Part shown: positions 1 through 64,000 of the stretch, piece by piece
How positions within the stretch are numbered: position 1 is the stretch's first letter
How the letters are laid out: every line of letters starts with the position of its first letter
Assembly (NCBI GenBank): GCA_030390025.1
Contig: CM059435.1
Coordinates: 53,568,001 to 53,632,000, forward strand
Reading direction: 5' to 3'
DNA from: Squalus acanthias
Lineage: Eukaryota
DNA: 64,000 nucleotides
Notes under the pieces: model-generated
Told to the model about the DNA's origin: nothing
Seen by the model: only the letters and a program-made list of their open reading frames with translations
Databases searched by the model: none
Program-made: the position numbers and the translations under genes

Positions 1-78
1 GTGAATATATTAAAAAGCACAAAAGGGAATTTAATGGATAAATTTAATTCTGTTATTGTGACATTTTTAATTTTGTTT

Positions 79-630
79 ACAACAACAACTTGTATTTATA
101 TAGCACCTTAAACATAGTAAAACATCCCAAGGCTCTTCACACCAGTGTTATCAAACAAAATTTGACACTAAGCCACATAAGGAGATATTAGGGGAGATGA
201 CCAAAAGCTTGGTCAAAAAGGTAGGTTTTAAGGAACGTATTGAAGGAGGAAAGAGAGGTAGAGAGGCGGAGAGGTTTAGGGAGGGAATTCCAGAGCTTAG
301 AGCCTTGGCAGCTGAAGGCACGGCCGCCAATGGTGGAGCGATTAAAATCAGGGATGCTCAAGAGGCCAGAATTGGAGGAGCGCAGGTATCTTGGAGGGTC
401 GTAGGGTTGGAGGAGGCCATGGAGGGTTTTGAAAACAAGGTTGAGAATTTTTAAATCGAGGCATTGCTTAACCAGGAGCCAGTGTAGTTTAGCAAGCACA
501 GAGGTGACAGGTGAACAGGACTTGGTGCTAGTTAGGACACAGGCAGCAGAGTTTTGGATGACCTCAAGTTTACGGAGGGTGGAAGATGGGAGGCCAGCCA
601 GGAGTGTGTTGGAATAGTCAAGTCTAGAGG
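79..630 (-). mobile_element. L2-clade LINE, 3' part (split by the CR1 insertion)
   Basis: Minus-strand ORF 188..499 has the L2 ORF2 C-terminal motif (GGRAFS...LWNSLP...FLKTYLF). The 3' tail is ...ggtgctatataaatacaagttgttgttgt. The element resumes at 5034. Confidence 0.85.
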
Positions 631-1012
631 AGCCTTTCTTTCTTTCTCTCTCCCACAGAGCGGTCGGCAGCGGGGAAGGAGGAGCGGACCTGGTTGGAGC
701 GGCAGAGGCCTGAGGTGAGTCATTAAACTCACCTACGTGGCCTTTTTCCCCAGCGGGGTAAGAGCTTCGCGGGATTTTTCAAAGGCAGGGGGCGGGGCCA
801 ATTCATTGGTACCCGTATATAGGTGGAGCGGTTGCTAAACCCGAGACACTACACTAGTAGTGACTCCCACCCTCCCACCTCGTCTAACCTTTAGGGGTAG
901 AGGGAATTTAAAAGGTAGGTTCGATTTTATATTTTGTTTTCAGGGACTTAACTCCTGGACCTAAGATAAATAAGTTTAAATTTTAGTAATAAAGTAACAT
1001 AAGGGTTAAGTC

Positions 1013-1957
1013 ATGACAGGAAGTCTCGGACCCGTTTCATGCTCCTCCTGTGCCATGTGGGAAACCAGGGACACTTCCAGTGTCCCTGACAACTACGTGT
1101 GCGGGAAGTGTGTCCAGCTGCAGCTCCTGACAGCCCGCATGGCGGTGCTGGAGCTGCGGGTGGACTCACTCTGGAGCATGCACGATGCCGAGAACTCGGT
1201 GAATCGCTCATTTAGTGAGTTGTCCACACCGCAGGTAAAGGCTAGGACAGACAGTGAATGGGTGACCAAGAAGCAGGGCAATATCAGGAAGGTAGTGCAG
1301 GAGTCCCCTGTGGTCATCTCCCTCCAAAACAGGTATGCCGCTTTGGATACTGTTGGGGGAGATGGCCTACCAGGGGAAGGCACCAGCAGCCAGGTTCATG
1401 GCACCATGGCTGGCTCTGCTGCACAGCAGGGCGGGAAAAAGAGTGGTAGGGCTATAGTGATAGGGGACTCAATTGTAAGGGGAATAGACAGGAGTTTCTG
1501 TGGCCGCAAACGAGATTCCAGGATGGTATGTTGCCTCCCTGGTGCAAGGGTCAAGGATGTCTCGGAGCGGCTGCAGAACATTCTGAAGAGGGAGGGTGAA
1601 CAGCCAGCTGTCGTGGTGCATGTAGGTACCAACGATATAGGTAAAAAGCGGGAAGAGGTCCTACAAGCAGAATTTAGGGAGCTAGGAGCTAAATTAAAAA
1701 GTAGGACCTCTAAGGTAGTAATCTCTGGATTGCTACCAGGGCCACGTGCTAATCAGAATAGAGAGAACACGATAGTGAGATTGAATACGTGGCTTGAGCA
1801 GTGGTGCAGGAGGGAGGGATTCAAATTCCTGAGGCATTGGAACCAGTTCTGGGGGAAGTGGGACCTGTACAAAAGGGACGGTCTGCACTTGGGCAGGACT
1901 GGAACCGATGTCCTCGGGGTAATATTTGCTAAAGCAGTTCGGGAGGATTTAAACTAA
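1013..1957 (+). CDS. CR1 ORF1p (zinc finger/leucine zipper plus SGNH esterase domain)
   Basis: CSSC...CGKC motif, heptad leucines, then SGNH blocks IVIGDS, PGA, HVGTND and DGLH. Uninterrupted 314 aa. Confidence 0.92.
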   Translation: MTGSLGPVSCSSCAMWETRDTSSVPDNYVCGKCVQLQLLTARMAVLELRVDSLWSMHDAENSVNRSFSELSTPQVKARTDSEWVTKKQGNIRKVVQESPVVISLQNRYAALDTVGGDGLPGEGTSSQVHGTMAGSAAQQGGKKSGRAIVIGDSIVRGIDRSFCGRKRDSRMVCCLPGARVKDVSERLQNILKREGEQPAVVVHVGTNDIGKKREEVLQAEFRELGAKLKSRTSKVVISGLLPGPRANQNRENTIVRLNTWLEQWCRREGFKFLRHWNQFWGKWDLYKRDGLHLGRTGTDVLGVIFAKAVREDLN

Positions 1958-2004
1958 TATGGCAGGGGAATGGGAACCTATGTAGCGAAACAGGGCGAAG
2001 TAAT

Positions 2005-4941
2005 ATGCAGTCAGAAACAAATGTTAGAAGGGTGAAAAACAATAGGGGAAGGCCGAGTAAACAAAGGCAAGAAACACAAAGGGCCATACTAAATCATAAG
2101 TCTAAAAGGACAAAGGATGTTAATAAAACAAGCCTAAAGGCTCTGTGTCTTAATGCAAGGAGTATCCGTAATAAGGTGGATGAATTGATTGTGCAAATAG
2201 ATGTTAACGGATACGATGTGATTGGGATTACAGAGACGTGGCTCCAGAACAATCAAGGCTGGGAACTGAACATCCAGGGGTATTCAACATTTAGAAAGGA
2301 TAGAATAAAAGGAAAAGGGGGTGGGGTAGCATTGCTGGTTAAAGAGGAGATTAATGCAATAGCAAGGAAGGACATCAGCTTGGAGGATGTGGAATCAATA
2401 TGGGTTGAGCTGCAGAACACCAAAGGGCAGAAAACGTTAGTGGGAGTTGTGTACAGACCTCCAAACAGCAGTAGTGAGGTGGGGGAGGGTATGAAACAGG
2501 AAATCAGAGGTGCGTGCAAAAAAGGCACGGCAGTTATCATGGGTGACTTTAATATGCATATAGATTGGGCTACTCAAACTGGAAGCAACACGGTGGAGGA
2601 GGATTTCCTGGAGTGTTTAAGGGATGGTTTCCTAAACCAATATGTTGAGGAACCAACTCGAGGGGAGGCCATCCTGGACTGGGTGTTGTGTAATGAGGAA
2701 GGACTAATCAGCAATCTTGTGGTACGAGGCCCCCTGGGGAAGAGTGACCATAGTATGGTGGAGTTCTACATTAGGATGGAGAAGGAAACAGTTAAGTCAG
2801 AGACCATGGTCCAGAACTTAAATAAGGGCAACTTTGAGGGTATGAGGCGTGAATTGGTGAGGTTAGATTGGCAAGCGATATTTAAGGGGCTATCAGTGGA
2901 AGGGCAATGGCAGACATTTAGAGATCGCATGGATGAACTACAACAATTGTACATCCCGGTCTGGCGTAAAAGTAAAAAAGGGAAGGTGGCTCAACCATGG
3001 CTAACAAGGGAAATCAGGGATAGTATTAAAACCAAGGAAGTTGCATACAAATTGGCCAGATGTAGCAGCAAACCCGGGGACTGGGAGAACTTCAAAACTC
3101 AGCAGAGGAGGACGAAGGGTTTGATTAGGGCAGGGAAAATAAAATATGAAAGGACGCTTGCAGAGAACATTAAAATGGACTGCAAAAGCTTCTATAAATA
3201 TGTAAAAAGAAAGAGGTTAGTAAAAACAAACGTAGGTCCCCTGCAGTCGGAAACAGGGGAAGTCGTAATGGGGAACAAGGAAATGGCAGATCAATTGAAC
3301 AAGTACTTTGGTTCGGTGTTTACTGTGGAGGACACACACAACCTGCCGGAAATAAAAGGGGTCAGAGGATCTGGTAAGAGGGAGGAGCTGAGGGAAATCC
3401 TTATTAGACGGGAAAAGGTATTGGGAAAATTGATGGGACTGAAGGCTGAAAAATCCCCGGGGCCTGATGGTCTGCATCCCAGAGTACTTAAGGAGGTGGC
3501 CTTGGAAATAGTGAATGCATTGACGATCATTTTCCAACATTCCTTAGACTCTGGATCAGTTCCGATGGAGTGGAGGGTGGCTAATGTAACCCCTCTTTTT
3601 AAAAAAGGAGGGAGGGAGAAAGCAGGGAATTATAGACCGGTCAGCCTGACATCGGTCGTGTGTAAAATGATGGAAGCAATTATTAAAGATGTCATAACAG
3701 ACCATTTGGAAAGTGGCGACATGATAGGTCCAAGTCAGCATGGATTTGTGAAAGGGAAATCATGCTTGACAAATCTTCTGGAATTTTTTGAGGATGTTTC
3801 CAATAGGGTGGACAGGGGGGAACCAGTAGATGTGGTGTATTTGGACTTTCAGAAGGCCTTCGACAAGGTCCCACACAAGAGATTGGTGTGCAAAGTTAAA
3901 GCACATGGGATTGGGGGTAATGTGTTGACGTGGATTCAGAACTGGTTGGCACACAGGAAACAAAGAGTAGGAGTAAATGGGTACTTTTCAGAATGGCAGG
4001 CAGTGACCAGCGGGGTACCGCAGGGTTCGGTGCTGGGACCCCAGCTGTTTACATTATATATTAATGATTTGGACGAAGGGATTAAATGTAATATCTCCAA
4101 ATTTGCGGATGACACTAAATTGGGAGGCAGTGTAAACAATGAGGAGGATGCTAGGAGGCTACAGAGTGACTTGGACAGGTTGGGTGAATGGGCAAATGTA
4201 TGGCAGATGAAGTACAATGTGGATAAATGTGAGGTTATCCACTTTGGTGGTAAAAATAGAGAGGCGGACTATTACCTGAATGGTGGCAGATTAGGGAAAG
4301 GGGAGGTGCAACGAGACCTGGGTGTCATGGTACATCAGTCACTGAAGGTGGGAATGCAAGTGCAGCAGGCAGTCAAGAAAGCAAACGGAATGATGGCCTT
4401 CATAGTAAGGGGATTTGAGTACAGGAGTAGGGAGGTGATGCTGCAGTTGTACAGGGCCTTGGTGAGGCCACACCTGGAGTATTGTGCGCAGTTTTGGTCT
4501 CCTAACTTAAGGAAGGACATTCTTGCTATTGAGGGAGTGCAGCGAAGGTTCACTAGATTGATTCCTGGGATGGCCGGTCTGACATATCAAGAAAGATTGG
4601 GTCAACTGAACTTGTATCCTCTGGAGTTCAGAAGAATGAGGGGGGATCTTATAGAGACATTTAAAATCCTGACTGGTTTAGACAAATTAGATGCGGGCAG
4701 AATGTTCCCAATGTTAGGGAAAACTAGAACCAGGGGTCACAGTCTAAGGATTAAGGGGAAGCCATTTAAGACTGAGCTGAGGAGGAACTTCTTCACCCAG
4801 AGAGTGGTGAATCTATGGAATTCTCTTCCACAGAAGGTTGTTGAGGCCAGTTCGCTAAATATATTCAAAAGGGAGTTAGATATAACACTCACAACTAGGG
4901 GGATCAAGGGGTATGGCGAGAAAGCAGGAATGGGGTACTGA
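2005..4941 (+). CDS. CR1 ORF2p (APE endonuclease plus reverse transcriptase)
   Basis: NARS, ITETW, GDFN and SDH endonuclease motifs; [14 protein letters not shown] and FADD RT motifs. Uninterrupted 978 aa. The frame is open upstream to 1933. Confidence 0.95.
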   Translation: MQSETNVRRVKNNRGRPSKQRQETQRAILNHKSKRTKDVNKTSLKALCLNARSIRNKVDELIVQIDVNGYDVIGITETWLQNNQGWELNIQGYSTFRKDRIKGKGGGVALLVKEEINAIARKDISLEDVESIWVELQNTKGQKTLVGVVYRPPNSSSEVGEGMKQEIRGACKKGTAVIMGDFNMHIDWATQTGSNTVEEDFLECLRDGFLNQYVEEPTRGEAILDWVLCNEEGLISNLVVRGPLGKSDHSMVEFYIRMEKETVKSETMVQNLNKGNFEGMRRELVRLDWQAIFKGLSVEGQWQTFRDRMDELQQLYIPVWRKSKKGKVAQPWLTREIRDSIKTKEVAYKLARCSSKPGDWENFKTQQRRTKGLIRAGKIKYERTLAENIKMDCKSFYKYVKRKRLVKTNVGPLQSETGEVVMGNKEMADQLNKYFGSVFTVEDTHNLPEIKGVRGSGKREELREILIRREKVLGKLMGLKAEKSPGPDGLHPRVLKEVALEIVNALTIIFQHSLDSGSVPMEWRVANVTPLFKKGGREKAGNYRPVSLTSVVCKMMEAIIKDVITDHLESGDMIGPSQHGFVKGKSCLTNLLEFFEDVSNRVDRGEPVDVVYLDFQKAFDKVPHKRLVCKVKAHGIGGNVLTWIQNWLAHRKQRVGVNGYFSEWQAVTSGVPQGSVLGPQLFTLYINDLDEGIKCNISKFADDTKLGGSVNNEEDARRLQSDLDRLGEWANVWQMKYNVDKCEVIHFGGKNREADYYLNGGRLGKGEVQRDLGVMVHQSLKVGMQVQQAVKKANGMMAFIVRGFEYRSREVMLQLYRALVRPHLEYCAQFWSPNLRKDILAIEGVQRRFTRLIPGMAGLTYQERLGQLNLYPLEFRRMRGDLIETFKILTGLDKLDAGRMFPMLGKTRTRGHSLRIKGKPFKTELRRNFFTQRVVNLWNSLPQKVVEASSLNIFKRELDITLTTRGIKGYGEKAGMGY

Positions 4942-5033
4942 GGTAGCATGTTCAGCCATGAACGCATTGAATGGCGGTGCAGGCTCGAAGGACCGAATGG
5001 TCTACTCCTGTACCTATTTTCTATGTTTCTATG

Positions 5034-6555
5034 TAACAAAGACATGGATGAGAGTTTCAGCAGCAGATGAGCTGAGGCGGAGGCAGAGTTGGTCGATGTT
5101 ACGGAGGTAGAACTAGGTGGTCTTAGTGATGGAGCGGATATGTGGTCGGCAGTTCCTTTCAGGGTCAAGTACGACACCAAGGTTGCGAACAGTCTGGTTC
5201 AGCATCAGACAATTGCCAGGGAGATGATGGAGTCAGTGGATAGGAAATGGAGTTTGTGGTGGGGACCGAAGACAACGGCTTCGGTCTTCCCAATATTTAA
5301 TTGGAAGAAATTTCTGCTCATCCGGTACTGGATGTTGGAAAAGCAGTGTGACAATTTAGAGACAGTGGAGGGGTCGAGAGAAGTAGTAGTGAGGTAGAAA
5401 GTACATGTGGAAACTGACACTATGTTTTTGGATGATGTCACCGAGGGGCAGCATGTAGAAGAGAAATAGGAGGGGGCCAAGGATAGATCCTTGGGGAACA
5501 CCAGAAGTGTCGGTGCGGGAGCGGGAAGAGAAGTCATTGCAGGTGATTCTCTGGCTACGACTGGATAGATCAGAATGGAACCAGGCGAGGGCAGGTCCCA
5601 CCCAGCTGGATAACAGAGGAGAGGCGTTGGAGGAGGATGGTGTGGTCAACAATGTCAAAGGCTGCAGACAGGTCGAGAAGGATGAGGAGGAATAGTTTAC
5701 CATTGTCATAGTCACACAGGATGTCATTTGTGACTTTGATAAGAGCCATTTCGGTACTGTGGCAGGGCGGAAACCTGATTGGAGGGATTCAAACATGAAG
5801 TTCCGGGAAAGATGGGCACAGATTTGGGAGGCGACAGCATGTTCAAGGACTTTGGAGAGGAATGTGAGAAGTAAGAAGTGTGACTTCTCACATTTGTCCA
5901 CCCCAGTCCAACACCGGCATCTCCACATTTTGGAGAGGAAAGAGAGGTTGGAGATGGGGCAGTAGTTTGCAAGGATGGAGAGATCAAGGGTTGGTTTCTG
6001 AGGAGAGGGGTAATGACGGCAGATTTGAAAGAGAGGGGGACAGTCCCTGAGGAGAGAGAACCATTAAAAATATCAGCTAACATGAGAGCCAGGAAGGGAA
6101 GTTGTGTGGTCAGCAGTTTGGTGGGAACAGGGTTGGGGGAGCAGGAGGTGGGTCTCATGGATGAGCTCGGCGAGGCCATGAGGAGAGATAGGAGAGAAAC
6201 TAGAGAAAGATGTGAGTTCAGGCTAGGGAAGGGGGGAGCCTTAGAGGAAGTTTGGCCCGGTGGGCTAAGGGAAGGGAGGGAAGTGGCAGAGGCAGTTGAA
6301 CGAATGGTCTTAATCTTAGTGACAATAAAGTCCATGAGCTCCTCGCACTTATTGTTGGAGGTGAGGGTGGAGGAGGCAGGGGCGAGGGGTTTAACAAGAT
6401 GGTTTGCAGTAGAGAAGAGAATCCGGGGATTATCTTTGCATTCCAGGATGATCCTGGAACAGTGAGCAGTTTAGGCCGAGGAGAGCAGGACCCAATAGTG
6501 CTTTATGTGGTCCAGCCAGATCTGGCGGTGAATGGCTAGATCTGGCGGTAAACCA
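5034..6555 (-). mobile_element. L2 LINE, upstream RT part (decayed)
   Basis: Frameshifted RT fragments [22 protein letters not shown] and FFQLNIGKTEAVVFG. Continues the element at 79..630. Confidence 0.85.
5863..5928 (+). mobile_element. Tiny Penelope-type 3' end insertion with a 5' hairpin
   Basis: 12-bp TSD tttggagaggaa (5851-5862 and 5929-5940). The tail tttgtccaccccagtccaacaccggcatctcc is shared with the 42225 and 44552 copies. Confidence 0.75.
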
Positions 6556-6574
6556 TTACTTTGAACGTAGAAAC

Positions 6575-9560
6575 AGGCTGTTTGGCCCAACCAATCTTCT
6601 GCTGGTGTTTTTCCTCCACTCGAGCAATTGTCCTAATCCCAGGTGCCCACTCTGTTCACCTATCTAACCTATCCTCGAATGTTAACCGTCTCTGCTTCAA
6701 GCACTGCATTCCACAGCCTCAGAACCCTCAGTATAAAAAGGCCTCTCCTGCTCTGTCCTAAATCTCCTACATTTAATCTTATATATATGTCCTCTTGTAC
6801 GAGGCCCTTAGGCATTTGGAAACAGTCTGTTTCTATCTATTCTGCCCCACCAGTTGTTAATTTTAAACACCACGTATCTCCTCTGTTATAATGAAAACAA
6901 ACCCCATTTTTTCCAAGTCTTTCTACATATTTGTATTTCCTCATACCAGGCAGCATTCTACTGAACCTACGCCATACCCTCTGGTGCCTCAACATCCTTC
7001 CTATATTGTGGAGCCCAAGAGTGAATACAGTACTCCAACTGTGATCCCATTCCATTGGCTCTCCATCTCCTTACTTTTATTAATCCTGGATTTTACTGAC
7101 TCTTTGTCTGTTGTTGTCATATGTCCTTAGCAGTCCCCCATTAGTAGTTTTTTAGCCACTTTGCTTATGTTTATTTTTATGAAAAGCAATGGGTAATTAA
7201 AACATTTCAGACATAGGGACATAGGAATTGCCAGAAGAAAAAAGATCGAGGTCCATCTAGTTCGCCTTCTACCATCCCGTTACTCACTTGATACAACGAT
7301 AATGGAGTTGTTGACAAATCATGACAATCGATCTTTACTGATTCATCTACAACAGACCCAGACATGAGGTGAGGGAAGCCCCAGTGGTGGAGAGCTTTGG
7401 GAACCATCGGTCCAAAGTCGCCTGTTCCTCCCAAGCATACTATACTTACCACATGTCATGTCTGAAATTACTCATATACTGTATCCCAAAATGTTATTTT
7501 TCTGAAAGAAATCTAGCTGATTTGATCAAAACAGAAGAACAAGCCTGAGCACATCAAGGCATCTGCACACTTGCTGCTTTGTGTTGAATACCCAGTCTTT
7601 TTGCCTATACCTACCTGCACTCAGAGAATTACGTATGTGAACCTTCTGTTCCTCCACACACTTCAACATCTTTCCATTGCGTATAGACTCCTATTCCTTG
7701 TTTTCCTCCCGAAATCCATCATTTCACACTTCTCCACATACTTAAGTTGGGTTCACCACCTGTCCACCCATTCTGCTAACCCGTCTAACTCCTGCTAAAG
7801 CCCTATAGTCCTTCTCGTCGTTTGGCAAACTTTTGTGTTGTCAGAACATTGTGCCCCTATGCCCAAAAATATATATATCAAAAGTGAATCCAGCACTAAA
7901 CCCAGGGTACACCACGTCCAACCCATCAGCAATCGAAGTGTCACAAATTAACCCTAACCCTTTGTTTGCTGTCCGTCAATCAAACTTCTATCCATTCTCC
8001 TACACTCCCTCTTATGGCAGACATTTACATTTTTGTAAACAAGCAGCCTGTGAATCAGATTATCGCATGCCTTCTGAAAATCTATATATAGTACATCTAC
8101 TGCATTCCCTTTCTATATCCAACCACTGCACTGCCTCAAAAATCTTAAATTTGTCAAACATGTCTTGCCGTTAACAGATCCTTGCTAGTTGTGCTGACTT
8201 CTCACATGACCTACGGGATACTCCCGAGTATGATCTTGGATTTTGAATTCTAAGAGTTTGTCCGCCGCTGACATTAAGATAAATGGTCTCTAGTTATTTA
8301 GTTTATCCTTCTCTCCCTTTTTAAAAAGAATTGTTACATCGACTATCCTCCAGTCCCCTGGCACAATTAGTATATCCAAGGATTGAGACATTGTGGCCAG
8401 AGTCTGTGCCACCTTTACTCTGACTTCCTTCAACAGCCTGGGTGCAGCCATCAGGGCCTAGTGACATATCCACCTTGAGTTCTACTCATTTTATCAGAAC
8501 CACAACCTTTTGTACATCCCTAACAATTTTTAAACATTCTTCTCTGGTACATCTACAATCTCACTTCTACCGACATTTATAAACACAGACACAACACATT
8601 TATTCAATATCTCCATCATCTTCCACAGTTTAGAGTCTTCTTCATCGCCGAGCAGTCCTACGCTCTTTTTAATTATTCTTTTAGTTTTAACATAATATAA
8701 AAAGGAGATACAGGAAACTCTTTCGTATCCGGCACCGACGGGACCGGGATGGTGCCGGTTGATTAAAAATTCCGGATAACGGAGAGGTATATCTAACAAG
8801 GCTATTTTTAACAAACAAAAATAAAAAAATCAAGAAATGTGCAGTATAATTGGGTACTCCCCTACAGAATGTTGTGTTAAATGGATGGTGGAAGATGCTT
8901 GATTAAGTACAGTAATGCCAGTTGAGGGTAATCCATAACTCTTTAATTACTTAACAGTAAAACAAAACTTATAAACGACTGTATACTGTAGTTTTCGGAG
9001 TATGAATTCTGCCGGTTATTAGAGAGTTCCGGATATTTAGGTGCCGTTTAAACGAGAGTTTCCTGTACAAGGTTTTATAAGTATCAGCTAGTCTTTTTCA
9101 TATTCCCTTTTTAAGCCCTTCTAAACTAGTTTTTCACCTCCCCAATATATTTATGATTTTCTTTAATATTGTTAGCCCAAGTTTTATCATATGTCTCCTG
9201 TTAAGTTTCATTTTAGTTGTAATCTCTCTATTTATCCACAGATCTCTATCCTTTAATGCACTCCCTATATGTCTTTTAAAAAATATATCTATTTTGTACT
9301 CTGTCCATCTCCTATTTGAATATTCCCCGTCGCTGATCTGTCGCCCTGTTTGCTAACCTTTCTGCAATGTGGGCCAGGTCCCTTTTTATTTTGTGGAATC
9401 TTGCTTTTCTCCAGCTCAACACCCTTATTTTTGAGTCGTACGTATCCTTTTCTATTTTCACATTGAGCCTAACTATGTTGTGGTTGCTATTTCCCAATTG
9501 CTTTCCTCGTCTCACATTAGTTATGTGTTCCACCTCATTTCTCAGAATGAAATGAAGCAT
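6575..9560 (-). mobile_element. Old, fragmented CR1-like LINE relics
   Basis: Degenerate ORF2 peptides (RRFSRMLPGM, LGNSNHNIVR..., reverse-complemented RT motifs). Boundaries are approximate and probably cover more than one copy. Confidence 0.55.
8711..9065. mobile_element. Tc1/mariner (Tigger-like) MITE
   Basis: TIR CAGGAAACTCT.../...AGAGTTTCCTG flanked by TA on both sides. Confidence 0.8.
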
Positions 9561-9972
9561 GAGCCTAACAGTGCCCCTCCCCAATGAGCAATTCCGCTGT
9601 CATGTTCCAGAAGTGCTGCGTTGGAGGGTGGAATGCACTGAGGTGCATGCTTTTCCTGATTAATGCCAGTCAAAGCCATACATCAGTATGAAACCTCTGG
9701 CATACCTCGGAATGATTATTTTTTCCCAGCACTGTATAGTCCTTGGGTGTGCCTTCCTATGGTATTGGGAGAAGGTGTAGGAATGCTGTTGTCACCTTTT
9801 GAAAAAAACAGTCTAAGTTGTCCAAGCAGTTTTTTTGCGGAACACGAGACTGCATCACGCACTATAAAGGAGGTACGGCCAGTGACTTTTAAAGGCTAAC
9901 TGTTCTGGTAATTTAATGAACAATTCTAAAACAGAACACCTTGCCAGTTACAAGAACAATCTAAAACTTATT

Positions 9973-10133
9973 GGGGTTCATTTTGACTTGGGCGATAGGT
10001 GTAAAACGGCTGATATCGGACCAGCCGCCCATTGTGCATCTCTCCCGATTTTAATTTCCGTTAAAGTCGGGAGAAATATGCAACGGTCGGCTAATCCGCT
10101 ATCGCCTAAATCGCCAAAGTCAAAATTACCCCC
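9973..10133. mobile_element. Hairpin MITE, probably PIF/Harbinger type
   Basis: Termini ggggttcattttgactt / aagtcaaaattacccc, internal inverted symmetry, ATT on both flanks. Confidence 0.6.
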
Positions 10134-10685
10134 ATTGACATTGGACGCAGAAAGTACGTCTGCTTCCACTGTACAAATTATTCTTTTCGCATCCTCTCCT
10201 TACAGCATCAGTAATGTGCAGTCAGAGCCGACATTACATACCGTGAATTCAGACACACAGGCCTAGAAATTCGGGTTTTTAACGTCACCCGTTATCGCCA
10301 TAGTTGGGCGAAAAAATGGCAGCCACTGCTCTTCTGCCAGCGGGTCCCGCGGCGGCCGCCATTTTGGGATGGCTGGCAGCGCAGACGATAGAAGCGATCG
10401 CTCAAGGGATCACTTGATGCCCGATCTGTGACATTGGATTTTGCCACTGCACTTACCAGGATGCCTGAACAATGTTGAGAAGCAGGGAGGAGGCTGCAGC
10501 CGTGGTATTTAAAGGGATCATCAGCAAACATTTGCACCTGACATGGTTATGTAGTTTGACTGGCTCTGTGCTACTTTCTGCAACTCCACCAGCTTTACTA
10601 ACTTCTTTCAAGGTTCTAAGGTAACAGAGCGTGTTGTTGCAAGTGCAGAACCCCATCCTCATTTAAAGGCTTCTGCTCACAACAC

Positions 10686-11822
10686 TTGCTCACAGTCATG
10701 GGGGCTGTACTGGCAGTCAACCTCGCGTTCAAGGATCTTTGGCAGAGGGAGCGGAGGCAGCAAAGAAGACAGGACGATGCGCTCAGAGGGAGGAGGAGGA
10801 GGGCCATGAGGGCTCTCAACAGGAGGTCTTACCCACCTAGGCACTTCTCCTACCTCCACTTAAGTGAAGAGCAGTGCATTAGGAGGCTGTGCTTCACCAA
10901 GGAGGTGGTCACAGAACTCTGCCACCTCCTGCAACCAGACCTGCAGCCTGACAGCAGGGTGACCACGGCTCTCCCAGTGACAGTCAAGGTCACTGTGACC
11001 CTCAATTTTTTCGGCAGCAGATCCTTCCAGTCTGCAGCAGGAGATATAGCTAACATTCAGGGAGGTCACTGAGGCTCTCCACACCAGAAGGGACTACGCT
11101 TTTGTCTTCTCTCTGAGCAGAGAGAAGCAGAATGAGTGCGCATGTGGCTTTGCCAGGATAGGGGCTTCCCCATGGTGCAGGGTGCCATTGAATGCAAACA
11201 CATGGTTTTACGGGCGTCGCATAACAATCCGGAGATCTTCTGTAACCGCAAAGGCTACCAATCGCTTAATGTGCAGGTGGTGTGCGACCACGCTCAGCGA
11301 TTCCTCAATGTCCATGCCCACTATCCTAGCAGCAGCCATAATGCCTTCATCCTACGTCAGTCCGTGTGCCAGCAATCTTCCAGCCACCACAGCAAACTTG
11401 AGGGTGGTTGCTCGGAGACAAGGGTGTCCACCTGGCTCATGACTCCTCACCGCAACCCCAACACTCGTGCTCAGCACTCGTATAATGAGAGCCTTGCTTC
11501 TTCCAGGAACATCATCGAGACCATCGGCCTACTGAAGCAACGGTTCCGCTGGCTTGACCATTCGGGAGGAGCCCTCCAGTACTCAGCGGAGCGGGTGTCC
11601 CATTTCCTGGTGGTCTGCTGCATGCTTCACAACTTGGTCATCATGAGGGCACAGCCCTTGCCACCAGGGATTGTGGGACCGCCTCAGGAGGAGGACGAGG
11701 CAGAGGAGGAAGAGGACAAGGAGCAAGAGGAAAAGGAAGAGGAGGGTGGGAGGAGGCAGGCAGCCAATCCTCCTTCCGGATGGGCTGTCAGTGAATGGCT
11801 CATCAGACTCCGATTCCAATGA
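10686..11822 (+). pseudogene. Harbinger (HARBI1-like) DDE transposase, frameshifted
   Basis: Motifs ALPVTVKVTVTLNFF, GFPMVQGAIECKH, NRKGYQSLNVQVVCD, IETIGLLKQRFR and CCMLHN, then an acidic tail. Split over several frames. Confidence 0.85.
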
Positions 11823-12039
11823 ATGAAACCTCAGATCCCCATTACTCACCACATCCCCATCATACCATCCCTGTGTCACGGAATATCACACCATCCTCCT
11901 GGGCACAAAGCTGAAATGAGGACACAACAAAAGATTACAAACAAAAATTAATAAATTTATCAAAAATCATGTCACACATATTTACAGCGCAAATATGAAC
12001 TAATCACCCTTGTGCAATCCCTTAGTGCCTGTTGTTACT

Positions 12040-14144
12040 GTGCCTTTTCCTGATCTAGTGTTCCACGAAGTGCTCCCCTAGTGGCTGCAGCACGGCTGGT
12101 GGAAGGCTGCTGAGTTTCCATGAGGGGGACTTCAGATGGCCTTGCAGGGCAACCTCGAGCAGCTCTGGCCCTTGAAGGCCCAGCTGTAGACATGGGCGGC
12201 AGCAGTCTGGACTGGCTGGCTGACCAGCAGCGGCAAGGGCAATGGCGGAGTGGCAGTAGTGGGAACAGGAATGCTGTCATTCTGAGTGAGGACAGCAGGT
12301 TCCTGCTCCACTGACCCACTGCCAGTCCCCCCGGGGCGGCACCTCAGCATTCCTAGCAATCTGTTGGAGCACAGATTGCTGGGATGCTGCGACACCCTGC
12401 AAGCCCCGGTCGGCACTCGTAAACCCAGCCACGATCGCAGCAGTCAGAGCTTGGGTGGCTTCAAGCTGAGACTGCATGAGAGCAGTCTGAGCTTCGATGG
12501 CACTAAGCAGAGACTGCATGCGAGCAGTCGGAACTTCCATTGCAGCACTAAGATGTTGGGTCACTTCCGCCTGTGCTGCAATGCCCATCATGCGGTCAAG
12601 ACGGTCTCTTTGGGAGTGTACCATCATTTCCAGCGTAGAAATCCTGGGCTCCATGCTCTGCGCAGAGCCTCGTGCAATATCGGAGGCAGACTCCTCCACG
12701 CTCAACATCGCCGATATATTCCATTTGCCATGTTCTTGCCCACTCACTTAGCCTGTCTATATCCCCTTGAAGCCTCTTTGCATCCTCCTCACAACTTACA
12801 TTCCCACCCAGCTTTGTATCATCAGCAAACTTGGATATATTACATTTGGTCCTCTCATCCAAATCATTGATATAGATTGTGAATAGCTGAGGCCCAAGCA
12901 CTGATCCTTGCGGTACCCCACTAGTTACAGCCTGCCAACCCAAAAAGTACCCTTTTATTCCTACTCTCTGTTTTCTGTCTGTTAACGAATCCTCAATCCA
13001 TGCTAATATATTACCCCCAATCCCATGAGCCCTAATTTAGTTTAATAACCTCTTGTGTGGCACCTTATCGAATGCCTTCTGAAAATCCAAATACACCACA
13101 TCCACTGGTTCGCCCTTATCTATTCTGCTAGTTGCAACCTCAAAAAACTCTAACAGATTCATCAAACATGATTTCCCTTTCATAAATCCGTGTTGACTCT
13201 GCCCAATCCTATTATTTTTTAAGTGCCCTGTTACCACATCCTTAATAATAGATTCTAGCATTTTCCCTACTACTGATGTCAGGCTAACTGGTCTGTAATT
13301 CCCCGTTTTCTCTCTTCCTCCTTTCTTAAGTGGGGTTACATTTGCTACCTTCCAATCTGCAGGAAACGTTCTAGAATCTATGGAATTTTGGAAGATGACA
13401 ACCAATGCATCCACTATCTTTATAGCCACCTCTTTTAAAACCATAGGATGTAGGCCATCAGGTCTAGGGGATTTATTGGCTTTCAGTCCCATTCATTTCT
13501 CCAGTACTATATTTTTTACTAATACTAATTAGCTGGAGAACTCACTTCTCGAGCTGGCTGAGGTCCTGCGTGTCCGCCTGGCCCTGCCTGTCTGCTGCTG
13601 CTCCCTCCGATTATGGGCCAGCTTGGCCTGCAAGAGAAAGGGAAGTGTGTGAGTGAGTGCGGTGCAATGTGTTTGGATGTTGCACCTGCCATAGTTGAAT
13701 AACTGTCAGTGTGTGCATGGTGTGAGATGTGGGTGTGAGTGTTGCAGCAGTGAGGGTGAAGTGAAGCTCTGATTGTGAGGTGTGAGTGGTGATAGGTAGA
13801 GATTGTTGGTAGGTGAGTGCTGGGGGTGTGGTGCATTGAGAAATGTGTGAGGCTTGTGGTGCAGATGGTGGGATATGGCATTTGCTGAAGCCTTCACTCA
13901 CCTTGACCACCCATGTGAGGTCATTAAACTTCTTCCTGCATTGGATGGTGGACCGTGGCACCAAAGTACTCACCGTTACATGGTCGGCTATCTCCTACCA
14001 CACAGTTTGGGAGGTATACAGCGAGTGCTTTTTGCCACTTTTGGGGTAGAGTACAGCCTGCCTCCTCTCCATGGCCACAATGAGTGCCTCCAGAGCTTCA
14101 TCGGAGAACCTCCTGGCTCTCTCCCTGTTATGACAAACTGTCAT
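12040..14144 (-). pseudogene. Harbinger Myb/SANT-like DNA-binding protein gene, decayed, with an intron
   Basis: RERARRFSDEALEALI...W...RSTIQCRKKFNDL. Donor AAG|gtgagt at 13901, acceptor cttgcag| at 13628, then AKLAHNRREQQQTG. Coiled-coil segment at 12277-12715. Confidence 0.75.
12716..13531 (-). mobile_element. Internal CR1 RT fragment inside the Harbinger element
   Basis: ORFs 13037..13492 and 12596..12943 match CR1 RT. No 3'UTR or tail. Confidence 0.88.
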
Positions 14145-14762
14145 TGCTTTCGATCCACAACTCTTGCTTGTGCTTCTCCCTCTACTTGTTGGGGCGGCTG
14201 CAGTTCCAACTGCCCTGCCAATGAGGTGCTGTAGCATCAATGCACCTCCCCTTTAAGTAGTGGAAAAAGCCTGTGGCACACATGACTGCGAATTAGACTG
14301 GACCCGATATTGGTCCACCTGTTGAGCATTAAGCCAATGAGCAGCAGTTTTAGCGCTGAAATCATGACTATAATCATGTTAATGAGGAGTGAGCACGAAT
14401 TTTGTGTGCTACCTCGACCATTTTAAGGTGGCGCAGCTTAACATCGTTTGGCTGCCCATTTTGTGGCTATGTCTGATTTCTAGGCCACACTGTCCACGAT
14501 TTTCCAAACATTTTTAATGCCATTTTTCTCTTCTCCCTCCTATATAGAATACATTGGGATATTTCATACGTTAAAGGCGCTATGTAAATACAAGTTGTTG
14601 GAAAATCACAGGCAGAGCACCCCAAATTTCAGATAAGTAGTCTTGGCGGGGAAGGCTCCTCAATGGAAGTGCAAAGTTGGAACATTACTCCTGTTGTAAG
14701 AGTTTTGTTGATTAGTATAAGAATCATTAGATTAGTGTTTGACATTTGGTCTGTGAAACATC

Positions 14763-14927
14763 GGTCTAGAAATTTGTCTTCGGCGGTGGCGCTAAACGGG
14801 CGGATTTGGATCGGCCGCCCATTATACGCAACGGCTGATGTTCAGTTACACTGCAGTCAATAGAACTGAACAGCAGGCGCTGCGTACAACGGGCGGCCCA
14901 TCCATCGCCCGAGATTCATTTCTGACC
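14763..14927. mobile_element. Hairpin MITE with Harbinger-like ends
   Basis: Termini GGTCTAGAAAT / ATTTCTGACC, ATC duplication, and a long internal palindrome centred near actgcagt. Confidence 0.7.
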
Positions 14928-16504
14928 ATCATGTTTACCAGTACTTTACGATCATTAAGGCACCGATTGTTCAGCTGTGAATGACTTGTGAAAGGAGGGC
15001 TGGAATCATCACGGACAATCTCCACTGCCTTGGCACGATAAATATCATCAGAATCATGGTGATGTTCACATCACTTCCTCAGCCCTTCGCCAATATCCTC
15101 ATCCAACATTAACACTAAATCCTGACTCTGGATCACAGCCTGAACATCAGGCCTTGGTGCCAAAATTCAGTTCTTAAGCCTGGCTGTGTGAACTTGGTCC
15201 AAAGATTGGTCTAACTTATTATATTAGATGCTTATGGTTTGCCATGACAGCCAATTTAAAAACAATAGCTGTATCTTGATTCATTTTAGTCTCTTTGACA
15301 TATGATAGAAGGTGTGGAGTGTATATATTGTGATACACAAGGTATCGCTATTGTGTGGGACAGGCTGGATGGACTAGAGGGTCTTTACCTGTCCGTCACT
15401 GTTCGTATGTTCAGCTAAGACAAATCTTCACGGTGGTTACAATCTCTGTCAGCTTTTGACAGCCTCTACATGTGATTGGAAACAAATGTTAGAGTGCTGA
15501 AATGGTACCGTGACAACAATGAAGCATTTTGTCTGAGATTTTGATTTCTTTAATTTTGTCATTGTACATTAGTGGTTAAAAACCAGCTTCACTGACCAAA
15601 ATCACACCCCCGTGTGGAAGTGCAGTTTTTGTCTCGGACAAAATGGCTTCCTTGAATTTAAACTGATATAAAATGGCCGACTTTGACTTGTTTGGAAAGC
15701 AAAGAAAAATCCATTGCTATGTTTTTCGTGAAAATAAATTTAAAGTTTTAGACTACGCTGTCAGCAAAAGTCTGCCAACACAAAAGAAAACAGGCTTAAA
15801 TTGAGATAACCAAGGGCTAGTAAAGTAAACATCCAGGGTCTTGGTCTTGGTGACAAAAGAACAAGACAGATAGACTCCATTTTCTAGGGATTAGTTAGTT
15901 TCACCGTAAGGCATTTCTTATGTGTTTTTTTTTTAATTTTTAACTTAGCTTACCTTAAACAACATGTCATGTGATTGTATTATCAGTGTCTAAGAATACT
16001 CCATTTTCTGTTTTTTGGCAGTCTGTCATCATAGCTAATTGGGCTATGGTTGCAGTCTCCTTGCAAGTAAAATATAATAAACAGCCTTCTTTGACGATAT
16101 TGTTTTAAGAGTCTTACTCGGAAGTCAAAACTTCGACACCCGCCCAACTGGATACAATCCTCGCAACAATGAGTCAGTTTGTCTGATGGAGGAGCCAAGC
16201 CATTCTATTCAAATACAAACATCTTTTGGGAGTTGTTCAAATATGTTTTTGATTCACAATCTTTAAAAAAAAATGAACAGAAAGTTATTTAAGTGAACTT
16301 GGTCCAGGTCATTATTTTGGAAAGTATTTATCAGCCTGTCTTTTTTAAATCAGTGAGTCTATCTGTGGCCTTCTAAGAGAGATAATAAAGCCAGGTAGCT
16401 TCTGTAAATACAAAAAGAAAATACTGCAGATTCTGGAAATCTGAAAAACAGAAAATGTTGGAGATACTCAGCAGGTCAGGCAGCATTTGTGAAGAGAGAA
16501 ACAG

Positions 16505-16541
16505 AGTTAACATTTCAGGTCGATGACCTTTCGTCAGAACT
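16505..16541 (-). ncRNA. Minimal hammerhead ribozyme motif (Penelope-associated)
   Basis: agtt-CTGACGA-a-aggtc/gacct stem-GAAA-tg-tt-aact on the minus strand. Confidence 0.6.
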
Positions 16542-18140
16542 GGAAAAAAGCAGGAAATGGAACAGATTTTTAAGCAAGTGTAGGAGCTGGGAAAGGGGGG
16601 AGGGGATGAAAGAACAAAAGGGAAAGTCTGTGATAGGATAGAAGGCAGGAGAGGTTAAGAGACATTAAGAGATATTCAAGGCAAAAGGAGATGGTAATGG
16701 GACAGGTTAAGAAACAAAAGATGGCTCTAGATGAAGTGAAATTGCGCTGGCAGAATGAAAGACAGCTGCCATGTGGGAGAGAAGAAAAGAAAACACAAAC
16801 AAAAAAAAAGTGTGGAAAAATATATATATGATAGGGGCAGAGGTTATGATCTGAAATTGTTGAACTCTATGTTGAGTCCAGAAGGCTGTAAAGTGCCTAA
16901 TTGAAAGATGAGGTGCTGTTCCTCGAGCTTACGTTGAGCTTCAGTGGAACAGTGTAATAGGCCGAGGACAGTGAGGTCTGAGTGGGAGTGGAGCGGAGAA
17001 TTAAAGTGACAGGTGACCGGAAGCTTGGGGTCCCCCTTAAGGACTGAACGGAGGTGTTCCGCAAAGCGGTCACCCAATCTGTGTTTGGTCTCCCCAATGT
17101 AGAGGAGACCGCATCGTGAGCAGCGAATACAGTATACTAAATTGCAAGAAGTACAAGTAAATCGCTGTTTCACCTGGAAGGGGTATTTGGGGCCCTGGAC
17201 AGTGGGAAGGGGGGAGGTATAAGGGCATGTGTTGCATCTCCTGCGCTTGCACGGGAAGGTGCCGGGCGAAGGGGAAGGGGTGTTGGGGGTGATAGAGGAG
17301 TGGGCCAGGGTGTCACGGAGGGAGCGGTCCCTTTGGAATGCTGAAAGGGGAGGTGAGGGGAAGATGTGTTTGGTGGTGGGATCACGCTGGAGGTGGCGGA
17401 AATGGCAGAGGATGATCCGTTGAATGTGGAGGCTGGTGGGCTGAAAGGTGAGGACAAGGGGAACCCTATTGTGGTTCCAGGAGGGAGGGGCAGGGATGAG
17501 GGCAGAAGTGTGGGAGATAGAACGGACACAGTCAAGGGCCGTGTCAACCACAGTAGAGGGGAATCCTCGGTTGAGGAAATAGGAAGACATGTCGGAAGCG
17601 CTGGTATGGAAGGTGGCATCGTCAGAGCAGATGCGGGGGAGACGGAGAAACTGGGAGAATGGAATAGCATCCTTACAGGAAGCGGGGTGTGAGGAAGTGT
17701 AGTCCAGGTAGCTGTGGGAATCAGTGGGCTTGTAGTGAATGTTTGTCAATAACCTATCCCCAGAGATGGAGACGGAGAAGTCGAGGAAGGGAAGGGAAGA
17801 GTCGGAGATGGACCATGTGAAGGTGAGGGAAGGGTGGAAATTGGAAGCAAAGTGAATGAAATTTTCTAGTTCAGGACGAGAGCAGGAAACGGCACTGATA
17901 CAGTCATCAATGTACCGGAAAAAGAGGTGAGGGAGGGGACCTGAGTAGGATTGGTACAAAGAATATTTCCACATATCCCACGAAAAGGCAGGCATAGCTA
18001 GGGCCCATGCGGGTCCCCATAGCAACACCCTTAATTTGGAGGAAGTGAGTGGAGTCAAAGGAGAAGTTGTTCAATGTGAGAACAAGTTCAGCCAGGCGGA
18101 GGAGGGCTGTGGTGGATGGGGACTGGTTGGGCCTTTGTTC

Positions 18141-19158
18141 TGTGACTGGAAGCCTGTGTCCAGTGGTGTACCGCAGGGATCGGTGCTGGGTCCCTTGCTG
18201 TTTGTAGTGTACATTAATGATTTAGATATGAATGTAGGAGGTATGATCAGTAAGTTCGCAGATGACACGAAAATTGGTGGAGTGGTAAATAGCGAGGAGG
18301 GAAGCCTCAGGCTACAGGACGATATAGACGGGTTGGTCAGATGGGCAGAACAGTGGCAAATGGAATTTAACCCTGAAAAGTGTGAGGTGATGCATTTTGG
18401 GAGGACTAACAAGGCAAGGGAATACACAATGAATGGTAGGACCCTAGGAAGGACAGAGGATCAGAGGGACCTTGGTGTGCATGTACATAGATCCCTGAAG
18501 GCAGCAGGACAGGTAGATAAGGTGGTTAAAAAGGCATATGGGATACTTGCCTTCATTAGCCGAGGCATAGAATATAAGAGCAGGGAGGTTATGATGGAGC
18601 TGTACAAAATGCTAGTTAGGCCACAGCTGGAATACTGTGTGCAGTTTTGGTCGCCACACTCTAGGAAGGATGTGATTGCATTGGAGAGGGTGCAGAGGAG
18701 ATTCACCAGGATGTTACCTGGTCTGGAGCACTTCAGCTATGAAGAGAGACTGGACAGGCTGGGGTTGTTTTCCTTAGAGCAGAGAAGGCTGAGGGGGGAC
18801 CTGATTGAGGTGTACAAAATTATGAGGGGCGTAGATAGAAAGCAACTTTTCCCCTTAGTAGAGGGGTCAATAACCAGGGGGCATAGTTTCAAGGTAAGGG
18901 GCAGGAGGTTTAGAGGGGATTTGAGGAAAAACTTTTTCACCCAGAGGGTGGTTGGAATCTGGAACTCACTGCCTGAAAGGGTGGTAGAGGCAGGAACCCT
19001 CACAACATTCAAGAAGCATTTAGATGAGCACTTGAAACACCATAGCATACAAGGCTACGGACCAAGTGCTGGAAAATGGGATTAGAATAGACAGGGCTTG
19101 ATGGCCGCGCAGACACGATGGGCCGAAGGGCCTCTTTCTGTACTGTATAACTCTATGG
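18141..19158 (+). mobile_element. 5'-truncated CR1 LINE inserted in the Penelope element
   Basis: RT C-terminal half ([14 protein letters not shown]) and a 3'UTR ending ctgtataactctatg. Confidence 0.9.
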
Positions 19159-19345
19159 CTCAAGGAAGAAGTGGAGCGCCCTCAGGCCATCCTGGTGGGG
19201 GATGGAGGTGTAGAGGGATTGTACGTCCATAGTGAAAATGGTGAGAGAAGGAGAAGAATAACTACATAAGAATATTACTTATATCATAGTTTAACACAGC
19301 AGTTGCAAGCTATTTATTATTTTCTACTACAAAAGGAGCTAGCTA

Positions 19346-21350
19346 AGAACATACATAAGAACATAAGATGTAGGAGCAGGAGTAGGTCATTTGGCCCCTT
19401 GAGCCTGCTCCGCCATTCAATAAGATCATGGCTGATCTGATCTTGGCCTCAACTCTGCTTCCCTGCCCGCTCCCCATAACCCTTGATTCCCTTATCGTTC
19501 AAAAATCTGTCTATCTCCACCTTAAATATATTCAATGACTCAGCCTCCACTGCTCGCTGGGGAAGAGAATTCCAAAGATTCTCGACCCTCTGAGAGAAGA
19601 AATTCCTCCTAATTTCCATTTTAAATGGGTGCCCCCTTATTCTGAAATTATGCCCCCTAGTTCTAGATTCCCCCACGAGGGGAAACATCCTCTCTGCATC
19701 TACCCTGTCAAGCCCCTTCAGAACCTTATATGTTTCAATAAGATCCCCTCTCATTCTTCTAAACTCCAATGAGTATAGGCCCAACCTGCTCAACCTTTCT
19801 TCATAAGACAACCCCTTCATCTCCGGTATCAACCTTGTTAACCTTCTCTGAACTGCCTCCAATGCAAGTATATCCTTCCTTAAATAAGGAGACCAAAACT
19901 GTACGCTGTACTCCAGGTGTGGTCTCACCAACGCCCTGTACAGTTGTAACAGGACTTCCCTACTTTTATACTCCATTCCCTTTGCAATAAAGGCCAACAC
20001 TCCATTTGCCTTCCTAATTACTTGCTGTACCTGCATGCTAACTTTTTGTGATTCATGTACAAGGACCCTCAGATCCCTCTGTACCTCAGCATATTGTAAT
20101 CTCTCCCCATTTAAATAATAATTTGCTTTTTTATTCTTCCTACCAAAGTGGATAACCTCGCATTTTCCCACATTAAACTCCATCTGCCAGATTTTTGCCC
20201 ATTCACTTAGCCTATCTATATCCCTTTGGAGATTCTTTGCGTCCTCCACACAATTTGCTTTCCCACCTATCTTTGTATCATCAGCAAATTTGGCTACATT
20301 ACACTCGGTCCCTTCATCCAAGTCATTAATATAGATTGTAAATAGTTGAGGCCCCAGCACTGATCCCTGCGGCACCCCACTAGTTACAGTTTGCCAACCT
20401 GAAAATGACCCATTTATCCCGACTCTCTGTTTTCTGTTAGTTAGCCAATCCTCTATCCTTGCTAATATATTACCCCCAACCCCGTGAGCTCTTATCTTTT
20501 GCAGTAACCTTTTATGTGGCACCTTATCGAATGCCTTCTGGAAATCCAAATACCCGACATCTACTGGTTCCCCTTTATCTACCCTACTCGTTACATCCTC
20601 AAAGAACTCCAGCAAATTTGTCAAACATGATTTCCCTTTCATAAAACCATGCTGACTCTGCTTGACTATATTATGATTTTCTAAATGTCCTGCTATCACT
20701 TCCTTAATGATGGACTCCAGCATTTTCCCAATGACAAATGTTAGGCTAACTGGTCTATAGTTGCCTGCTTTCTGTCTCCCTCCTTTCTTAAACAGGGGCG
20801 TTACATTTGCGGTTTTCCAGTCCGCTGGAACCTCTCCAGAATCCAGGGAATTTTGGTAGATTACAACCAATGCATCCACTATCTCTGCAGCCACCTCTTT
20901 TAAGACCCTAGGATGCAGGCCATCGGGTCCAGGGGACTTGTCCACCTTTAGTCCCATTAGTTTGCCGGGTACTTTTTCTCTAGTGATAGTGATTGTTTTA
21001 AGTCCCCCCCCCCCCACCCCAATAGCCCCTTTATTATCCATTATTGGGATGTTTTTAGTGTCTTCTACTGTGAAGACTGATACAAAATATTTGTTCAAAG
21101 TCTCTGCCATTTCCCTGTTTCCATTTATTAATTCCCCAGACTCATCCTCTAGGGGCCGAATGTTTACTTTAGCTACTCTCTTCCTTTTTATATACCTGTA
21201 GAAGCTCTTACTGTCTGTTTTTATATTTCTTGCTAGCTTACTCTCATAAGCTATCTTCTCTCTCTTTATCATTTTTTTAGTCGTCCTTTGCTGGTTTTTA
21301 AAAATTTCCCAATCCTCTGGCCTTCCACTATTCTTCACAACATTGTAAGC
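19346..21350 (-). mobile_element. 5'-truncated CR1 LINE with open RT frame
   Basis: Uninterrupted 629-aa ORF 19449..21338 and a 3' tail (tcttatgt)n. Confidence 0.92.
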
Positions 21351-21875
21351 TTAACGATTATAAAAAATATATATGTTGCATTACTGCTACTATTTGTTTA
21401 TACTTTTATTATTTAATACATTTGTTTGGCACTTTAAGTCAAAGTCCAGTGTAGTATTATTCTGCTATCTTCTGACGACATGGAGCATCACATGAGGGCA
21501 TGCGGCAAACCAGTAGCTGAAATAAACTGAGGAGGGTTTTCTGTTCGATCCCTGGGCATGCTACTTGACCGAGGAATCAGGGCAAGTGAAAACACTCCCT
21601 GGGACATAGAGATTTAGGGCTCACTGATGAGAGTAGTCTGAGAGATGGAAGCCAAAAATAAATCCACAGTAAGAAAGAATAAAGACGCACCAAAATCGTA
21701 ACATATCTCTATGGTAACCATGCCACCTGCCAGCAATGCAGTGCCTCCAACTCTAAGACATACAAAGTGAACAACTGCATCAATGTCCAGTATTGTTGCT
21801 TCATGTGCTCTTCTGATTCCTCCCTTTTCACACAGAAGCAGGCAAGCGCATCCCCAAACCTGGCTCTTCAACTTT

Positions 21876-22336
21876 GCTCAGCCTTGATAGCACTTTCGCC
21901 TGAGTCAGAAGGTCATGGGTTCAAGTCCCATTACAGAGACTTGAGAACATAATCCAGGCTGACACTTCAGTGCAGTGCTGAGGGAGCGCTGCACTGTCGG
22001 AGGTCCCGTCTTTTGGATGAGACGTTAAACTGAGGCCCCGTCTGCTCCCTCAGGTGGATGTAAAAGATCCCACGGCACATTTGGAAGAAGCGCAGAGGAG
22101 TTCTCCCCAGTGCCCTGGCCAATATTTATCCCTCAACCAACATCACTAAAAACAGATTATCTGATCAGTTATCTCAGTGATGTTTGTGGGAGCTTGCTGT
22201 GCGCAAATTGGCTACCACGTTTGCCTACATTACAACAGAGACTACGCTTCAAAAAGTACTTTATTGGCTGTAAATTGCTTTGGGACATCCTGAGGTCATG
22301 AAAGGTGCTATATAAATGCAAGTTCTTTCTTTTCTT
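21876..22336 (+). mobile_element. SacSINE1/DeuSINE-like tRNA-derived SINE
   Basis: tRNA-like head (gctcag...ggttcaagtccc), a central domain shared with other copies, and an L2-like tail aaggtgctatataaatgcaagttctttc. Confidence 0.75.
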
Positions 22337-22534
22337 TCTTGGGTTTATTTGCATTAAACTCTCAGATAGGTAAAGCCATCCTTCTTCGCCAGGTCACACT
22401 TTCACCTAGCTGATCCAGTTTACTCTTGAATTTATTGCTACATATACATTACGAGCAGTTTTAATATTCTCTACATCCATAAGTTTCATTGAATGATTGC
22501 TGTCAGCATGTAACCCAATTCTAGAAACTTGGAA

Positions 22535-25322
22535 CAACAACAGAAAATGCTGGAAACACTCAGCAGGTCAGGCAGCATCGTGGAGAGAGAAACAGAGTTA
22601 ACGTTTCAGGTCGATGATCCTTCGTCAGAACTGGAAAAAGTTGGAGAAGTAACAGATTTTAAGCAAGTGTGGGACAGGGAAAGCGGGGGGAGGAAAGAAC
22701 AAAAGGGGCGGTCTGTGATAAGGTGAAAGGCAGGAGTGGTTAAAAGACAAAAGGGATGATGGTACAAGGCAAATGGAGATGGTAATGGGACAAGTTAAGA
22801 AACAAAAGATGACTCTAGATGAGGTGTAAATGACAATAGCAGAATCATCAACAGCTGCCATGTGAGAGAGAAAAGAAAACATGGGGGCCGAGGTTATAGT
22901 CTGAAATTGTTGAACTCGATGTTGAGTCCAGAAGGCTGTAAAGTGCCTAATCGAAAGATGAGGTGCTGTTCCTCGGCTTACATTGAGCTTCATTGGAACA
23001 GTGTAAGAGGCCGAGGACGGTGAGGTCTGAGTGGGAGTGGAGCGGAGAATTAAAGTGACAGGCGACCGGAGGCTCGGGGTCACACTTATGGACTGAATGG
23101 AGGTGTTCCGCAAAGCGGTCACCCAATCTGTGTTTGGTCTCCCCAATGTAGAGGAGACCGCATCGTGAGCAGCGAATACAGTATACTAAATTGCAAGAAG
23201 TACAAGTAAATCGCTGTTTCACCTGGAAGGAGTGTTTGGGTCCCTGGATAGTGGGAAGCTAGGAGGTGAAAGGGCATGTGTTGCATCTCCTGCGCTTGCA
23301 CGGGAAGGTGCCGTGGGAAGGTGAAGGGGTTTTAGAGGAGTGGACCAGGGTGTTGCGGAGGGAGCGGTCCCTTCAGAATGTTGAAAGGGGAGGGGAGGGG
23401 AAGATGTGTTTGGTGGTGGGATCATGCTGGAGGTGGAGGAAATGGAGGAGGATGATCCGTTGAATGTAGAGGCTAGTGGGGTGAAAGGTGAGGACAAGGG
23501 GAACCCTATCGTGGTTCTGGGAGGGAGGGGAAGGGGTGAGAGCAGAAATACGGGAAATGGAACGGACACAGTCGAGGGCCATGTCAACCATGGTAGAGGG
23601 GAATCCTCGATTGAGGAAAAAGGAAGACATATCGGAAGCACTAGTATGGAAGGTGGCATCGTCAGAACAGATGCGGCGGAGACGCAGAAACTGGGAGAAT
23701 GGAATAGAGTCCTTACAGGGAGCGGGGTGGGAGGATGTGTAGTCCAGGCAGCTGTGGGAGTCAGTGGGCCTATAGTGGATATTTGTCGATAGCCTATCCT
23801 CAGAAATGGAGACAGAGAAGTCGAGGAAGGGAAGGGAAGAGTTGGAGATGGACCATGTGAAGGTGAGGGAAGGGTGAAAATTGGAAGCAAAGTGAATGAA
23901 ATTTTCTAGTTCAGGGTGAGAGCAGGAAACGGCACCGATACAGTCATCAATGTACTGGAAAAAGAGGTGAGGGAGGGGACCTGAGTAGGACTGGAACAAA
24001 GAGTGTTCCACATATCCCACGAAAAGGCAGGCATAGCTAGGGCCCATGCGGGTCCCCATAGCAACACCTTTAATTTGGAGGAAGTGAGTGGAGTCAAAGG
24101 AGAAGTTGTTCAATGTGAGAACAATTCAGCCAGGCGGAGGAAAGCTGTGGTGGATGTGGACTGTTGGGCCTCTGTTCAAGGAAGAAGTGGAGCGCCCTCA
24201 GGCCATCCTGGTGGGGGATGGAGGTGTAGAGGGATTGGACGTCCATAGTGAAAAGGAGACGGTTGGGGCCAGGAAACTGGAAACTGTTAAAGTGGCGGAG
24301 GGCATCAGATGAGTCGCGAATGTAGGTGGGAAGAGACTGGGCAAGGGGAGAAAAAATAGAGTCGAGATAGGAAGAAATCAGTTCCGTGGGGCAAGAACAG
24401 GCTGAAACGATGGGTCTACCAGGGCAGCCCTGTTTGTGGATCTTGGGAAGGAGGTAGAAGCGGGCTGTGCGGGTTTGGGGAACTATGAGGTTGGAGGCCA
24501 TGGAGGGAAGATCTCCAGAGGAGATGAGGTCAGTGACAGTCTTGGAAACAATGGCTTGATGTTTGGTAGTGGGGTCATGGTCCAGGGGGAGGTAGGAGGA
24601 GGTGTCGGGGAGTTGGCATTCAGCCTCCGCACGGTAGAGGTTGGTTTGCCAAACAACAACAGCACCACCCTTGTCAGCAGGTTTAATGACAATGTTAGGG
24701 TTGGATCGAAGAGAACGGAATGCTGAAAGTTCAGAAGGAGGTAGGTTGGAGTGAGCAGAGAAATTGAGACGGCTGATGTCACGCCGGCAGTTAGCAATGA
24801 AAAGATCAAGAGAGGGTAAGAGGCCAGAGGGAGGGGTCCAGGTAGAACGAGAATTCTGAAAGCGGGACAAAGGGGGGGAAGACTCCTGGCCAAAGAAGTG
24901 GGCATGGAGATTGAAGGCAACGGCAAAAGAGCTCGGCATCATGCCAAGCTTGAAATTCATTGAGATGGGGGCATAAGGGGATGAAGCTCAGACCTTTGCT
25001 GAGGACTGATCGTTTGGGGTCAGAGAGGGGAAGGTCAGAGGGGATAGTGAAAATACGGCAGGGGGTGAGATTGGAAGAAGGGATGGGGTCAGAGGAAAGT
25101 GAAGGGGAAGAAGGTTCTGGATGGGTGTTGGTGTCCAAGAGTTGTTGAAGCTTGTGATCCTTGACATCTGAAAGGAAGAAAAAAAGTTTTTTGTTGAAGC
25201 GTCGGATGAGGCGAAGAATGAAATGGAACTGTGGACCAGGACAGCTTTGAGCGTCAGTGCTGCTGAAGAGAGAGGTCGAGAGTGTTCATGTGGCGACGCA
25301 TCTTTAAACTTGGTGATGCTTT
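22535..25322 (-). mobile_element. Penelope-like element, near full length, frameshifted
   Basis: DKG motif (IKPADKGGAVVV), LPKIHK..PGRPIVS, MDVQSLYTSIPH, GVAMG, QYIDD and a GIY-YIG domain, spread over several frames. Confidence 0.9.
22596..22632 (-). ncRNA. Minimal hammerhead ribozyme motif
   Basis: agtt-CTGACGA-stem II (imperfect)-GAAA-cg-tt-aact on the minus strand. Confidence 0.6.
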
Positions 25323-25930
25323 CTGCTGATGTTCTGTATCCCACACCAACGTCCTTCCTCTTATAACTTTACAGACACTGTAAATATTTGAGTGTTTTCT
25401 CTCAATGAAGTTTACACAAAGACACAAAGACGTCACTGGAACAAGGCATTGTTGATTAGCCTAGATGTTCCTGGTTCTGAAAAGCTTGCTACCTGGCAAG
25501 GCTTTGACAATCTTCAGCAATCAGCATTTAGTTAGTCAGCCTCTTATTTTATCTTGAGTTTCCCAGTATGTCCTTGAATATCCTGAGGCTCTAAAAGTTT
25601 AAAAAAAACAAAATATCAAAATGTACGCCAGTCAATTGAGGTCAGTCATTTAAAAACTTTTCTTTGAGGAGATCCCCTGCAAATATTGTCAGATACCTGG
25701 GGACCTCTGTCCTAACGTCCTAAAGACTGTGGCCTAGATTCTCCACAGTTGGTACATTCGGGATGCATCTCTCAGTGTGGTGGGACGTCTACCTGTCACA
25801 AAGATATGCCCTTGGCCCCCAAGCAATCTTCCATTCTTAGGGTCATCACCATGTTGCAGGTGGGCTCCCCAGCCTCTGCTTTTTTTTTGCATGAAGTGCA
25901 CATTTTAGGCATATTATGAAATCATACGGA

Positions 25931-26250
25931 GCGAGCCTTTGGCTTAGTGGTAGCATTCCTGACTCTGAGTCAGAAGGTGCCGGGTTTAAACCCCGCTCCA
26001 GACAGTCCCGACAAGTGGAGACCGAAAAGTGGAGCTCTGAAATCTGGGTTGACATCCAGCAGGATACTCACGTCCCTGGGTGTGGGTGGCCCCCACCCCC
26101 TCATCATATGGGTTGTGGGAGCCCATAAAACCCTCCCACCGTACAAGACTAACCACTCTATCGACTGGTATAAAGATGGTTATGGCCTCTCGAACTGTTA
26201 ATCAGTCTGCGAAGCCCTCCACTTAACACTATTCTCTAAGGGAGCAGCGT
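25931..26250 (+). mobile_element. tRNA-derived SINE (unassigned family)
   Basis: A-box-like tggcttagtgg and B-box-like ggtttaaaccc. The 3' boundary is approximate. Confidence 0.45.
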
Positions 26251-26257
26251 GAAGATA

Positions 26258-26557
26258 CAACACGGTGGCATAGTGGTTAGCACTGTTACCTCACAGCGCC
26301 AGGGACCCAGATTCGAATCCGGCCTCGGGTGACTGTCTGTGTGGAGTTTGCACATTCTCCCCGTGTCTGTGTGCGGGTGCTCCGGTTTCCTCCCACAGTC
26401 CAAAGATGTGCAGGTTAGGTTGATTTGGCTATGATAAATTGACCCTTAGTGTTAGGGGGGATTAAATATGTGGGGTTACGGGGATAGGGTGGGATATGTG
26501 TCAGTGCAGGCTCGATGGGCCAAAATGGCCTCTATCTGCACTGTGGGGATTCTGTGA
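26258..26557 (+). mobile_element. HE1-like V-SINE
   Basis: tRNA head (tggcatagtgg...gattcgaatcc), V-domain gtggagtttgcacattctccccgtg...ccggtttcctccc, and a CR1-like tail. Confidence 0.8.
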
Positions 26558-26769
26558 ACACCACCATGGAACTTTATCGCTGCACTGTGCTGGAAAGTGG
26601 GAGTTTGGTGAGGACAGTGTAGATTGCTCGACGCACCAGCACTCTCTGACCGGGCTCGTACGAGAAAAATGGTCACTTGGGTAAGGGCTGGCACTTGTTG
26701 AACTGGCTATTAAGTCCAAACATGCCGAAAACCTTTGTTTCTCTGGTGCCATGCAGCCAATACTATGAG

Positions 26770-27037
26770 TAGGGTTGCCAACTCTGGTTGGATGTATTCC
26801 TGGAGGTTCCATCATATGACCTCACACCTCCAAATATCCCGCCCAGTCAAACAGCCTTGATTCTAATCTATAATATTTTTGGAACTAATAAACAAAAGCG
26901 TTCAAAGAAAATGTAAAAAACACACTTTTTTTTACTGCCTCTATGATTTTTCTCCCGAGTTGCTGGCAGCAGTATCCTGAAGATTAATCTTCAATTCCTG
27001 GAGACTCCAGGGCAATCCTGGAGGGTTGGCAACACTA
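26770..27037. mobile_element. hAT (Blackjack-like) MITE
   Basis: TIR TAGGGTTGCCAAC / GTTGGCAACACTA with degenerate 8-bp flanks (actatgag / actacaat). Confidence 0.65.
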
Positions 27038-27837
27038 ACTACAATGGTGGGCATAGAGGCCCGAGACCTACAGATAGTCCAGTGGGTTTCAGTGCAGCCA
27101 AATGCAGCTGTCCAACACAAAACACACTGGCTCATTAGGGCTGTCAAAAATACATAAATTAGGAACCATCCCCATAATATAACTGGAGCACCTGAGCCGC
27201 AATCCTATTCCCAATGGGTGCTGAAATGGGGAAAGTAAGAAAAAATATATATATTGTCTGGGTGGCCCTTACGGCCACCCAACATGCCTATTCTTCTGCA
27301 CCCCAGCCTCAAAAGACCCCAAAGTGATTCCCTGCCAGAAAACAAAATGGCAACACCTGACAGGCAGCCAGCAGCCCTTTACTGGCAGCTGGCACCAGAA
27401 ATTGTCCCCTCCCGCTCCCCATGGTGCTCCGAGCATGTCATGCACTACACACTGGAAGTGCCAGAGCAACCGCTGAGCTCTCATTGGCACGCATGCCCGC
27501 TGAAGGTCCGGCAGCGACGGTACTGTGCAGGGACCCACATTGTCCTGAAAAATCTCCCACTGCGTGATGAGATGGCAACGTTATGTTGTGGGATGGGTAC
27601 TACTTGCTGAATGCAAAGTGGTAGCATCCACATTCAAACACAGCCATTTTCACAATACAGCAGGCTGACTTTGACCTGCCCTGGCTGTCAGTACATGGGC
27701 TACACATTGGAGAGTGCAAGAGTGCTGCAGCTGTTTGCAATGCTGATTTGCTAGCCGAGCGACCTGTGTTTGTGGTCAGTCTCAGTATTATGTGGCTTAC
27801 ATAACTACCCATAATTTAAACTGTATCTTAGCTTGAG

Positions 27838-28245
27838 AAAGAAAGACTTGCATTTATAAAGTTCCCTTTCATATCTCTCAGCAACGTCTCAAAGCATTTC
27901 ACACACAACAAATTACTTTGAAGTGCATTGGTGGGCATTTTGCACACAGCAGGATGCAACAAACATGACATGAATTGCCTGCTTATGGTTGAAGAATCTC
28001 GACCAGGACATCAAGTGAGCTCTCTGCAGGGAAACTCTAGAGCTATTGAATCTTTACTGTCCACCTCAACCAAACAGGTGATTTCTGAGTTTAACGTCTC
28101 ACCCGAAAGACGGCACCTCCAACAGTGCAACACTCCCTCAGTACTGCACTGAACTGTCAGCCTAGGTTATATACTCAAGACTCTGGTGTGGCCCTCGAAC
28201 CCATGATCTGCTGACTGAGGTGAAAGAACTACCAAGTGAGCCGAG
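27838..28245 (-). mobile_element. Diverged SacSINE1-like SINE
   Basis: Reverse-complement similarity to the 21876 copy (aaagacttgcatttata tail; gcacctccaacagtgcaacactccctcagtactgcac). Confidence 0.6.
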
Positions 28246-29289
28246 CTTATAATGTAAGGATTTTGATGCCCTTCAAATTGATTACTTTGATTGTTTGCTG
28301 CTGATTATGGATTGCTACGGCTGTAATGTATATGAAGGTTAGTGAAAGGCAACTCCAAGCTGAGAAATGACATGTGAATTGACCATGGGACCACACACTG
28401 CTGTAGGCAGACAACTATGACAACAATGGGGCTGCTGAGGTGATCTAAGGACAGCTTTAAGCACAGACACCCTTAATGAGTCGCTGGCTGCAGAAATCCT
28501 ACCCCCAACCTGTGAGCAATCCCAGTGCTAAATGCGACTTCCAAAATATTTAAAGTAGTTGACCTTGTGTTATCTGGCGAGGCCAGACTGCTGCCCAGTA
28601 TAGTCACAGCACTCAACGTACAGTGGTCCCAGTGCATCATAAATCGAGAGTTTCCCTGAAGCAACATTGACCTGAACCAACCAATGTGTGTGATTCCTGA
28701 CTTTATGCTTACCTGAGCCAGCCAATGTGTTGCACAGTGTACCATAATGAAGCCAAAATTAAACCAAAGTAAGCAAATTCAGACTAATCCAAATTGGCCA
28801 TTTGAATTTTGGGATCACTGGGGATTAGTTGACTTTTGCTGCATTGTGGTTTTTTTCTTTTTTCTTTTAAGGATAATTTCTTCTTGTGTTGTTATCTTCT
28901 CCCATTTTTCCAGTTGGGTCTGTACTACACACAGAGGGCAGTTCGACAACTTGCTTCCAAGGCTCCATCAGTGCTGCTCTGAAACTAACCATTATGAAGT
29001 ACACAAGCAAATCCAAAGTAACTGACCCTCTGATTTCCTCTCGCTGTGGGGGAGTGTGTAATCTGCAATCCTGCCCCCAGCAATGCAGCCAAGACGTGGA
29101 ACTCAGGAATATGGAGAATTGCCCATAGAATCATAGAATCTCACAGCACAGAAGGAGCCTATTCATCCCATTGTGTCTGTGCTGGCCTTTTGCTAGACCA
29201 ATCCAAAAGAAATGCCATGATACTGTTATCTCCCTATGGTGCTATATCTTCCTCAGTCTAGTGTCTAACTCCTTAAACTCTCTAAAAAA

Positions 29290-29850
29290 CCTTAAAAGTA
29301 CTTCTATCTATGCCATTGGTTCCAGCATGGACCACGGCTTTTGGCTGCTTTCCCTCCCTTCCCACGAGTTTTTCCATCCATGCCGTGATGTACTTCACCT
29401 TGGCACCAGAGAGTCAACATATCATTCGGAACACCCAGTCACAGCAGTAAAGAAGCTGTCTATTCCTCTGGCTATAGAATCCCCCACTTCTACCGCTTTC
29501 CTATTCCTGCCTCTTGCTCTACCCCTCCAGTCCCCTGCACCATGATGCCAAAGTATTACTCAAGACCATGCTCCTCTGAGTCATTGTTACCATCCACCTC
29601 ATAGTTGTCCAATACTATGTATTATTGGACAGTTTCAGTAACTCAGGGGTCCTTGCACTTATGACTCCTGGTTCTCTCAGCAGATGGTCACTATCTCTGT
29701 GTCCCACTTAGCATTGCCTCTTGGGTGACAACATCCTGGAGAATGCAAACCAGAAATTCTTTATCCTTTCTGATCCCGGGGAGTGTGGCCAACTGCTCCT
29801 CAAGCACAGAGATCCTCTGCTTTGGAGATTCCGTTCTTTGATACTTTGTG
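29290..29850 (-). mobile_element. Decayed CR1 ORF1 relic
   Basis: Minus strand shows VGDSIARGIDS-like esterase and QRISVLEEQL coiled-coil remnants. Confidence 0.5.
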
Positions 29851-29856
29851 AAAATT

Positions 29857-30337
29857 ATAGAATGATACAACACAGGAGGCCATTCAGCTCATCATACCTT
29901 TGCCAGCTCTGTGAAAGAGCTCCCAATTAGTCCCACTCCCCTGCTTTTTTCCCATAGCTATGCAAATTTCTCTATTTCCAATATATATTCAATTCCCTTT
30001 TGAAAGTTATTATTGAATCTGCCTCCACCATCCTTTCAGTCAGTGCATTCCAGATCATAACTCGCTGCATAAAAAAATTCTCCTCGCTGGTTCTTTTGCC
30101 AATTATCTTAAATCTGTGTCCTCTGGTTGCTGACCCTCCTGCCAGTGGAAACAGTTTCTCTTTATTTATCCTATTAAAACTCCTCATAATTTTGAAGACC
30201 TCAATTAAATCCTTCCTTAACCATGTCTGCTCTAAGTAGAACAATCCTAGCTTCTCTCGTCTCCCCACGTAACTGAGTTCTCTCATCCCTGGTGCCATTC
30301 TAGTAAATCTCCTCCGCACCCTCGCCAAGGCCTTGGC
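29857..30337 (-). mobile_element. CR1 3' fragment
   Basis: ORF 29972..30394 is the ORF2 C-terminus (RRFTRM...DLIEVFKI...TRGHRFK). Confidence 0.8.
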
Positions 30338-30744
30338 ATTGCTGGTTAACCAAAGCCACAGATTAGGCAAAATATTACTGCAGGTTACTACCACTTTCTA
30401 GCATTTTAAAGTCTTAAATTTTCAGAACTCTAAGTCACAATGTAAGCAGGTTTCATTACTGCTGACACATTGGGCCAAATACTGGTCCAGCTCTGCTAAA
30501 CCATCTAACAAGCTTCAATGGAGCTGCTTAAAGTTGTACCAGGACAGGGAGGGGCAAAACACTCTGTGATCTACTACTAGCCGGAAAATGGTATCAGAAA
30601 CATTCATAATCAGCATAAATCTAAAGATCAGGGGCTGTGCTTGTTTTCTGAGAGCAGCAGGGGTTACACAAGGGGGTGACCTGTTGAGCCTGCAGTGAAT
30701 GAGCAATCACTGGGCAGCACTAATGCTGCAGTGGCTGAGCTTGC

Positions 30745-31170
30745 TCCTCCGGCGCTGTAGATGGCGCTGTGCGCGGAGGCCAGGTGCGACAGCACGCTGG
30801 GCCCGGTTGCGGTCAGCGGCGGTTTGTTTGTGTCTCGGTCTATGAGCGGCCTAGGGGAGACCAGCGGCCGGAGCGGCGTGGGTGCTGGAGCCGGCGCCGG
30901 GCTCCGGGGCAAGGGGATGAGCGAGGAGTACTTCGGGAGCGCTGCGGACTGGGAAGAGCAGGATGGCTCCATGGTGAGAGCGAGGGGGCCCCAAATTCGC
31001 CTTATCCTGTTTAAAGATAGGCCGCGAATGGCGGAGAGGCGCCGAGAGAGAGGGAAGGGGCCAGGGGCGGGGCCATTGGCGGTGGGCGGGACCAGTGGGG
31101 ATGCCGGGGTTGGGCGGGGCCAATAGCTGGCGGGGGGCGGGGCTAATGGCTGGCGGGGGGCGGGGCTAAC
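30745..31170 (+). promoter_or_regulatory. CpG-island promoter region of NELFCD
   Basis: Locally high GC and CpG content, a YY1-like AGATGGCG at 30759, and repeated GGGCGGGG plus CCAAT/ATTGG boxes at about 31064-31170. Confidence 0.75.
30917..30973 (+). CDS. NELFCD: Negative elongation factor C/D, coding exon 1
   Basis: MSEEYFGSAADWEEQDGSM resembles human MDEDYYGSAAEWGDEADGG. Donor ATG|gtgaga, phase 0. In-frame upstream ATGs at 30842 and 30761. Confidence 0.85.
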
Positions 31171-31831
31171 CCAATTCCAGCCACTTTAGTGCCAGGCTGC
31201 CCCCCAGCAAAAAGCCTGTTTGTTCAGAAACTGCAGCTCCCCCTCCCCCCGCTTCTATTTCTGTTATCACATGATGTTGAGACATTAATTAATCAACTAA
31301 AGTTTTCAATGAACTTTCATAAGCAACGTCAGGACTGACTGCCATTGCCCTCCCCTAGCCCCTATTCTGTCTGTCCCATCTCAGCACTGCGTCCCCTCAG
31401 CAGCTTCTGCCCGGGGCCAGGCTGCCAGCCAGCACTGGGCAAAGTGCCAGATCAGTGGTTTGACACTCTGTGCTGTTAATGTTCACCTGGTGTGTCAGTC
31501 TGGGTCTGTGACAGACAGTGTGGGCTCAGGATGTTCCTGTAAACTGTCTTACAATGTGCTTATAATTGCCTGTGATTGCCTTAGTATAGCGTTTAACCTC
31601 CACCCTCACCCCCAGGTACACTCAGGGAGAACATGTTGTGATTTTAAACTCTGTCCTCTGTGCACTTGTATTTACTTGTATAAGCAGGGCTGATAATATT
31701 TATGAGCGGCTCCAAGAAACATGTAAATCTGCACCTATTATTTTTAGTAACTTGTTAATCAAATCTAACAGCTTTAATGAAGGAGACGTTTACTTAATTA
31801 GGGTGTCTGTCAGCACAAGACCTGTGCGTGA

Positions 31832-32040
31832 AAGAAATGCTTGCATTTATATAGCGCCTTTCGCGACCTCAGGATGTCCCAAAGCATTTTACAGCCAATG
31901 AAATACTTTTTGAAGTGTTATCATTGTTGTAATGTCAGAAACACAGCAGCAATTTGTGCACAGCAAGCTCCCACAAACGGCAATGTGCTAACGAGCAGAT
32001 AATTTGTTTTAGTGATGTTGTTTGAGGGATAAATATTGGC
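31832..32040 (-). mobile_element. SacSINE1-like SINE, 3' half
   Basis: Reverse complement of the tail of the 21876 copy. Confidence 0.7.
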
Positions 32041-32114
32041 TGTGACTCTAGATTTTATTAGAGCGTGACAAAGCCAAGTTTGTATTCCTCATGCACAAAT
32101 AGGTATTAAAATGT

Positions 32115-32270
32115 GGAATTGTCTCAGCGCTCCTGGGCTAGGTTGGGGAAACGTCAGCCAGGGTTCCCATTTCTGGCCGCTAACTGGATACCCCCCGCTG
32201 GATAGTGTGCGAATCAATGTCGGATGAAGACGGGATCAGGCTTGGTGCCACCCATAGTTGAATAGCTGCA
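32115..32270 (+). mobile_element. Ancient SINE fragment (AmnSINE2-like by recall)
   Basis: ctcagcgctcctgggctagg...cagccagggttcc... Related diverged minus-strand pieces lie at about 34660-34920, 46005-46240 and 58855-59095. Confidence 0.4.
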
Positions 32271-32375
32271 CCAGAGGTTGAGAAAGAATGGCATGATATA
32301 CAGAAATAATTATCTGGTTAACGTTACAAGTCCAGAACTCTGCAGGAAGTTCACTAGGGTCAACTGTTTTTTTCC

Positions 32376-32412
32376 AGTTCTGATGAAAGGTCTTCGACCT
32401 GAAACGTTAACT
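32376..32412 (+). ncRNA. Minimal hammerhead ribozyme motif in a Penelope 3' fragment (32370-32506)
   Basis: agtt-CTGATGA-a-aggtc ttc gacct-GAAA-cg-tt-aact. The flanking sequence matches the ends of the Penelope elements at 16405 and 22535. Confidence 0.65.
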
Positions 32413-32506
32413 CTGTTTCTCTCTCCACAGATGCTGCCTGACCTGCTGAGTATTTCCAGCATTTTCTGTTTTTATTTCAGATTTCCAGCATCCACAGTAT
32501 TTTGCT

Positions 32507-34380
32507 AACACTGACCCACTCCCAGGGACCCTCTGCAAATACTGACCCACTCCCAGGGACCCTCTGCAAATACTGACCCACTCCCAGGGACCCTCTGCAA
32601 ATACTGACCCACTCCCAGGGACCCTCTGCAAACACTGACCCACTCCCAGGGACCCTCTGCAAACACTGACCCATTCCCAGGGACCTTCTGCAAATACTGA
32701 CCCACTCCCAGGAACCCTCTGCAAACACTGACCCACTCCCAGGAACCCTCTGCAAACACTGACCCACTCCTAGGGACCCTCTGCAAATACTGACCCACTC
32801 CCAGGGACCCTCTGCAAATACTGACCCACTCCCAGGGACCCTCTGCAAATACTGACCCACTCCCAGGGACCCTCTGCAAACACTGACCCACTCCCAGGGA
32901 CCCTCTGCAAACACTGACCCATTCCCAGGGACCTTCTGCAAATACTGACCCACTCCCAGGAACCCTCTGCAAACACTGACCCACTCCCAGGAACCCTCTG
33001 CAAACACTGACCCACTCCTAGGGACCCGCTGCAAATACTGACCCACTCCCAGGAACCCTCTGCAAACACTGACCCATTCCCAGGGACCTTCTGCAAATAC
33101 TGACCCACTCCCAGGGACCCTCTGCAAACACTGACCCATTCCCAGGGACCCGCTGCAAATACTGACCCACTCCCAGGGACCTTCTGCAAATACTGACCCA
33201 TTCCCAGGGACCCTCTGCAAACACTGACCCATTCCCAGGGACCCTCTGCAAACACTGACCCACTCCCAGGGACCCTCTGCAAATACTGACCCATTCCCAG
33301 GGACCCTCTGCAAACACTGACCCATTCCCAGGGACCCTCTGCAAACACTGACCCACTCCCAGGGACCCTCTGCAAATACTGACCCATTCCCAGGGACCCT
33401 CTGCAAATACTGACCCACTCCCAGGGACCCTCTGCAAACACTGACCCATTCCCAGGGACCCTCTGCAAATACTGACCCATTCCCAGGGACCCCCAGCCAA
33501 TACTGACCCATTCCCAGGGACCCTCTGCAAACACTGACCCATTCCCAGGGACCTTCTGCAAATACTGACCCATTCCCAGAGACCCCCAGCCAATACTGAC
33601 CCATTCCCAGGGACCCTCTGCAAATACTGACCCACTCCCAGGGACCCCCCAGCCAATACTGACCCACTCCCAGGGACCTTCAGCCAATACTGACACACTC
33701 CCTGGGACCCTGTTGAAATACTGACACACTCCCTGGATCCCCTGTATATATTCACACACTCCCTGGATCCCCTGTAAATACTGACGCACTCCCTGGGACC
33801 CTGTTGAAATGGTAACACACTCCCAGGGACCCCCTGCAAATACTGATTCTCCCAGGGACCCCCTGCAAATACTGATTCTCCCAGGGACCCCCTGCAAGTA
33901 CTGACATTCCCAGGGACCCCCAGCCAATACTGACACACTCCCAGGGATCCCTGTGTACACTGACATACTCCCAGGGATTCCCTGCAAATACTGACACACT
34001 CCCTGGATCCCCTGTATATATTGAAACACTCCTGGATCACCTGTAAATACTGACACACTCCATGGGACCCTGTTGAAATACTGACACACTCCCTGGGACC
34101 CTCTTGAAATGGTGACACACTCCCAGGGACCCCCTGCAAATACTGATTCTCCCAGGGACCCCCTGCAAATAATAACACGCTCCCAGGGATCCTGTTGCAA
34201 TAATAACTCACTCCCAGGGACCCTCCTGCAGGTACTGACAAACTCTCAGGGACCCTCTGTATATACTGACACATTCCCAGGGACCCCCTGCAAAAACTGA
34301 CCGATTCCTGGGACCCTCTGAAAATACTAACGTAGTCACGGGAACCTTTTGCTAATATTAATACAATCCCAGGAATCCGT
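32507..34380. repeat. 31-bp minisatellite (aatactgacccactcccagggaccctctgca)n, degenerating rightwards
   Basis: Direct tandem repeats, homogeneous to about 33690 and diverged afterwards. Confidence 0.95.
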
Positions 34381-34923
34381 CTGAAATAAGATCCAGCAGA
34401 GAGTCTCAACTTCCCAAAGGGCCCTGTGTTACTGCAGGAAGTGGTTCCATCTGTCTACAGCATGGGAAGTAATGTGCTGCTACACCAACAAGTACAGAAC
34501 AATTCAGAAATTAAATGATTTCCAGGATGACGCGTGCTCCCAGTTTGAAACCTATGGCCTGCCAGTCCTCTTTCTTTATCACCTCCCCCTCCACCACTGC
34601 CAGCTTTCTCCCCTGTCCCGATGTCATTGACTCTCTTGGGTATGGCTCCATAGGTATCAGCAGCCCCTTGGTACCTTGTCAATGGTGCCATTCTGCATGT
34701 TTATTGGGTGACCGTTTGACCAATGGGGACATCACAGGAGAGCCCGATATGTTCTTGTCCCAACACGCGTGTGCTTCCAGTAACTGGATAACGGTCAAGA
34801 TGGCAGACTCTTTCTCATTTCCCCCTTACTAACCCAGGGTGCTGAGGCCAATTTTAATGCTTCTGCTGCCATCCTAACCAAGAGCTAATCCAGCGCAGGC
34901 TGGGAGTTGAACCTGAGACTCCC

Positions 34924-35266
34924 TATCTCTGTAACCTCCACCCCTACAACCCTCTGAGATATCTGAGCTCCTCCAATTCTGGCCTCTTGTGCACCCTCAA
35001 TTTTCATCGCTCCACTATTGGCGGCCGTGCCTTCAGCTGCCTAGGCCCTAAGCTCTGGAATTCCCTCCCTAAACCTCTCCGCCTCTCTGTCTCTCTCTCC
35101 TCCTTTAAGTCGCTCCTTAAAACCTACCTCTTTGCCCAAGCTTTTGGTCACCTGTCCTAATGTCTCCTTATGTGGCTCAGTGTAAAATTTTGTTTGCTAA
35201 CGCTCCTGTGAAGCGCCTTGGGATGTTTTACTATGTTAAAGGCGTTATGTAAATACAAGTTGTTGT
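34924..35266 (+). mobile_element. L2 3' fragment
   Basis: Reverse-complement homologue of 79..420, with tail aaatacaagttgttgt. Confidence 0.8.
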
Positions 35267-35452
35267 GTCTTACCGTTACTCTTTCATCAGAATAAAAGAT
35301 CTGATTCATGAGGGTGACCCTTTTGGGTTTTGAAGCTTTAGGTTTGAAGTTTCAGGGGAGGGGGAGGGAAAACTAGAAAGGGAAAGAGAGGGAGAGGGTC
35401 TACACGGGAAGCGCATCGCTGGCCTGACTAACAGTTTGATATCCCCACACAG

Positions 35453-35568
35453 CACGATGAGGACGATGGGGACGGTGAAGATGATGCGGAGGTGCAGCAG
35501 GAGTGCCTGCAGAAATTCTCCAGCCGAGATTACATAATGGAGCCACCTATCTTCAACACACTGAAAAG
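35453..35568 (+). CDS. NELFCD: NELFCD exon 2
   Basis: acag|HDEDDGDGEDDAEVQQECLQKFSSRDYIMEPPIFNTLK(R)|gtaact. 116 nt, phase 0 to 2. Confidence 0.95.
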
Positions 35569-35601
35569 GTAACTGAAACCCGCAGTTACAGACAAGCTTG
35601 G

Positions 35602-36585
35602 CACCAGTCTCACCCAGCACTGTGCCAGTCACACCCAGCACTGTGCCAGTCACACCTGACGCCAATGACACTCGACACTGTGCTAGTCACACCCAGCACT
35701 GCGCCAGTCACACCCAGCACTGTGCCAGTCACACCTGATGCCAATGACACTCGACACTGTGCTAGTCACACCCAGCACTGCGCCAGTCACACCCAGCACT
35801 GCGCCAGTCACACCCAGCACTGTGCCAGTCACACCTGACGCCAATGACACTCGACACTGTGCTAGTCACACCCAGCACTGCGCCAGTCACGCCCAGCACT
35901 GTGCCAGTCACACCTGATGCCAATGACACTCGACACTGTGCTAGTCACACCCAGCACTGTGCCAGTCACACCTGACGCCAATGACACTCGACACTGTGCT
36001 AGTCACACCCAGCACTGTGCCAGTCACATCTGACGCCAATGACACTCGACACTGTGCTAGTCACACCCAGCACTGCGCCAGTCACACCTGATGCCAATGA
36101 CACTCGACACTGTGCTAGTCACACCCAGCACTGTGCCAGTCACACCTGATGCCAATGACACTCGACACTATGCTAGTCACACCCAGCACTGTGCCAGTCA
36201 CACCCAGCACTGTGCCAGTCACACCTGATGCCAATGACACTCGACACTGTGCTAGTCACACCCAGCACTGTGCCAGTCACACCTGACGCCAATGACACTC
36301 GACACTGTGCTAGTCACACCCAGCACTGTGCCAGTCACACCTGACGCCAATGACACTCAACACTGTGCTAGTCACACCCAGCACTGTGCCAGTCACACCT
36401 GATGCCAATGACACTCGACACTGTGCTAGTCACACCCAGCACTGTGCCAGTCACACCCAGCACTGTGCCAGTCACACCTGATGCCAATGACACTCGACAC
36501 TGTGCTAGTCACACCCAGCACTGTGCCAGTCACACCTGACGCCAATGACACTCGACACTGTGCTAGTCACACCCAGCACTGCGCC
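35602..36585. repeat. Compound minisatellite (21-bp cactgtgccagtcacacccag interleaved with a ~37-bp variant)
   Basis: Direct tandem repeats starting about 33 nt after exon 2. Confidence 0.92.
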
Positions 36586-37599
36586 GCTCACAACTGGCAC
36601 CAGTCACACTCCGTATTGTACCAGTCGCACTGCGGACCAAGGCTTCCGTAGTTTTCTTATCCCCTTTGAGTATGTTTCAGCTATGAAAATAAAAATAGAA
36701 CAGATTTTTGTTCAAAAAAATCCTATAACCACAGCAACAATCTCTTTCCATCTGTTTCCTCTGCACCTTATAGTATTTAGCTTGAAGTTTGTGTGCTGTA
36801 CAGATGATAATCTGGACAAATGCGAGGGCGATCCCGTTCTCCAAGAGTTAAGCCCGCTCTATAACCAGTGCCTCCTGACCTTGTGGTGCATTTCCCCCGG
36901 TGTCACGTACCTGTTCTTCATGTAAGGACCTGGCCTGTGAATGTCCCCGGTTGAGATCAATTCATTTGGCACAGACCAGTATTGAACCTGTGTGCCTCAG
37001 TACCGCACAGGGCGGGGCCTTTACCCGCGAGAATGATATGCTGATAGGGTTAGATGAAGAGTGGTGGGAGGAGGCTCGTTTGGAGCATAGACCCCGGCAT
37101 AGACTAGTTCGGCCGACTGAAAGAAAGAAAGACTTGCATTTATATAGCGCCTTTCACGACCACCGACGTCCCAAAGCGCTTTACAACCAATGAAGTACTT
37201 TTTGAAGTGTAGTCACTGTTGTACTGTAGCAAACTGTTGTAACAGGAATGGCCTGTTTCTGTGCTGTAAATTCTATGTAATAGGCCATTGGGGAGCTCGG
37301 TATTGAGTTTTAAAGCTGGAGCAAGGATCAGCTTCCAGGCCTGGGAATGATGCTGATCGATGCACTGGCAGCCAGCGACACCTGCTGGTTGTCCGGGAGC
37401 ATAAGCCTACTCTGAGGCATATGCCCACTCTGAGACCTGACTTGGCTACCAATCCAGTGAAGGGAAAAGATAAATCTCTCCTCACAAATGAACAAATACT
37501 GAAAGTATTCTCACTCCCTTCCATACCCCTCCACCAGCCAAAAAAAAGGTGGTTCCCTTTAACTTCATTTTTGTTTAATTTCTGTTGGATTATGCGCTA

Positions 37600-38500
37600 T
37601 TTTTTTGTAGAATCAGAAGTGTACGCAGGGAACAGAAATGGTGCCAGAACAGCACCCTGTGGGACACCGCTGCCCACTTTCAACCACTCTGAGAAACTGC
37701 CCTTAACTCCCACTCTCTGCTTCCTCCCTTATAACCAGTTTTTAATCCACTTTGCTACGCTCCCCCTAATTCCATATCCTTTAATCTTCTCCAATAGTCT
37801 CATGCGTGGTGCCTCATCAAAGGCTTTCTGAAGGTCCATGTACACCACATCCACTGCATTCCCCCCTCCACCACATCCGTCACCTCCTCAAAGAACTCTT
37901 ATCGAGTTTGTCAAGCACGATCTTGTTTTCAGAAATCCCGGTTGGCCGCTTCTAATTATTTTCCTCTTCATCTAGATATTTATAATTTTATTTTTTAATT
38001 AAAAATTTCAAAATTTCCTCTAGCACAGATGTTAGTCAATTTGGCCTGTAATTACCTGGATAAGTCCGGTCTCCCTTTTTTTTAAAAAATGGGCACTACA
38101 TTGGCCACTCTCCAGTCCTCTGGCACACATTCAACTCTCAACAAAACTCTAATTTCTAGAGACTCTGCTATTTTTTCACCCATATCCAAAGCATTGATGT
38201 ACACTCCCTTTTTACATAACATGTGGAGATGCGTTTGAAATTCAATCTAGCTTTTGGCATCTTGTTAGTTGGTTAAAACCCTTTCAATAACTAAAGACTC
38301 TTGAGACCAGTGAACGGTCCCAGAACTGAACCCAGTGATACCCACCTCCAGACACTCTGAGGAACTGCCCCATACTCCGACTCACTGAGTCCTCCCTTCT
38401 GACTACTTTTTAAAATCTAACTTGCCATCCTTCCCCTGATTCCATAGCCCTTGATCTTCTTCTGTAATCTCCTGTGTGTGGGTACCTTGTCAAAGGCTTT
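37600..38500 (-). mobile_element. Decayed CR1 RT fragments
   Basis: Reverse-complemented GVPQG, KAFD and FFEEVT-like segments. Confidence 0.55.
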
Positions 38501-39052
38501 CTGGAAACAAAAAGCTGGGATGTTGGACATCGTGCGAGTTTGCAGTACGTGTTCCTGACCACAGTGTGTCGCCAAACTTCCAACTATTTTATCTACACAA
38601 GAATTCCAAATCCCGACATTCAACAACGTTCATTCTGGAGATGTTATGTTGGTACAAGTTATTGAAAAGGTTTTGTCAAACTAAAAACATATGAAAACCT
38701 AGATTGAATTTCAATCCCAACCCAGCCATGTTGAGTAAAAATTGAGTTTTACTGGTTCTAATTCAGTGCCTTCTGAATTATTCCTGATATACAGGTATCA
38801 GTCAGCTGAGCCTGAGAAAAATATCGGAGTTGTCTCTGACTGTCACACCAACACTGGGGTCTGAACAGCCCTTTTCATACGCTACACGACTTTTGGAGTG
38901 CCACTCAGGCTTCGTAGGTAACCATCCAGGAAAAATAATACAAGTCACAAAATACAGAGCAGTCTCTGCACTGACCTCGAGAGCAGGGGTGGGCAATTAT
39001 TTGGGCTGGAGGGCCATTAACAAGTTTGGGTGAGCTGCTGAGGGCCGCACAC

Positions 39053-39185
39053 CAATGTTCCTCCTAAGGTGTGTGGCTGCGGACCAATCACGAGGTCCAT
39101 GCAGGCAGCTCACCAGCTCCTGCCGCTGTGCGGTCACGCAGCATATTTAAAGGGACCACGCGCGGAAAAAAATTAGGGAACATTG
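39053..39185. mobile_element. Nested 133-bp hAT MITE
   Basis: TIR CAATGTTCC...GGAACATTG with a perfect 8-bp TSD ccgcacac (39045-39052 and 39186-39193). Confidence 0.85.
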
Positions 39186-40307
39186 CCGCACACATAAAAT
39201 GAATTGTGTTAACAACAGCTACCATTAAAATTTGTTATGGCATTTATTGTATAAAGAAACCTTCACGTCATTTCAACACTTAATAAAATTCACAACACTT
39301 ACTAACATGCTGATGAACGTGATACAGGTTTACGAGTCACATTGAAAAGTGCTCGGTCTGTTTATTTCAAATGGTCTAAAATTAACTTCATTCTTATAGT
39401 GGAAAATGAGAGATCGATTCTAATTCCACTGGCAATTATAAACAAGGTATAAAGGTGTTAAATTATAATCAAGGATAAAATCATTGATCCAACCTTTAAA
39501 AATTGCACATGAAAGTGCTACTTTGATGATTTTGAAACCTCGCTAAGAAATAATTAGGTGACTCGGAAAATGATTTATGCCGCAAATTGCGCCCCAGGTC
39601 AGCCATCAAATTGGGCTTGTTCAATGTCAACGTGCGATCACTCCTGAGGAAAGCCAAGACGCCGATAGAGTTTGCGGACTTTCAATTGAGAATGACCACC
39701 AGTAATGCACCATTATAAAGCACAGTTCATCCCCGAGTGCTATTTATTACTAGGACTGGCCAACAACATAAATCTCTACAACCCTCTTCCAGTCGTGACA
39801 ATAACCTTAAATTGTTCGTGCTATGGGGACAAAGGGCTTAAATAAAAACAGTCCAATGTCCAATATACCCGGGCCCATTTAGATATGCCTCCACTATGCT
39901 AATCAAGTGGGATAATATTAAAACGCGTGAATAATTGTGCAAGAATTAATAACCCCACTAACATGTGTGAGCAAAGTGTTAAACTGATAAATTTGAAACA
40001 GGCCAACTCATAGTGTTGATCATCATTCCCACTTCTACCCTCCCAATAATTTATAAACATAAATTCAGAAAGTAGTCAAATACTATCTTAAATACACAAA
40101 ATGTAGTGTAAAATAGTAAAATCTTCCATTACTAAATGAATGAAATGATTGATCGATCGATTATATGTTGTACTGAGAGTCTACGGGGCTGTTTGGCAGA
40201 GTGGCTCGAGTCTGGGGCCTCCGACGCGAGAGGTGTTCTTTTTTTAGTGTGCTGAGTATGGGAGCCCGAGGCTTCGCAAGGCCTGAACTACAATCGCGTG
40301 CCATTAC

Positions 40308-40452
40308 CTGAAGTCCTTGTGCTCCGGGATCCACTCCCGTGTCTAAGACGGTGATGAGACCTCCCCTGCCGTCGCACTCTGGGTACTGGGAGAGGAAAGA
40401 CACAGTGCCAGTCTCTTTCTTCGGTGAAAGAGTCCTCGAGATGAACAGCCAT
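40308..40452 (-). pseudogene. TPP2: Tripeptidyl-peptidase II exon 1 fragment (frameshifted, unprocessed)
   Basis: [48 protein letters not shown]|gtaatg versus the TPP2 N-terminus [38 protein letters not shown]. Similarity ends at a GT donor. Confidence 0.88.
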
Positions 40453-40627
40453 GACTCGACTCAGGCTAATGTGCAGCTCGAGCTCTGGCTCGCGTTCTAT
40501 TTCTGTCCCGCCCAGCGGGCCAGATGGAATGAACTGACGGGCCGTATTTTGCCCACCACTGCTCTAGAGCTACTGTCTCCTTTACTATACACACGCTGAC
40601 CCCGAGAGTTACCGTCTCCTCTAATAC

Positions 40628-42556
40628 ACACTGACCCTGGGCCGTGAGGGATATGACAGTGACTGACCCCGGGCCGTGTGGGATATGATAGTGACTGACC
40701 CTGGGCCGTGTGGGATATGACAGTGACTGACCCTGGGCCGTGTGGGATATGACAGTGACTGACCCCGGGCCGTGAGGGATATGACAGTGACTGACCCCGG
40801 GCCGTGTGGGATATGACAGTGACTGACCCTGGGCCGTGTGGGATATGACAGTGACTGACCCTGGGCCGTGTGGGATATGATAGTGACTGACCCTGGGCCA
40901 TGTGGGATGTGATAGTGACTGACCCTGGGCTGTGTGGGATATGATAGTGACTGACCCTGGGCTGTGTGGGATATGATGGTGACTGACCCTGGGCCATGTG
41001 GGATGTGATAGTGACTGACTCTGGGCCGTGTGGGATATGACAGTGACTGACCCTGGGCCGTGTGGGATGTGATAGTGACTGACCCTGGGCTGTGTGGGAT
41101 ATGACAGTGACTGACCCTGGGCCGTGTGGGATAAGATGGTGACTGACCCCGGGCTGTGTGGGATAAGATGGTGACTGACCCTGGGCCGTGTGGGATATGA
41201 CAGTGACTGACCCCGGGCTGTGTGGGATATGATAGTGACTGACCCTGGGCCATGTGGGATATGACAGTGACTGACCCTGGGCTGTGTGGGATATGACAGT
41301 GACTGACCTTGGGCCGTGTGGGATATGATAGTGACTGACCCCGGGCTGTGTGGGATATGATAGTGACTGACCCTGGGCTGTGTGGGATATGATGGTGACT
41401 GACCCTGGGCCGTGTGGGATATGACAGTGACTGACCCCGGGCTGTGTGGGATATGATAGTGACTGACCCTGGGCTGTGTGGGATATGATGGTGACTGACC
41501 CTGGGCCGTGTGGGATATGATAGTGACTGACCCTGGGCCGTGTGGGATATGACAGTGACTGACCCCGGGCTGTGTGGGATATGATAGTGACTGACCCTGG
41601 GCCGCGTGTGATATGACAGTGACTGACCCTAGGCCGTGTGGGATATGACAGTGACTGACCCCGGGCCGTGTGGGATATGATAGTGACTGACCCTGGGCCA
41701 TGTGGGATATGATAGTGACTGACCCTGGGCCGTGTGTGATATGATAGTGACTGACCCTGGGCCGTGTGGGATATGATAGTGACTGACCCTGGGCCGTGTG
41801 TGATATGACAGTGACTGACCCTGGGCCGTGTGGGATATGATAGTGACTGACCCTGGGCCGTGTGGGATATGACAGTGACTGACCCCGGGCCGTGTGGGAT
41901 ATGATAGTGACTGACCCTGGGCCATGTGGGATATGATAGTGACTGACCCTGGGCCATGTGGGATATGATAGTGACTGACCCTGGGCCGTGTGGGATATGA
42001 CAGTGACTGACCCCGGGCCGTGTGGGATATGATAGTGACTGACCCTGGGCCGTGTGGGATATGACAGTGACTGACCCTGGGCTGTGTGGGATATGACAGT
42101 GACTGACCCTGGGCCGTGTGGGATATGACAGTGACTGACCCTGGGCTGTGTGGGATATGATGGTGACTGACCCCGGGCTGTGTGGGATATGATAGTGACT
42201 GACCCTGGGCCATGTGGGATATGATGCGGAGATGCCGGTGTTGGACTGGGGTGGACAAAATTGAGAGGTCACACAACACCAGGTTATAGTCCAACCGTTT
42301 TATTTGAAATCACAAGCTTTCGGAGCTATCGATAGCTCCGAAAGCTTGTGATTTCAAATAAAACTGTTGGACTATAACCTGGTGTTGTGTGACCTCTCAA
42401 TCATGTGGGATATGACAGTGACTGACCCCGGGCCGCGTGTGATATGACAGTGACTGACCCCTGGCTGTGTGGGATGTGATCATGACTGACCCTGGGCCAT
42501 GTGGGATATGACAGTGACTGACCCCGGGCTGTGTGGGATATGATGGTGACTGACCT
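40628..42556. repeat. 32-bp minisatellite (gtgactgaccctgggccgtgtgggatatgaca)n
   Basis: Direct tandem repeats, interrupted at 42225-42401, ending about 26 nt before exon 3. Confidence 0.95.
42225..42401 (-). mobile_element. Penelope-type fold-back insertion with a 142-bp palindrome
   Basis: Palindrome 42260-42401 centred on gctatc|gatagc, plus a 35-nt unpaired tail. Flanked by catgtgggatatga on both sides. Confidence 0.8.
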
Positions 42557-42582
42557 TGATTGTATATGTTTCACTTCCCCAG

Positions 42583-42692
42583 GTATTTCCAGGCAGGAGG
42601 CTCTCCAGAACATGTGATCCAGATGCTATCTGAGAATTATACAGCAGTAGCACAGACTGTAAACCTGTTAGCAGAGTGGCTGATTCAGACAG
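42583..42692 (+). CDS. NELFCD: NELFCD exon 3
   Basis: cccag|(R)[36 protein letters not shown](G)|gtaaca. 110 nt. Confidence 0.96.
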
Positions 42693-43355
42693 GTAACACA
42701 TGGCCAGCACTGGGTAAACTGGTAAAGCTGAAAAATACAAATTGAACACGTCTTTGATGTATTGAGGATAACTCGCTGATCTTTTCTTGTGGAGGGAATC
42801 AGATCCTTTCCGCTGGGTGTCTCTGAGAGCGCGGTGGAGTGCCTGCGACTTGGCCTGGGCCCTGATGCTCTCAGCAGCTGCCGCCCATGTTTTAGGAGGG
42901 GTTCAGGCTCAGCCCTCCTCTGATTTTCTCTCTCCATCACAGTGGGAATTAAAAGTTGTGAGGGTGATGCTACCACCCCCGGTTGCTGTGGCACCTTTGT
43001 TGGCGTTTCAATGTGATTCCCCCCTTGGTAACACACCGACAGTGATGGGTTATGTGCTTCCTTAATGGGGAGTCTCGGTCTTCGATGATAAGTGCCAGAT
43101 TCAGTTGTCTCAGTGACATTGTTAATTTGGTGTAATTTCTTCATTGGACCCGAGTTTAAATTATGGTAGGTTAAGTTATTAACGTATTGTGTAATTTTAA
43201 TAAAAGGCTACACCTGAGGCATTTACCAATCCCTTTCTCTTTCAGACACTGTTCAATCTGTTGTGCATTTATTGCATTTTCTGTTATTATTTCTGGTGTA
43301 ATTATGTTGCGCAAGGTTCTTTCCTTGGAGCTAATTGGGTTGTGTTATGTCTGTG

Positions 43356-43762
43356 GGACCCGTCTGTCTGATTGGGTTGTGTCTACAGAGACCGTCTGTC
43401 TGATTGGGTTGTGTCTACAGAGACCGTCTGTCTGATTGGGTTGTGTCTACAGAGACCGTCTGTCTGATTGGGTTGTGTCTACAGAGACCGTCTGTCTGAT
43501 TGGGTTGTGTCTACAGAGACCGTCTGTCTGATTGGGTTGTGTCTACAGAGACCGTCTGTCTGATTGGGTTGTGTCTACAGAGACCGTCTGTCTGATTGGG
43601 TTGTGTCTACAGAGACCGTCTGTCTGATTGGGTTGTGTCTACAGAGACCGTCTGTCTGATTGGGTTGTGTCTACAGAGACCGTCTGTCTGATTGGGTTGT
43701 GTCTACAGAGACCGTCTGTCTGATTGGGTTGTGTCTACAGAGACCGTCTGTCTGATTGGGTT
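43356..43762. repeat. 32-bp minisatellite (gaccgtctgtctgattgggttgtgtctacaga)n
   Basis: About 12 essentially identical units. Confidence 0.95.
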
Positions 43763-44551
43763 CATAGAATCATACAGCGCAAAAGGAGGCCATTTGGCCT
43801 ATTGTGTCTGTGCCGGCTCTTTGAAAGAGCTCTCCAATTAGTCCCACTCCCCTGCTCTTTTCCCCATAGCCCTGCAAATTTTTCCCCTTCAAGTATTTTA
43901 TCCAATTCCCTTTTGAAAGTTACTATTGAATCTGCTTACACCGCCCGACAGGCCGTGCATTCCAGATCATAACCACTCGCTGCGTAAATGTTTTTTTTCC
44001 CCCTCATGTCGCCTCTGGTTCTTTTACCAATCACCTTAAACCTGTGTCCTCTGGTTATCGACCCTTCTGCCACTGGAACCAGTTTCTCCTTAACTACTCT
44101 ATCAAACAGTTCATGATTTTGAACACCTCTATCAAATCTCCTTTTAACTTTCTCTGCTCTAAGGAAAACAACCCCAGATTCTCCAGTCTCTCCACATAAC
44201 TGAAGTCCCTCATCCCTGGTAAATGTCCCCTGCACCCTCTCTAAGGTCTTGACATCCTTCCTAAAGTGTGCTGCCTAGAATTTGACACAATACTCCAGCT
44301 GGGGCCTAATCAGTGATTTATAACGGTTTAACATAACTTCCTTGCTTTTGTACTCGATGCCTCTATTTATAAAGCCAAGGATCCCATATGCTTTTTTTAA
44401 CAGGCTTTTTAACCTGTCCTACCACCTTCCAACATTTGTGTATGTACACTCTCTGTTCCTGCACCCCCTTTAAAATTTAGTTTATATTGCCTCTCCTCAT
44501 TCTTCCGACAAAAATACATCACTTCACACTTCTCTGTGTTAAATTTCATTT

Positions 44552-45228
44552 TGCGGAGATGCCGGTGTTGGACTGGGGTGGACAAAATTGAGAGGTCGCA
44601 CAACACCAGGTTATAGTCCAACAGTTTTATTTGAAATCACAAGCTTTCGGAGCTATCGATTGCCCCTTCCTCAGGTGAAGTAAATAGATACAGAATCGCC
44701 AAAGCATATATAGATAGAGAACAAAGCATGTGTACCTTACAATTGCAGACCACTAAATTAAATCATCCTGACTATCTGCCGAGGTGTGATAAAGTTAATC
44801 AGGTCAGCCAGGAAGGTACCACATCAAAGACATAGCAAGATACAACTGAGACAATGAGGTGTAGTCGCAGGGGTTCTAACGTGTCAAAAGCTGCCGTCTG
44901 TATGTAAAACGTTTTACATACAGACGGCAGCTTTTGACACGTTAGAACCTCTGCGACTACACCTCATTGTCTCAGTTGTATCTTGCTATGTCTTTGATGT
45001 GGTACCTTCCTGGCTGACCTGATTAACTTTATCACACCTCGGCAGATAGTCAGGATGATTTAATTTAGTGGTCTGCAATTGTAAGGTACACATGCTTTGT
45101 TCTCTATCTATATATGCTTTGGCGATTCTGTATCTATTTACTTCACCTGAGGAAGGGGCAATCGATAGCTCCGAAAGCTTGTGATTTCAAATAAAACTGT
45201 TGGACTATAACCTGGTGTTGTGCGACCT
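44552..45228 (-). mobile_element. Penelope-type fold-back insertion with a 636-bp palindrome
   Basis: Palindrome 44593-45228 centred on aaaac|gtttt, plus a 41-nt unpaired tail. 13-bp TSD ttaaatttcattt (44539-44551 and 45229-45241). Confidence 0.85.
45142..45184 (+). ncRNA. Minimal hammerhead ribozyme motif (mirror copy on - at 44637-44679)
   Basis: tcac-CTGAGGA-a-ggggc/gctcc stem-GAAA-gc-tt-gtga. Confidence 0.65.
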
Positions 45229-45584
45229 TTAAATTTCATTTGCCATGTGTTTGCCTAATTCACCAGTCTGTCTATGTCCTCCTGAAGTCTGTTACTATCC
45301 TCCTCACTGTTTGCTACATTTCTGAGTTGCGTATCATCTGCAAACTTTAGAATTATGCCCCGTATACCCAAGTCCAGGTCAATTAATACATTAATATATA
45401 TCAAAAAGAGCAGTGGTCCCAACACCGACCCTGAGGGACACCACTGTATACTTGTCTCCAGTCTGAAAAACAACTGTTACCACTACTCTCTGCTTTCTGT
45501 TTCTTAGCCAATTTTGGATCAATGGGCTGCAATTTTGCAAACAAGTTTATTATGTGGTACTTTAATAAACCCCTTATGAAAGTT

Positions 45585-45992
45585 GGACCCTTCTGTCTGA
45601 TTTGGCTGTGTCTGTAGGACCCTGCCGTCTGATTGGGCTGTCCCTGTAGGGCTCTTCTCTCTGTAGGGCTCTTCTGTCTGATTAGGCTGTGTCTGATTGG
45701 GCTGTGTCTGGAGGGCTCTTCTGTCTGATTGGGCTGTGTCTGGCGGGCTCTTCTGTCTGATTGGGCTGTGTCTGGAGGGCTCTTCTGTCTGATTGGGCTG
45801 TGTCTGGAGGGCTCTTCGGTCTGATTGGGCTGTGTCTGGAGGGCTCTTCTGTCTGATTGGGCTGTGTCTGGAGGGCTCTTCTGTCTGATTGGGCTGTGTC
45901 TGGAGGGCTCTTCTCTCTGATTGGGCTGTGTCTGGAGGGCTCTTCTGTCTGATTGGGCTGTCCCTGCAGGTCCCTTCTGTCTGTAGGACCCT
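45585..45992. repeat. 32-bp minisatellite (ctgattgggctgtgtctggagggctcttctgt)n
   Basis: Direct tandem repeats related to the 43356 array. Confidence 0.9.
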
Positions 45993-46577
45993 TTCCTGGG
46001 GCCTTGGTAGGTTGAGTCATGGGGACCTATGGGTTCTATTCACCCTCCTGTACCTCATCCAAGTGGCCGTTCTTTATGTGCAGGCCCTAATGGTGAATGT
46101 TAACAGGCTAATTTACTGTAAGGGGGCAAAATAGCCCAGGCCAATCTCATTCTCATCTGATGCACATATATGCACTTTCCAGCAGGAGTCACTAAATAGT
46201 GATCAGTACTCAGGACCCTAACTAATTTTTACCCTCCTTAACCCATGGGAGGGAGGGGGAAGAGAGATCCACTATCATCCCTCTGAGCTATGGGTGAAGC
46301 TAGTTGAGTTGTGCTGTGCCCTTGCATCCTTGTGTCTGGCTGGCTGGCCTGGATTGTGACGTCCAAGTCCTTGGGTCTGGTTGAGTTGGGTTGCTTCACC
46401 ACCCCCCCAATCCCCAATCCCACGTCCTTGGATTTTGGTGAACTGGGCTTTGGCTCTCAACTCCTTATATCTGGCTGCGTTGAGTTGTGTTGCCCAAGTT
46501 TGGTTGGGTTGTACAGGCCCATATACCTGTTCTATTTGTCTGAAATCTGTTGCAGTTTGTGCCTTTTTCCTTCTCAG

Positions 46578-46687
46578 GGGTGGAACCATCACATGTTCAG
46601 GAGACTGTTGAAAACCATTTGAAGAGTTTGCTGATTAAACACTTTGATCCTCGGAAAGCTGATTCCATTTTCACAGAGGAGGGGGAG
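46578..46687 (+). CDS. NELFCD: NELFCD exon 4
   Basis: ctcag|(G)[36 protein letters not shown]|gtaatg. 110 nt. Confidence 0.96.
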
Positions 46688-46830
46688 GTAATGTTCTGAA
46701 AGCTTTTCCAAAATTAGGTCATGTATTTATGGCACGTTACACACAAAGAATGATTCAACTAAAAGATGCAAAGTGATTAAACCAGGAGGGAGAAATAAGA
46801 AACAAGTGAGTAAAACATTAGAGCTGAAGG

Positions 46831-47264
46831 ACAACACGGTGGCATAGTGGTTAGCACTGGTGCCTCACAGCGCCAGAGACCCGGGTTCGAATCTGACCTC
46901 GGGTGACTGTCTGTGTGGAGTTTGCACATTCTCCCCGTGTCTGCGTGGGTTTCCTCCGGGTGCTCCGGTTTCCTCCCACAGTCCAAAAATGTGTGGGTTA
47001 GGTTGATTTGGCTATGATAAATTGACCCTTAGTGTTAGGGGGGATTAAATATGTGGGGTTATGGGGATAGGATGGGATATGTTAGGGGGAATTAAATACG
47101 TGGGGTTACGGGGGTAGGGTGGGATATGTGTACTGTGGGGATTAAAGCAGGGACAGGGTACTGGATTTGGATGATCAGCCATGATCGTATTGAATGGCGG
47201 AGCAGGCTCGACGGGCCGAATGGCCTACTCCTGCTCCTAGATTCTATGTTTCTATGTTTCTATG
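46831..47264 (+). mobile_element. HE1-like V-SINE with a composite tail
   Basis: Same head and V-domain as the 26258 copy. Internal ~50-bp duplication. Ends in a CR1 3'UTR with (tttctatg)n. Confidence 0.8.
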
Positions 47265-50040
47265 ACAGGCTAGGGTGTGTGGCCAGATAAGCGTTCTTTA
47301 TACAAACACACGGAGTATAAGGAATAAATTGAATGACCTGCAGGCCGAATTCAAATTGGAGGGTATGACAAGGTAGCCATTACTGAGACATGGCTGCAAG
47401 ACGGTCAAGTCTGTGAACTAAATATACCAGGTTATAAGGTAGGGAAAATGGCAGAGTGGGAGGAGTAGCCTTAGTGAGCAGGGATGAAATCACTTCAATG
47501 ATAAGAGAGGCTATAACGAGAGGTAAGCAGGCAGTGGAGACTTTATGGGTAGAATTAAGAAATAGAAAAGGATTTAAGACTGTAGTGGGAGTTGTGAATA
47601 GGCCCCCTGGTAGCAGCTGTGAAGTGCTAGATTGTATAAATGCAGAGATTAGACAATCGTGTAGCAACGGCAGAGTGGGTTTTAATGGGGGATTTTAACT
47701 TTCATATAGATTGGGACAAGCAGACTAGCACCTGCCAGAAAGGTAGTGAATTTCTTGAGTGTGTCCGGGATAGTTTTCTACAACAATATGTCCTAGAGGC
47801 AACAAGGGGGCGTGCCATATTAGATTTAGTAATGAATAATGAGCCAGATTTGGTTAACAGACTAACTGCATGAGCATTTATCCAATAGCGATCATAACAT
47901 GATCGAGTTCAACATAGTGTTTGAAAGGGAGAAACGCGAAAAAGCTACTAAGATTCTAGATTTGGGTAAGGCCGACTTTCACGGGATGAGACAAAGACTG
48001 TCCACAGTAAACTGGGCAAATCTGTTAATGGGTAAAATGACAGTGGGAGATGTTCACAAAAGAATTTAAGGTGATACAGAACCAGTTTATACCCCTGAGG
48101 GGGCAAGAGCTCTACTTGCCAAAAAGAACACCATGCACGACTAAAGAGGTAAGGGGCAGCTTAAAGCTAAAAGAAAAAGCATACAAAAATGCAAAAAATA
48201 GCACAGATCCTGGCGAATGGGAGAGATACAAAGAACAGCAAAGGGTCACAAAACAGATAGTAAGAGCTACAAAAAGGGAGTATGAAAAGAAACTTGCAAG
48301 GGATATCAAAATCAACACAAATAATTTTTACAATTCTATTAGGAAGAAGAGGGTAGTCAGGAGCAATATTGGCCCCTTAAAAACTGAAAGCAGTGAGATT
48401 GTCAATGTCAGCATGGATTTGTGAAAGGTAGGTCATGCCTGACGAACCTGATTGAATTTTTTTAAGAGGTGACTAAAGTAGTGGACAGGGGAATGTCTAT
48501 GGATGTTATTTATATGGACTTCCAGAAGGCATTTGATAAAGTCCCACATAAGAGACTGTTAACTAAGGTAGAAGCCCACGGAATTGAGGGCAAATTATTG
48601 ACCTGGTTAGGAAATTGGCTGAGCGGCAGGAGACAGGCAGTAGGGATAATGGGCAGGTACTCAAATTGTCAGGATGTGACTAGTGGTGTCCCGCAGGGAT
48701 CTGTGTTGGGGCTTCAGCTATTCACAGTATTTATTAACGACTTAGATGATGGCATAGAAAGTCATATATCCAAATTTGCTGGTGACACAAAGATAGGCGG
48801 CATTGTAGGCAGTGTAGATGAAAGCATAAAATTACAAAGGAATATCAACAGATTAAGTGAATGGGTAAAACTGTGGCAAATAGATTTCAATGTAGGCATA
48901 TGTGAGGTCATCCACTTTTGACCTAAAAAGGATAGAACAGGGTACTTTCTAAATGGTGAAAAGCTAAAAACTGGAGGTCCAAAGAGACTTGGGGGTCCAG
49001 GTACATAGATCATTAAAATGTCATGAACAGATACAGAAAATAATCAAAAAGGCTAATGGAATGCTAACCTTTATATCTAGAGGACTAGAATACAAGGGGT
49101 TAGAAGTCATGCTGCAGCTATATAAAACCCTGGTTAGACCACACCTGGAGTACTGTGAGCAGTTCTGGGCACCACACCTGGAGCACTGTGAGCAGTTCTG
49201 GGCACCACACCTTAGGAAGGATATATTGGCCTTGGAGGGAGTGCAGCGTAGATTCACCCGAATGATACCCGGACTTCAAGGGTTAAGTTACGAGGAGAGA
49301 TTACACAAACTAGGGTTGTATTCCCTAGAATTTAGAAGGTTAAGGGGTGATCTGATCGAAGTTTTCAAGATATTAAGGGGAACGGATAGGGTAGTTAGAG
49401 AGAAACTATTTCCGCTGGTTGGGGTATCTAAGATTGGGGCCAAGGCTAAAAATTAGAGCCAGACCTTTCAGGAGTGAAATTAGGAAACACTTCTACACAC
49501 AAAGGGTGGTAGAAGTTTGGAACTCTGTTCTGCAAACAGCAATTGTTAATTTTAAATCGGAGATGGATAGCTTTTTGTTAACTAAAGGTATTAAGGGATC
49601 ACAGAATCACAGAAAGAATCACAGAATCCCCACAATGCAGATAGAGGCCATTTCGGCCCATCGAGCCTGCACCGACACATATGCCACCCTATCCCCGTAA
49701 CCCCACGTATTTAATCCCCCTAACACTAAGGGTCAATTTATCATAGCCAAATCAACCTAACCCGCACATCTTTGGACTGTGGGAGGAAACCGGAGCACCC
49801 GGAGGAAACCCACGCAGACACGGGGAGAACGTGCAAACTCCACACAGACAGTCACCCGAGGCCGGATTCGAACCCGGGTCCCTGGCGCTGTGAGGCAACA
49901 GTGCTAACCACTATGCCACTGTGTTGCCATGGGATATGGGCCAAAGGCGGGTATATGGAGCTGGGTCGCAGATCAGCCATAATCTCACTGAATGGCAGAA
50001 CAGGCTCCAGGAGCTCAATGGCCTCCTCCTGTTCCTATGT
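47265..50040 (+). mobile_element. Decayed CR1 ORF2 and 3'UTR with an internal deletion
   Basis: Frameshifted APE and RT fragments. Jumps from the IGPLKTE region to QHGF near 48400. Interrupted by a SINE at about 49600-49928. Confidence 0.85.
49600..49928 (-). mobile_element. HE1-like V-SINE
   Basis: Reverse complement of the 26258 copy, with tail repeats (ttctgtga)n. Confidence 0.82.
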
Positions 50041-52029
50041 CACAGAAAAAGGTCAGCAAACACAACAGCTCCTCTACACCATGATACTCCAATAATAGAC
50101 CGATCCCAATTCTATGGGACTAGTGTAAAGTTTTTATCGAAATGTAAATGTTGGAGCTCTGCCCCAGTTCTGCCATTTTGTGTGTAGCAGTAGAGGAGTT
50201 CCTGGTTGTATTACATCCTCGTGTCAACGTCCCCTACGCTCCCCGTCTCTGTTGTCGCTCGTTCCATGTGGATTGAGCTGTGTGGTGGCCTCAGCTCATT
50301 CTCTGAGCACCTGGCTCCAGCACTGAATGGACAGAAATCCAGGACTAGGTGTCACTGGAAGTGCGGACGTTTCGAGGTGACCTAATTGACGTTTGCGATC
50401 AGGAAGGGGATTGACAAAGGCAATCCCAGCAAATTGCTCACTACGGCAAAGAGGAATCCGAATTTATATGGGATCCTGACGTTTGAGGAATTTTCTATTG
50501 CTCGAGAGGTTTCTCTCTAGACTCACAATGATTAGTTTTCTTTCTCCCTCTTTTATGTGTAGTACTCAATCTCCTGTGGCATTGCATTGAAGTGTAGTCT
50601 TCAGCTGAAGCAGGTTTAGAGGGCAGGGAACCAATTGGACCAGGGAGCTTAGACATAATTCAGTCCCTATTGTAAAGTCATACATCCTGTTCTATTTTTA
50701 TATTTCCATTTAAATTCCCATGCCCATATTTATAATGGAAGCTGCCTCTGTAGACTGGTCACACTGTAATTTCACACTCCTACCATTGGTGGGGATGCAG
50801 CGCCTCCCTTGGTGGAATAGTCTAATTCAGCAAATTTCTTCTTGTGTTGCAGTATTTCTTATACTTTGAGGACTTGAGTTACTGTTTAATCACTTCTGAA
50901 ATCACAGACATTTCAGCACCAAATTATGTAATTCGGATGATCAGTGCCCCTGAATCAGTGGCAGCTCTTCAAGGGGAGCTATTCACTCTAATCCCAGAAA
51001 GTATCATGCGGCTGCTGTCAGCTGCAGTCCTGTAGTATAAAACACCTTCAGACTTTGGCTGAGCCTTAATGACCGCTCCCATTACGCTGTACCTGATTCT
51101 TAACTATGTTGCCTCCAAAGGTTGACATTGACTGTTACGAAGGCCTCTGATATCTGGTGTGTTTATCAGGAAGGTGTGTTAACAAGGCTGACCAAATATC
51201 AAGGGGCTTTTTACATCGTTACCTTCGCTTATCAGGTTCAACATCTCTTTTGAGATAAGCACTTCTTTCAAATATCTACTCACGGTTTAACCCTATCTTG
51301 GCGAATGCACTCTTGCGGTTTTTTTTCCGACACATTCAAATGCCAGAGAACACGAGCCTAAAATAGATAGTTATGACTAAAAAGGGAGTGAAGTGCAAGT
51401 TGTTCACCTCAAGAGTTATGCAGTCATGGGCTGAATTACAAGGGAAAGATGATTAATTGAAAATCAGTTGTCCTTGCTTGCTGTGTACTTGACAGATTGA
51501 AATGTCCTGAATTGAATCACATTTAATGAATGGATTCTGGTTACAGCAAACAAACTGAGCAGCAACTCTCCAACTATCAGTGAAAAGCACCTATATAAAA
51601 TGTTTGTAATGTAACAAGAAGATGATCTATCTGTATCTGTGTATATGTAATTAATATATATTATATAAAGATATAAGGTCTCGTGGCAAGCATGCGTCCA
51701 TCATACTCCAGGCATGCCACTTTGTTACAGTTGCAAAACAAAGCCAGTCATTGACCTGGAACCTAAAATTTGCAAGCTGTTAACAGTTGCTTACTGATTG
51801 CCCTCAGCGGTTTCAAAGCGACGACGGTTACCTGGATATGCCTGTTTCAACCACTTTCCAACAGGAGTGCTTGAGTTGTGGAGTTGAAAGGACAGGCCAG
51901 GTTAGCATCTAAACATCACAACTGTGCTCCAAACCCCAGACTACCCGTGAGCAACACCACGGGAAACCGACCGGTAATAAACAAGGGTGATGGTTAAAGG
52001 TCAAGGGAGCAAGAGGAAAGGCGAGTGCT

Positions 52030-52392
52030 GGGAAAAGCTCGAGATACAGGAACAGAGGAGATTACGGCGTGATTTGAGAGAGGGGTTTAAAACTATAACA
52101 GGATGGGACAGAGTAGATAGAATCAGTGGTTGAAGACTCGGTAATGAGAGGACATAGATATAAAATCAAATAAAACAGATTTAGGACAGCGAGCAAGAGA
52201 AACCTATTTTACACAGTGGGTTATGAGGCTGTGGAATGCCCCGCTGGAGTTAGCGATTGAAAAATGGACCATGTCAACATTTAAGAATAGGTTAAATAGG
52301 GGGTTGAAGAACAGGGGGATAAAGTGTGCACATGAGATTAGTACTACTGATGAGGCAGTGCGGCCTCTTTCGGTGTTGTAATTTCTATGTAA
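52030..52392 (+). mobile_element. Old CR1 3' fragment
   Basis: Degenerate RRLRRDL...RGHRYK...FTQWVMRLWNA-like sequence with a ttctatg tail. Confidence 0.55.
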
Positions 52393-53092
52393 CAGTTGAA
52401 ACTGATGCAGTGTATTACAACATTAATACAGGTACTGTTTCAGAGAAAACGGATAGAGATTAGAGTGTGTTGTGGAAAGGTATTCAAAATGCCCACTCAG
52501 CTTTTACAAGCACCCAGTTCACTTCAGAGTCAGTATGCACAGTAGGTGCACAGGCAACCCGCAGCGCACTAGGGGTTGTGGCTTTTTATACAGACAGGGA
52601 GAATGTGCGACCGGCCCGTGCAAATTTACACATGAAACAAATGCCCTAGTAACATGGAGGTTCAGGGAGAAAGTTAGTGTTTGTTATATACAATGTGTTT
52701 GTGGGTTTCAGAGCATGTTGGCTTTGTTTTTGGTGAGAGAACAGACTGATGGATACAGTGGGAGGGCAGGTAGGTGGGATTAAGATCAATCAAAAAGTGA
52801 TGGGTTTGTTGGACCTAAAGGCCTATTCCTGTTCCTGTTCCTAAAAATTCTTTATGACTCGATTTTTTGATCTCGTCGCTCGTTCCTGCTGTGGGACTGT
52901 TACTAGCAATCCTGGAGAGCTGGTAATTTAGGTTACTAGCTTCAGTGTCAAAGAAACAAATTCAGGGCACTTAGTTCCAACTTCTGATCATCTATCAGAA
53001 AATAATTTAAAAACAAAAAGTTAAATCCATCAAGACATGGCTGGGGTGTGAACATTTTGTAAGTTGTGGTGCCTAAAACTGAGAGCAAACAG

Positions 53093-54005
53093 TGTCAGTG
53101 GGTAGCGCTCTCGCCTCTGAGCCAGAAGGTCGTGGGTTCAATTACAACTCCAGAGACTTGAGCATGAAATCTAGGCTGACACTCCAGTGCAGTACTGAGG
53201 GAGTGCTGCACTGTCGGAGGGGCAGTGCTGAGGGAGCACTGCACTGTCGGAGGGGCAGTGCTGAGGGAGCGCTGCACTTTCGGAGGGGCAGTGCTGAGGG
53301 AGCGCTGCACTGTCGGAGGGGCAGTACTGAAGGAGCGCTGCACTGTCGGAGGGGCAGTACTGAGGGAGCGCTGCACTGTCGGAGGTGCAGTACTGAGGGA
53401 GTGCTGCACTGTCGGAGGGGCAGTGCTGAGGGAGCGCTGCACTGTCGGTGAGGGAGTGCTGCACTGTCGGAGGTGCAGTACTGAGGGAGTGCTGCACTGT
53501 CGGAGGGGCAGTACTGAGGGAGCGCTGCACTGTCGGAGGTGCAGTACTGAGGGAGTGCTGCACTGTCGGAGGGGCAGTACTGAGGGAGCGCTGCACTGTC
53601 GGAGGGGCAGTACTGAGGGATTGCTGCACTGTCGGAGGGGCAGTGCTGAGGGAGCGCTGCACTGTCGGAGGGGCAGTGCTGAGGGAGTGCTGCACTGTCA
53701 GAGGTGCCGTCTTTTGGATGAGATTTAAACTGAGGCCCCATCGGCCCTCTTGGGTGGACATAAAAGATCCCACAGGGGTGTTCTCCCGGTGTCCTGGCCA
53801 ACCTTTATGCCTCAACCAACACCTAAAACGGATTATCTGATCACTTATTTCATTGATGTTTGTGGGAGCTTGCTGTGCACAAATTAGCTGCCGCGTTGCC
53901 TACATTACAACAGTGACTACACTTCAATAGTACTTAATTGGCTGTAATGCGCTTTGAGACATCCTGAGGATGTGAAAGGCGCTATATAAACACAAGTTTT
54001 TTTTG
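53093..54005 (+). mobile_element. SacSINE1-like SINE with an internal 33-bp tandem expansion (about 53188-53705)
   Basis: Head and tail match the 21876 copy. The unit gcagtactgagggagcgctgcactgtcggaggg is repeated about 15 times. Confidence 0.85.
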
Positions 54006-54173
54006 TTCTACTGCGCCACATTTTGTGTTTGAGCACTTAAGCATGCACAGCTTGACCGTCCGTCTGATCTGGCACTGCATCTCACAGCCATTCGAGCTGA
54101 GTAAACACAATAGCCTCCACTGTAGTTGCTGACATAACTCCATGGTTTGACTATCGTGTGCTTTTTTTTGCAG

Positions 54174-54281
54174 ACCCCGGCCTGGCTGGAGCAGATGATT
54201 GCTCATGTGACTTGGAGAGACCTCTTCTATAAGCTGGCGGAAGCTCATCCCGACTGTTTGATGCTCAACTTTACTGTTAAG
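54174..54281 (+). CDS. NELFCD: NELFCD exon 5
   Basis: tgcag|[36 protein letters not shown]|gtaaag. 108 nt. Confidence 0.96.
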
Positions 54282-54304
54282 GTAAAGCCATCCCCGTGCT
54301 GATG

Positions 54305-55062
54305 TTACATAGAATTTACAGCACAGAAACTGGCCATTCGGCCTAACTAGTCCATGCTTCACATGAGCCTCCTCCCATCCTACTTTATCTAACGCTATCA
54401 ACATATCCTTCTGTTGAGACGTCCAGTGGTCATGAAAGGCGCTATATAAATGCAAGTCTTTCTTTCTTTATTCCTTTCTCTCTCATGTACTTATCTAGCT
54501 TCCCCTTGAATGCATCTATGCTATTTGCTTCAACCACTCCCTGTGGTAGTGAGTTCTACATTCTCACCACTCTGGGTAAAGAAGTTTCTCCTGAATTAAT
54601 TATTGGATTTATTAGTGACTATCTTATATTTATGGCCCCTAGTTTTGGACTCCCACAAGTCGAAACATTTTCTCTAAGTCAACCTTCTCAAACCTTTTCA
54701 TAATTTTAAAGACCTCGATCAGGTCGCCTCTCAGTCTTCTCTCCAGAACTGAGCACAGTACTCCAAATGTGGTCTAACCAAGGTTCTATATAAGTTTAAC
54801 ATAATTTCCCTGCTTTTGAATTCTATTCCTCGAGAAATAAACCCCAGGACTTTGTGTGCATTTTTTGTGGCCTTGTTAACCTGCGTTACTACTTTTAATG
54901 ATTTGTGAATCTGTACCCCTAAATTCGTTTGTTCCTCTATTTAGACTCTTTTCCAAAGAGTAGGTGGCTTTCTTATTCCTGGTACCAAAATGTACCACCT
55001 CGCACTTACCTATATTAAAATTTATTTGCCATTTACACGCCCATTCTGCAAGTTTAATATAT
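54305..55062 (-). mobile_element. Decayed CR1 3' fragment with a short SINE/L2 tail inserted at about 54413-54469
   Basis: Reverse-complemented CR1 3'UTR and ORF2 C-terminal motifs. Confidence 0.6.
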
Positions 55063-56329
55063 CTATCCTATCAGCAGTGTGTATTTGGAATTTGCACGGA
55101 TTTGCATCTTCACTGACTCCATAACCCTGACTGTGTGTTCGGCTCAGGGTCTGTACGTCAGTTTGTAATTTTATTGGAGCTCTCAGTAAGTCGGAGGATG
55201 CGCTGTTTTATCATGGCAGGCAGGTGTCGCACCATTGGCTGTGAATTTACTCTAACTTTGCTGGGAGTGCAACGTAAACCCTATCAAATCCAGATTAAAG
55301 GGAAGTGAGCCTGCGTATGGGGACAAATATTTATTTCAACTTTATCAAGCTTCAAAATCAGTTTTACATATTTATGAGTCTTGGCGTGGGGGAAGGGGGA
55401 GAGAAGTCTCGGGTGTAAATGAAGTGAAGAGAAACCCAATGTAGAGCCACAAAACTGATTCTGCGGGCAAGTGAATGAGTAGGTACAGCATCTGAACCCC
55501 TGTTTCAGGGACACACTGCATGCGGTGGGTGTGGGAACAGTTGTCCAATTTGGCACTTTGGGACACCCTTCCAAGAAAACTCCAGGGCACCGCTCACACC
55601 AGCAGGTGGTGAGCAGGCTCAGCACCGAGCCCACTACCTGCAGGACCTGCTGGGACCTAGATGGAGAAGAAGTCAGCACACACAGGCAGCTCTCGTAGAC
55701 AGCCCAAAGGTTGCTCACTGCAAAACACTGCCCGTTACACGTGCACTCCTCACCCAAGCTGAGCCTTCGTGCAACCTTACAGCTCATTCCTTGCATAACC
55801 ATGGCTCGGGACGGCACAGCTTCAAGGTGCAATATATGTTCAGAGATCTTGCCACACTCGCAACTTTCAAGGCCCTAACATCTCAGAGTGTGTGTGTGTG
55901 TGCGCGCGCGCGTACTCCTTCGACTTCCAACCTCTCGAGGCTACTTATTTTTATGATGGGACAAGCAGATGTCAACCTGAAGAGTGGCCTCCCTTGTCAA
56001 ATCTCCTGCGTTATGCCCAAGAAGCTCCGGCAGGATCTGTGGACCACCTTACCCAGTTACTGTGTCGCCCACCTCCGGTACAGACAGGCACCCCTCTGAT
56101 GAATCCTCTGGAGCTTCTCCTTGTCCTCCATCTCCTACCAGCAGGGCCTGTTGTATGTGGGAGTGAAATACCTGTAACTGGTAAGTGACAGCGGGGGCCA
56201 AATGTTAAATACAACAGTAACCAAAACTGGGAAAGACTGAAACAAAATCAAAACCAATCTAACAGGAAAAAAAAATCACAAAATAAAGAAATTTAACAAA
56301 AATTATACTGAGCAACCAGCTACAAGAAC

Positions 56330-56650
56330 AACAAAGAAAGACTTGCATTTCTATAGCGCCTTTCATGACCTCAGGACGTCCCAAAGCGCGTTACAGCCAA
56401 TGAAGTACTTTTTGAAGTGGAGTCACTATTGTAATGTGGGAAACGCGGCAGCCAGTTTGCGCACAGCAAGATCTCACAAACAGCAATGTGATAATGACCA
56501 GATAATCTGTTTTATTTTAGTGATGTTGGTTGAGGGATAAATATTGGCTAGGGCACCGGGGAGAACTCCCCTGCTCTTCGAAATAGTGCCATGGGATCTT
56601 TTACGTCCACTTGAGAGGGCAGATGGAGCCTCGGTTTAACGTCTCATCTG
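56330..56650 (-). mobile_element. SacSINE1-like SINE, 5'-truncated
   Basis: Reverse complement of 22015-22325. Confidence 0.75.
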
Positions 56651-57041
56651 GTGCAGGGAACACTTCTTGTGGCTGTGCAGTGGTAGGCAAGGGGATCTTC
56701 ATCAGTGTATGTAAAGTAATTGGTTGGTACTGATAAAGTGAACCCTGAGTAAGGGGGCAGGCCAGTGGGATAAGAGGACCATTTAAAATTAGTGGTAAAT
56801 GTTTGGAATAATCTAGCTGATTAGTCAAAGAATTTGGGTCCGCTCAAAGTGCAGTGAGATGCTGGCCAGGATGAGTTGGAGCACTAGGGGAACAATCATT
56901 TAATATTCACATGGCCTTTTCTCGTGCTATTTTTCTTATATTTTTGCTGAATTTTCTACTTGTCAAGGAGAGTGGTATTGCCGCTGGGAAATGGGAGTCC
57001 TTCGGCCACTCATCGTCCGTATCAGATAATACCAGGTCAGC

Positions 57042-57830
57042 TACAGCACGGGTTAGATACAGAGTAAAGCTCCCTCTACACTGTCCCATCAAACACTCCC
57101 AGGGCAGGTACAGCACAGGTTAGATACAGAGTAAAGCCCCCTCTACACTGCACCATCAAACACTCCCGGGGCAGGTACAGCATGGGTTAGATACAGAGTA
57201 AAGCTCCCTCTACACTGCCCCATCAAACACTCCCGGGGCAGGTACAGCACGGGTTAGATACAGAGTAAAGCTCCCTCTACACTGGCCCATCAAACACTCC
57301 CGGGGCAGGTACAGCACGGGTTAGATACAGAGTAAAGCTGCCTCTGCACTGCCCCATCAAACACTCCCGGGGCAGGTACAGCACGGGTTAGATACAGAGT
57401 AAAGCTCCCTCTACACTGGCCCATCAAACACTCCCGGGGCAGGTACAGCACGGGTTAGATACAGAGTAAAGCTCCCTCTACACTGTCCCATCAAACACTC
57501 CCAGGGCAGGTACAGCACGGGTTAGATACAGAGTAAAGCTCCCTCTACACTGGCCCATCAAACACTCCCGGGGCAGGTACAGCACGGGTTAGATACAGAG
57601 TAAAGCTCCCTCTACACTGCCCCATCAAACACTCCCAGGGCAGGTACAGCATGGGTTAGATACAGAGTAAAGCTCCCTCTACACTGTCCCATCAAACACT
57701 CCCAGGGCAGGTACAGCACGGGTTAGATACAGAGTAAAGCTCCCTCTACACTGGCCCATCAAACACTCCCGGGGCAGGTACAGCACAGGTTAGATACAGA
57801 GTAAAGCTCCCTCTACACTGGCCCATCAAT
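57042..57830. repeat. 66-67-bp minisatellite (about 12 units)
   Basis: Unit acagcacgggttagatacagagtaaagctccctctacactgtcccatcaaacactcccagggcaggt. Confidence 0.95.
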
Positions 57831-58496
57831 GTGGTTTAGCTCCAAGCTCAGATGAGCATTGTGGCATTTCCATTTAACATGCAAACTGTCCTGAGCTGGA
57901 GAAATAATTCGTACTGAATTATAGATGTCTTTGTGGTGTAGAATGGTGTGGAAAATGTATTACACTTAGGACCCTTTCAGATGGAAGCGTTTAGCCGTTC
58001 TGACTGTGTAGAGTTAAAACTCGGGTATCAGAAATGGAGGGACAAGCTCCCTTAAGTGACTCAGTTTGTAAATGCACCGCAAGTGTGAAACTGAGCCATT
58101 CCACAAGGACTCGGGGAGCTGCCTTCACTTAGGCGTAATTGGACCCAGTTTTGTAGGTTAATGACCTTCATGCCGGGAATATTCACGGAAAACTTGTGCA
58201 AATAGGGAAGGCTTTCAAAGTAGTTATCAACTTGTTTTGTTTAAGTGACCAGGGTCCTGGCCTTTATTGGCCCAGTGGTTTGTTTCACCAACACACCACA
58301 TTGCTGAGCCTTCTGCTAAACAAGCATCCTGCAGAAAAGTATTGAGTGTCCAGCAACGTCCTGCTGCTGCAGCCAGCCGATAGTCTGCCTAGTCAGCACA
58401 GGTTAGAGTGGGAGCGCTGACTGTCCCTCGCTGTCTCCGAACGGCCTCATGGATTCTGCCTCTTACTTCTCTGCTTGTCTCTTTATCTCACTGCAG

Positions 58497-58649
58497 CTGA
58501 TCTCAGATGCTGGATACCAGGGTGAAATAACCAGTGTGTCGACGGCCTGTCAGCAGTTGGAGGTCTTCTCCCGCGTTCTCCGCACCTCGCTTGCCACGCT
58601 CGTTGATGGAGGCGAAGAGCATCTGGAGAAAAACCTGCCCGAGTTTGCG
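58497..58649 (+). CDS. NELFCD: NELFCD exon 6
   Basis: tgcag|LISDAGYQGEITSVSTACQQLEVFSRVLRTSLATLVDGGEEHLEKNLPEFA|gtgcgt. 153 nt. Confidence 0.96.
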
Positions 58650-59093
58650 GTGCGTGTCTTTCCACCCGGTCAGGTGTAGGTGGCAGCATGATAGCTAATG
58701 TGTGTCGTTTGCGGTTACGTTCTCTGGGGAGTTGATGCAATGGCAGCGAGCTCCCTTTATAAAGAGAAAAACTCACCAACAGGCATCGTTTCTCTTTTCT
58801 CTCTATCTCCAGATTTCCACTCTCCTCATCCTGATGGCGCCAACTTTTGCTCGGGTACAATTGCATGGGCACTGGTCACCACCAGTACCTTGCTCAAGTA
58901 ACTATTCTTCACGCCTGAGCTCTGAGTGTGTTTATAGGCAGGCTATTCGCCTGGAGGGTAGCATGGCTGAGCTCATTCCTGACCTTATCCAAAGCCATGC
59001 ACGTGCTTTCTCCAGTGGGAGTCATGGATAGTGATCAGGATGGAGAACCTGATTGAATTTCTAGTTTCTTGACTTAGATCAGCTGAGCTCAAA

Positions 59094-61454
59094 CTGTACT
59101 GAGAGAGATTGTCCTGTGTGTATTGTACCGAGAGAGATTGTCCTGTGTGTATTGTACTGAGAGATATTGTCCTGTGTTTATTGCACTGAGAGGGATTGTC
59201 CTGTGTTTATTGCACTGAGCGAGATTGTCCTGTGTGTATTGTACTGAGAGAGATTGTCCTGTGTTTATTGTACTGAGAGATTGTCCTGAGTGTATTGTAC
59301 TGAGAGAGATTGTCCTGAGTGTATTGTACTGAGAGAGATTGTCCTGTGTGTATTGTACTGAGAGATTGTCCTGTGTTTATTGTACTGAGAGAGATTGTCC
59401 TGTGTGTATTGGACTGAGAGAGATTGTCCTGTGTGTATTGTACTGAGAGAGAATGTCCTGTGTGTATTGTACTGAGAGATTGTCCTGTGTTTATTGTACT
59501 GAGAGAGATTGTCCTGTGTTTATTGTACTGAGAGAGATTGTCCTGTGTTTATTGTACTGAGAGAGATTGTCCTGTGTGTATTGGACTGAGAGAGATTGTC
59601 CTGTGTGTATTGTACTGAGAGAGATTGTCCTGTATGTATTGTACTGAGAGAGATTATCCTGTGTTTATTGTACTGAGAGAGATTGTCCTGTGTTTATTGT
59701 ACTGAGAGAGATTGTCCTGTGTTTATTGTACTGAGAGAGATTGTCCTGTGTGTATTGTACTGAGAGAGATTGTCCTGTGTTTATTGTACTGAGAGAGATT
59801 GTCCTGTATGTATTGTACTGAGAGAGATTGTACTGTGTTTATTGTACTGAGAGATTGTCCTGTGTGTATTGTACTGAGAGATTGTCCTGTGTTTATTGTA
59901 CTAAGAGAGATTGTCCTGTGTTTATTATACTGAGAGAGATTGTCCTGTGTGTATTGTACTGAGAGAGATTGTCCTGTGTGTATTGTACTGAGAGATTGTC
60001 CTGTGTGTATTGTACTGAGAGGGATTGTCCTGTGTTTATTATACTGAGAGAGATTGTCCTGTGTGTATTGTACTGAGAGATTGTCCTGTGTGTATTGTAC
60101 TGAGAGAGATTGTCCTGTGTTTATTATACTGAGAGAGATTTTCCTGTGTGTATTGTACTGAGAGAGATTGTCCTGTGTGTATTGTACTGAGAGATTGTCC
60201 TGTGTGTATTGTACTGAGCGAGATTGTCCTGTGTTTATTGTACTGAGAGAGATTGTCCTGTGTGTATTATAGTGAGAGAGATTGTCCTGTGTATTGTACT
60301 GAGAGATTGTCCTGTGTGTATTGTAGTGAGAGAGATTGTCCTGTGTGTATTGTACTGAGAGAGATTGTCCTGTGTATTGTACTGAGAGATTGTCCTGTGT
60401 GTATTATAGTGAGAGAGATTGTCCTGTGTATTGTACTGAGAGATTGTCCTGTGTTTATTGTACTGAGAGATTGTCCTGTGTGTATTATAGTGAGAGAGAT
60501 TGTCCTGTGTATTGTACTGAGAGATTGTCCTGTGTTTATTGTACTGAGAGGGATTGTCCTGTGTTTATTGTACTGGGAGAGATTGTCCTGTGTTTATTGT
60601 ACTGAGAGATTGTCCTGTGTGTATTGTACTGAGAGATTGTCCTGTGTGTATTGTACTGAGAGAGATTGTACTGAGAGAGATTGTCCTGTGTGTATTGTAG
60701 TGAGAGAGATTGTCCTGTGTTTATTGTACTGAGAGAGATTGTCCTGTGTGTATTGTACTGAGAGAGATTGTCCTGTGTGTATTGTACTGAGAGAGATTGT
60801 CCTGTGTTTACTGTACTGAGAGAGATTGTCCTGTGTGTATTATACTGAGAGAGATTGTCCTGTGTTTATTGTACTGAGAGATTGTCCTGTGTGTATTGTA
60901 GTGAGAGAGATTGTCCTGTGTTTATTGTACTGAGAGAGATTGTCCTGTGTGTATTGTACTGAGCGAGATTGTCCTGTGTGTATTGTACTGAGAGAGATTG
61001 TCCTGTGTTTATTGTACTGAGAGATTGTCCTGTGTGTATTGTACTGAGAGAGATTGTCCTGTGTGCATTTTACTGAGAGAGATTGTCCTGTGTGTATTGT
61101 ACTGAGAGAGATTGTCCTGTGTGTATTGTACTAAGAGAGATTGTCCTGTGTGTATTGTACTGAGAGATTGTCCTGTGTGTATTCTACTGAGCGAGATTGT
61201 CCTGTGTGTATTGTACTGAGAGAGATTGTCCTGTGTGCATTTTACTGAGAGAGATTGTCCTGTGTGTATTGTACTGAGAGAGATTGTCCTGTGTGTATTG
61301 TACTGAGAGATTGTCCTGTGTGTATTGTACTGAGAGGGATTGTCCTGTGTTTATTATACTGAGAGAGATTGTCCTGTGTTTATTGTACTGAGAGATTGTC
61401 CTGTGTTTATTGTACTGAGAGATTGTCCTGTGTGTATTGTACTGAGGGGGATTG
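59094..61454. repeat. 29-bp minisatellite with 27- and 25-bp variants (gagagagattgtcctgtgtgtattgtact)n
   Basis: About 2.36 kb of direct tandem repeats. Confidence 0.95.
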
Positions 61455-61583
61455 ACCAGTGATGCTTCCTCCTGGCTTTTACTGCTCGCTATACACTATC
61501 TTTGAACTCTTACCTCTCCTGTCAGAGAATTGCCTGTGTTTTTAAAGGGTATTCACCAACTCTGTCCTTTGCAATTTCCACAG

Positions 61584-61714
61584 AAAATGGTGTGTCATGG
61601 GGAGCACACATACCTGTACGCTCAGTCCATAATGTCTGTGTTGGCCCAGGAGGAACAGGGTGGGGCAGCCGTCCGTCGAATTGCGCAGGAAGTTCAGAGA
61701 TATGCGCACGAGAA
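61584..61714 (+). CDS. NELFCD: NELFCD exon 7 (gene continues beyond the window)
   Basis: cacag|KMVCHGEHTYLYAQSIMSVLAQEEQGGAAVRRIAQEVQRYAHE(K)|gtaagt. 131 nt. Confidence 0.96.
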
Positions 61715-61844
61715 GTAAGTACACAAGAGATCCTTGGGTCTTCAGGGAATTTTAAAGCCCTGTTTTAATGCAGATACTGAATACTCGTCTGACTAATTTT
61801 CTCCCCATTTCTCCTAAAGTGCTGAGGGTACAGTTCCATGGGCA

Positions 61845-62196
61845 CGGGTCATCCTCCATTACCTCATCCTCGGGTCATCCTCCATTACCTCATCCTCGGG
61901 TCATCCTCCATTACCTCATCCTCGGGTCATCCTCCATTACCTCATCCTCGGGTCATCCTCCATTACCTCATCCTCGGGTCATCCTCCATTACCTCATCCG
62001 CGGGTCATCTTCCATGACCTCAACCTCGGGTCATCTTCCATGACCTCATCCTCGGGTCATCCTCCATTACCTCATCCTCGGGTCATCCTCCATTACCTCA
62101 TCCTCGGGTCATCTTCCATGACCTCATCCTCGGGTCATCTTCCATTACCTCATCCTCGGGTCATCCTCCATTACCTCATCCTCGGGTCATCTTCCA
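61845..62196. repeat. 26-bp minisatellite (cgggtcatcctccattacctcatcct)n
   Basis: Direct tandem repeats. Confidence 0.93.
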
Positions 62197-63136
62197 TCCC
62201 CATGCTGGTTCCTGCGGTGTCGCCGGGCTGGTTCCTGCGGTGTCCCCGGGCTGGTTCCTGCGGCGTCCCCGGGCTGGTTCCTGCGGTGTCCCCGGGCTGG
62301 TTCCTGCGGTGTCCCCGGGCTGTTTCCTGCGGTGTCCCCGGGTTGGTTCCTGCGGTGTCCCCGGGCTGGTTCCTGCGGTGTCCCCGGGCTGGTTCCTGCG
62401 GTGTCCCCGGGCTGGTTCCTGCGGTGTCCCCGGGCTGGTTCCTGCGGTGTCCCCGGGCTGGTTCCTGCGGTGTCCCCATGCTGGTTCCTGCGGTGTCCCC
62501 ATGCTGGTTCCTGCGGTGTCCCCGGGCTGGTTCCTGCGGCGTCCCCGGGCTGGTTCCTGCGGTGTCCCCGGGCTGGTTCCTGCGGTGTCCCCATGCTGGT
62601 TCCTGCGGTGTCCCCGGGCTGGTTCCTGCGGTGTCCCCATGCTGGTTCCTGCGGCGTCCCCGGGCTGGTTCCTGCGGCGTCCCCGGGCTGGTTCCTGCGG
62701 TGTCCCCGGGCTGGTTCCTGCGGTGTCCCCATGCTGGTTCCTGCGGTGTCCCCGGGCTGGTTCCTGCGGTGTCCCCGGGCTGGTTCCTACGGTGTCCCCG
62801 GGCTGGTTCCTGCGGCGTCCCCGGGCTGGTTCCTGCGGCGTCCCCGGGCTGGTTCCTGCGGTGTCCCCGGGCTGGTTCCTGCGGTGTCCCCGGGCTGGTT
62901 CCTGCGGTGTCCCCGGGCTGGTTCCTGCGGTGTCCCCATGCTGGTTCCTGCGGTGTCCCCATGCTGGTTCCTGCGGCGTCCCCGGGCTGGTTCCTGCGGC
63001 GTCCCCGGGCTGGTTCCTGCGGCGTCCCCGGGCTGGTTCCTGCGGTGTCCCCATGCTGGTTCCTGCGGCGTCCCCGGGCTGGTTCCTGCGGCGTCCCCGG
63101 GCTGGTTCCTGAGGTGTTCCCCCGCTGGTTCCTGCT
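62197..63136. repeat. 23-bp GC/CpG-rich minisatellite (ccccgggctggttcctgcggtgt)n
   Basis: About 40 direct tandem units abutting the 26-bp array. Confidence 0.93.
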
Positions 63137-63139
63137 GTA

Positions 63140-64000
63140 TTCAGGGAACTATAGTCAGCTTAACATTGGTGTTAGGAAAAATAATGGAATCCCCACTAAA
63201 AGAGAAAATAGAAGAACATCTAGAAACCAAAAATATGATAATGAATAGTCAGCATGGATTTCAAAAAGGGAAAGTCTTGCTTGTCCAATCTTATTGAATT
63301 TTTTGAAGACGTAACAGAGAGAATAGACAAGGATAATGCAGTAGATGTAATTTATCTAGATTTTCAAAAGGCCTTCGAGAAGGTACCACATAATAGACCT
63401 CTGAATAAGGTCAGAGAATGCGGAGTCAGGGGACAAGTAGCAGAATGGATTGCTGGCTGGCTTCAGGACAGAAAGCAGGGAGTAGGAGTAAAGGGTAGCT
63501 ATTCGCCGTGGCAGAAGGTGGGTAGTGGAGTTCCACAAGGATCAGTGCTGGGACCACTGCTGTTCACAATTTACATTAACGATTTAGACTTTGGAATCAA
63601 AAACAATTTCTAAATTTGTGGATGACACCAAATTGGGGGGGGTGTGGGGGGGATAGTTAGTACTGAGGAGGACTGCAACAAATTACAGGCGGACATTAAT
63701 AAACTTGCAGAATGGGCATATAATTGGCAAATGAAATTCAACACAGATAAATGTGAGGTATTACATTTTGGTAGGAAGAATAGGGAGGTCACTTATTACT
63801 TGGAGAGTGCGAATCTAGGTGGGGTAGAGGAACAAAGGGATCTCGGAGTACAAATACACAAATCACTAAAAGTAGCGACAAAGGTTAACAAGGCCATAAA
63901 GAAAGCAAACCAGGTACTAGGGTTTATTTCTAGAGGGATAGAATTGAAAAGTAATGAAGTTATGCTAAACCTGTATTGAACCTTGGTTAGACCACACTTG
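63140..64000 (+). mobile_element. Decayed CR1 RT fragment (runs off the window)
   Basis: [21 protein letters not shown] and WQMKFN, with frameshifts. Confidence 0.88.

Follow-up and report, generated by a model that had tools for sequence, protein, structure and literature searches.

A conserved slippery heptamer at the ORF1-ORF2 junction of CR1 LINEs as a candidate -1 frameshift site

How the second open reading frame of a LINE is translated is described as an open question in the part of PMC3894237 available to us. The question is raised again by the window analysed here, a 64,000-nucleotide stretch of Squalus acanthias DNA, which contains a full-length LINE of CR1 type whose ORF2 lies one base back from ORF1. 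The CR1 group predominates among the retrotransposons of most vertebrate species (PMC13343379, in the part available), and a conserved shift site would offer a precise and cheap test of the route by which its ORF2 is translated. Consequently, we were interested in whether the sequence at this junction is a feature of one copy or of the lineage, and whether it points to frameshifting, to reinitiation or to some other origin.

The element and its ORF1-ORF2 junction

As read from the sequence, the CR1 copy is inserted in an older, opposite-strand L2-like LINE, the flanks to the left of 631 and to the right of 5033 joining on the minus strand into a single ORF2 motif of L2-like type. The features of the element are as follows.

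631..5033, + strand: full-length CR1-type LINE, boundaries inferred by eye
1013..1957, + strand: ORF1, 314 aa, with an N-terminal Cys motif, an SGNH esterase and the C-terminus Leu-Asn-stop
1930..1932, + strand: TAA, last upstream stop in the -1 frame
1933..4941, + strand: ORF2 frame, APE endonuclease and reverse transcriptase, 1002 codons from stop to stop
1948..1954, + strand: U UUA AAC, slippery heptamer at which a -1 shift is predicted
1954..2136, + strand: linker from the shift site to the endonuclease in the -1 frame, about 60 codons, of low complexity
1955..1957, + strand: TAA, ORF1 stop, adjoining the heptamer
1965..1974, + strand: GGGG followed by GGG, a G-rich candidate stimulator, conserved but without conserved base-paired structure
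2005..2007, + strand: in-frame ATG, subfamily-specific
5018..5033, + strand: 3' tail of two 8-nt repeats, with no poly(A)

A short 3' tandem repeat in place of poly(A) is a feature of CR1 LINEs. The element is putatively labelled CR1 from its architecture and motifs, and the esterase ORF1, the APE and RT domains and the repeat tail all fit. ORF1 matches Pfam Lipase_GDSL_2 (PF13472, E 5.9e-13) and, by profile, the LINE ORF1 esterase of PDB 4c1b (E 2.1e-40); ORF2 matches Exo_endo_phos (PF03372, E 3.2e-14) and RVT_1 (PF00078, E 6.5e-35).

The first-pass annotation had placed the heptamer TTTAAAC at 1948-1954 in X XXY YYZ register with ORF1 (GAT TTA AAC), directly before the ORF1 stop at 1955-1957, in a -1 frame closed upstream by the TAA at 1930-1932 and open downstream. 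Recomputed coordinates agree on every point, the -1 frame running without a stop from 1933 to 4941 and through the ATG at 2005. The ORF2 frame opens 15 nt upstream of the heptamer. Within ORF1 the -1 frame meets 16 stops, the TAA at 1930 being the last, and because this TAA closes the frame any shift is confined to the last eight ORF1 codons, which hold the only in-register slippery heptamer of ORF1. The heptamer alone is unremarkable, since it occurs 17 times in the window on both strands; what exceeds chance is its conservation.

Conservation of the heptamer and of the -1 register

N-TTAAAC followed by a stop was found in 115 of 118 loci with the end of ORF1 in view (one entry repeating the window's own copy), the first base being T in 113, G in one and C in one. 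Sixteen lineage representatives were taken from the Squalus genome and from metagenome contigs (17-84% amino-acid identity); these are related rather than independent and were chosen among loci already carrying the motif. In all 16 the terminal Leu is TTA and the terminal Asn is AAC, and the first base of the heptamer is T in 15 and G in one. At five other conserved Leu columns of ORF1, TTA accounts for just 3 of the 62 codons; Asn is conserved in one further column, with 8 AAT versus 5 AAC. One lineage variant alone is stable, G UUA AAC (locus L062), and it retains the form of a shift site. A stop of any type follows the heptamer in 16/16 (TAA 8, TAG 7, TGA 1), and in 14/16 a -1-frame stop lies no more than 15 nt upstream.

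Among 126 ORF1 homologs, 62 end in Leu-Asn, including copies from named sharks, rays, coelacanth and frogs. The residue before Leu-Asn takes 12 different values and has codons unable to end in U in one of the 62; taken by itself this protein test is weak, as such residues are also scarce at positions -6, -7 and -9 (3/62 each). Of 28 metagenome loci the junction was examined in 19, several being cut before the end of ORF1; one esterase element (L070) lacks the motif, and another locus (L087) is unrelated. Searching for longer homologs yielded 14 proteins, including one ray copy already in the set. The viral contigs searched gave no match, the genome contigs gave five weak matches that were left out of the analysis, and searches of the element's own genome at strict E-value cut-offs gave none.

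Downstream of the junction, linker length varies from 30 to 90 codons across lineages and intact copies keep the -1 register. This frame is open in 39/43 copies of family A, 14/14 of family D, 21/22 of family E and 16/18 scorable further F-type copies (2 of 20 were left unparsed). In older copies the register is often lost, 3/12 in family B and 7/15 in old family F being in -1; the +1-frame copies of family F were rejected as a real register, as these old copies, when aligned, carry different private indels.

The start codon behaves otherwise. The first-pass annotation had read the ATG at 2005 as the start of ORF2; it is present in frame, and in 39/39 open copies of family A, but families B-E have no ATG at this position, so it is a subfamily feature and not a general start. 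An in-frame linker ATG occurs in about half of the lineages, the window's own included, and in all 16 open young F-type copies; where present it stands at codon 4, 7, 16, 18, 19, 22 or 28, and it lies within 15 codons in 2/16 representatives. There is no ATG before the endonuclease in family C, in the 14 family D copies (all with an open -1 frame) or in 20 of 21 open family E copies. In two young families the first in-frame ATG is more than 110 codons inside the endonuclease; the first Met is at codon 156 in family D and 178 in family E, the endonuclease beginning at codon 42.

Thus the alignment check proposed in the first-pass annotation comes out in favour: from family to family the heptamer, synonymous positions included, and the -1 register are kept, and the ATG at 2005 is not. 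Judged by its codons, the heptamer is conserved at the nucleotide level beyond the need of the protein and, by its distribution, the putative signal is common to the whole CR1 lineage rather than peculiar to this copy.

Frameshifting and its alternatives

The conserved heptamer and stop, the position of ORF2 one base back and the lack of a conserved start codon make fusion by slippage likely. We consider it probable that a 1,309-aa fusion of esterase, endonuclease and RT arises by -1 programmed frameshifting. A fraction of ribosomes would slip back one base at the heptamer to produce it, while most would release the ORF1 protein at the stop; the fusion would be the main source of ORF2 protein, and the outcome a fixed, high ORF1p:ORF2p ratio, as in gag/gag-pol frameshifting. 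An esterase-ORF1/ORF2 fusion made in a Gag-Pol manner had been suggested from the single copy, and the conservation of heptamer, synonymous positions and register now supports it, slippage being what we infer from them.

A stimulatory hairpin or pseudoknot 5-9 nt downstream is typical of -1 frameshift sites, although not universal. The first reading had seen no convincing pseudoknot here, only G-runs, and indeed the downstream RNA of the window folds no better than its shuffles (z +1.36, and +0.70 in a second computation). With nested folds only, no conserved hairpin was found, z reaching -2 or lower in just 2/16 representatives, and a hairpin was rejected as the conserved stimulator. What is conserved is a G-run that starts about 7 nt after the ORF1 stop: counted from the first stop base, G is found at +10 and +11 in 16/16 and at +12 and +13 in 15/16 representatives, and GGG occupies the codon at +11..13 in 14/16, compared with 31 of 101 background Gly codons. 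ViennaRNA predicts a G-quadruplex in 5/16 representatives, the window not among them, and a G4Hunter-style score (own implementation) is at least 1.2 in 14/16, the window scoring 1.04. More speculatively, no pseudoknot would be involved: a stop codon occupying the A site and the G-rich element 7 nt beyond it may jointly cause the pause that favours slipping, and this element might be protein-bound or G-quadruplex-like. A stimulator of this type was anticipated, but unknown in nature, according to the part available of a 2016 review (PMC5009743). That canonical CR1 LINEs of jawed vertebrates in general make a Gag-Pol-like fusion by such a pseudoknot-free -1 shift, with a shifty stop and a G-rich element (G-quadruplex or protein-bound), is a tentative proposal that we hold as possible rather than probable.

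AUG-independent reinitiation is the main rival to frameshifting. After terminating at the end of ORF1, ribosomes would resume translation in the -1 frame from an AUG or non-AUG codon close by, and the motif would serve as a signal for termination or restart. Such reinitiation is accepted for L1 and SART1, and that of caliciviruses still proceeds when the start codon is mutated (both as given in the parts of the sources available); furthermore, the ORF1 stop is retained in 16/16 representatives and several lineages have a linker ATG. However, there is no overlapping stop-start AUG, near-cognate starts share no position and are missing from the first 15 codons in 6/16 representatives, and the TURBS core UGGGA, expected 40-90 nt upstream of the stop, is absent in 5/16 and found elsewhere at varying distances (in the window's family 96 nt upstream, encoding Trp-Asp). 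Reinitiation, which we regard as unlikely, does not predict that an X XXY YYZ heptamer should precede the stop.

We give very little credit to correction of the frame in the RNA, by polymerase slippage in a G-tract or by splicing, with the fusion made by ordinary translation. In family E a G8 tract lies shortly before the heptamer, and one extra base fuses the ORFs in 16 of the best 100 of 220 family E matches (hand count), but the tract is absent from the window's family and most others. A replicating fused subfamily of family E was considered and rejected, as 14 in-frame fused copies, of which 12 had been retrieved because of their long frames, form no clade apart from 8 native ones (7 changes versus 6.8 when shuffled); the fused copies are accordingly read as recurrent G-tract slips, which support neither side. 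The stop ends in AG in only half of the lineages, so that there is no conserved splice acceptor. In contigs from two public runs, whose RNA origin is only guessed, the junction is spanned gap-free and no listed joint crosses it, which is too little to demonstrate expression or to rule splicing out.

Equally improbable is an origin of the motif in protein constraint, whereby ORF1p would need Leu-Asn at its C-terminus and this would overlap Phe-Lys-Leu at the N-terminus of an ORF2p made otherwise. Dual-frame coding would fix the codons, and Leu and Asn are invariant in a 37-sequence ORF1 alignment whose rows were picked largely for this ending, but only ribosomes that had entered the -1 frame beforehand could translate Phe-Lys-Leu, and in 14/16 lineages a stop 3-15 nt upstream closes that frame, with no start there; the esterase fold does not need the tail, since the match to 4c1b (171 residues) ends at profile position 307 of 311 and teleost esterase homologs lack a C-terminal Leu-Asn.

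Comparison with known systems

If frameshifting is the route, CR1 ORF2 proteins would be mis-annotated at the N-terminus, the endonuclease-RT would be joined covalently to a membrane-associated esterase, and thousands of coronavirus-type slippery sites with an unusual stimulator would be present in vertebrate genomes. The element shares its SGNH esterase ORF1, APE and RT ORF2 and short tandem-repeat tail with the canonical esterase-ORF1 CR1 of vertebrates such as chicken and turtle (PMC13343379, in part). The available parts of PMC13343379, PMC2734521, PMC4316615 and PMC3905857 mention no CR1 frameshift or slippery site, and no description of one was found in the literature searched, the founding CR1 papers lying outside its scope.

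Among non-LTR elements, ORF2 translation requires a -1 frameshift in TRE5-A and TRE3-A of Dictyostelium, according to a figure legend in the part of a review available (PMC5911963). These are APE-type as is CR1, but belong to the L1 clade, reside in an amoeba and have an unrelated ORF1. The heptamer is of the same class as those of coronavirus and arterivirus ORF1a/1b and retroviral gag-pol, where the polymerase also lies in the -1 frame; U_UUA_AAC ranks with the heptamers most prone to shifting, and G_UU(A) occurs as a natural variant (PMC5009743, in part). Unlike viral shift sites, the CR1 site has a conserved G-run in place of a conserved hairpin, none having been found, and a stop directly after the heptamer in every lineage, and it belongs to a non-LTR retrotransposon and not to a virus. 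L1 and SART1, as far as the source parts available go, resemble CR1 in carrying both ORFs on one bicistronic RNA, with ORF2 expression dependent on translation of ORF1, through an overlapping UAAUG in SART1 and across a 63-nt spacer in L1. CR1 differs from both in that its frames overlap, no AUG is conserved, and the heptamer of a shift site is.

The CR1 element and the end of ORF1

The window carries an intact CR1 LINE whose two genes meet at the heptamer TTTAAAC (1948-1954).

631-5033, plus strand: intact CR1 LINE, which interrupts an older L2-like element on the opposite strand
1013-1957, plus strand: ORF1, 314 aa, SGNH esterase (domain/profile matches)
1933-4941, plus strand: ORF2 frame, APE endonuclease and reverse transcriptase (domain matches)

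The closest named ORF1 homologs come from sharks and rays, which makes a cartilaginous fish the probable host. The match to 4c1b, a solved homologous esterase, stops at profile position 307 of 311. ORF1 ends in GAT TTA AAC TAA, which puts the heptamer in the X XXY YYZ register, and ORF1 has no other slippery site of that register. The -1 frame is shut at 1930-1932, and a -1 shift at the heptamer is predicted to yield a 1,309-aa fusion. The sequence thus bears out the first-pass annotation on the position and frame of the heptamer and on the upstream closure of the -1 frame. With 17 copies of TTTAAAC in the window, the real test is whether the site is conserved.

The L2-like LINE lies on the minus strand in two pieces (188-630 and 5034-6470) split by the CR1 insertion and together forming one ORF2 motif; reading of the flanks revealed no obvious target-site duplication around the insertion. 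Further truncated CR1 ORF2 pieces lie at 13037, 17949, 19449 and 48466. From motifs, fragments at 10620-11822 are presumably of Harbinger-type transposase, and those at 16844-18070 and 22625-25285 (minus strand) presumably of Penelope-like RT and GIY-YIG. Long minisatellite arrays (32477-34454, 40466-42309, 53095-53899, 59723-60732 and 61818-63297) give rise to spurious repetitive open frames. In five compared loci (L011, L026, L027, L028 and L054), an element of 740-910 bp, bounded by terminal inverted repeats and by what appears to be a 3-bp duplication, occupies one shared site at the endonuclease start, equivalent to about 2142-2146 of the window, in two CR1 families and apparently both orientations. 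The pattern is suggestive of a non-autonomous DNA transposon with target specificity, which we take to be Harbinger-like.

Conservation of the junction in DNA and protein

Searches of the same genome gave at least six CR1 families, A to F (52-100% identity over the ORF1 end; the window copy belongs to A), and a metagenome scan added lineages at 26-48% identity; seven metagenome lineages are presumably bird-type. N-TTAAAC followed by a stop was found in 115 of the 118 loci whose ORF1 end could be read, a count that leaves aside 4 loci cut short and 24 without a match. The first base was T in 113, G in one (L062) and C in one, and two of the three misses were changes confined to single copies, the third being a different esterase element. 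We then compared 16 representatives, one per lineage (17-84% identity), picked among loci carrying the motif. The last Leu codon is TTA in 16/16 and the last Asn codon AAC in 16/16, against 3/62 TTA at five other conserved Leu columns and 8 AAT to 5 AAC at the other conserved Asn column, counts that are not independent trials because the lineages are related. All three stop codons occur. Conservation of the heptamer, synonymous positions included, which the first-pass annotation proposed as a test, is therefore upheld. A distant element (L062:180-900) has a G UUA AAC plus TAG junction followed by a matching G-run, is open in the -1 frame, and may mark the reach of the signal beyond the families studied.

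Among 126 ORF1 homologs, 62 have Leu-Asn as their last residues, and named sources of these are sharks, rays, coelacanth and two frogs; the remainder, not classed individually, mostly appear partial, fused, or teleost esterases with other endings. The residue preceding Leu-Asn takes 12 values, and those whose codons cannot end in U (Glu, Lys, Gln, Met, Trp) occur there in 1/62, whereas the next two positions have them in 38/62 and 25/62. Such residues are also scarce at -6, -7 and -9 (3/62 each), so that this test is only supportive. Two stingray proteins (P0032, P0097) contain an uninterrupted Gly-Phe-Lys-Leu, which is how the junction letters translate in the -1 frame. Two further CR1 ORF1 proteins are labelled Pseudomonas aeruginosa (P0008) and a flatworm parasite (P0095), likely through host-DNA contamination of public records. 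From these comparisons, the junction feature is real, with nucleotide-level conservation across distant vertebrate CR1 lineages.

Reading frame and start of ORF2

As judged from sequence, -1 programmed ribosomal frameshifting is the best explanation of the CR1 junction, and a probable one. The ATG at 2005 is present in 39/39 open family-A copies, and no ATG occupies that position in families B-E. All 14 family-D copies are open in the -1 frame with no ATG ahead of the endonuclease; in family E, 21 of 22 copies are open, 20 of them without ATG (14 of the 22 are in-frame fused, 12 fetched for that reason). The first Met falls at codon 156 in family D and 178 in family E, and the endonuclease starts at codon 42. 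Linkers, the -1 frame stretches from shift site to endonuclease, vary in length, and intact copies retain the -1 register; a conserved register without a conserved ORF2 ATG is the pattern that the first-pass annotation proposed to test for. Old copies often break the register (3/12 in -1 in family B, 7/15 in old family F); aligned family-F copies carry differing private indels, and the -1 frame is open in 16 of 18 further scorable F-type copies. In 14/16 representatives the -1 frame meets a stop no more than 15 nt before the heptamer.

The main rival, AUG-independent reinitiation, appears improbable. Counting against the absence of a conserved start, a linker ATG is present in several lineages, at codons 4, 7, 16, 18, 19, 22 or 28, a scatter that is the chance expectation for a linker of 30-90 codons. 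Neither a shared near-cognate start nor a TURBS core (the upstream element of reinitiation) at a shared distance was found among the 16 representatives. Reinitiation is described for L1 and SART1, and ORF2 initiation is termed an open question, in the portions consulted of PMC3894237, PMC5972666, PMC10275272 and PMC2881922.

Family E has a G8 tract upstream of the heptamer, in which one extra base fuses ORF1 to ORF2. Among the best 100 of 220 family-E matches, counted by hand, 68 keep the native length, a single extra base is present in 16 and at least two in 12, and 4 are one base short. The fused copies form no clade and are thus recurrent slips, which give no support for an active fused master. 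The tract is length-unstable and expansion-biased (for example L124, L128 and L132-L143), and single frames after one extra base reach 1,290 aa.

A candidate stimulator and known systems

The first-pass annotation saw no convincing downstream pseudoknot, only G-runs, and our results agree: nested folds downstream in the window are no better than shuffles, and z <= -2 is reached in just 2/16 representatives, with folds unlike each other. A G-run of at least four G begins 10 nt past the heptamer (7 nt past the stop) in 11/16 representatives, with a distance of 7-8 nt in 4 others. Third-codon positions within the run are G in 16/16 against a 29% background, and a GGG codon is present in 14/16 against 31/101 background Gly codons, which implies a constraint acting on nucleotides. 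G-quadruplex predictions are inconsistent among representatives. The usual spacer is 5-9 nt, which 7 nt past the stop fits if the stop is in the A site; slippage might, speculatively, occur during slow termination, with the stop codon in the A site and aided by the G-rich element.

The part of PMC5009743 searched ranks U_UUA_AAC with the heptamers most prone to shifting, states that no natural case of G-quadruplex stimulation was known at that time, and does not contain 'CR1'. A CR1 shift site is not mentioned in the portions consulted of PMC13343379, PMC2734521, PMC4316615, PMC3905857 and PMC4255032, and those of PMC5006619 offer nothing further on LINE frameshifting. A title-level literature search found no CR1 shift site either; the founding CR1 papers may contain an earlier passing suggestion. 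The predicted CR1 site resembles viral gag-pol and ORF1a/1b sites, but the usual downstream structure was not found here. Among LINEs, frameshifting has precedent, since Dictyostelium TRE5-A and TRE3-A need a -1 frameshift, according to the part of PMC5911963 consulted.

Follow-up and report, generated by a model that had tools for sequence, protein, structure and literature searches.

A TPP2 first exon carried by a non-autonomous hAT element at many loci of a shark genome

How did the start of one gene, TPP2, come to lie antisense within an intron of another, NELFCD? A sequence-only reading of the locus had proposed a Pack-type hAT transposon that captured TPP2 exon 1 and perhaps used it as its own first exon. 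We followed up this proposal in the window, by which we mean the whole stretch of 64,000 nucleotides, and in the genome to which it belongs. As a result, we consider it highly probable (about 0.9) that the locus holds a non-autonomous hAT element with 766 bp of the TPP2 start as passenger cargo, that its family occupies at least 180 loci, and that it likely arose by one template-switch repair and was likely mobilised in trans by a Buster-type transposase.

The element, its host intron and its parent locus

Two plus-strand exons of NELFCD, recognised by the Pfam TH1 domain, lie on either side of the locus at 35453-35568 (start approximate) and 42583-42692, and TH1 was matched by all five of the plus-strand ORFs tested. 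The element is on the minus strand between these exons and is therefore antisense in NELFCD, as had been proposed, within an intron of about 35569-42582. It is plausible that this is 'intron 2' of NELFCD; exon 1 of that gene was not located. The same intron contains a 32-bp tandem repeat array just past the 5' flank of the element (40598-41200 onward).

The inverted arms at 38976-38996 and 40549-40569 each consist of an 8-bp TSD and a 13-bp TIR, and they bound an element of 1578 bp (38984-40561, minus strand), the length given in the sequence-only reading. The TSD reads CTCGAGAG on the 3' side of the element (38976-38983) and CTCTAGAG, of the form nnnTAnnn, on its 5' side (40562-40569), with one mismatch between the two copies. 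The 8-bp TSD and short TIRs beginning with CAG are those of a hAT element, and the pairing of the TIRs within one TSD argues against two independent elements.

At its 5' end, the element has a transposon terminus (40519-40561) composed of the TIR (40549-40561) and subterminal DNA in common with siblings that are without TPP2; the window copy has an 18-nt deletion in this part. This 5' end may resemble MER58/Cheshire. There follow a captured leader (40453-40518), 66 nt directly 5' of the TPP2 ATG and thus 5'UTR by position, TPP2 coding exon 1 (40308-40452), and the splice donor with the first ~540 nt of intron 1 (39763-40307). On the minus strand, the ATG lies at 40452, followed by the donor CAG/GT at 40308/40307, whose GT occupies 40307-40306. 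The 3' internal DNA (39186-39762, minus strand) is found in siblings without TPP2 over its last ~140 nt, and no source was found for the remainder. The transposon 3' terminus (38984-39052) ends in the 13-bp TIR at 38984-38996. Between these two parts lies a nested 133-bp MITE (39053-39185), absent from the earlier reading, which is flanked by a separate 8-bp TSD, has short inverted ends and is present in a subset of the family copies.

Exon 1 measures 162 nt in the parent. The window copy has lost exactly 17 nt of it near 40426, in agreement with the frameshifting deletion of about this size that had been noticed. The ATG frame is shifted, and the frame after the deletion encodes a 42-aa peptide with the motif VLDTGVDPG, whose sole PDB match at E<=1 was Drosophila TPP2 (3lxu_X, E 1.8e-8). 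A protein search with this peptide as query gave no scored match. When shark TPP2 was compared with the window by tblastn, residues 9-57 were matched, which represent exon 1 only; no further TPP2 exon was detected, as the initial reading had stated. In a six-frame reading by eye of the consensus 3' part and of the composite arm described below, no transposase frame was found.

The genome contains two TPP2 genes, a canonical gene on C7 and a paralog on C6. For the canonical gene, a single intact exon 1 was found (C7:79129509-79129348; ATG at 79129509, 162 nt, CAG/GTAACG), situated 8.4 kb ahead of exon 2 (C7:79120827-79120955). Element bases 44-799 (window 40518-39763) align with G000:C7:79129575-79128810 at 84.5% identity, and in the 60 kb around the parent the window element has no other match. 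The cargo consists of 766 bp of the parent, namely 66 nt upstream of the ATG, exon 1 and ~540 nt of intron 1. The parent locus is without TIRs, the element ends being unmatched in the 60 kb around it. The TPP2 homology stops inside the TIRs of the element; homology running past them had been named beforehand as evidence against a capture. Since intron 1 and the donor are part of the cargo, genomic DNA was captured and the element is no retrocopy, a conclusion already drawn from the retained donor. In the parent, the 17-nt segment lost from the element is bounded by a 6-bp direct repeat. A TPP2 exon taken from this genome was closest to those of cartilaginous fishes (catshark 92%, zebra shark 89%, stingray 88%), which makes a shark the most likely host.

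Exons 1-2 of the canonical gene (79.12-79.13 Mb) and exons 3 onward (from 77.339 Mb) are ~1.8 Mb apart on C7. Assembly gaps at C7:79110527-79111026 and C7:77341620-77341819 bound the 1.77-Mb block between the two parts, and the split is likely a scaffolding fault; because of these gaps, it is from inference that we treat the parent as continuous. An exon 1 sought in C7:77.27-77.46 Mb was not there, and a degenerate pattern for the undeleted exon 1 gave no match because it was too strict, the parent reading PYQG. The C6 paralog was rejected as the source of the cargo, as its exon 1 is without DNA similarity to the element. This paralog (G000:C6:130982879-131079164) matches shark TPP2 at 58-85% over the first eight exons, retains the catalytic Asp and His motifs, and has a very GC-rich exon 1. 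Elements that we presume to be Harbinger-like, with Myb/SANT-like and transposase-like frames, are plentiful around both TPP2 loci.

Family size, a single capture and subfamilies

The initial reading had suggested a mobile cassette and had held that a single copy would argue against one. A DNA search with the element gave 1253 candidates, the best 40 of which were scored, and a search with the exon peptide gave 443, where 150 of the 150 scored passed; subtraction of the two TPP2 genes leaves 148 exon matches. An exact 20-mer spanning the deletion junction occurred 61 times (control, 0). As the two sets overlap in 29, there are at least 180 distinct loci, 157 of these 180 being on 23 large contigs other than C26. 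A capture-recapture estimate, rough and biased low, is ~310 loci.

We examined 53 copies, which comprised 13 top matches from the element and peptide searches and 40 hand-picked down the peptide list, a sample that leaves out most of the cluster on C26 and unplaced contigs described below. Both ends were present in 37/53 copies, with lengths of 474-1808 bp, and the other 16 were without one or both ends in the stretch examined. Matched 8-bp TSDs (<=2 mismatches) were found in 21 non-composite copies, all with different flanks, and TA occupied TSD positions 4-5 in 20 of them (nnnTAnnn). Distinct TSDs at so many loci uphold the suggestion of a mobile cassette.

Some copies have multiplied otherwise. 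Among 20 loci from the element DNA search, 11 had no 5' TIR and had flanks in common, and were therefore produced by segmental duplication and not by transposition. Copies that are 95-98% identical, mostly 5'-truncated and with common flanks, are clustered at G000:C26:39.7-43.4 Mb and on the unplaced contigs C3245, C394, C1989, C3439 and others; this cluster is a recently expanded segmental duplication. It would be in keeping with the view that the copies are segmental duplicates, or TPP2 retrocopies beside unrelated MITE ends, which we nevertheless regard as extremely improbable for the family. This view is refuted for dispersed copies, since in 21 of them the flanks differ and matching 8-bp TSDs enclose the element as a whole. 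In addition, the inclusion of intron 1 speaks against retrocopies, and the parent is without TIRs. Transfer of the TPP2 piece from another species is also very unlikely. hATs are known to cross species, and codon 5 of the consensus is Leu as in catshark TPP2, while the gene of this genome has Val. On the other hand, the consensus is 4.7% from intron 1 of this genome, below the copy-to-consensus distance, and the difference at codon 5 would simply be explained if the host gene changed later.

In 36 of the 37 full copies, the TPP2 match begins at 79129570-79129576, and in none does it extend further upstream. The 3' ends of the match fall into groups, 13 at 79128807-17, 6 at 79128887, 10 at 79129018-21, 7 at 79129109-25 and 1 at 79129344, which we read as nested deletions. 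The core of the 17-nt segment was found in 0/53 copies; the deletion is exactly -17 in 40/53, and the others range from -13 to -21, with six unmeasured. Exactly at the 5' switch point, 4 bp are common to the parent and a sibling element without TPP2. The parent differs from the family consensus by 4.7% and the copies differ from that consensus by 6.7% (median). Over the first 430 bases of the parent, a tree that placed it with 33 copies, omitting four short ones, and whose bootstrap had not settled, was star-shaped with a single supported inner branch. Taking into account that the copies have one 5' junction in common and are without the 17 nt, there was one capture and one frameshift before a star-like burst.

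A ~205-bp insertion in the captured leader, with motifs that we take to be ZNF143- and YY1-like, characterises a subfamily of 11/37 full copies. The start of this insertion was also seen as a loose end in organism D. Composite copies, which number 12/37 of the full ones, have an ~880-bp arm with its own 5' TIR before the pack (for example, G000:C5:108335180-108336063). In 5 of the 12 extended composite loci, the outer TIR has a TSD matching the 3' flank of the pack, and arm and pack moved as one unit. Two overlapping searches with the ~205-bp insertion (211 and 223 candidates, 30 of 40 scored in each) revealed no host source, all 60 loci examined being element copies. Likewise, no host source was found for the outer arm of the composite, where the 25 and 30 loci examined were arm copies, whole or truncated, or for the 3' interior, where 30/30 loci were element copies; a second search with the 3' interior gave mostly the duplicated cluster among the matches listed. 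Serial capture of host genes is therefore unsupported.

An exact 3' 30-mer occurred at 107 loci. Among the first 30 of these, 17 had TPP2 exon or intron sequence no more than 1.5 kb away, a single one had the leader only and 12 were without TPP2. Among the siblings are a ~770-bp element of the L353 type (1235 candidates), for which no TIR-free parent was found among 30 loci, and a ~1.4-kb element of the L358 type. The latter has a promoter-like interior, but is more plausibly a chimera that includes a second repeat, since 8/30 loci run on into a different common terminus.

The family was also present in runs of five other organisms (B, C, D, E and F), and is therefore likely older than those splits. 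In organisms B, C, D and E, contigs span the whole element and dozens of unlike flanks occur at its 3' end, and the run of organism F contains the same deletion joint as organism A. An insertion at this very site common to organisms C and E is only hinted at by a contig that reaches 26 letters from the flank into the element (threshold, 31 letters). For dating in years, the shark rate that we found was given per generation only (PMC10587355).

Decay of the TPP2 cargo and a proposed course of events

In the copies, non-CpG changes by codon position numbered 86/1947, 91/2230 and 90/1842 (0.044, 0.041 and 0.049). CpG sites differed at 19% as against 5% elsewhere, a rate ~4 times faster, and the ratio of observed to expected CpG was 0.92 in the parent and 1.07 in the consensus. 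The CpG and codon patterns would fit copies that are methylated and drifting neutrally. CAG/GT was kept in 39/53 copies and the ATG in 30 of the 42 scored, by our reading approximately what drift with CpG decay leaves. The TPP2 cargo looks like a passenger, in copies that are frameshifted and likely silent. The suggestion that the cargo serves as the element's own first exon found no support: no transposase frame was seen, the captured piece starts only 66 nt before the ATG, the frameshift is older than the spread, the codon positions change equally, and CpGs are lost faster as described above.

None of the runs listed as containing the sequence was recorded as RNA. Four runs that we guessed to be RNA each placed 84-113 contigs on this stretch, and few of those contigs reached 99% identity with the window copy. 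These contigs cover all parts of the element, and those listed as bridging the donor continue unspliced into the intron. Among the matches listed in the four runs, the donor showed no loose end, and the flank at 38600-38907 is without cover in the same runs; these two results point neither way. The contigs show that family DNA is present in those runs, most simply as intronic passengers, and rare splicing may occur.

A different view of the cargo accepts the same origin and makes of it a functional unit, a portable promoter and exon trap that aided the spread or made chimeric host transcripts. The CpG-island character of the 5' end and the many retained donors would agree with it, as would the exon present in every deletion subfamily seen, although the sample was chosen by exon, the contigs over all element parts in the runs guessed to be RNA, and the precedent of NUBPL in the bat element HelibatN3 (PMC4224331, PMC4778049). 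Promoter capture like that in HelibatN3 was not observed; the captured piece begins 66 nt before the TPP2 ATG, with nothing taken from upstream of -66. A promoter core may lie inside the captured piece. The faster decay of CpG sites, as expected of methylated DNA, the absence of a codon-position signal and the unspliced donor-bridging contigs also weigh against function, and a cut-and-paste element requires no transcript for moving. We therefore consider functional cargo improbable. By analogy, hundreds of CpG-island first exons with donors would be scattered in shark genomes and some copies could start or join host transcripts, a prospect that we rate as doubtful, if slightly less so.

For a passenger cargo, we propose the following course. 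A break in an existing non-autonomous hAT would have been repaired from the TPP2 exon 1 region, with a switch at the 4-bp microhomology, which can be a chance match. The founder would have lost 17 nt between the 6-bp repeats, and a burst would have come soon after. Subfamilies would have formed via internal deletions, the ~205-bp insertion, the nested MITE and the composite with an outer 5' end, and would have kept moving because only the ends were needed. The copies would then have been methylated and have decayed. An empty precursor with the exact 3' interior was not found, and we therefore infer the 3' junction and the template-switch step.

Relation to known gene-carrying transposons and the transposase

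Pack-TIRs are recognised by 100-5000 bp of host DNA inside one TIR element, an unambiguous TIR-free parent and capture at the DNA level. Here, 766 bp lie within one TSD, the parent is C7:79129575-79128810, and the donor was carried along with ~540 nt of intron 1. The 21 copies with distinct matched TSDs, among at least 180 loci, place the family in the multicopy class. The family is a genuine and old Pack-hAT of high copy number; among vertebrates, both that number and the presence of a full first exon with donor are unusual.

In a survey of 100 animal genomes, Tan et al. 2021 found 370 Pack-TIRs, concluded that most are repair accidents present in a single copy, and reported junction microhomology; four vertebrate cases were multicopy, the example described having three derived copies (PMC8277862). 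Pack-hAT-N8_XT of Xenopus tropicalis took a 291-bp piece of the CAPSL 5'UTR (PMC8277862). The shark family resembles it in being a hAT whose TIRs enclose host DNA, in the absence of TIRs from the parent, and in its distinct TSDs and junction microhomology. It differs from the example with three derived copies in occupying at least 180 loci, in carrying a coding exon together with its donor and intron, and in having several subfamilies. The main text of PMC8277862 does not contain the word 'shark', and a family of this kind would likely escape the filters described there (identity >=90%, unique top hit).

The closest case by cargo and scale is HelibatN3, a Helitron of Myotis bats, which bears NUBPL's promoter, 5'UTR and exon 1 together with a portion of intron 1 in about a thousand copies, with exon trapping shown experimentally (PMC4224331, PMC4778049). 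The cargo layout is near-identical, and both are amplified pieces of a housekeeping-type gene. HelibatN3 belongs to a different transposon class, being a rolling-circle element without TIRs or TSDs, and it differs also in carrying a promoter. Plant Pack-MULEs and Pack-TYPE elements are also non-autonomous TIR elements with GC-rich gene fragments and are often multicopy, but carry many cargo genes, whereas the vertebrate family studied here has one shown cargo gene (PMC8903248, PMC8277862). We found no report of the shark TPP2 element in the open literature, which was the scope of our survey as distinct from Repbase/Dfam, where an uncurated consensus may exist. The mass spread of gene pieces by cut-and-paste transposons seems to be rarely reported in vertebrates.

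The family shows that cut-and-paste elements are able, in a vertebrate, to multiply a captured first exon until it occupies hundreds of loci, and filters built on repeat-masked genomes would likely hide such families. Together with the parent, its copies offer a control, neutral and methylated, for the same 766 bp that TPP2 has kept as a CpG island, as well as a marker common to several shark species, and make the exon-trap power of captured gene 5' ends in TIR elements testable. They will also yield false TPP2 exon-1 matches in shark annotation and read mapping.

Concerning the transposase, the TSD consensus of Buster-family hATs, nnnTAnnn (PMC3517528), was matched by 20 of the 21 TSD pairs. 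The Buster-family hAT MITEs termed Mar likewise have an 8-bp nnnTAnnn TSD and short TIRs and are non-coding; they differ in that their partner transposase has been identified and in that no host gene cargo is described, as far as the available portion of the source extends (PMC3517528). No transposase partner was found among 30 hAT dimerisation-domain loci (of 150 scored, 639 candidates). None of the 30 had the TIRs of the element, and none matched it over more than 43 bp. Besides these 30 loci, the hAT dimerisation-domain search returned dozens of matches with equal score and open frames of up to ~650 aa, for example at G000:C5:73156778, C7:26902566 and C8:91046587. These equal-scoring matches suggest a young, maybe recently active, hAT family.

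Follow-up and report, generated by a model that had tools for sequence, protein, structure and literature searches.

Why do copies of Penelope-like elements (PLEs) lie head to head, and why do they carry a tail on one side only? We analyzed a window of 64,000 nucleotides from Squalus acanthias (GenBank assembly GCA_030390025.1, contig CM059435.1, positions 53,568,001 to 53,632,000 of the forward strand; coordinates below count from its first letter). A palindromic insertion in this window has clean joints, which bear on the question and also on the second-strand step that the first in vitro study of a PLE left open. By itself a single insertion matters little, being a copy without a gene and of published design: head-to-head pLTRs, a palindromic junction, a one-sided tail, a TSD and a minimal hammerhead are all PLE features already described. 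Its family, very abundant and little decayed, makes the second-strand question one that can be counted in an assembly.

Structure of the insertion

The initial annotation described 318-bp arms with one mismatch, no spacer and a 13-bp TSD, and each of these points was recovered (Table 1). The sole mismatch sets 44871 G opposite 44950 T, not a single nucleotide intervenes at the centre, and TTAAATTTCATTT stands on both sides of the insert at a length of exactly 13 bp. The 636 bp given there are the length of the palindrome; the insert measures 677 bp, because 41 bp at the left end have no mirror on the right. Spacerless arms of this kind are far longer than those in mononucleotide shuffles of the window, where the longest was 6-9 bp in ten of ten cases. 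The hammerhead reported for each arm is also present, as a minimal type I motif and its mirror. From the hammerhead core the arm extends 236 nt upstream, beyond the TATA-like box. The insert has no ORF and encodes nothing; we regard it as a passive copy, of which the likely effect is a long hairpin within an intron.

Table 1. Positions in the window of the insertion, its host site and two further copies of the family
Feature	Position	Strand	Basis or remark
Sibling insertion, related subfamily	5862..5928		tail about 35 nt, 11-nt inverted arms, 10-nt centre
Sibling insertion	42225..42401		35-nt tail, 71-bp arms, 1 mismatch, spacerless
NELFCD (TH1) exon upstream of host intron	42583..42692	+	PF04858
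Decayed, older CR1-like LINE piece (RT and 3' region) that the insert interrupts	43850..45620	-	flank alignment, Pfam
Left TSD copy, 92% A+T	44539..44551		sequence comparison
41-nt tail, 3' extension of the element, left side only	44552..44592	-	end common to the 42.2-kb copy
Left arm, 5'-truncated pLTR-type segment	44593..44910	-	element sense on minus strand
Mirror hammerhead, antisense in NELFCD pre-mRNA	44637..44678	-	motif scan, core at 44674
TATA-like box of left arm, pointing outward; putative pLTR promoter	44706..44712	-	analogy with pLTR TATA boxes of PMC3846280 and the PAc template of PMC11167929
Palindrome centre, C then G	44910..44911		family sequence keeps G, then diverges
Right arm, inverted copy without tail	44911..45228	+	element sense on plus strand
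TATA-like box TATATAT of right arm	45109..45115	+	sequence; 31 nt upstream of hammerhead core
Minimal type I hammerhead	45143..45184	+	motif scan; predicted cut after 45180
Right TSD copy, 13 bp	45229..45241		sequence comparison
NELFCD (TH1) exon downstream of host intron	46578..46687	+	PF04858

Host site

An insertion into an older LINE inside NELFCD had been proposed, and both parts of this location stand. When the insert and one TSD copy are removed, the flanks align across the site with LINE copies elsewhere in the window: the rejoined sequence matches positions 63787-63664 over 124 nt without a gap (73%) and also aligns to the RT region of three LINE ORFs, the LINE resuming in register. 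Pfam RVT_1 was found in all three of these ORFs and an APE endonuclease in one. The split LINE, which we take to be a CR1, shows many listed differences from its family majority in contigs of public runs. Two related 32-bp minisatellite arrays, at 43345-43790 and 45650-45985, flank the LINE fragment.

Splice sites place the insert within the intron at 42693-46577. Five TH1/NELFCD exons were identified on the plus strand through PF04858, which matched five of the 298 stop-free frames scanned (out of 767 candidate frames, and covering 34.4-59.2 kb).

Assignment to Penelope-like elements

Very probably the insert derives from the end of an endonuclease-bearing PLE with a Poseidon-like layout: a 5'-truncated piece without coding sequence, comprising pLTR and tail, that integrated head to head in one event. 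The Penelope assignment of the initial annotation is supported, on stronger grounds than that annotation could give, namely by the one-sided tail, the two 3' end sites, the Poseidon-like spacing and the variable centres of the sibling copies. As no parent ORF was found, membership is argued from four non-coding features, and the link to Poseidon purely from layout.

For the Adineta vaga elements Pen2a, Pen2 and Pen3a, PMC3846280 describes inverted pLTRs lying head to head with palindromes at the junction, a 31-bp tail at one end, a TSD of 8-10 bp and a TATA box in the pLTR; PMC8557442 gives the same general scheme for insertion units of endonuclease-positive PLEs. Our insert is alike in its head-to-head 5'-truncated segments, its junction palindrome, a tail in the range of 30-40 nt at one end, a TSD of variable length and a TATA-like box in the pLTR. 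Differences are that no ORF lies between the arms, that arms of 318 bp meet without a spacer, and that the TSD is 13 bp against 8-10 bp.

The layout also follows PAc, which is a Poseidon element from the anole Anolis carolinensis (PMC11167929). In a comparison by eye with the published template, not an alignment, both share in the same order a TATA-like box, a CUGAGGA core, one unpaired base, a stem II of 5-6 bp, an 8-nt loop, GAAA with a 4-nt palindrome, an AC-rich end and two end sites one tail length apart. The distance from the core to the tail end is 123 nt here, and reverse transcription of PAc starts 117-124 nt from its CUGAGGA core, that is, 111-118 nt into the ORF. The PAc ORF begins with an AUG inside the hammerhead; at that position the insert reads AAG.

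Like the non-LTR retrozymes (bioRxiv 10.64898/2026.07.22.740005), the insert is built from a unit, here of 359 bp, that bears a hammerhead, does not code and is tied to PLE pLTRs. Retrozymes form head-to-tail tandems, whereas here a single pair of units lies head to head, and neither the locus nor the window showed a direct repeat of the unit. The average of 363 bp in the sole cartilaginous fish sampled in that study was dropped as a unit length: family sequence extends beyond the centre in the upstream direction, and 359 bp therefore marks a truncation point and is not a demonstrated unit length.

In the search for a parent RT/GIY-YIG ORF, the insert gave no match to the ORFs of the window itself. 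Scanning for a 20-nt pattern from the tail returned nothing in viral contigs and one match in metagenome contigs, which we rejected as a chance 20-mer in unrelated G+C-rich DNA. A protein search with a 40-residue frame through the tail of a sibling gave two candidates, none at E<=1, which is weak evidence. The window does contain a second PLE-like family, at 16400-18070 (-), 22500-25300 (-) and 32364-32503 (+), with RT-region ORFs, a weak GIY-YIG match (E 0.0013) and minimal hammerheads of its own (cores at 16537, 22628 and 32380). It shares no sequence with the insert and was rejected as the parent.

Family abundance and end sites

The left half of the locus (43900-44935) was compared with the contigs of four of the 22 listed public runs (X1, X2, X7 and X18). 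The listing names no RNA run. X18 is a run under another organism label; it holds near-identical pieces in 339 records, which is not to be read as evidence of sharing between species. The family of the insert is plainly very abundant: its summed contig depth in X1 runs from 3e5 to 6e6, a figure that is not a copy number; contigs specific to the flanks have depths of 16.6 in X1 and 6 in the other run that passes the centre (0 differences).

Just past the palindrome centre the depth falls from 353,259 to 17 in X1, from 424,389 to 41 in X2 and to 0 in the other two runs; in X1 and X2 about 1 in 10,000-20,000 of the family's depth is left. The mirror is therefore absent from the family consensus, and at this centre it is a property of this locus or of few loci. 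One X18 record ends at 44911, and an X7 loose end (3 records) continues behind 44911 with unrelated letters. As the family diverges at this point, the parent has only a 2-nt CG self-complement there.

The ends of the element are seen in contig joints, of which a selected 15 out of 250 are listed (short sides of 20-39 letters, 90% likeness). Twelve of the 15 connect LINE sequence to the element end, five at 44552-44555 and seven at 44582-44589, and none of the twelve falls between these clusters. They form two end sites 30-37 nt apart. The other three are internal deletions. No empty allele was present among the matches listed from the run contigs, beyond which there are 1,682 further loose ends and 235 further joints.

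Three further observations come from the same contigs. Eleven of the 15 listed joints of this family (250 in all) involve an A+T-rich spot of the LINE at 44367-44375, which looks like an insertion hotspot within the LINE. Around 44670-44690 the family depth is several-fold higher 3' than 5' of the hammerhead in all four runs; either many copies have their start close to the motif, or it is upstream of the motif that subfamilies diverge. Finally, a loose end of X7 upstream of the centre shows a stop codon followed by letters that resemble the printed ORF-pLTR junction of PAc. The stop codon of the parent may thus precede the palindrome centre by about 10 nt, although with 3 records and a likeness of 10 nt this could be chance.

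Sibling copies in the window

Two more copies of the family, at 42.2 kb and 5.9 kb, had been missed by the initial annotation (Table 1). The centre of the 42.2-kb sibling, between 42330 and 42331, is a 6-nt self-complement (ATCGAT) in hammerhead loop II; its TSD of 10-14 bp lies within a tandem repeat, and its tail has the same end as that of the main copy. The 5.9-kb sibling has a TSD of 11-12 bp and a centre that reads as a 6-bp stem with a 3-nt loop, plus a short duplication.

Head-to-head inversion within a TSD is found in all three window copies, with centres at three different places and with the tail on one side each time (41, 35 and about 35 nt). The inverted arms stop at the equivalents of 44593, 44587 and 44586-44587. 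Target A+T fractions are 0.92, 0.57 and 0.55, so that one target of the three is A+T-rich. The equivalent of 44598 differs between the two long palindromes, and within each of them both arms agree.

The 42.2-kb sibling ends 181 bp upstream of the NELFCD exon starting at 42583 and, together with the main copy, brackets that exon. The two could pair across it; each should prefer its own hairpin.

Origin of the head-to-head structure

We consider double target-primed reverse transcription the most likely mechanism, a judgment that we hold with moderate confidence. The protein of the element would nick both strands of an A+T-rich target 13 nt apart and leave 3' overhangs. The top-strand end would prime a cDNA from the outer start site, at the tail end, and the bottom-strand end would prime another from the inner start site, which lies 41 nt upstream of the outer one. 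The two cDNAs, being of the same sense, could be joined head to head only, pairing at self-complementary sequence. This joining of the two cDNAs to each other, which we infer, would run through the 2-nt CG self-complement in the main copy and through 6 nt in the 42.2-kb sibling. Fill-in would then produce the order TSD, tail, arm, mirror arm, TSD. Since the arm passes the TATA-like box, reverse transcription probably used a read-through RNA, made from a tandem or full-length copy, as its template.

What we observe is the anatomy, together with both end sites, centres that vary between copies, and short self-complements. Both 3' ends of the element face outward and each abuts one copy of the TSD, as is expected under double priming. 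The PAc protein cleaves and extends both target strands and prefers A+T-rich DNA, as in the target of the main copy; its reverse transcription begins at two sites, one on either side of the tail (PMC11167929). As the PAc start site does not differ between strands, the pattern of one tail on one side is not forced by these data. The 42.2-kb sibling has its centre on one of only six among 349 unit positions with a self-complement of at least 3 bp. At the centre of the main copy the self-complement is 2 nt (1 bp); 21% of positions reach this, so it is common and alone gives no support for annealing. Also against double priming, the two sibling targets are not A+T-rich, and the hairpin with duplication at the 5.9-kb centre fits a fold-back as well or better.

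Such a fold-back is the rival that survives best, though we consider it rather unlikely. A single cDNA would fold back at its 3' end on a micro-hairpin, copy itself, stop before the protein-bound tail and be joined by microhomology to the target end on the far side; perhaps a non-templated base would be added before folding. The stem and loop at the 5.9-kb centre are what it predicts, and it agrees with variants that are common to both arms of each palindrome. Nonetheless two of the three centres have no spacer. Folding through the natural stem II would moreover retain the parental loop TATCGATT, whereas the 42.2-kb sibling has the mirrored TATCGATA. Microhomology can be pointed to, as the start of the TSD matches the next 8 letters of the element at six of 8 positions (TTAAATTT versus CTCAATTT), yet two mismatches fall among the three letters next to the junction, and the microhomology is thus not at the primer end. 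A fold-back also needs a separate reason why the arm reaches no further than the second of the two end sites, at which other copies are joined to their targets; double priming places this limit at the inner start site.

A different proposal, made for head-to-head palindromic junctions in PMC3846280 (Arkhipova et al. 2013), is that self-priming on an antisense transcript of the element builds the inverted repeat before integration. The TATA-like box TATATAT, readable on both strands, would suit an antisense transcript. PAc, however, takes sense RNA in vitro and extends both target strands, leaving second-strand synthesis open (PMC11167929). The model by itself also does not place the outer ends at two start sites of reverse transcription, and we consider it improbable.

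Long palindromes are known to trouble assemblers, and the run-contig matches listed include no record of the whole junction. Even so, it is very improbable that the palindrome is a fold-back artefact of the assembly or the library, or that it arose by inverted duplication after the insertion. Both arms lie inside the TSD, the LINE continues in register beyond them, the arms differ at one site and a sibling has the same design. Two DNA runs from two studies pass the centre, at depths of 17 and 41, although chimeric reads are possible and either X1 or X2 may be the source sample. Least probable is a TIR DNA element (MITE or Foldback type) whose palindromic body would be fixed: long inverted arms and a TSD would suit it, but it failed on three defining features, as a 41-nt tail separates arm and TSD on one side, TSD lengths (13, 10-14 and 11-12 bp) and centres vary, and the family depth collapses past this centre.

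Double priming has a counterpart in the twin priming of LINE-1, in which the 3' ends of both target strands prime cDNA and a 5' inversion results inside one TSD. There the cDNAs come from different parts of one RNA and a poly(A) tail is present, which the insert does not have. The two cDNAs of the insert would cover the same part of the RNA, and therefore, unlike in LINE-1, a palindrome would result.

More tentatively, and with rather more doubt than for this locus, we suggest that head-to-head PLE insertions in general consist of two same-sense target-primed cDNAs, one per strand and start site, joined at self-complementary micro-sites. A literature search limited to open-licence papers returned no double-priming model for PLEs. 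If it is true, then tail, inversion, palindromic junction and TSD are explained in one step, and the antisense self-priming model would be replaced. Near-perfect palindromes without a spacer would further be very numerous in this genome; each would carry a pair of pLTR promoters facing outward and, when intronic, would be a long double-stranded RNA.

Hammerhead motif and predicted RNA folding

The motif at 45143-45184 has a stem I of TCAC/GTGA, the core CTGAGGA, one unpaired A, a stem II of GGGGC/GCTCC with an 8-nt loop, GAAA, and a palindromic AGCT in the place of helix III. Rfam gave no match at the gathering threshold on the whole window, the hammerheads remaining undetected, and on 44900-45260 returned one unrelated match (E 0.88) and no hammerhead. 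Variants of the family support the structure. At 44664 a C>T change, present at about a third of the X1 depth, turns a G.U pair into A-U, and an X2 loose end behind 44653 has another N7 and a 3-nt loop II with core and stem retained.

Metazoan PLEs carry minimal hammerheads of this kind in opposite-strand pairs 100-700 bp apart (PMC4209133), a range that includes the 473 bp from core to core in the insert. Both also share the absence of a true helix III, a palindromic 15.2-16.2, G10.1-C11.1, an unpaired base 5' of stem II and a stem I of 4 bp. Stem II is 5 bp here, as read from sequence, against 7-8 bp in the Schistosoma set.

The initial annotation expected a duplex of more than 300 bp in NELFCD pre-mRNA that would sequester the ribozyme and make the insertion potentially self-silencing. 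Folding predictions agree with the duplex and with the burial of the hammerhead: RNA of the plus-strand insert is predicted at -630 kcal/mol, with a stem II probability of about 4e-26. If the RNA instead begins shortly before the motif, the predicted probabilities are about 0.6 for stem II and about 0 for stem I; an RNA begun at the TATA-like box would be without the complementary arm. Self-silencing is not supported, because any transcript has one motif in ribozyme sense, the motif is of the minimal type and the copy is without an ORF. In NELFCD pre-mRNA the right-arm motif alone is in sense; it lacks a dimer partner and sits in a copy without coding capacity, so its burial is of little consequence. 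Nor does self-silencing follow in view of published data: single minimal hammerheads showed no cleavage in vitro (PMC4209133), and hammerhead cleavage was dispensable for insertion in vitro (PMC11167929). Places with A>G numbered 7, 8, 7 and 8 in the four runs, counts that are uninformative for this locus as the contigs pool the whole family.

Age and other elements in the window

The insertion had been called very recent and its family active. The data confirm its youth relative to the LINE host, but they do not show that it is very recent or its family active. Across the 662 sites compared in arms and TSD there is one change, which corresponds to 2.2 million generations (95% range 0.05-12 million) at the mutation rate of 7e-10 per generation reported for the epaulette shark (PMC10587355), an estimate that fails either way if the change is an RT error or if conversion acts between the arms. 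In a slowly mutating vertebrate, low divergence is no proof of current activity.

Elsewhere in the window, a CR1-like LINE at 1010-4941 (+) has frames of 315 aa and 1002 aa (APE plus RT) and is apparently intact, and decayed frames of a DDE_Tnp_4 (Harbinger-type) transposase lie at 10620-11822 (+; E 3e-21).
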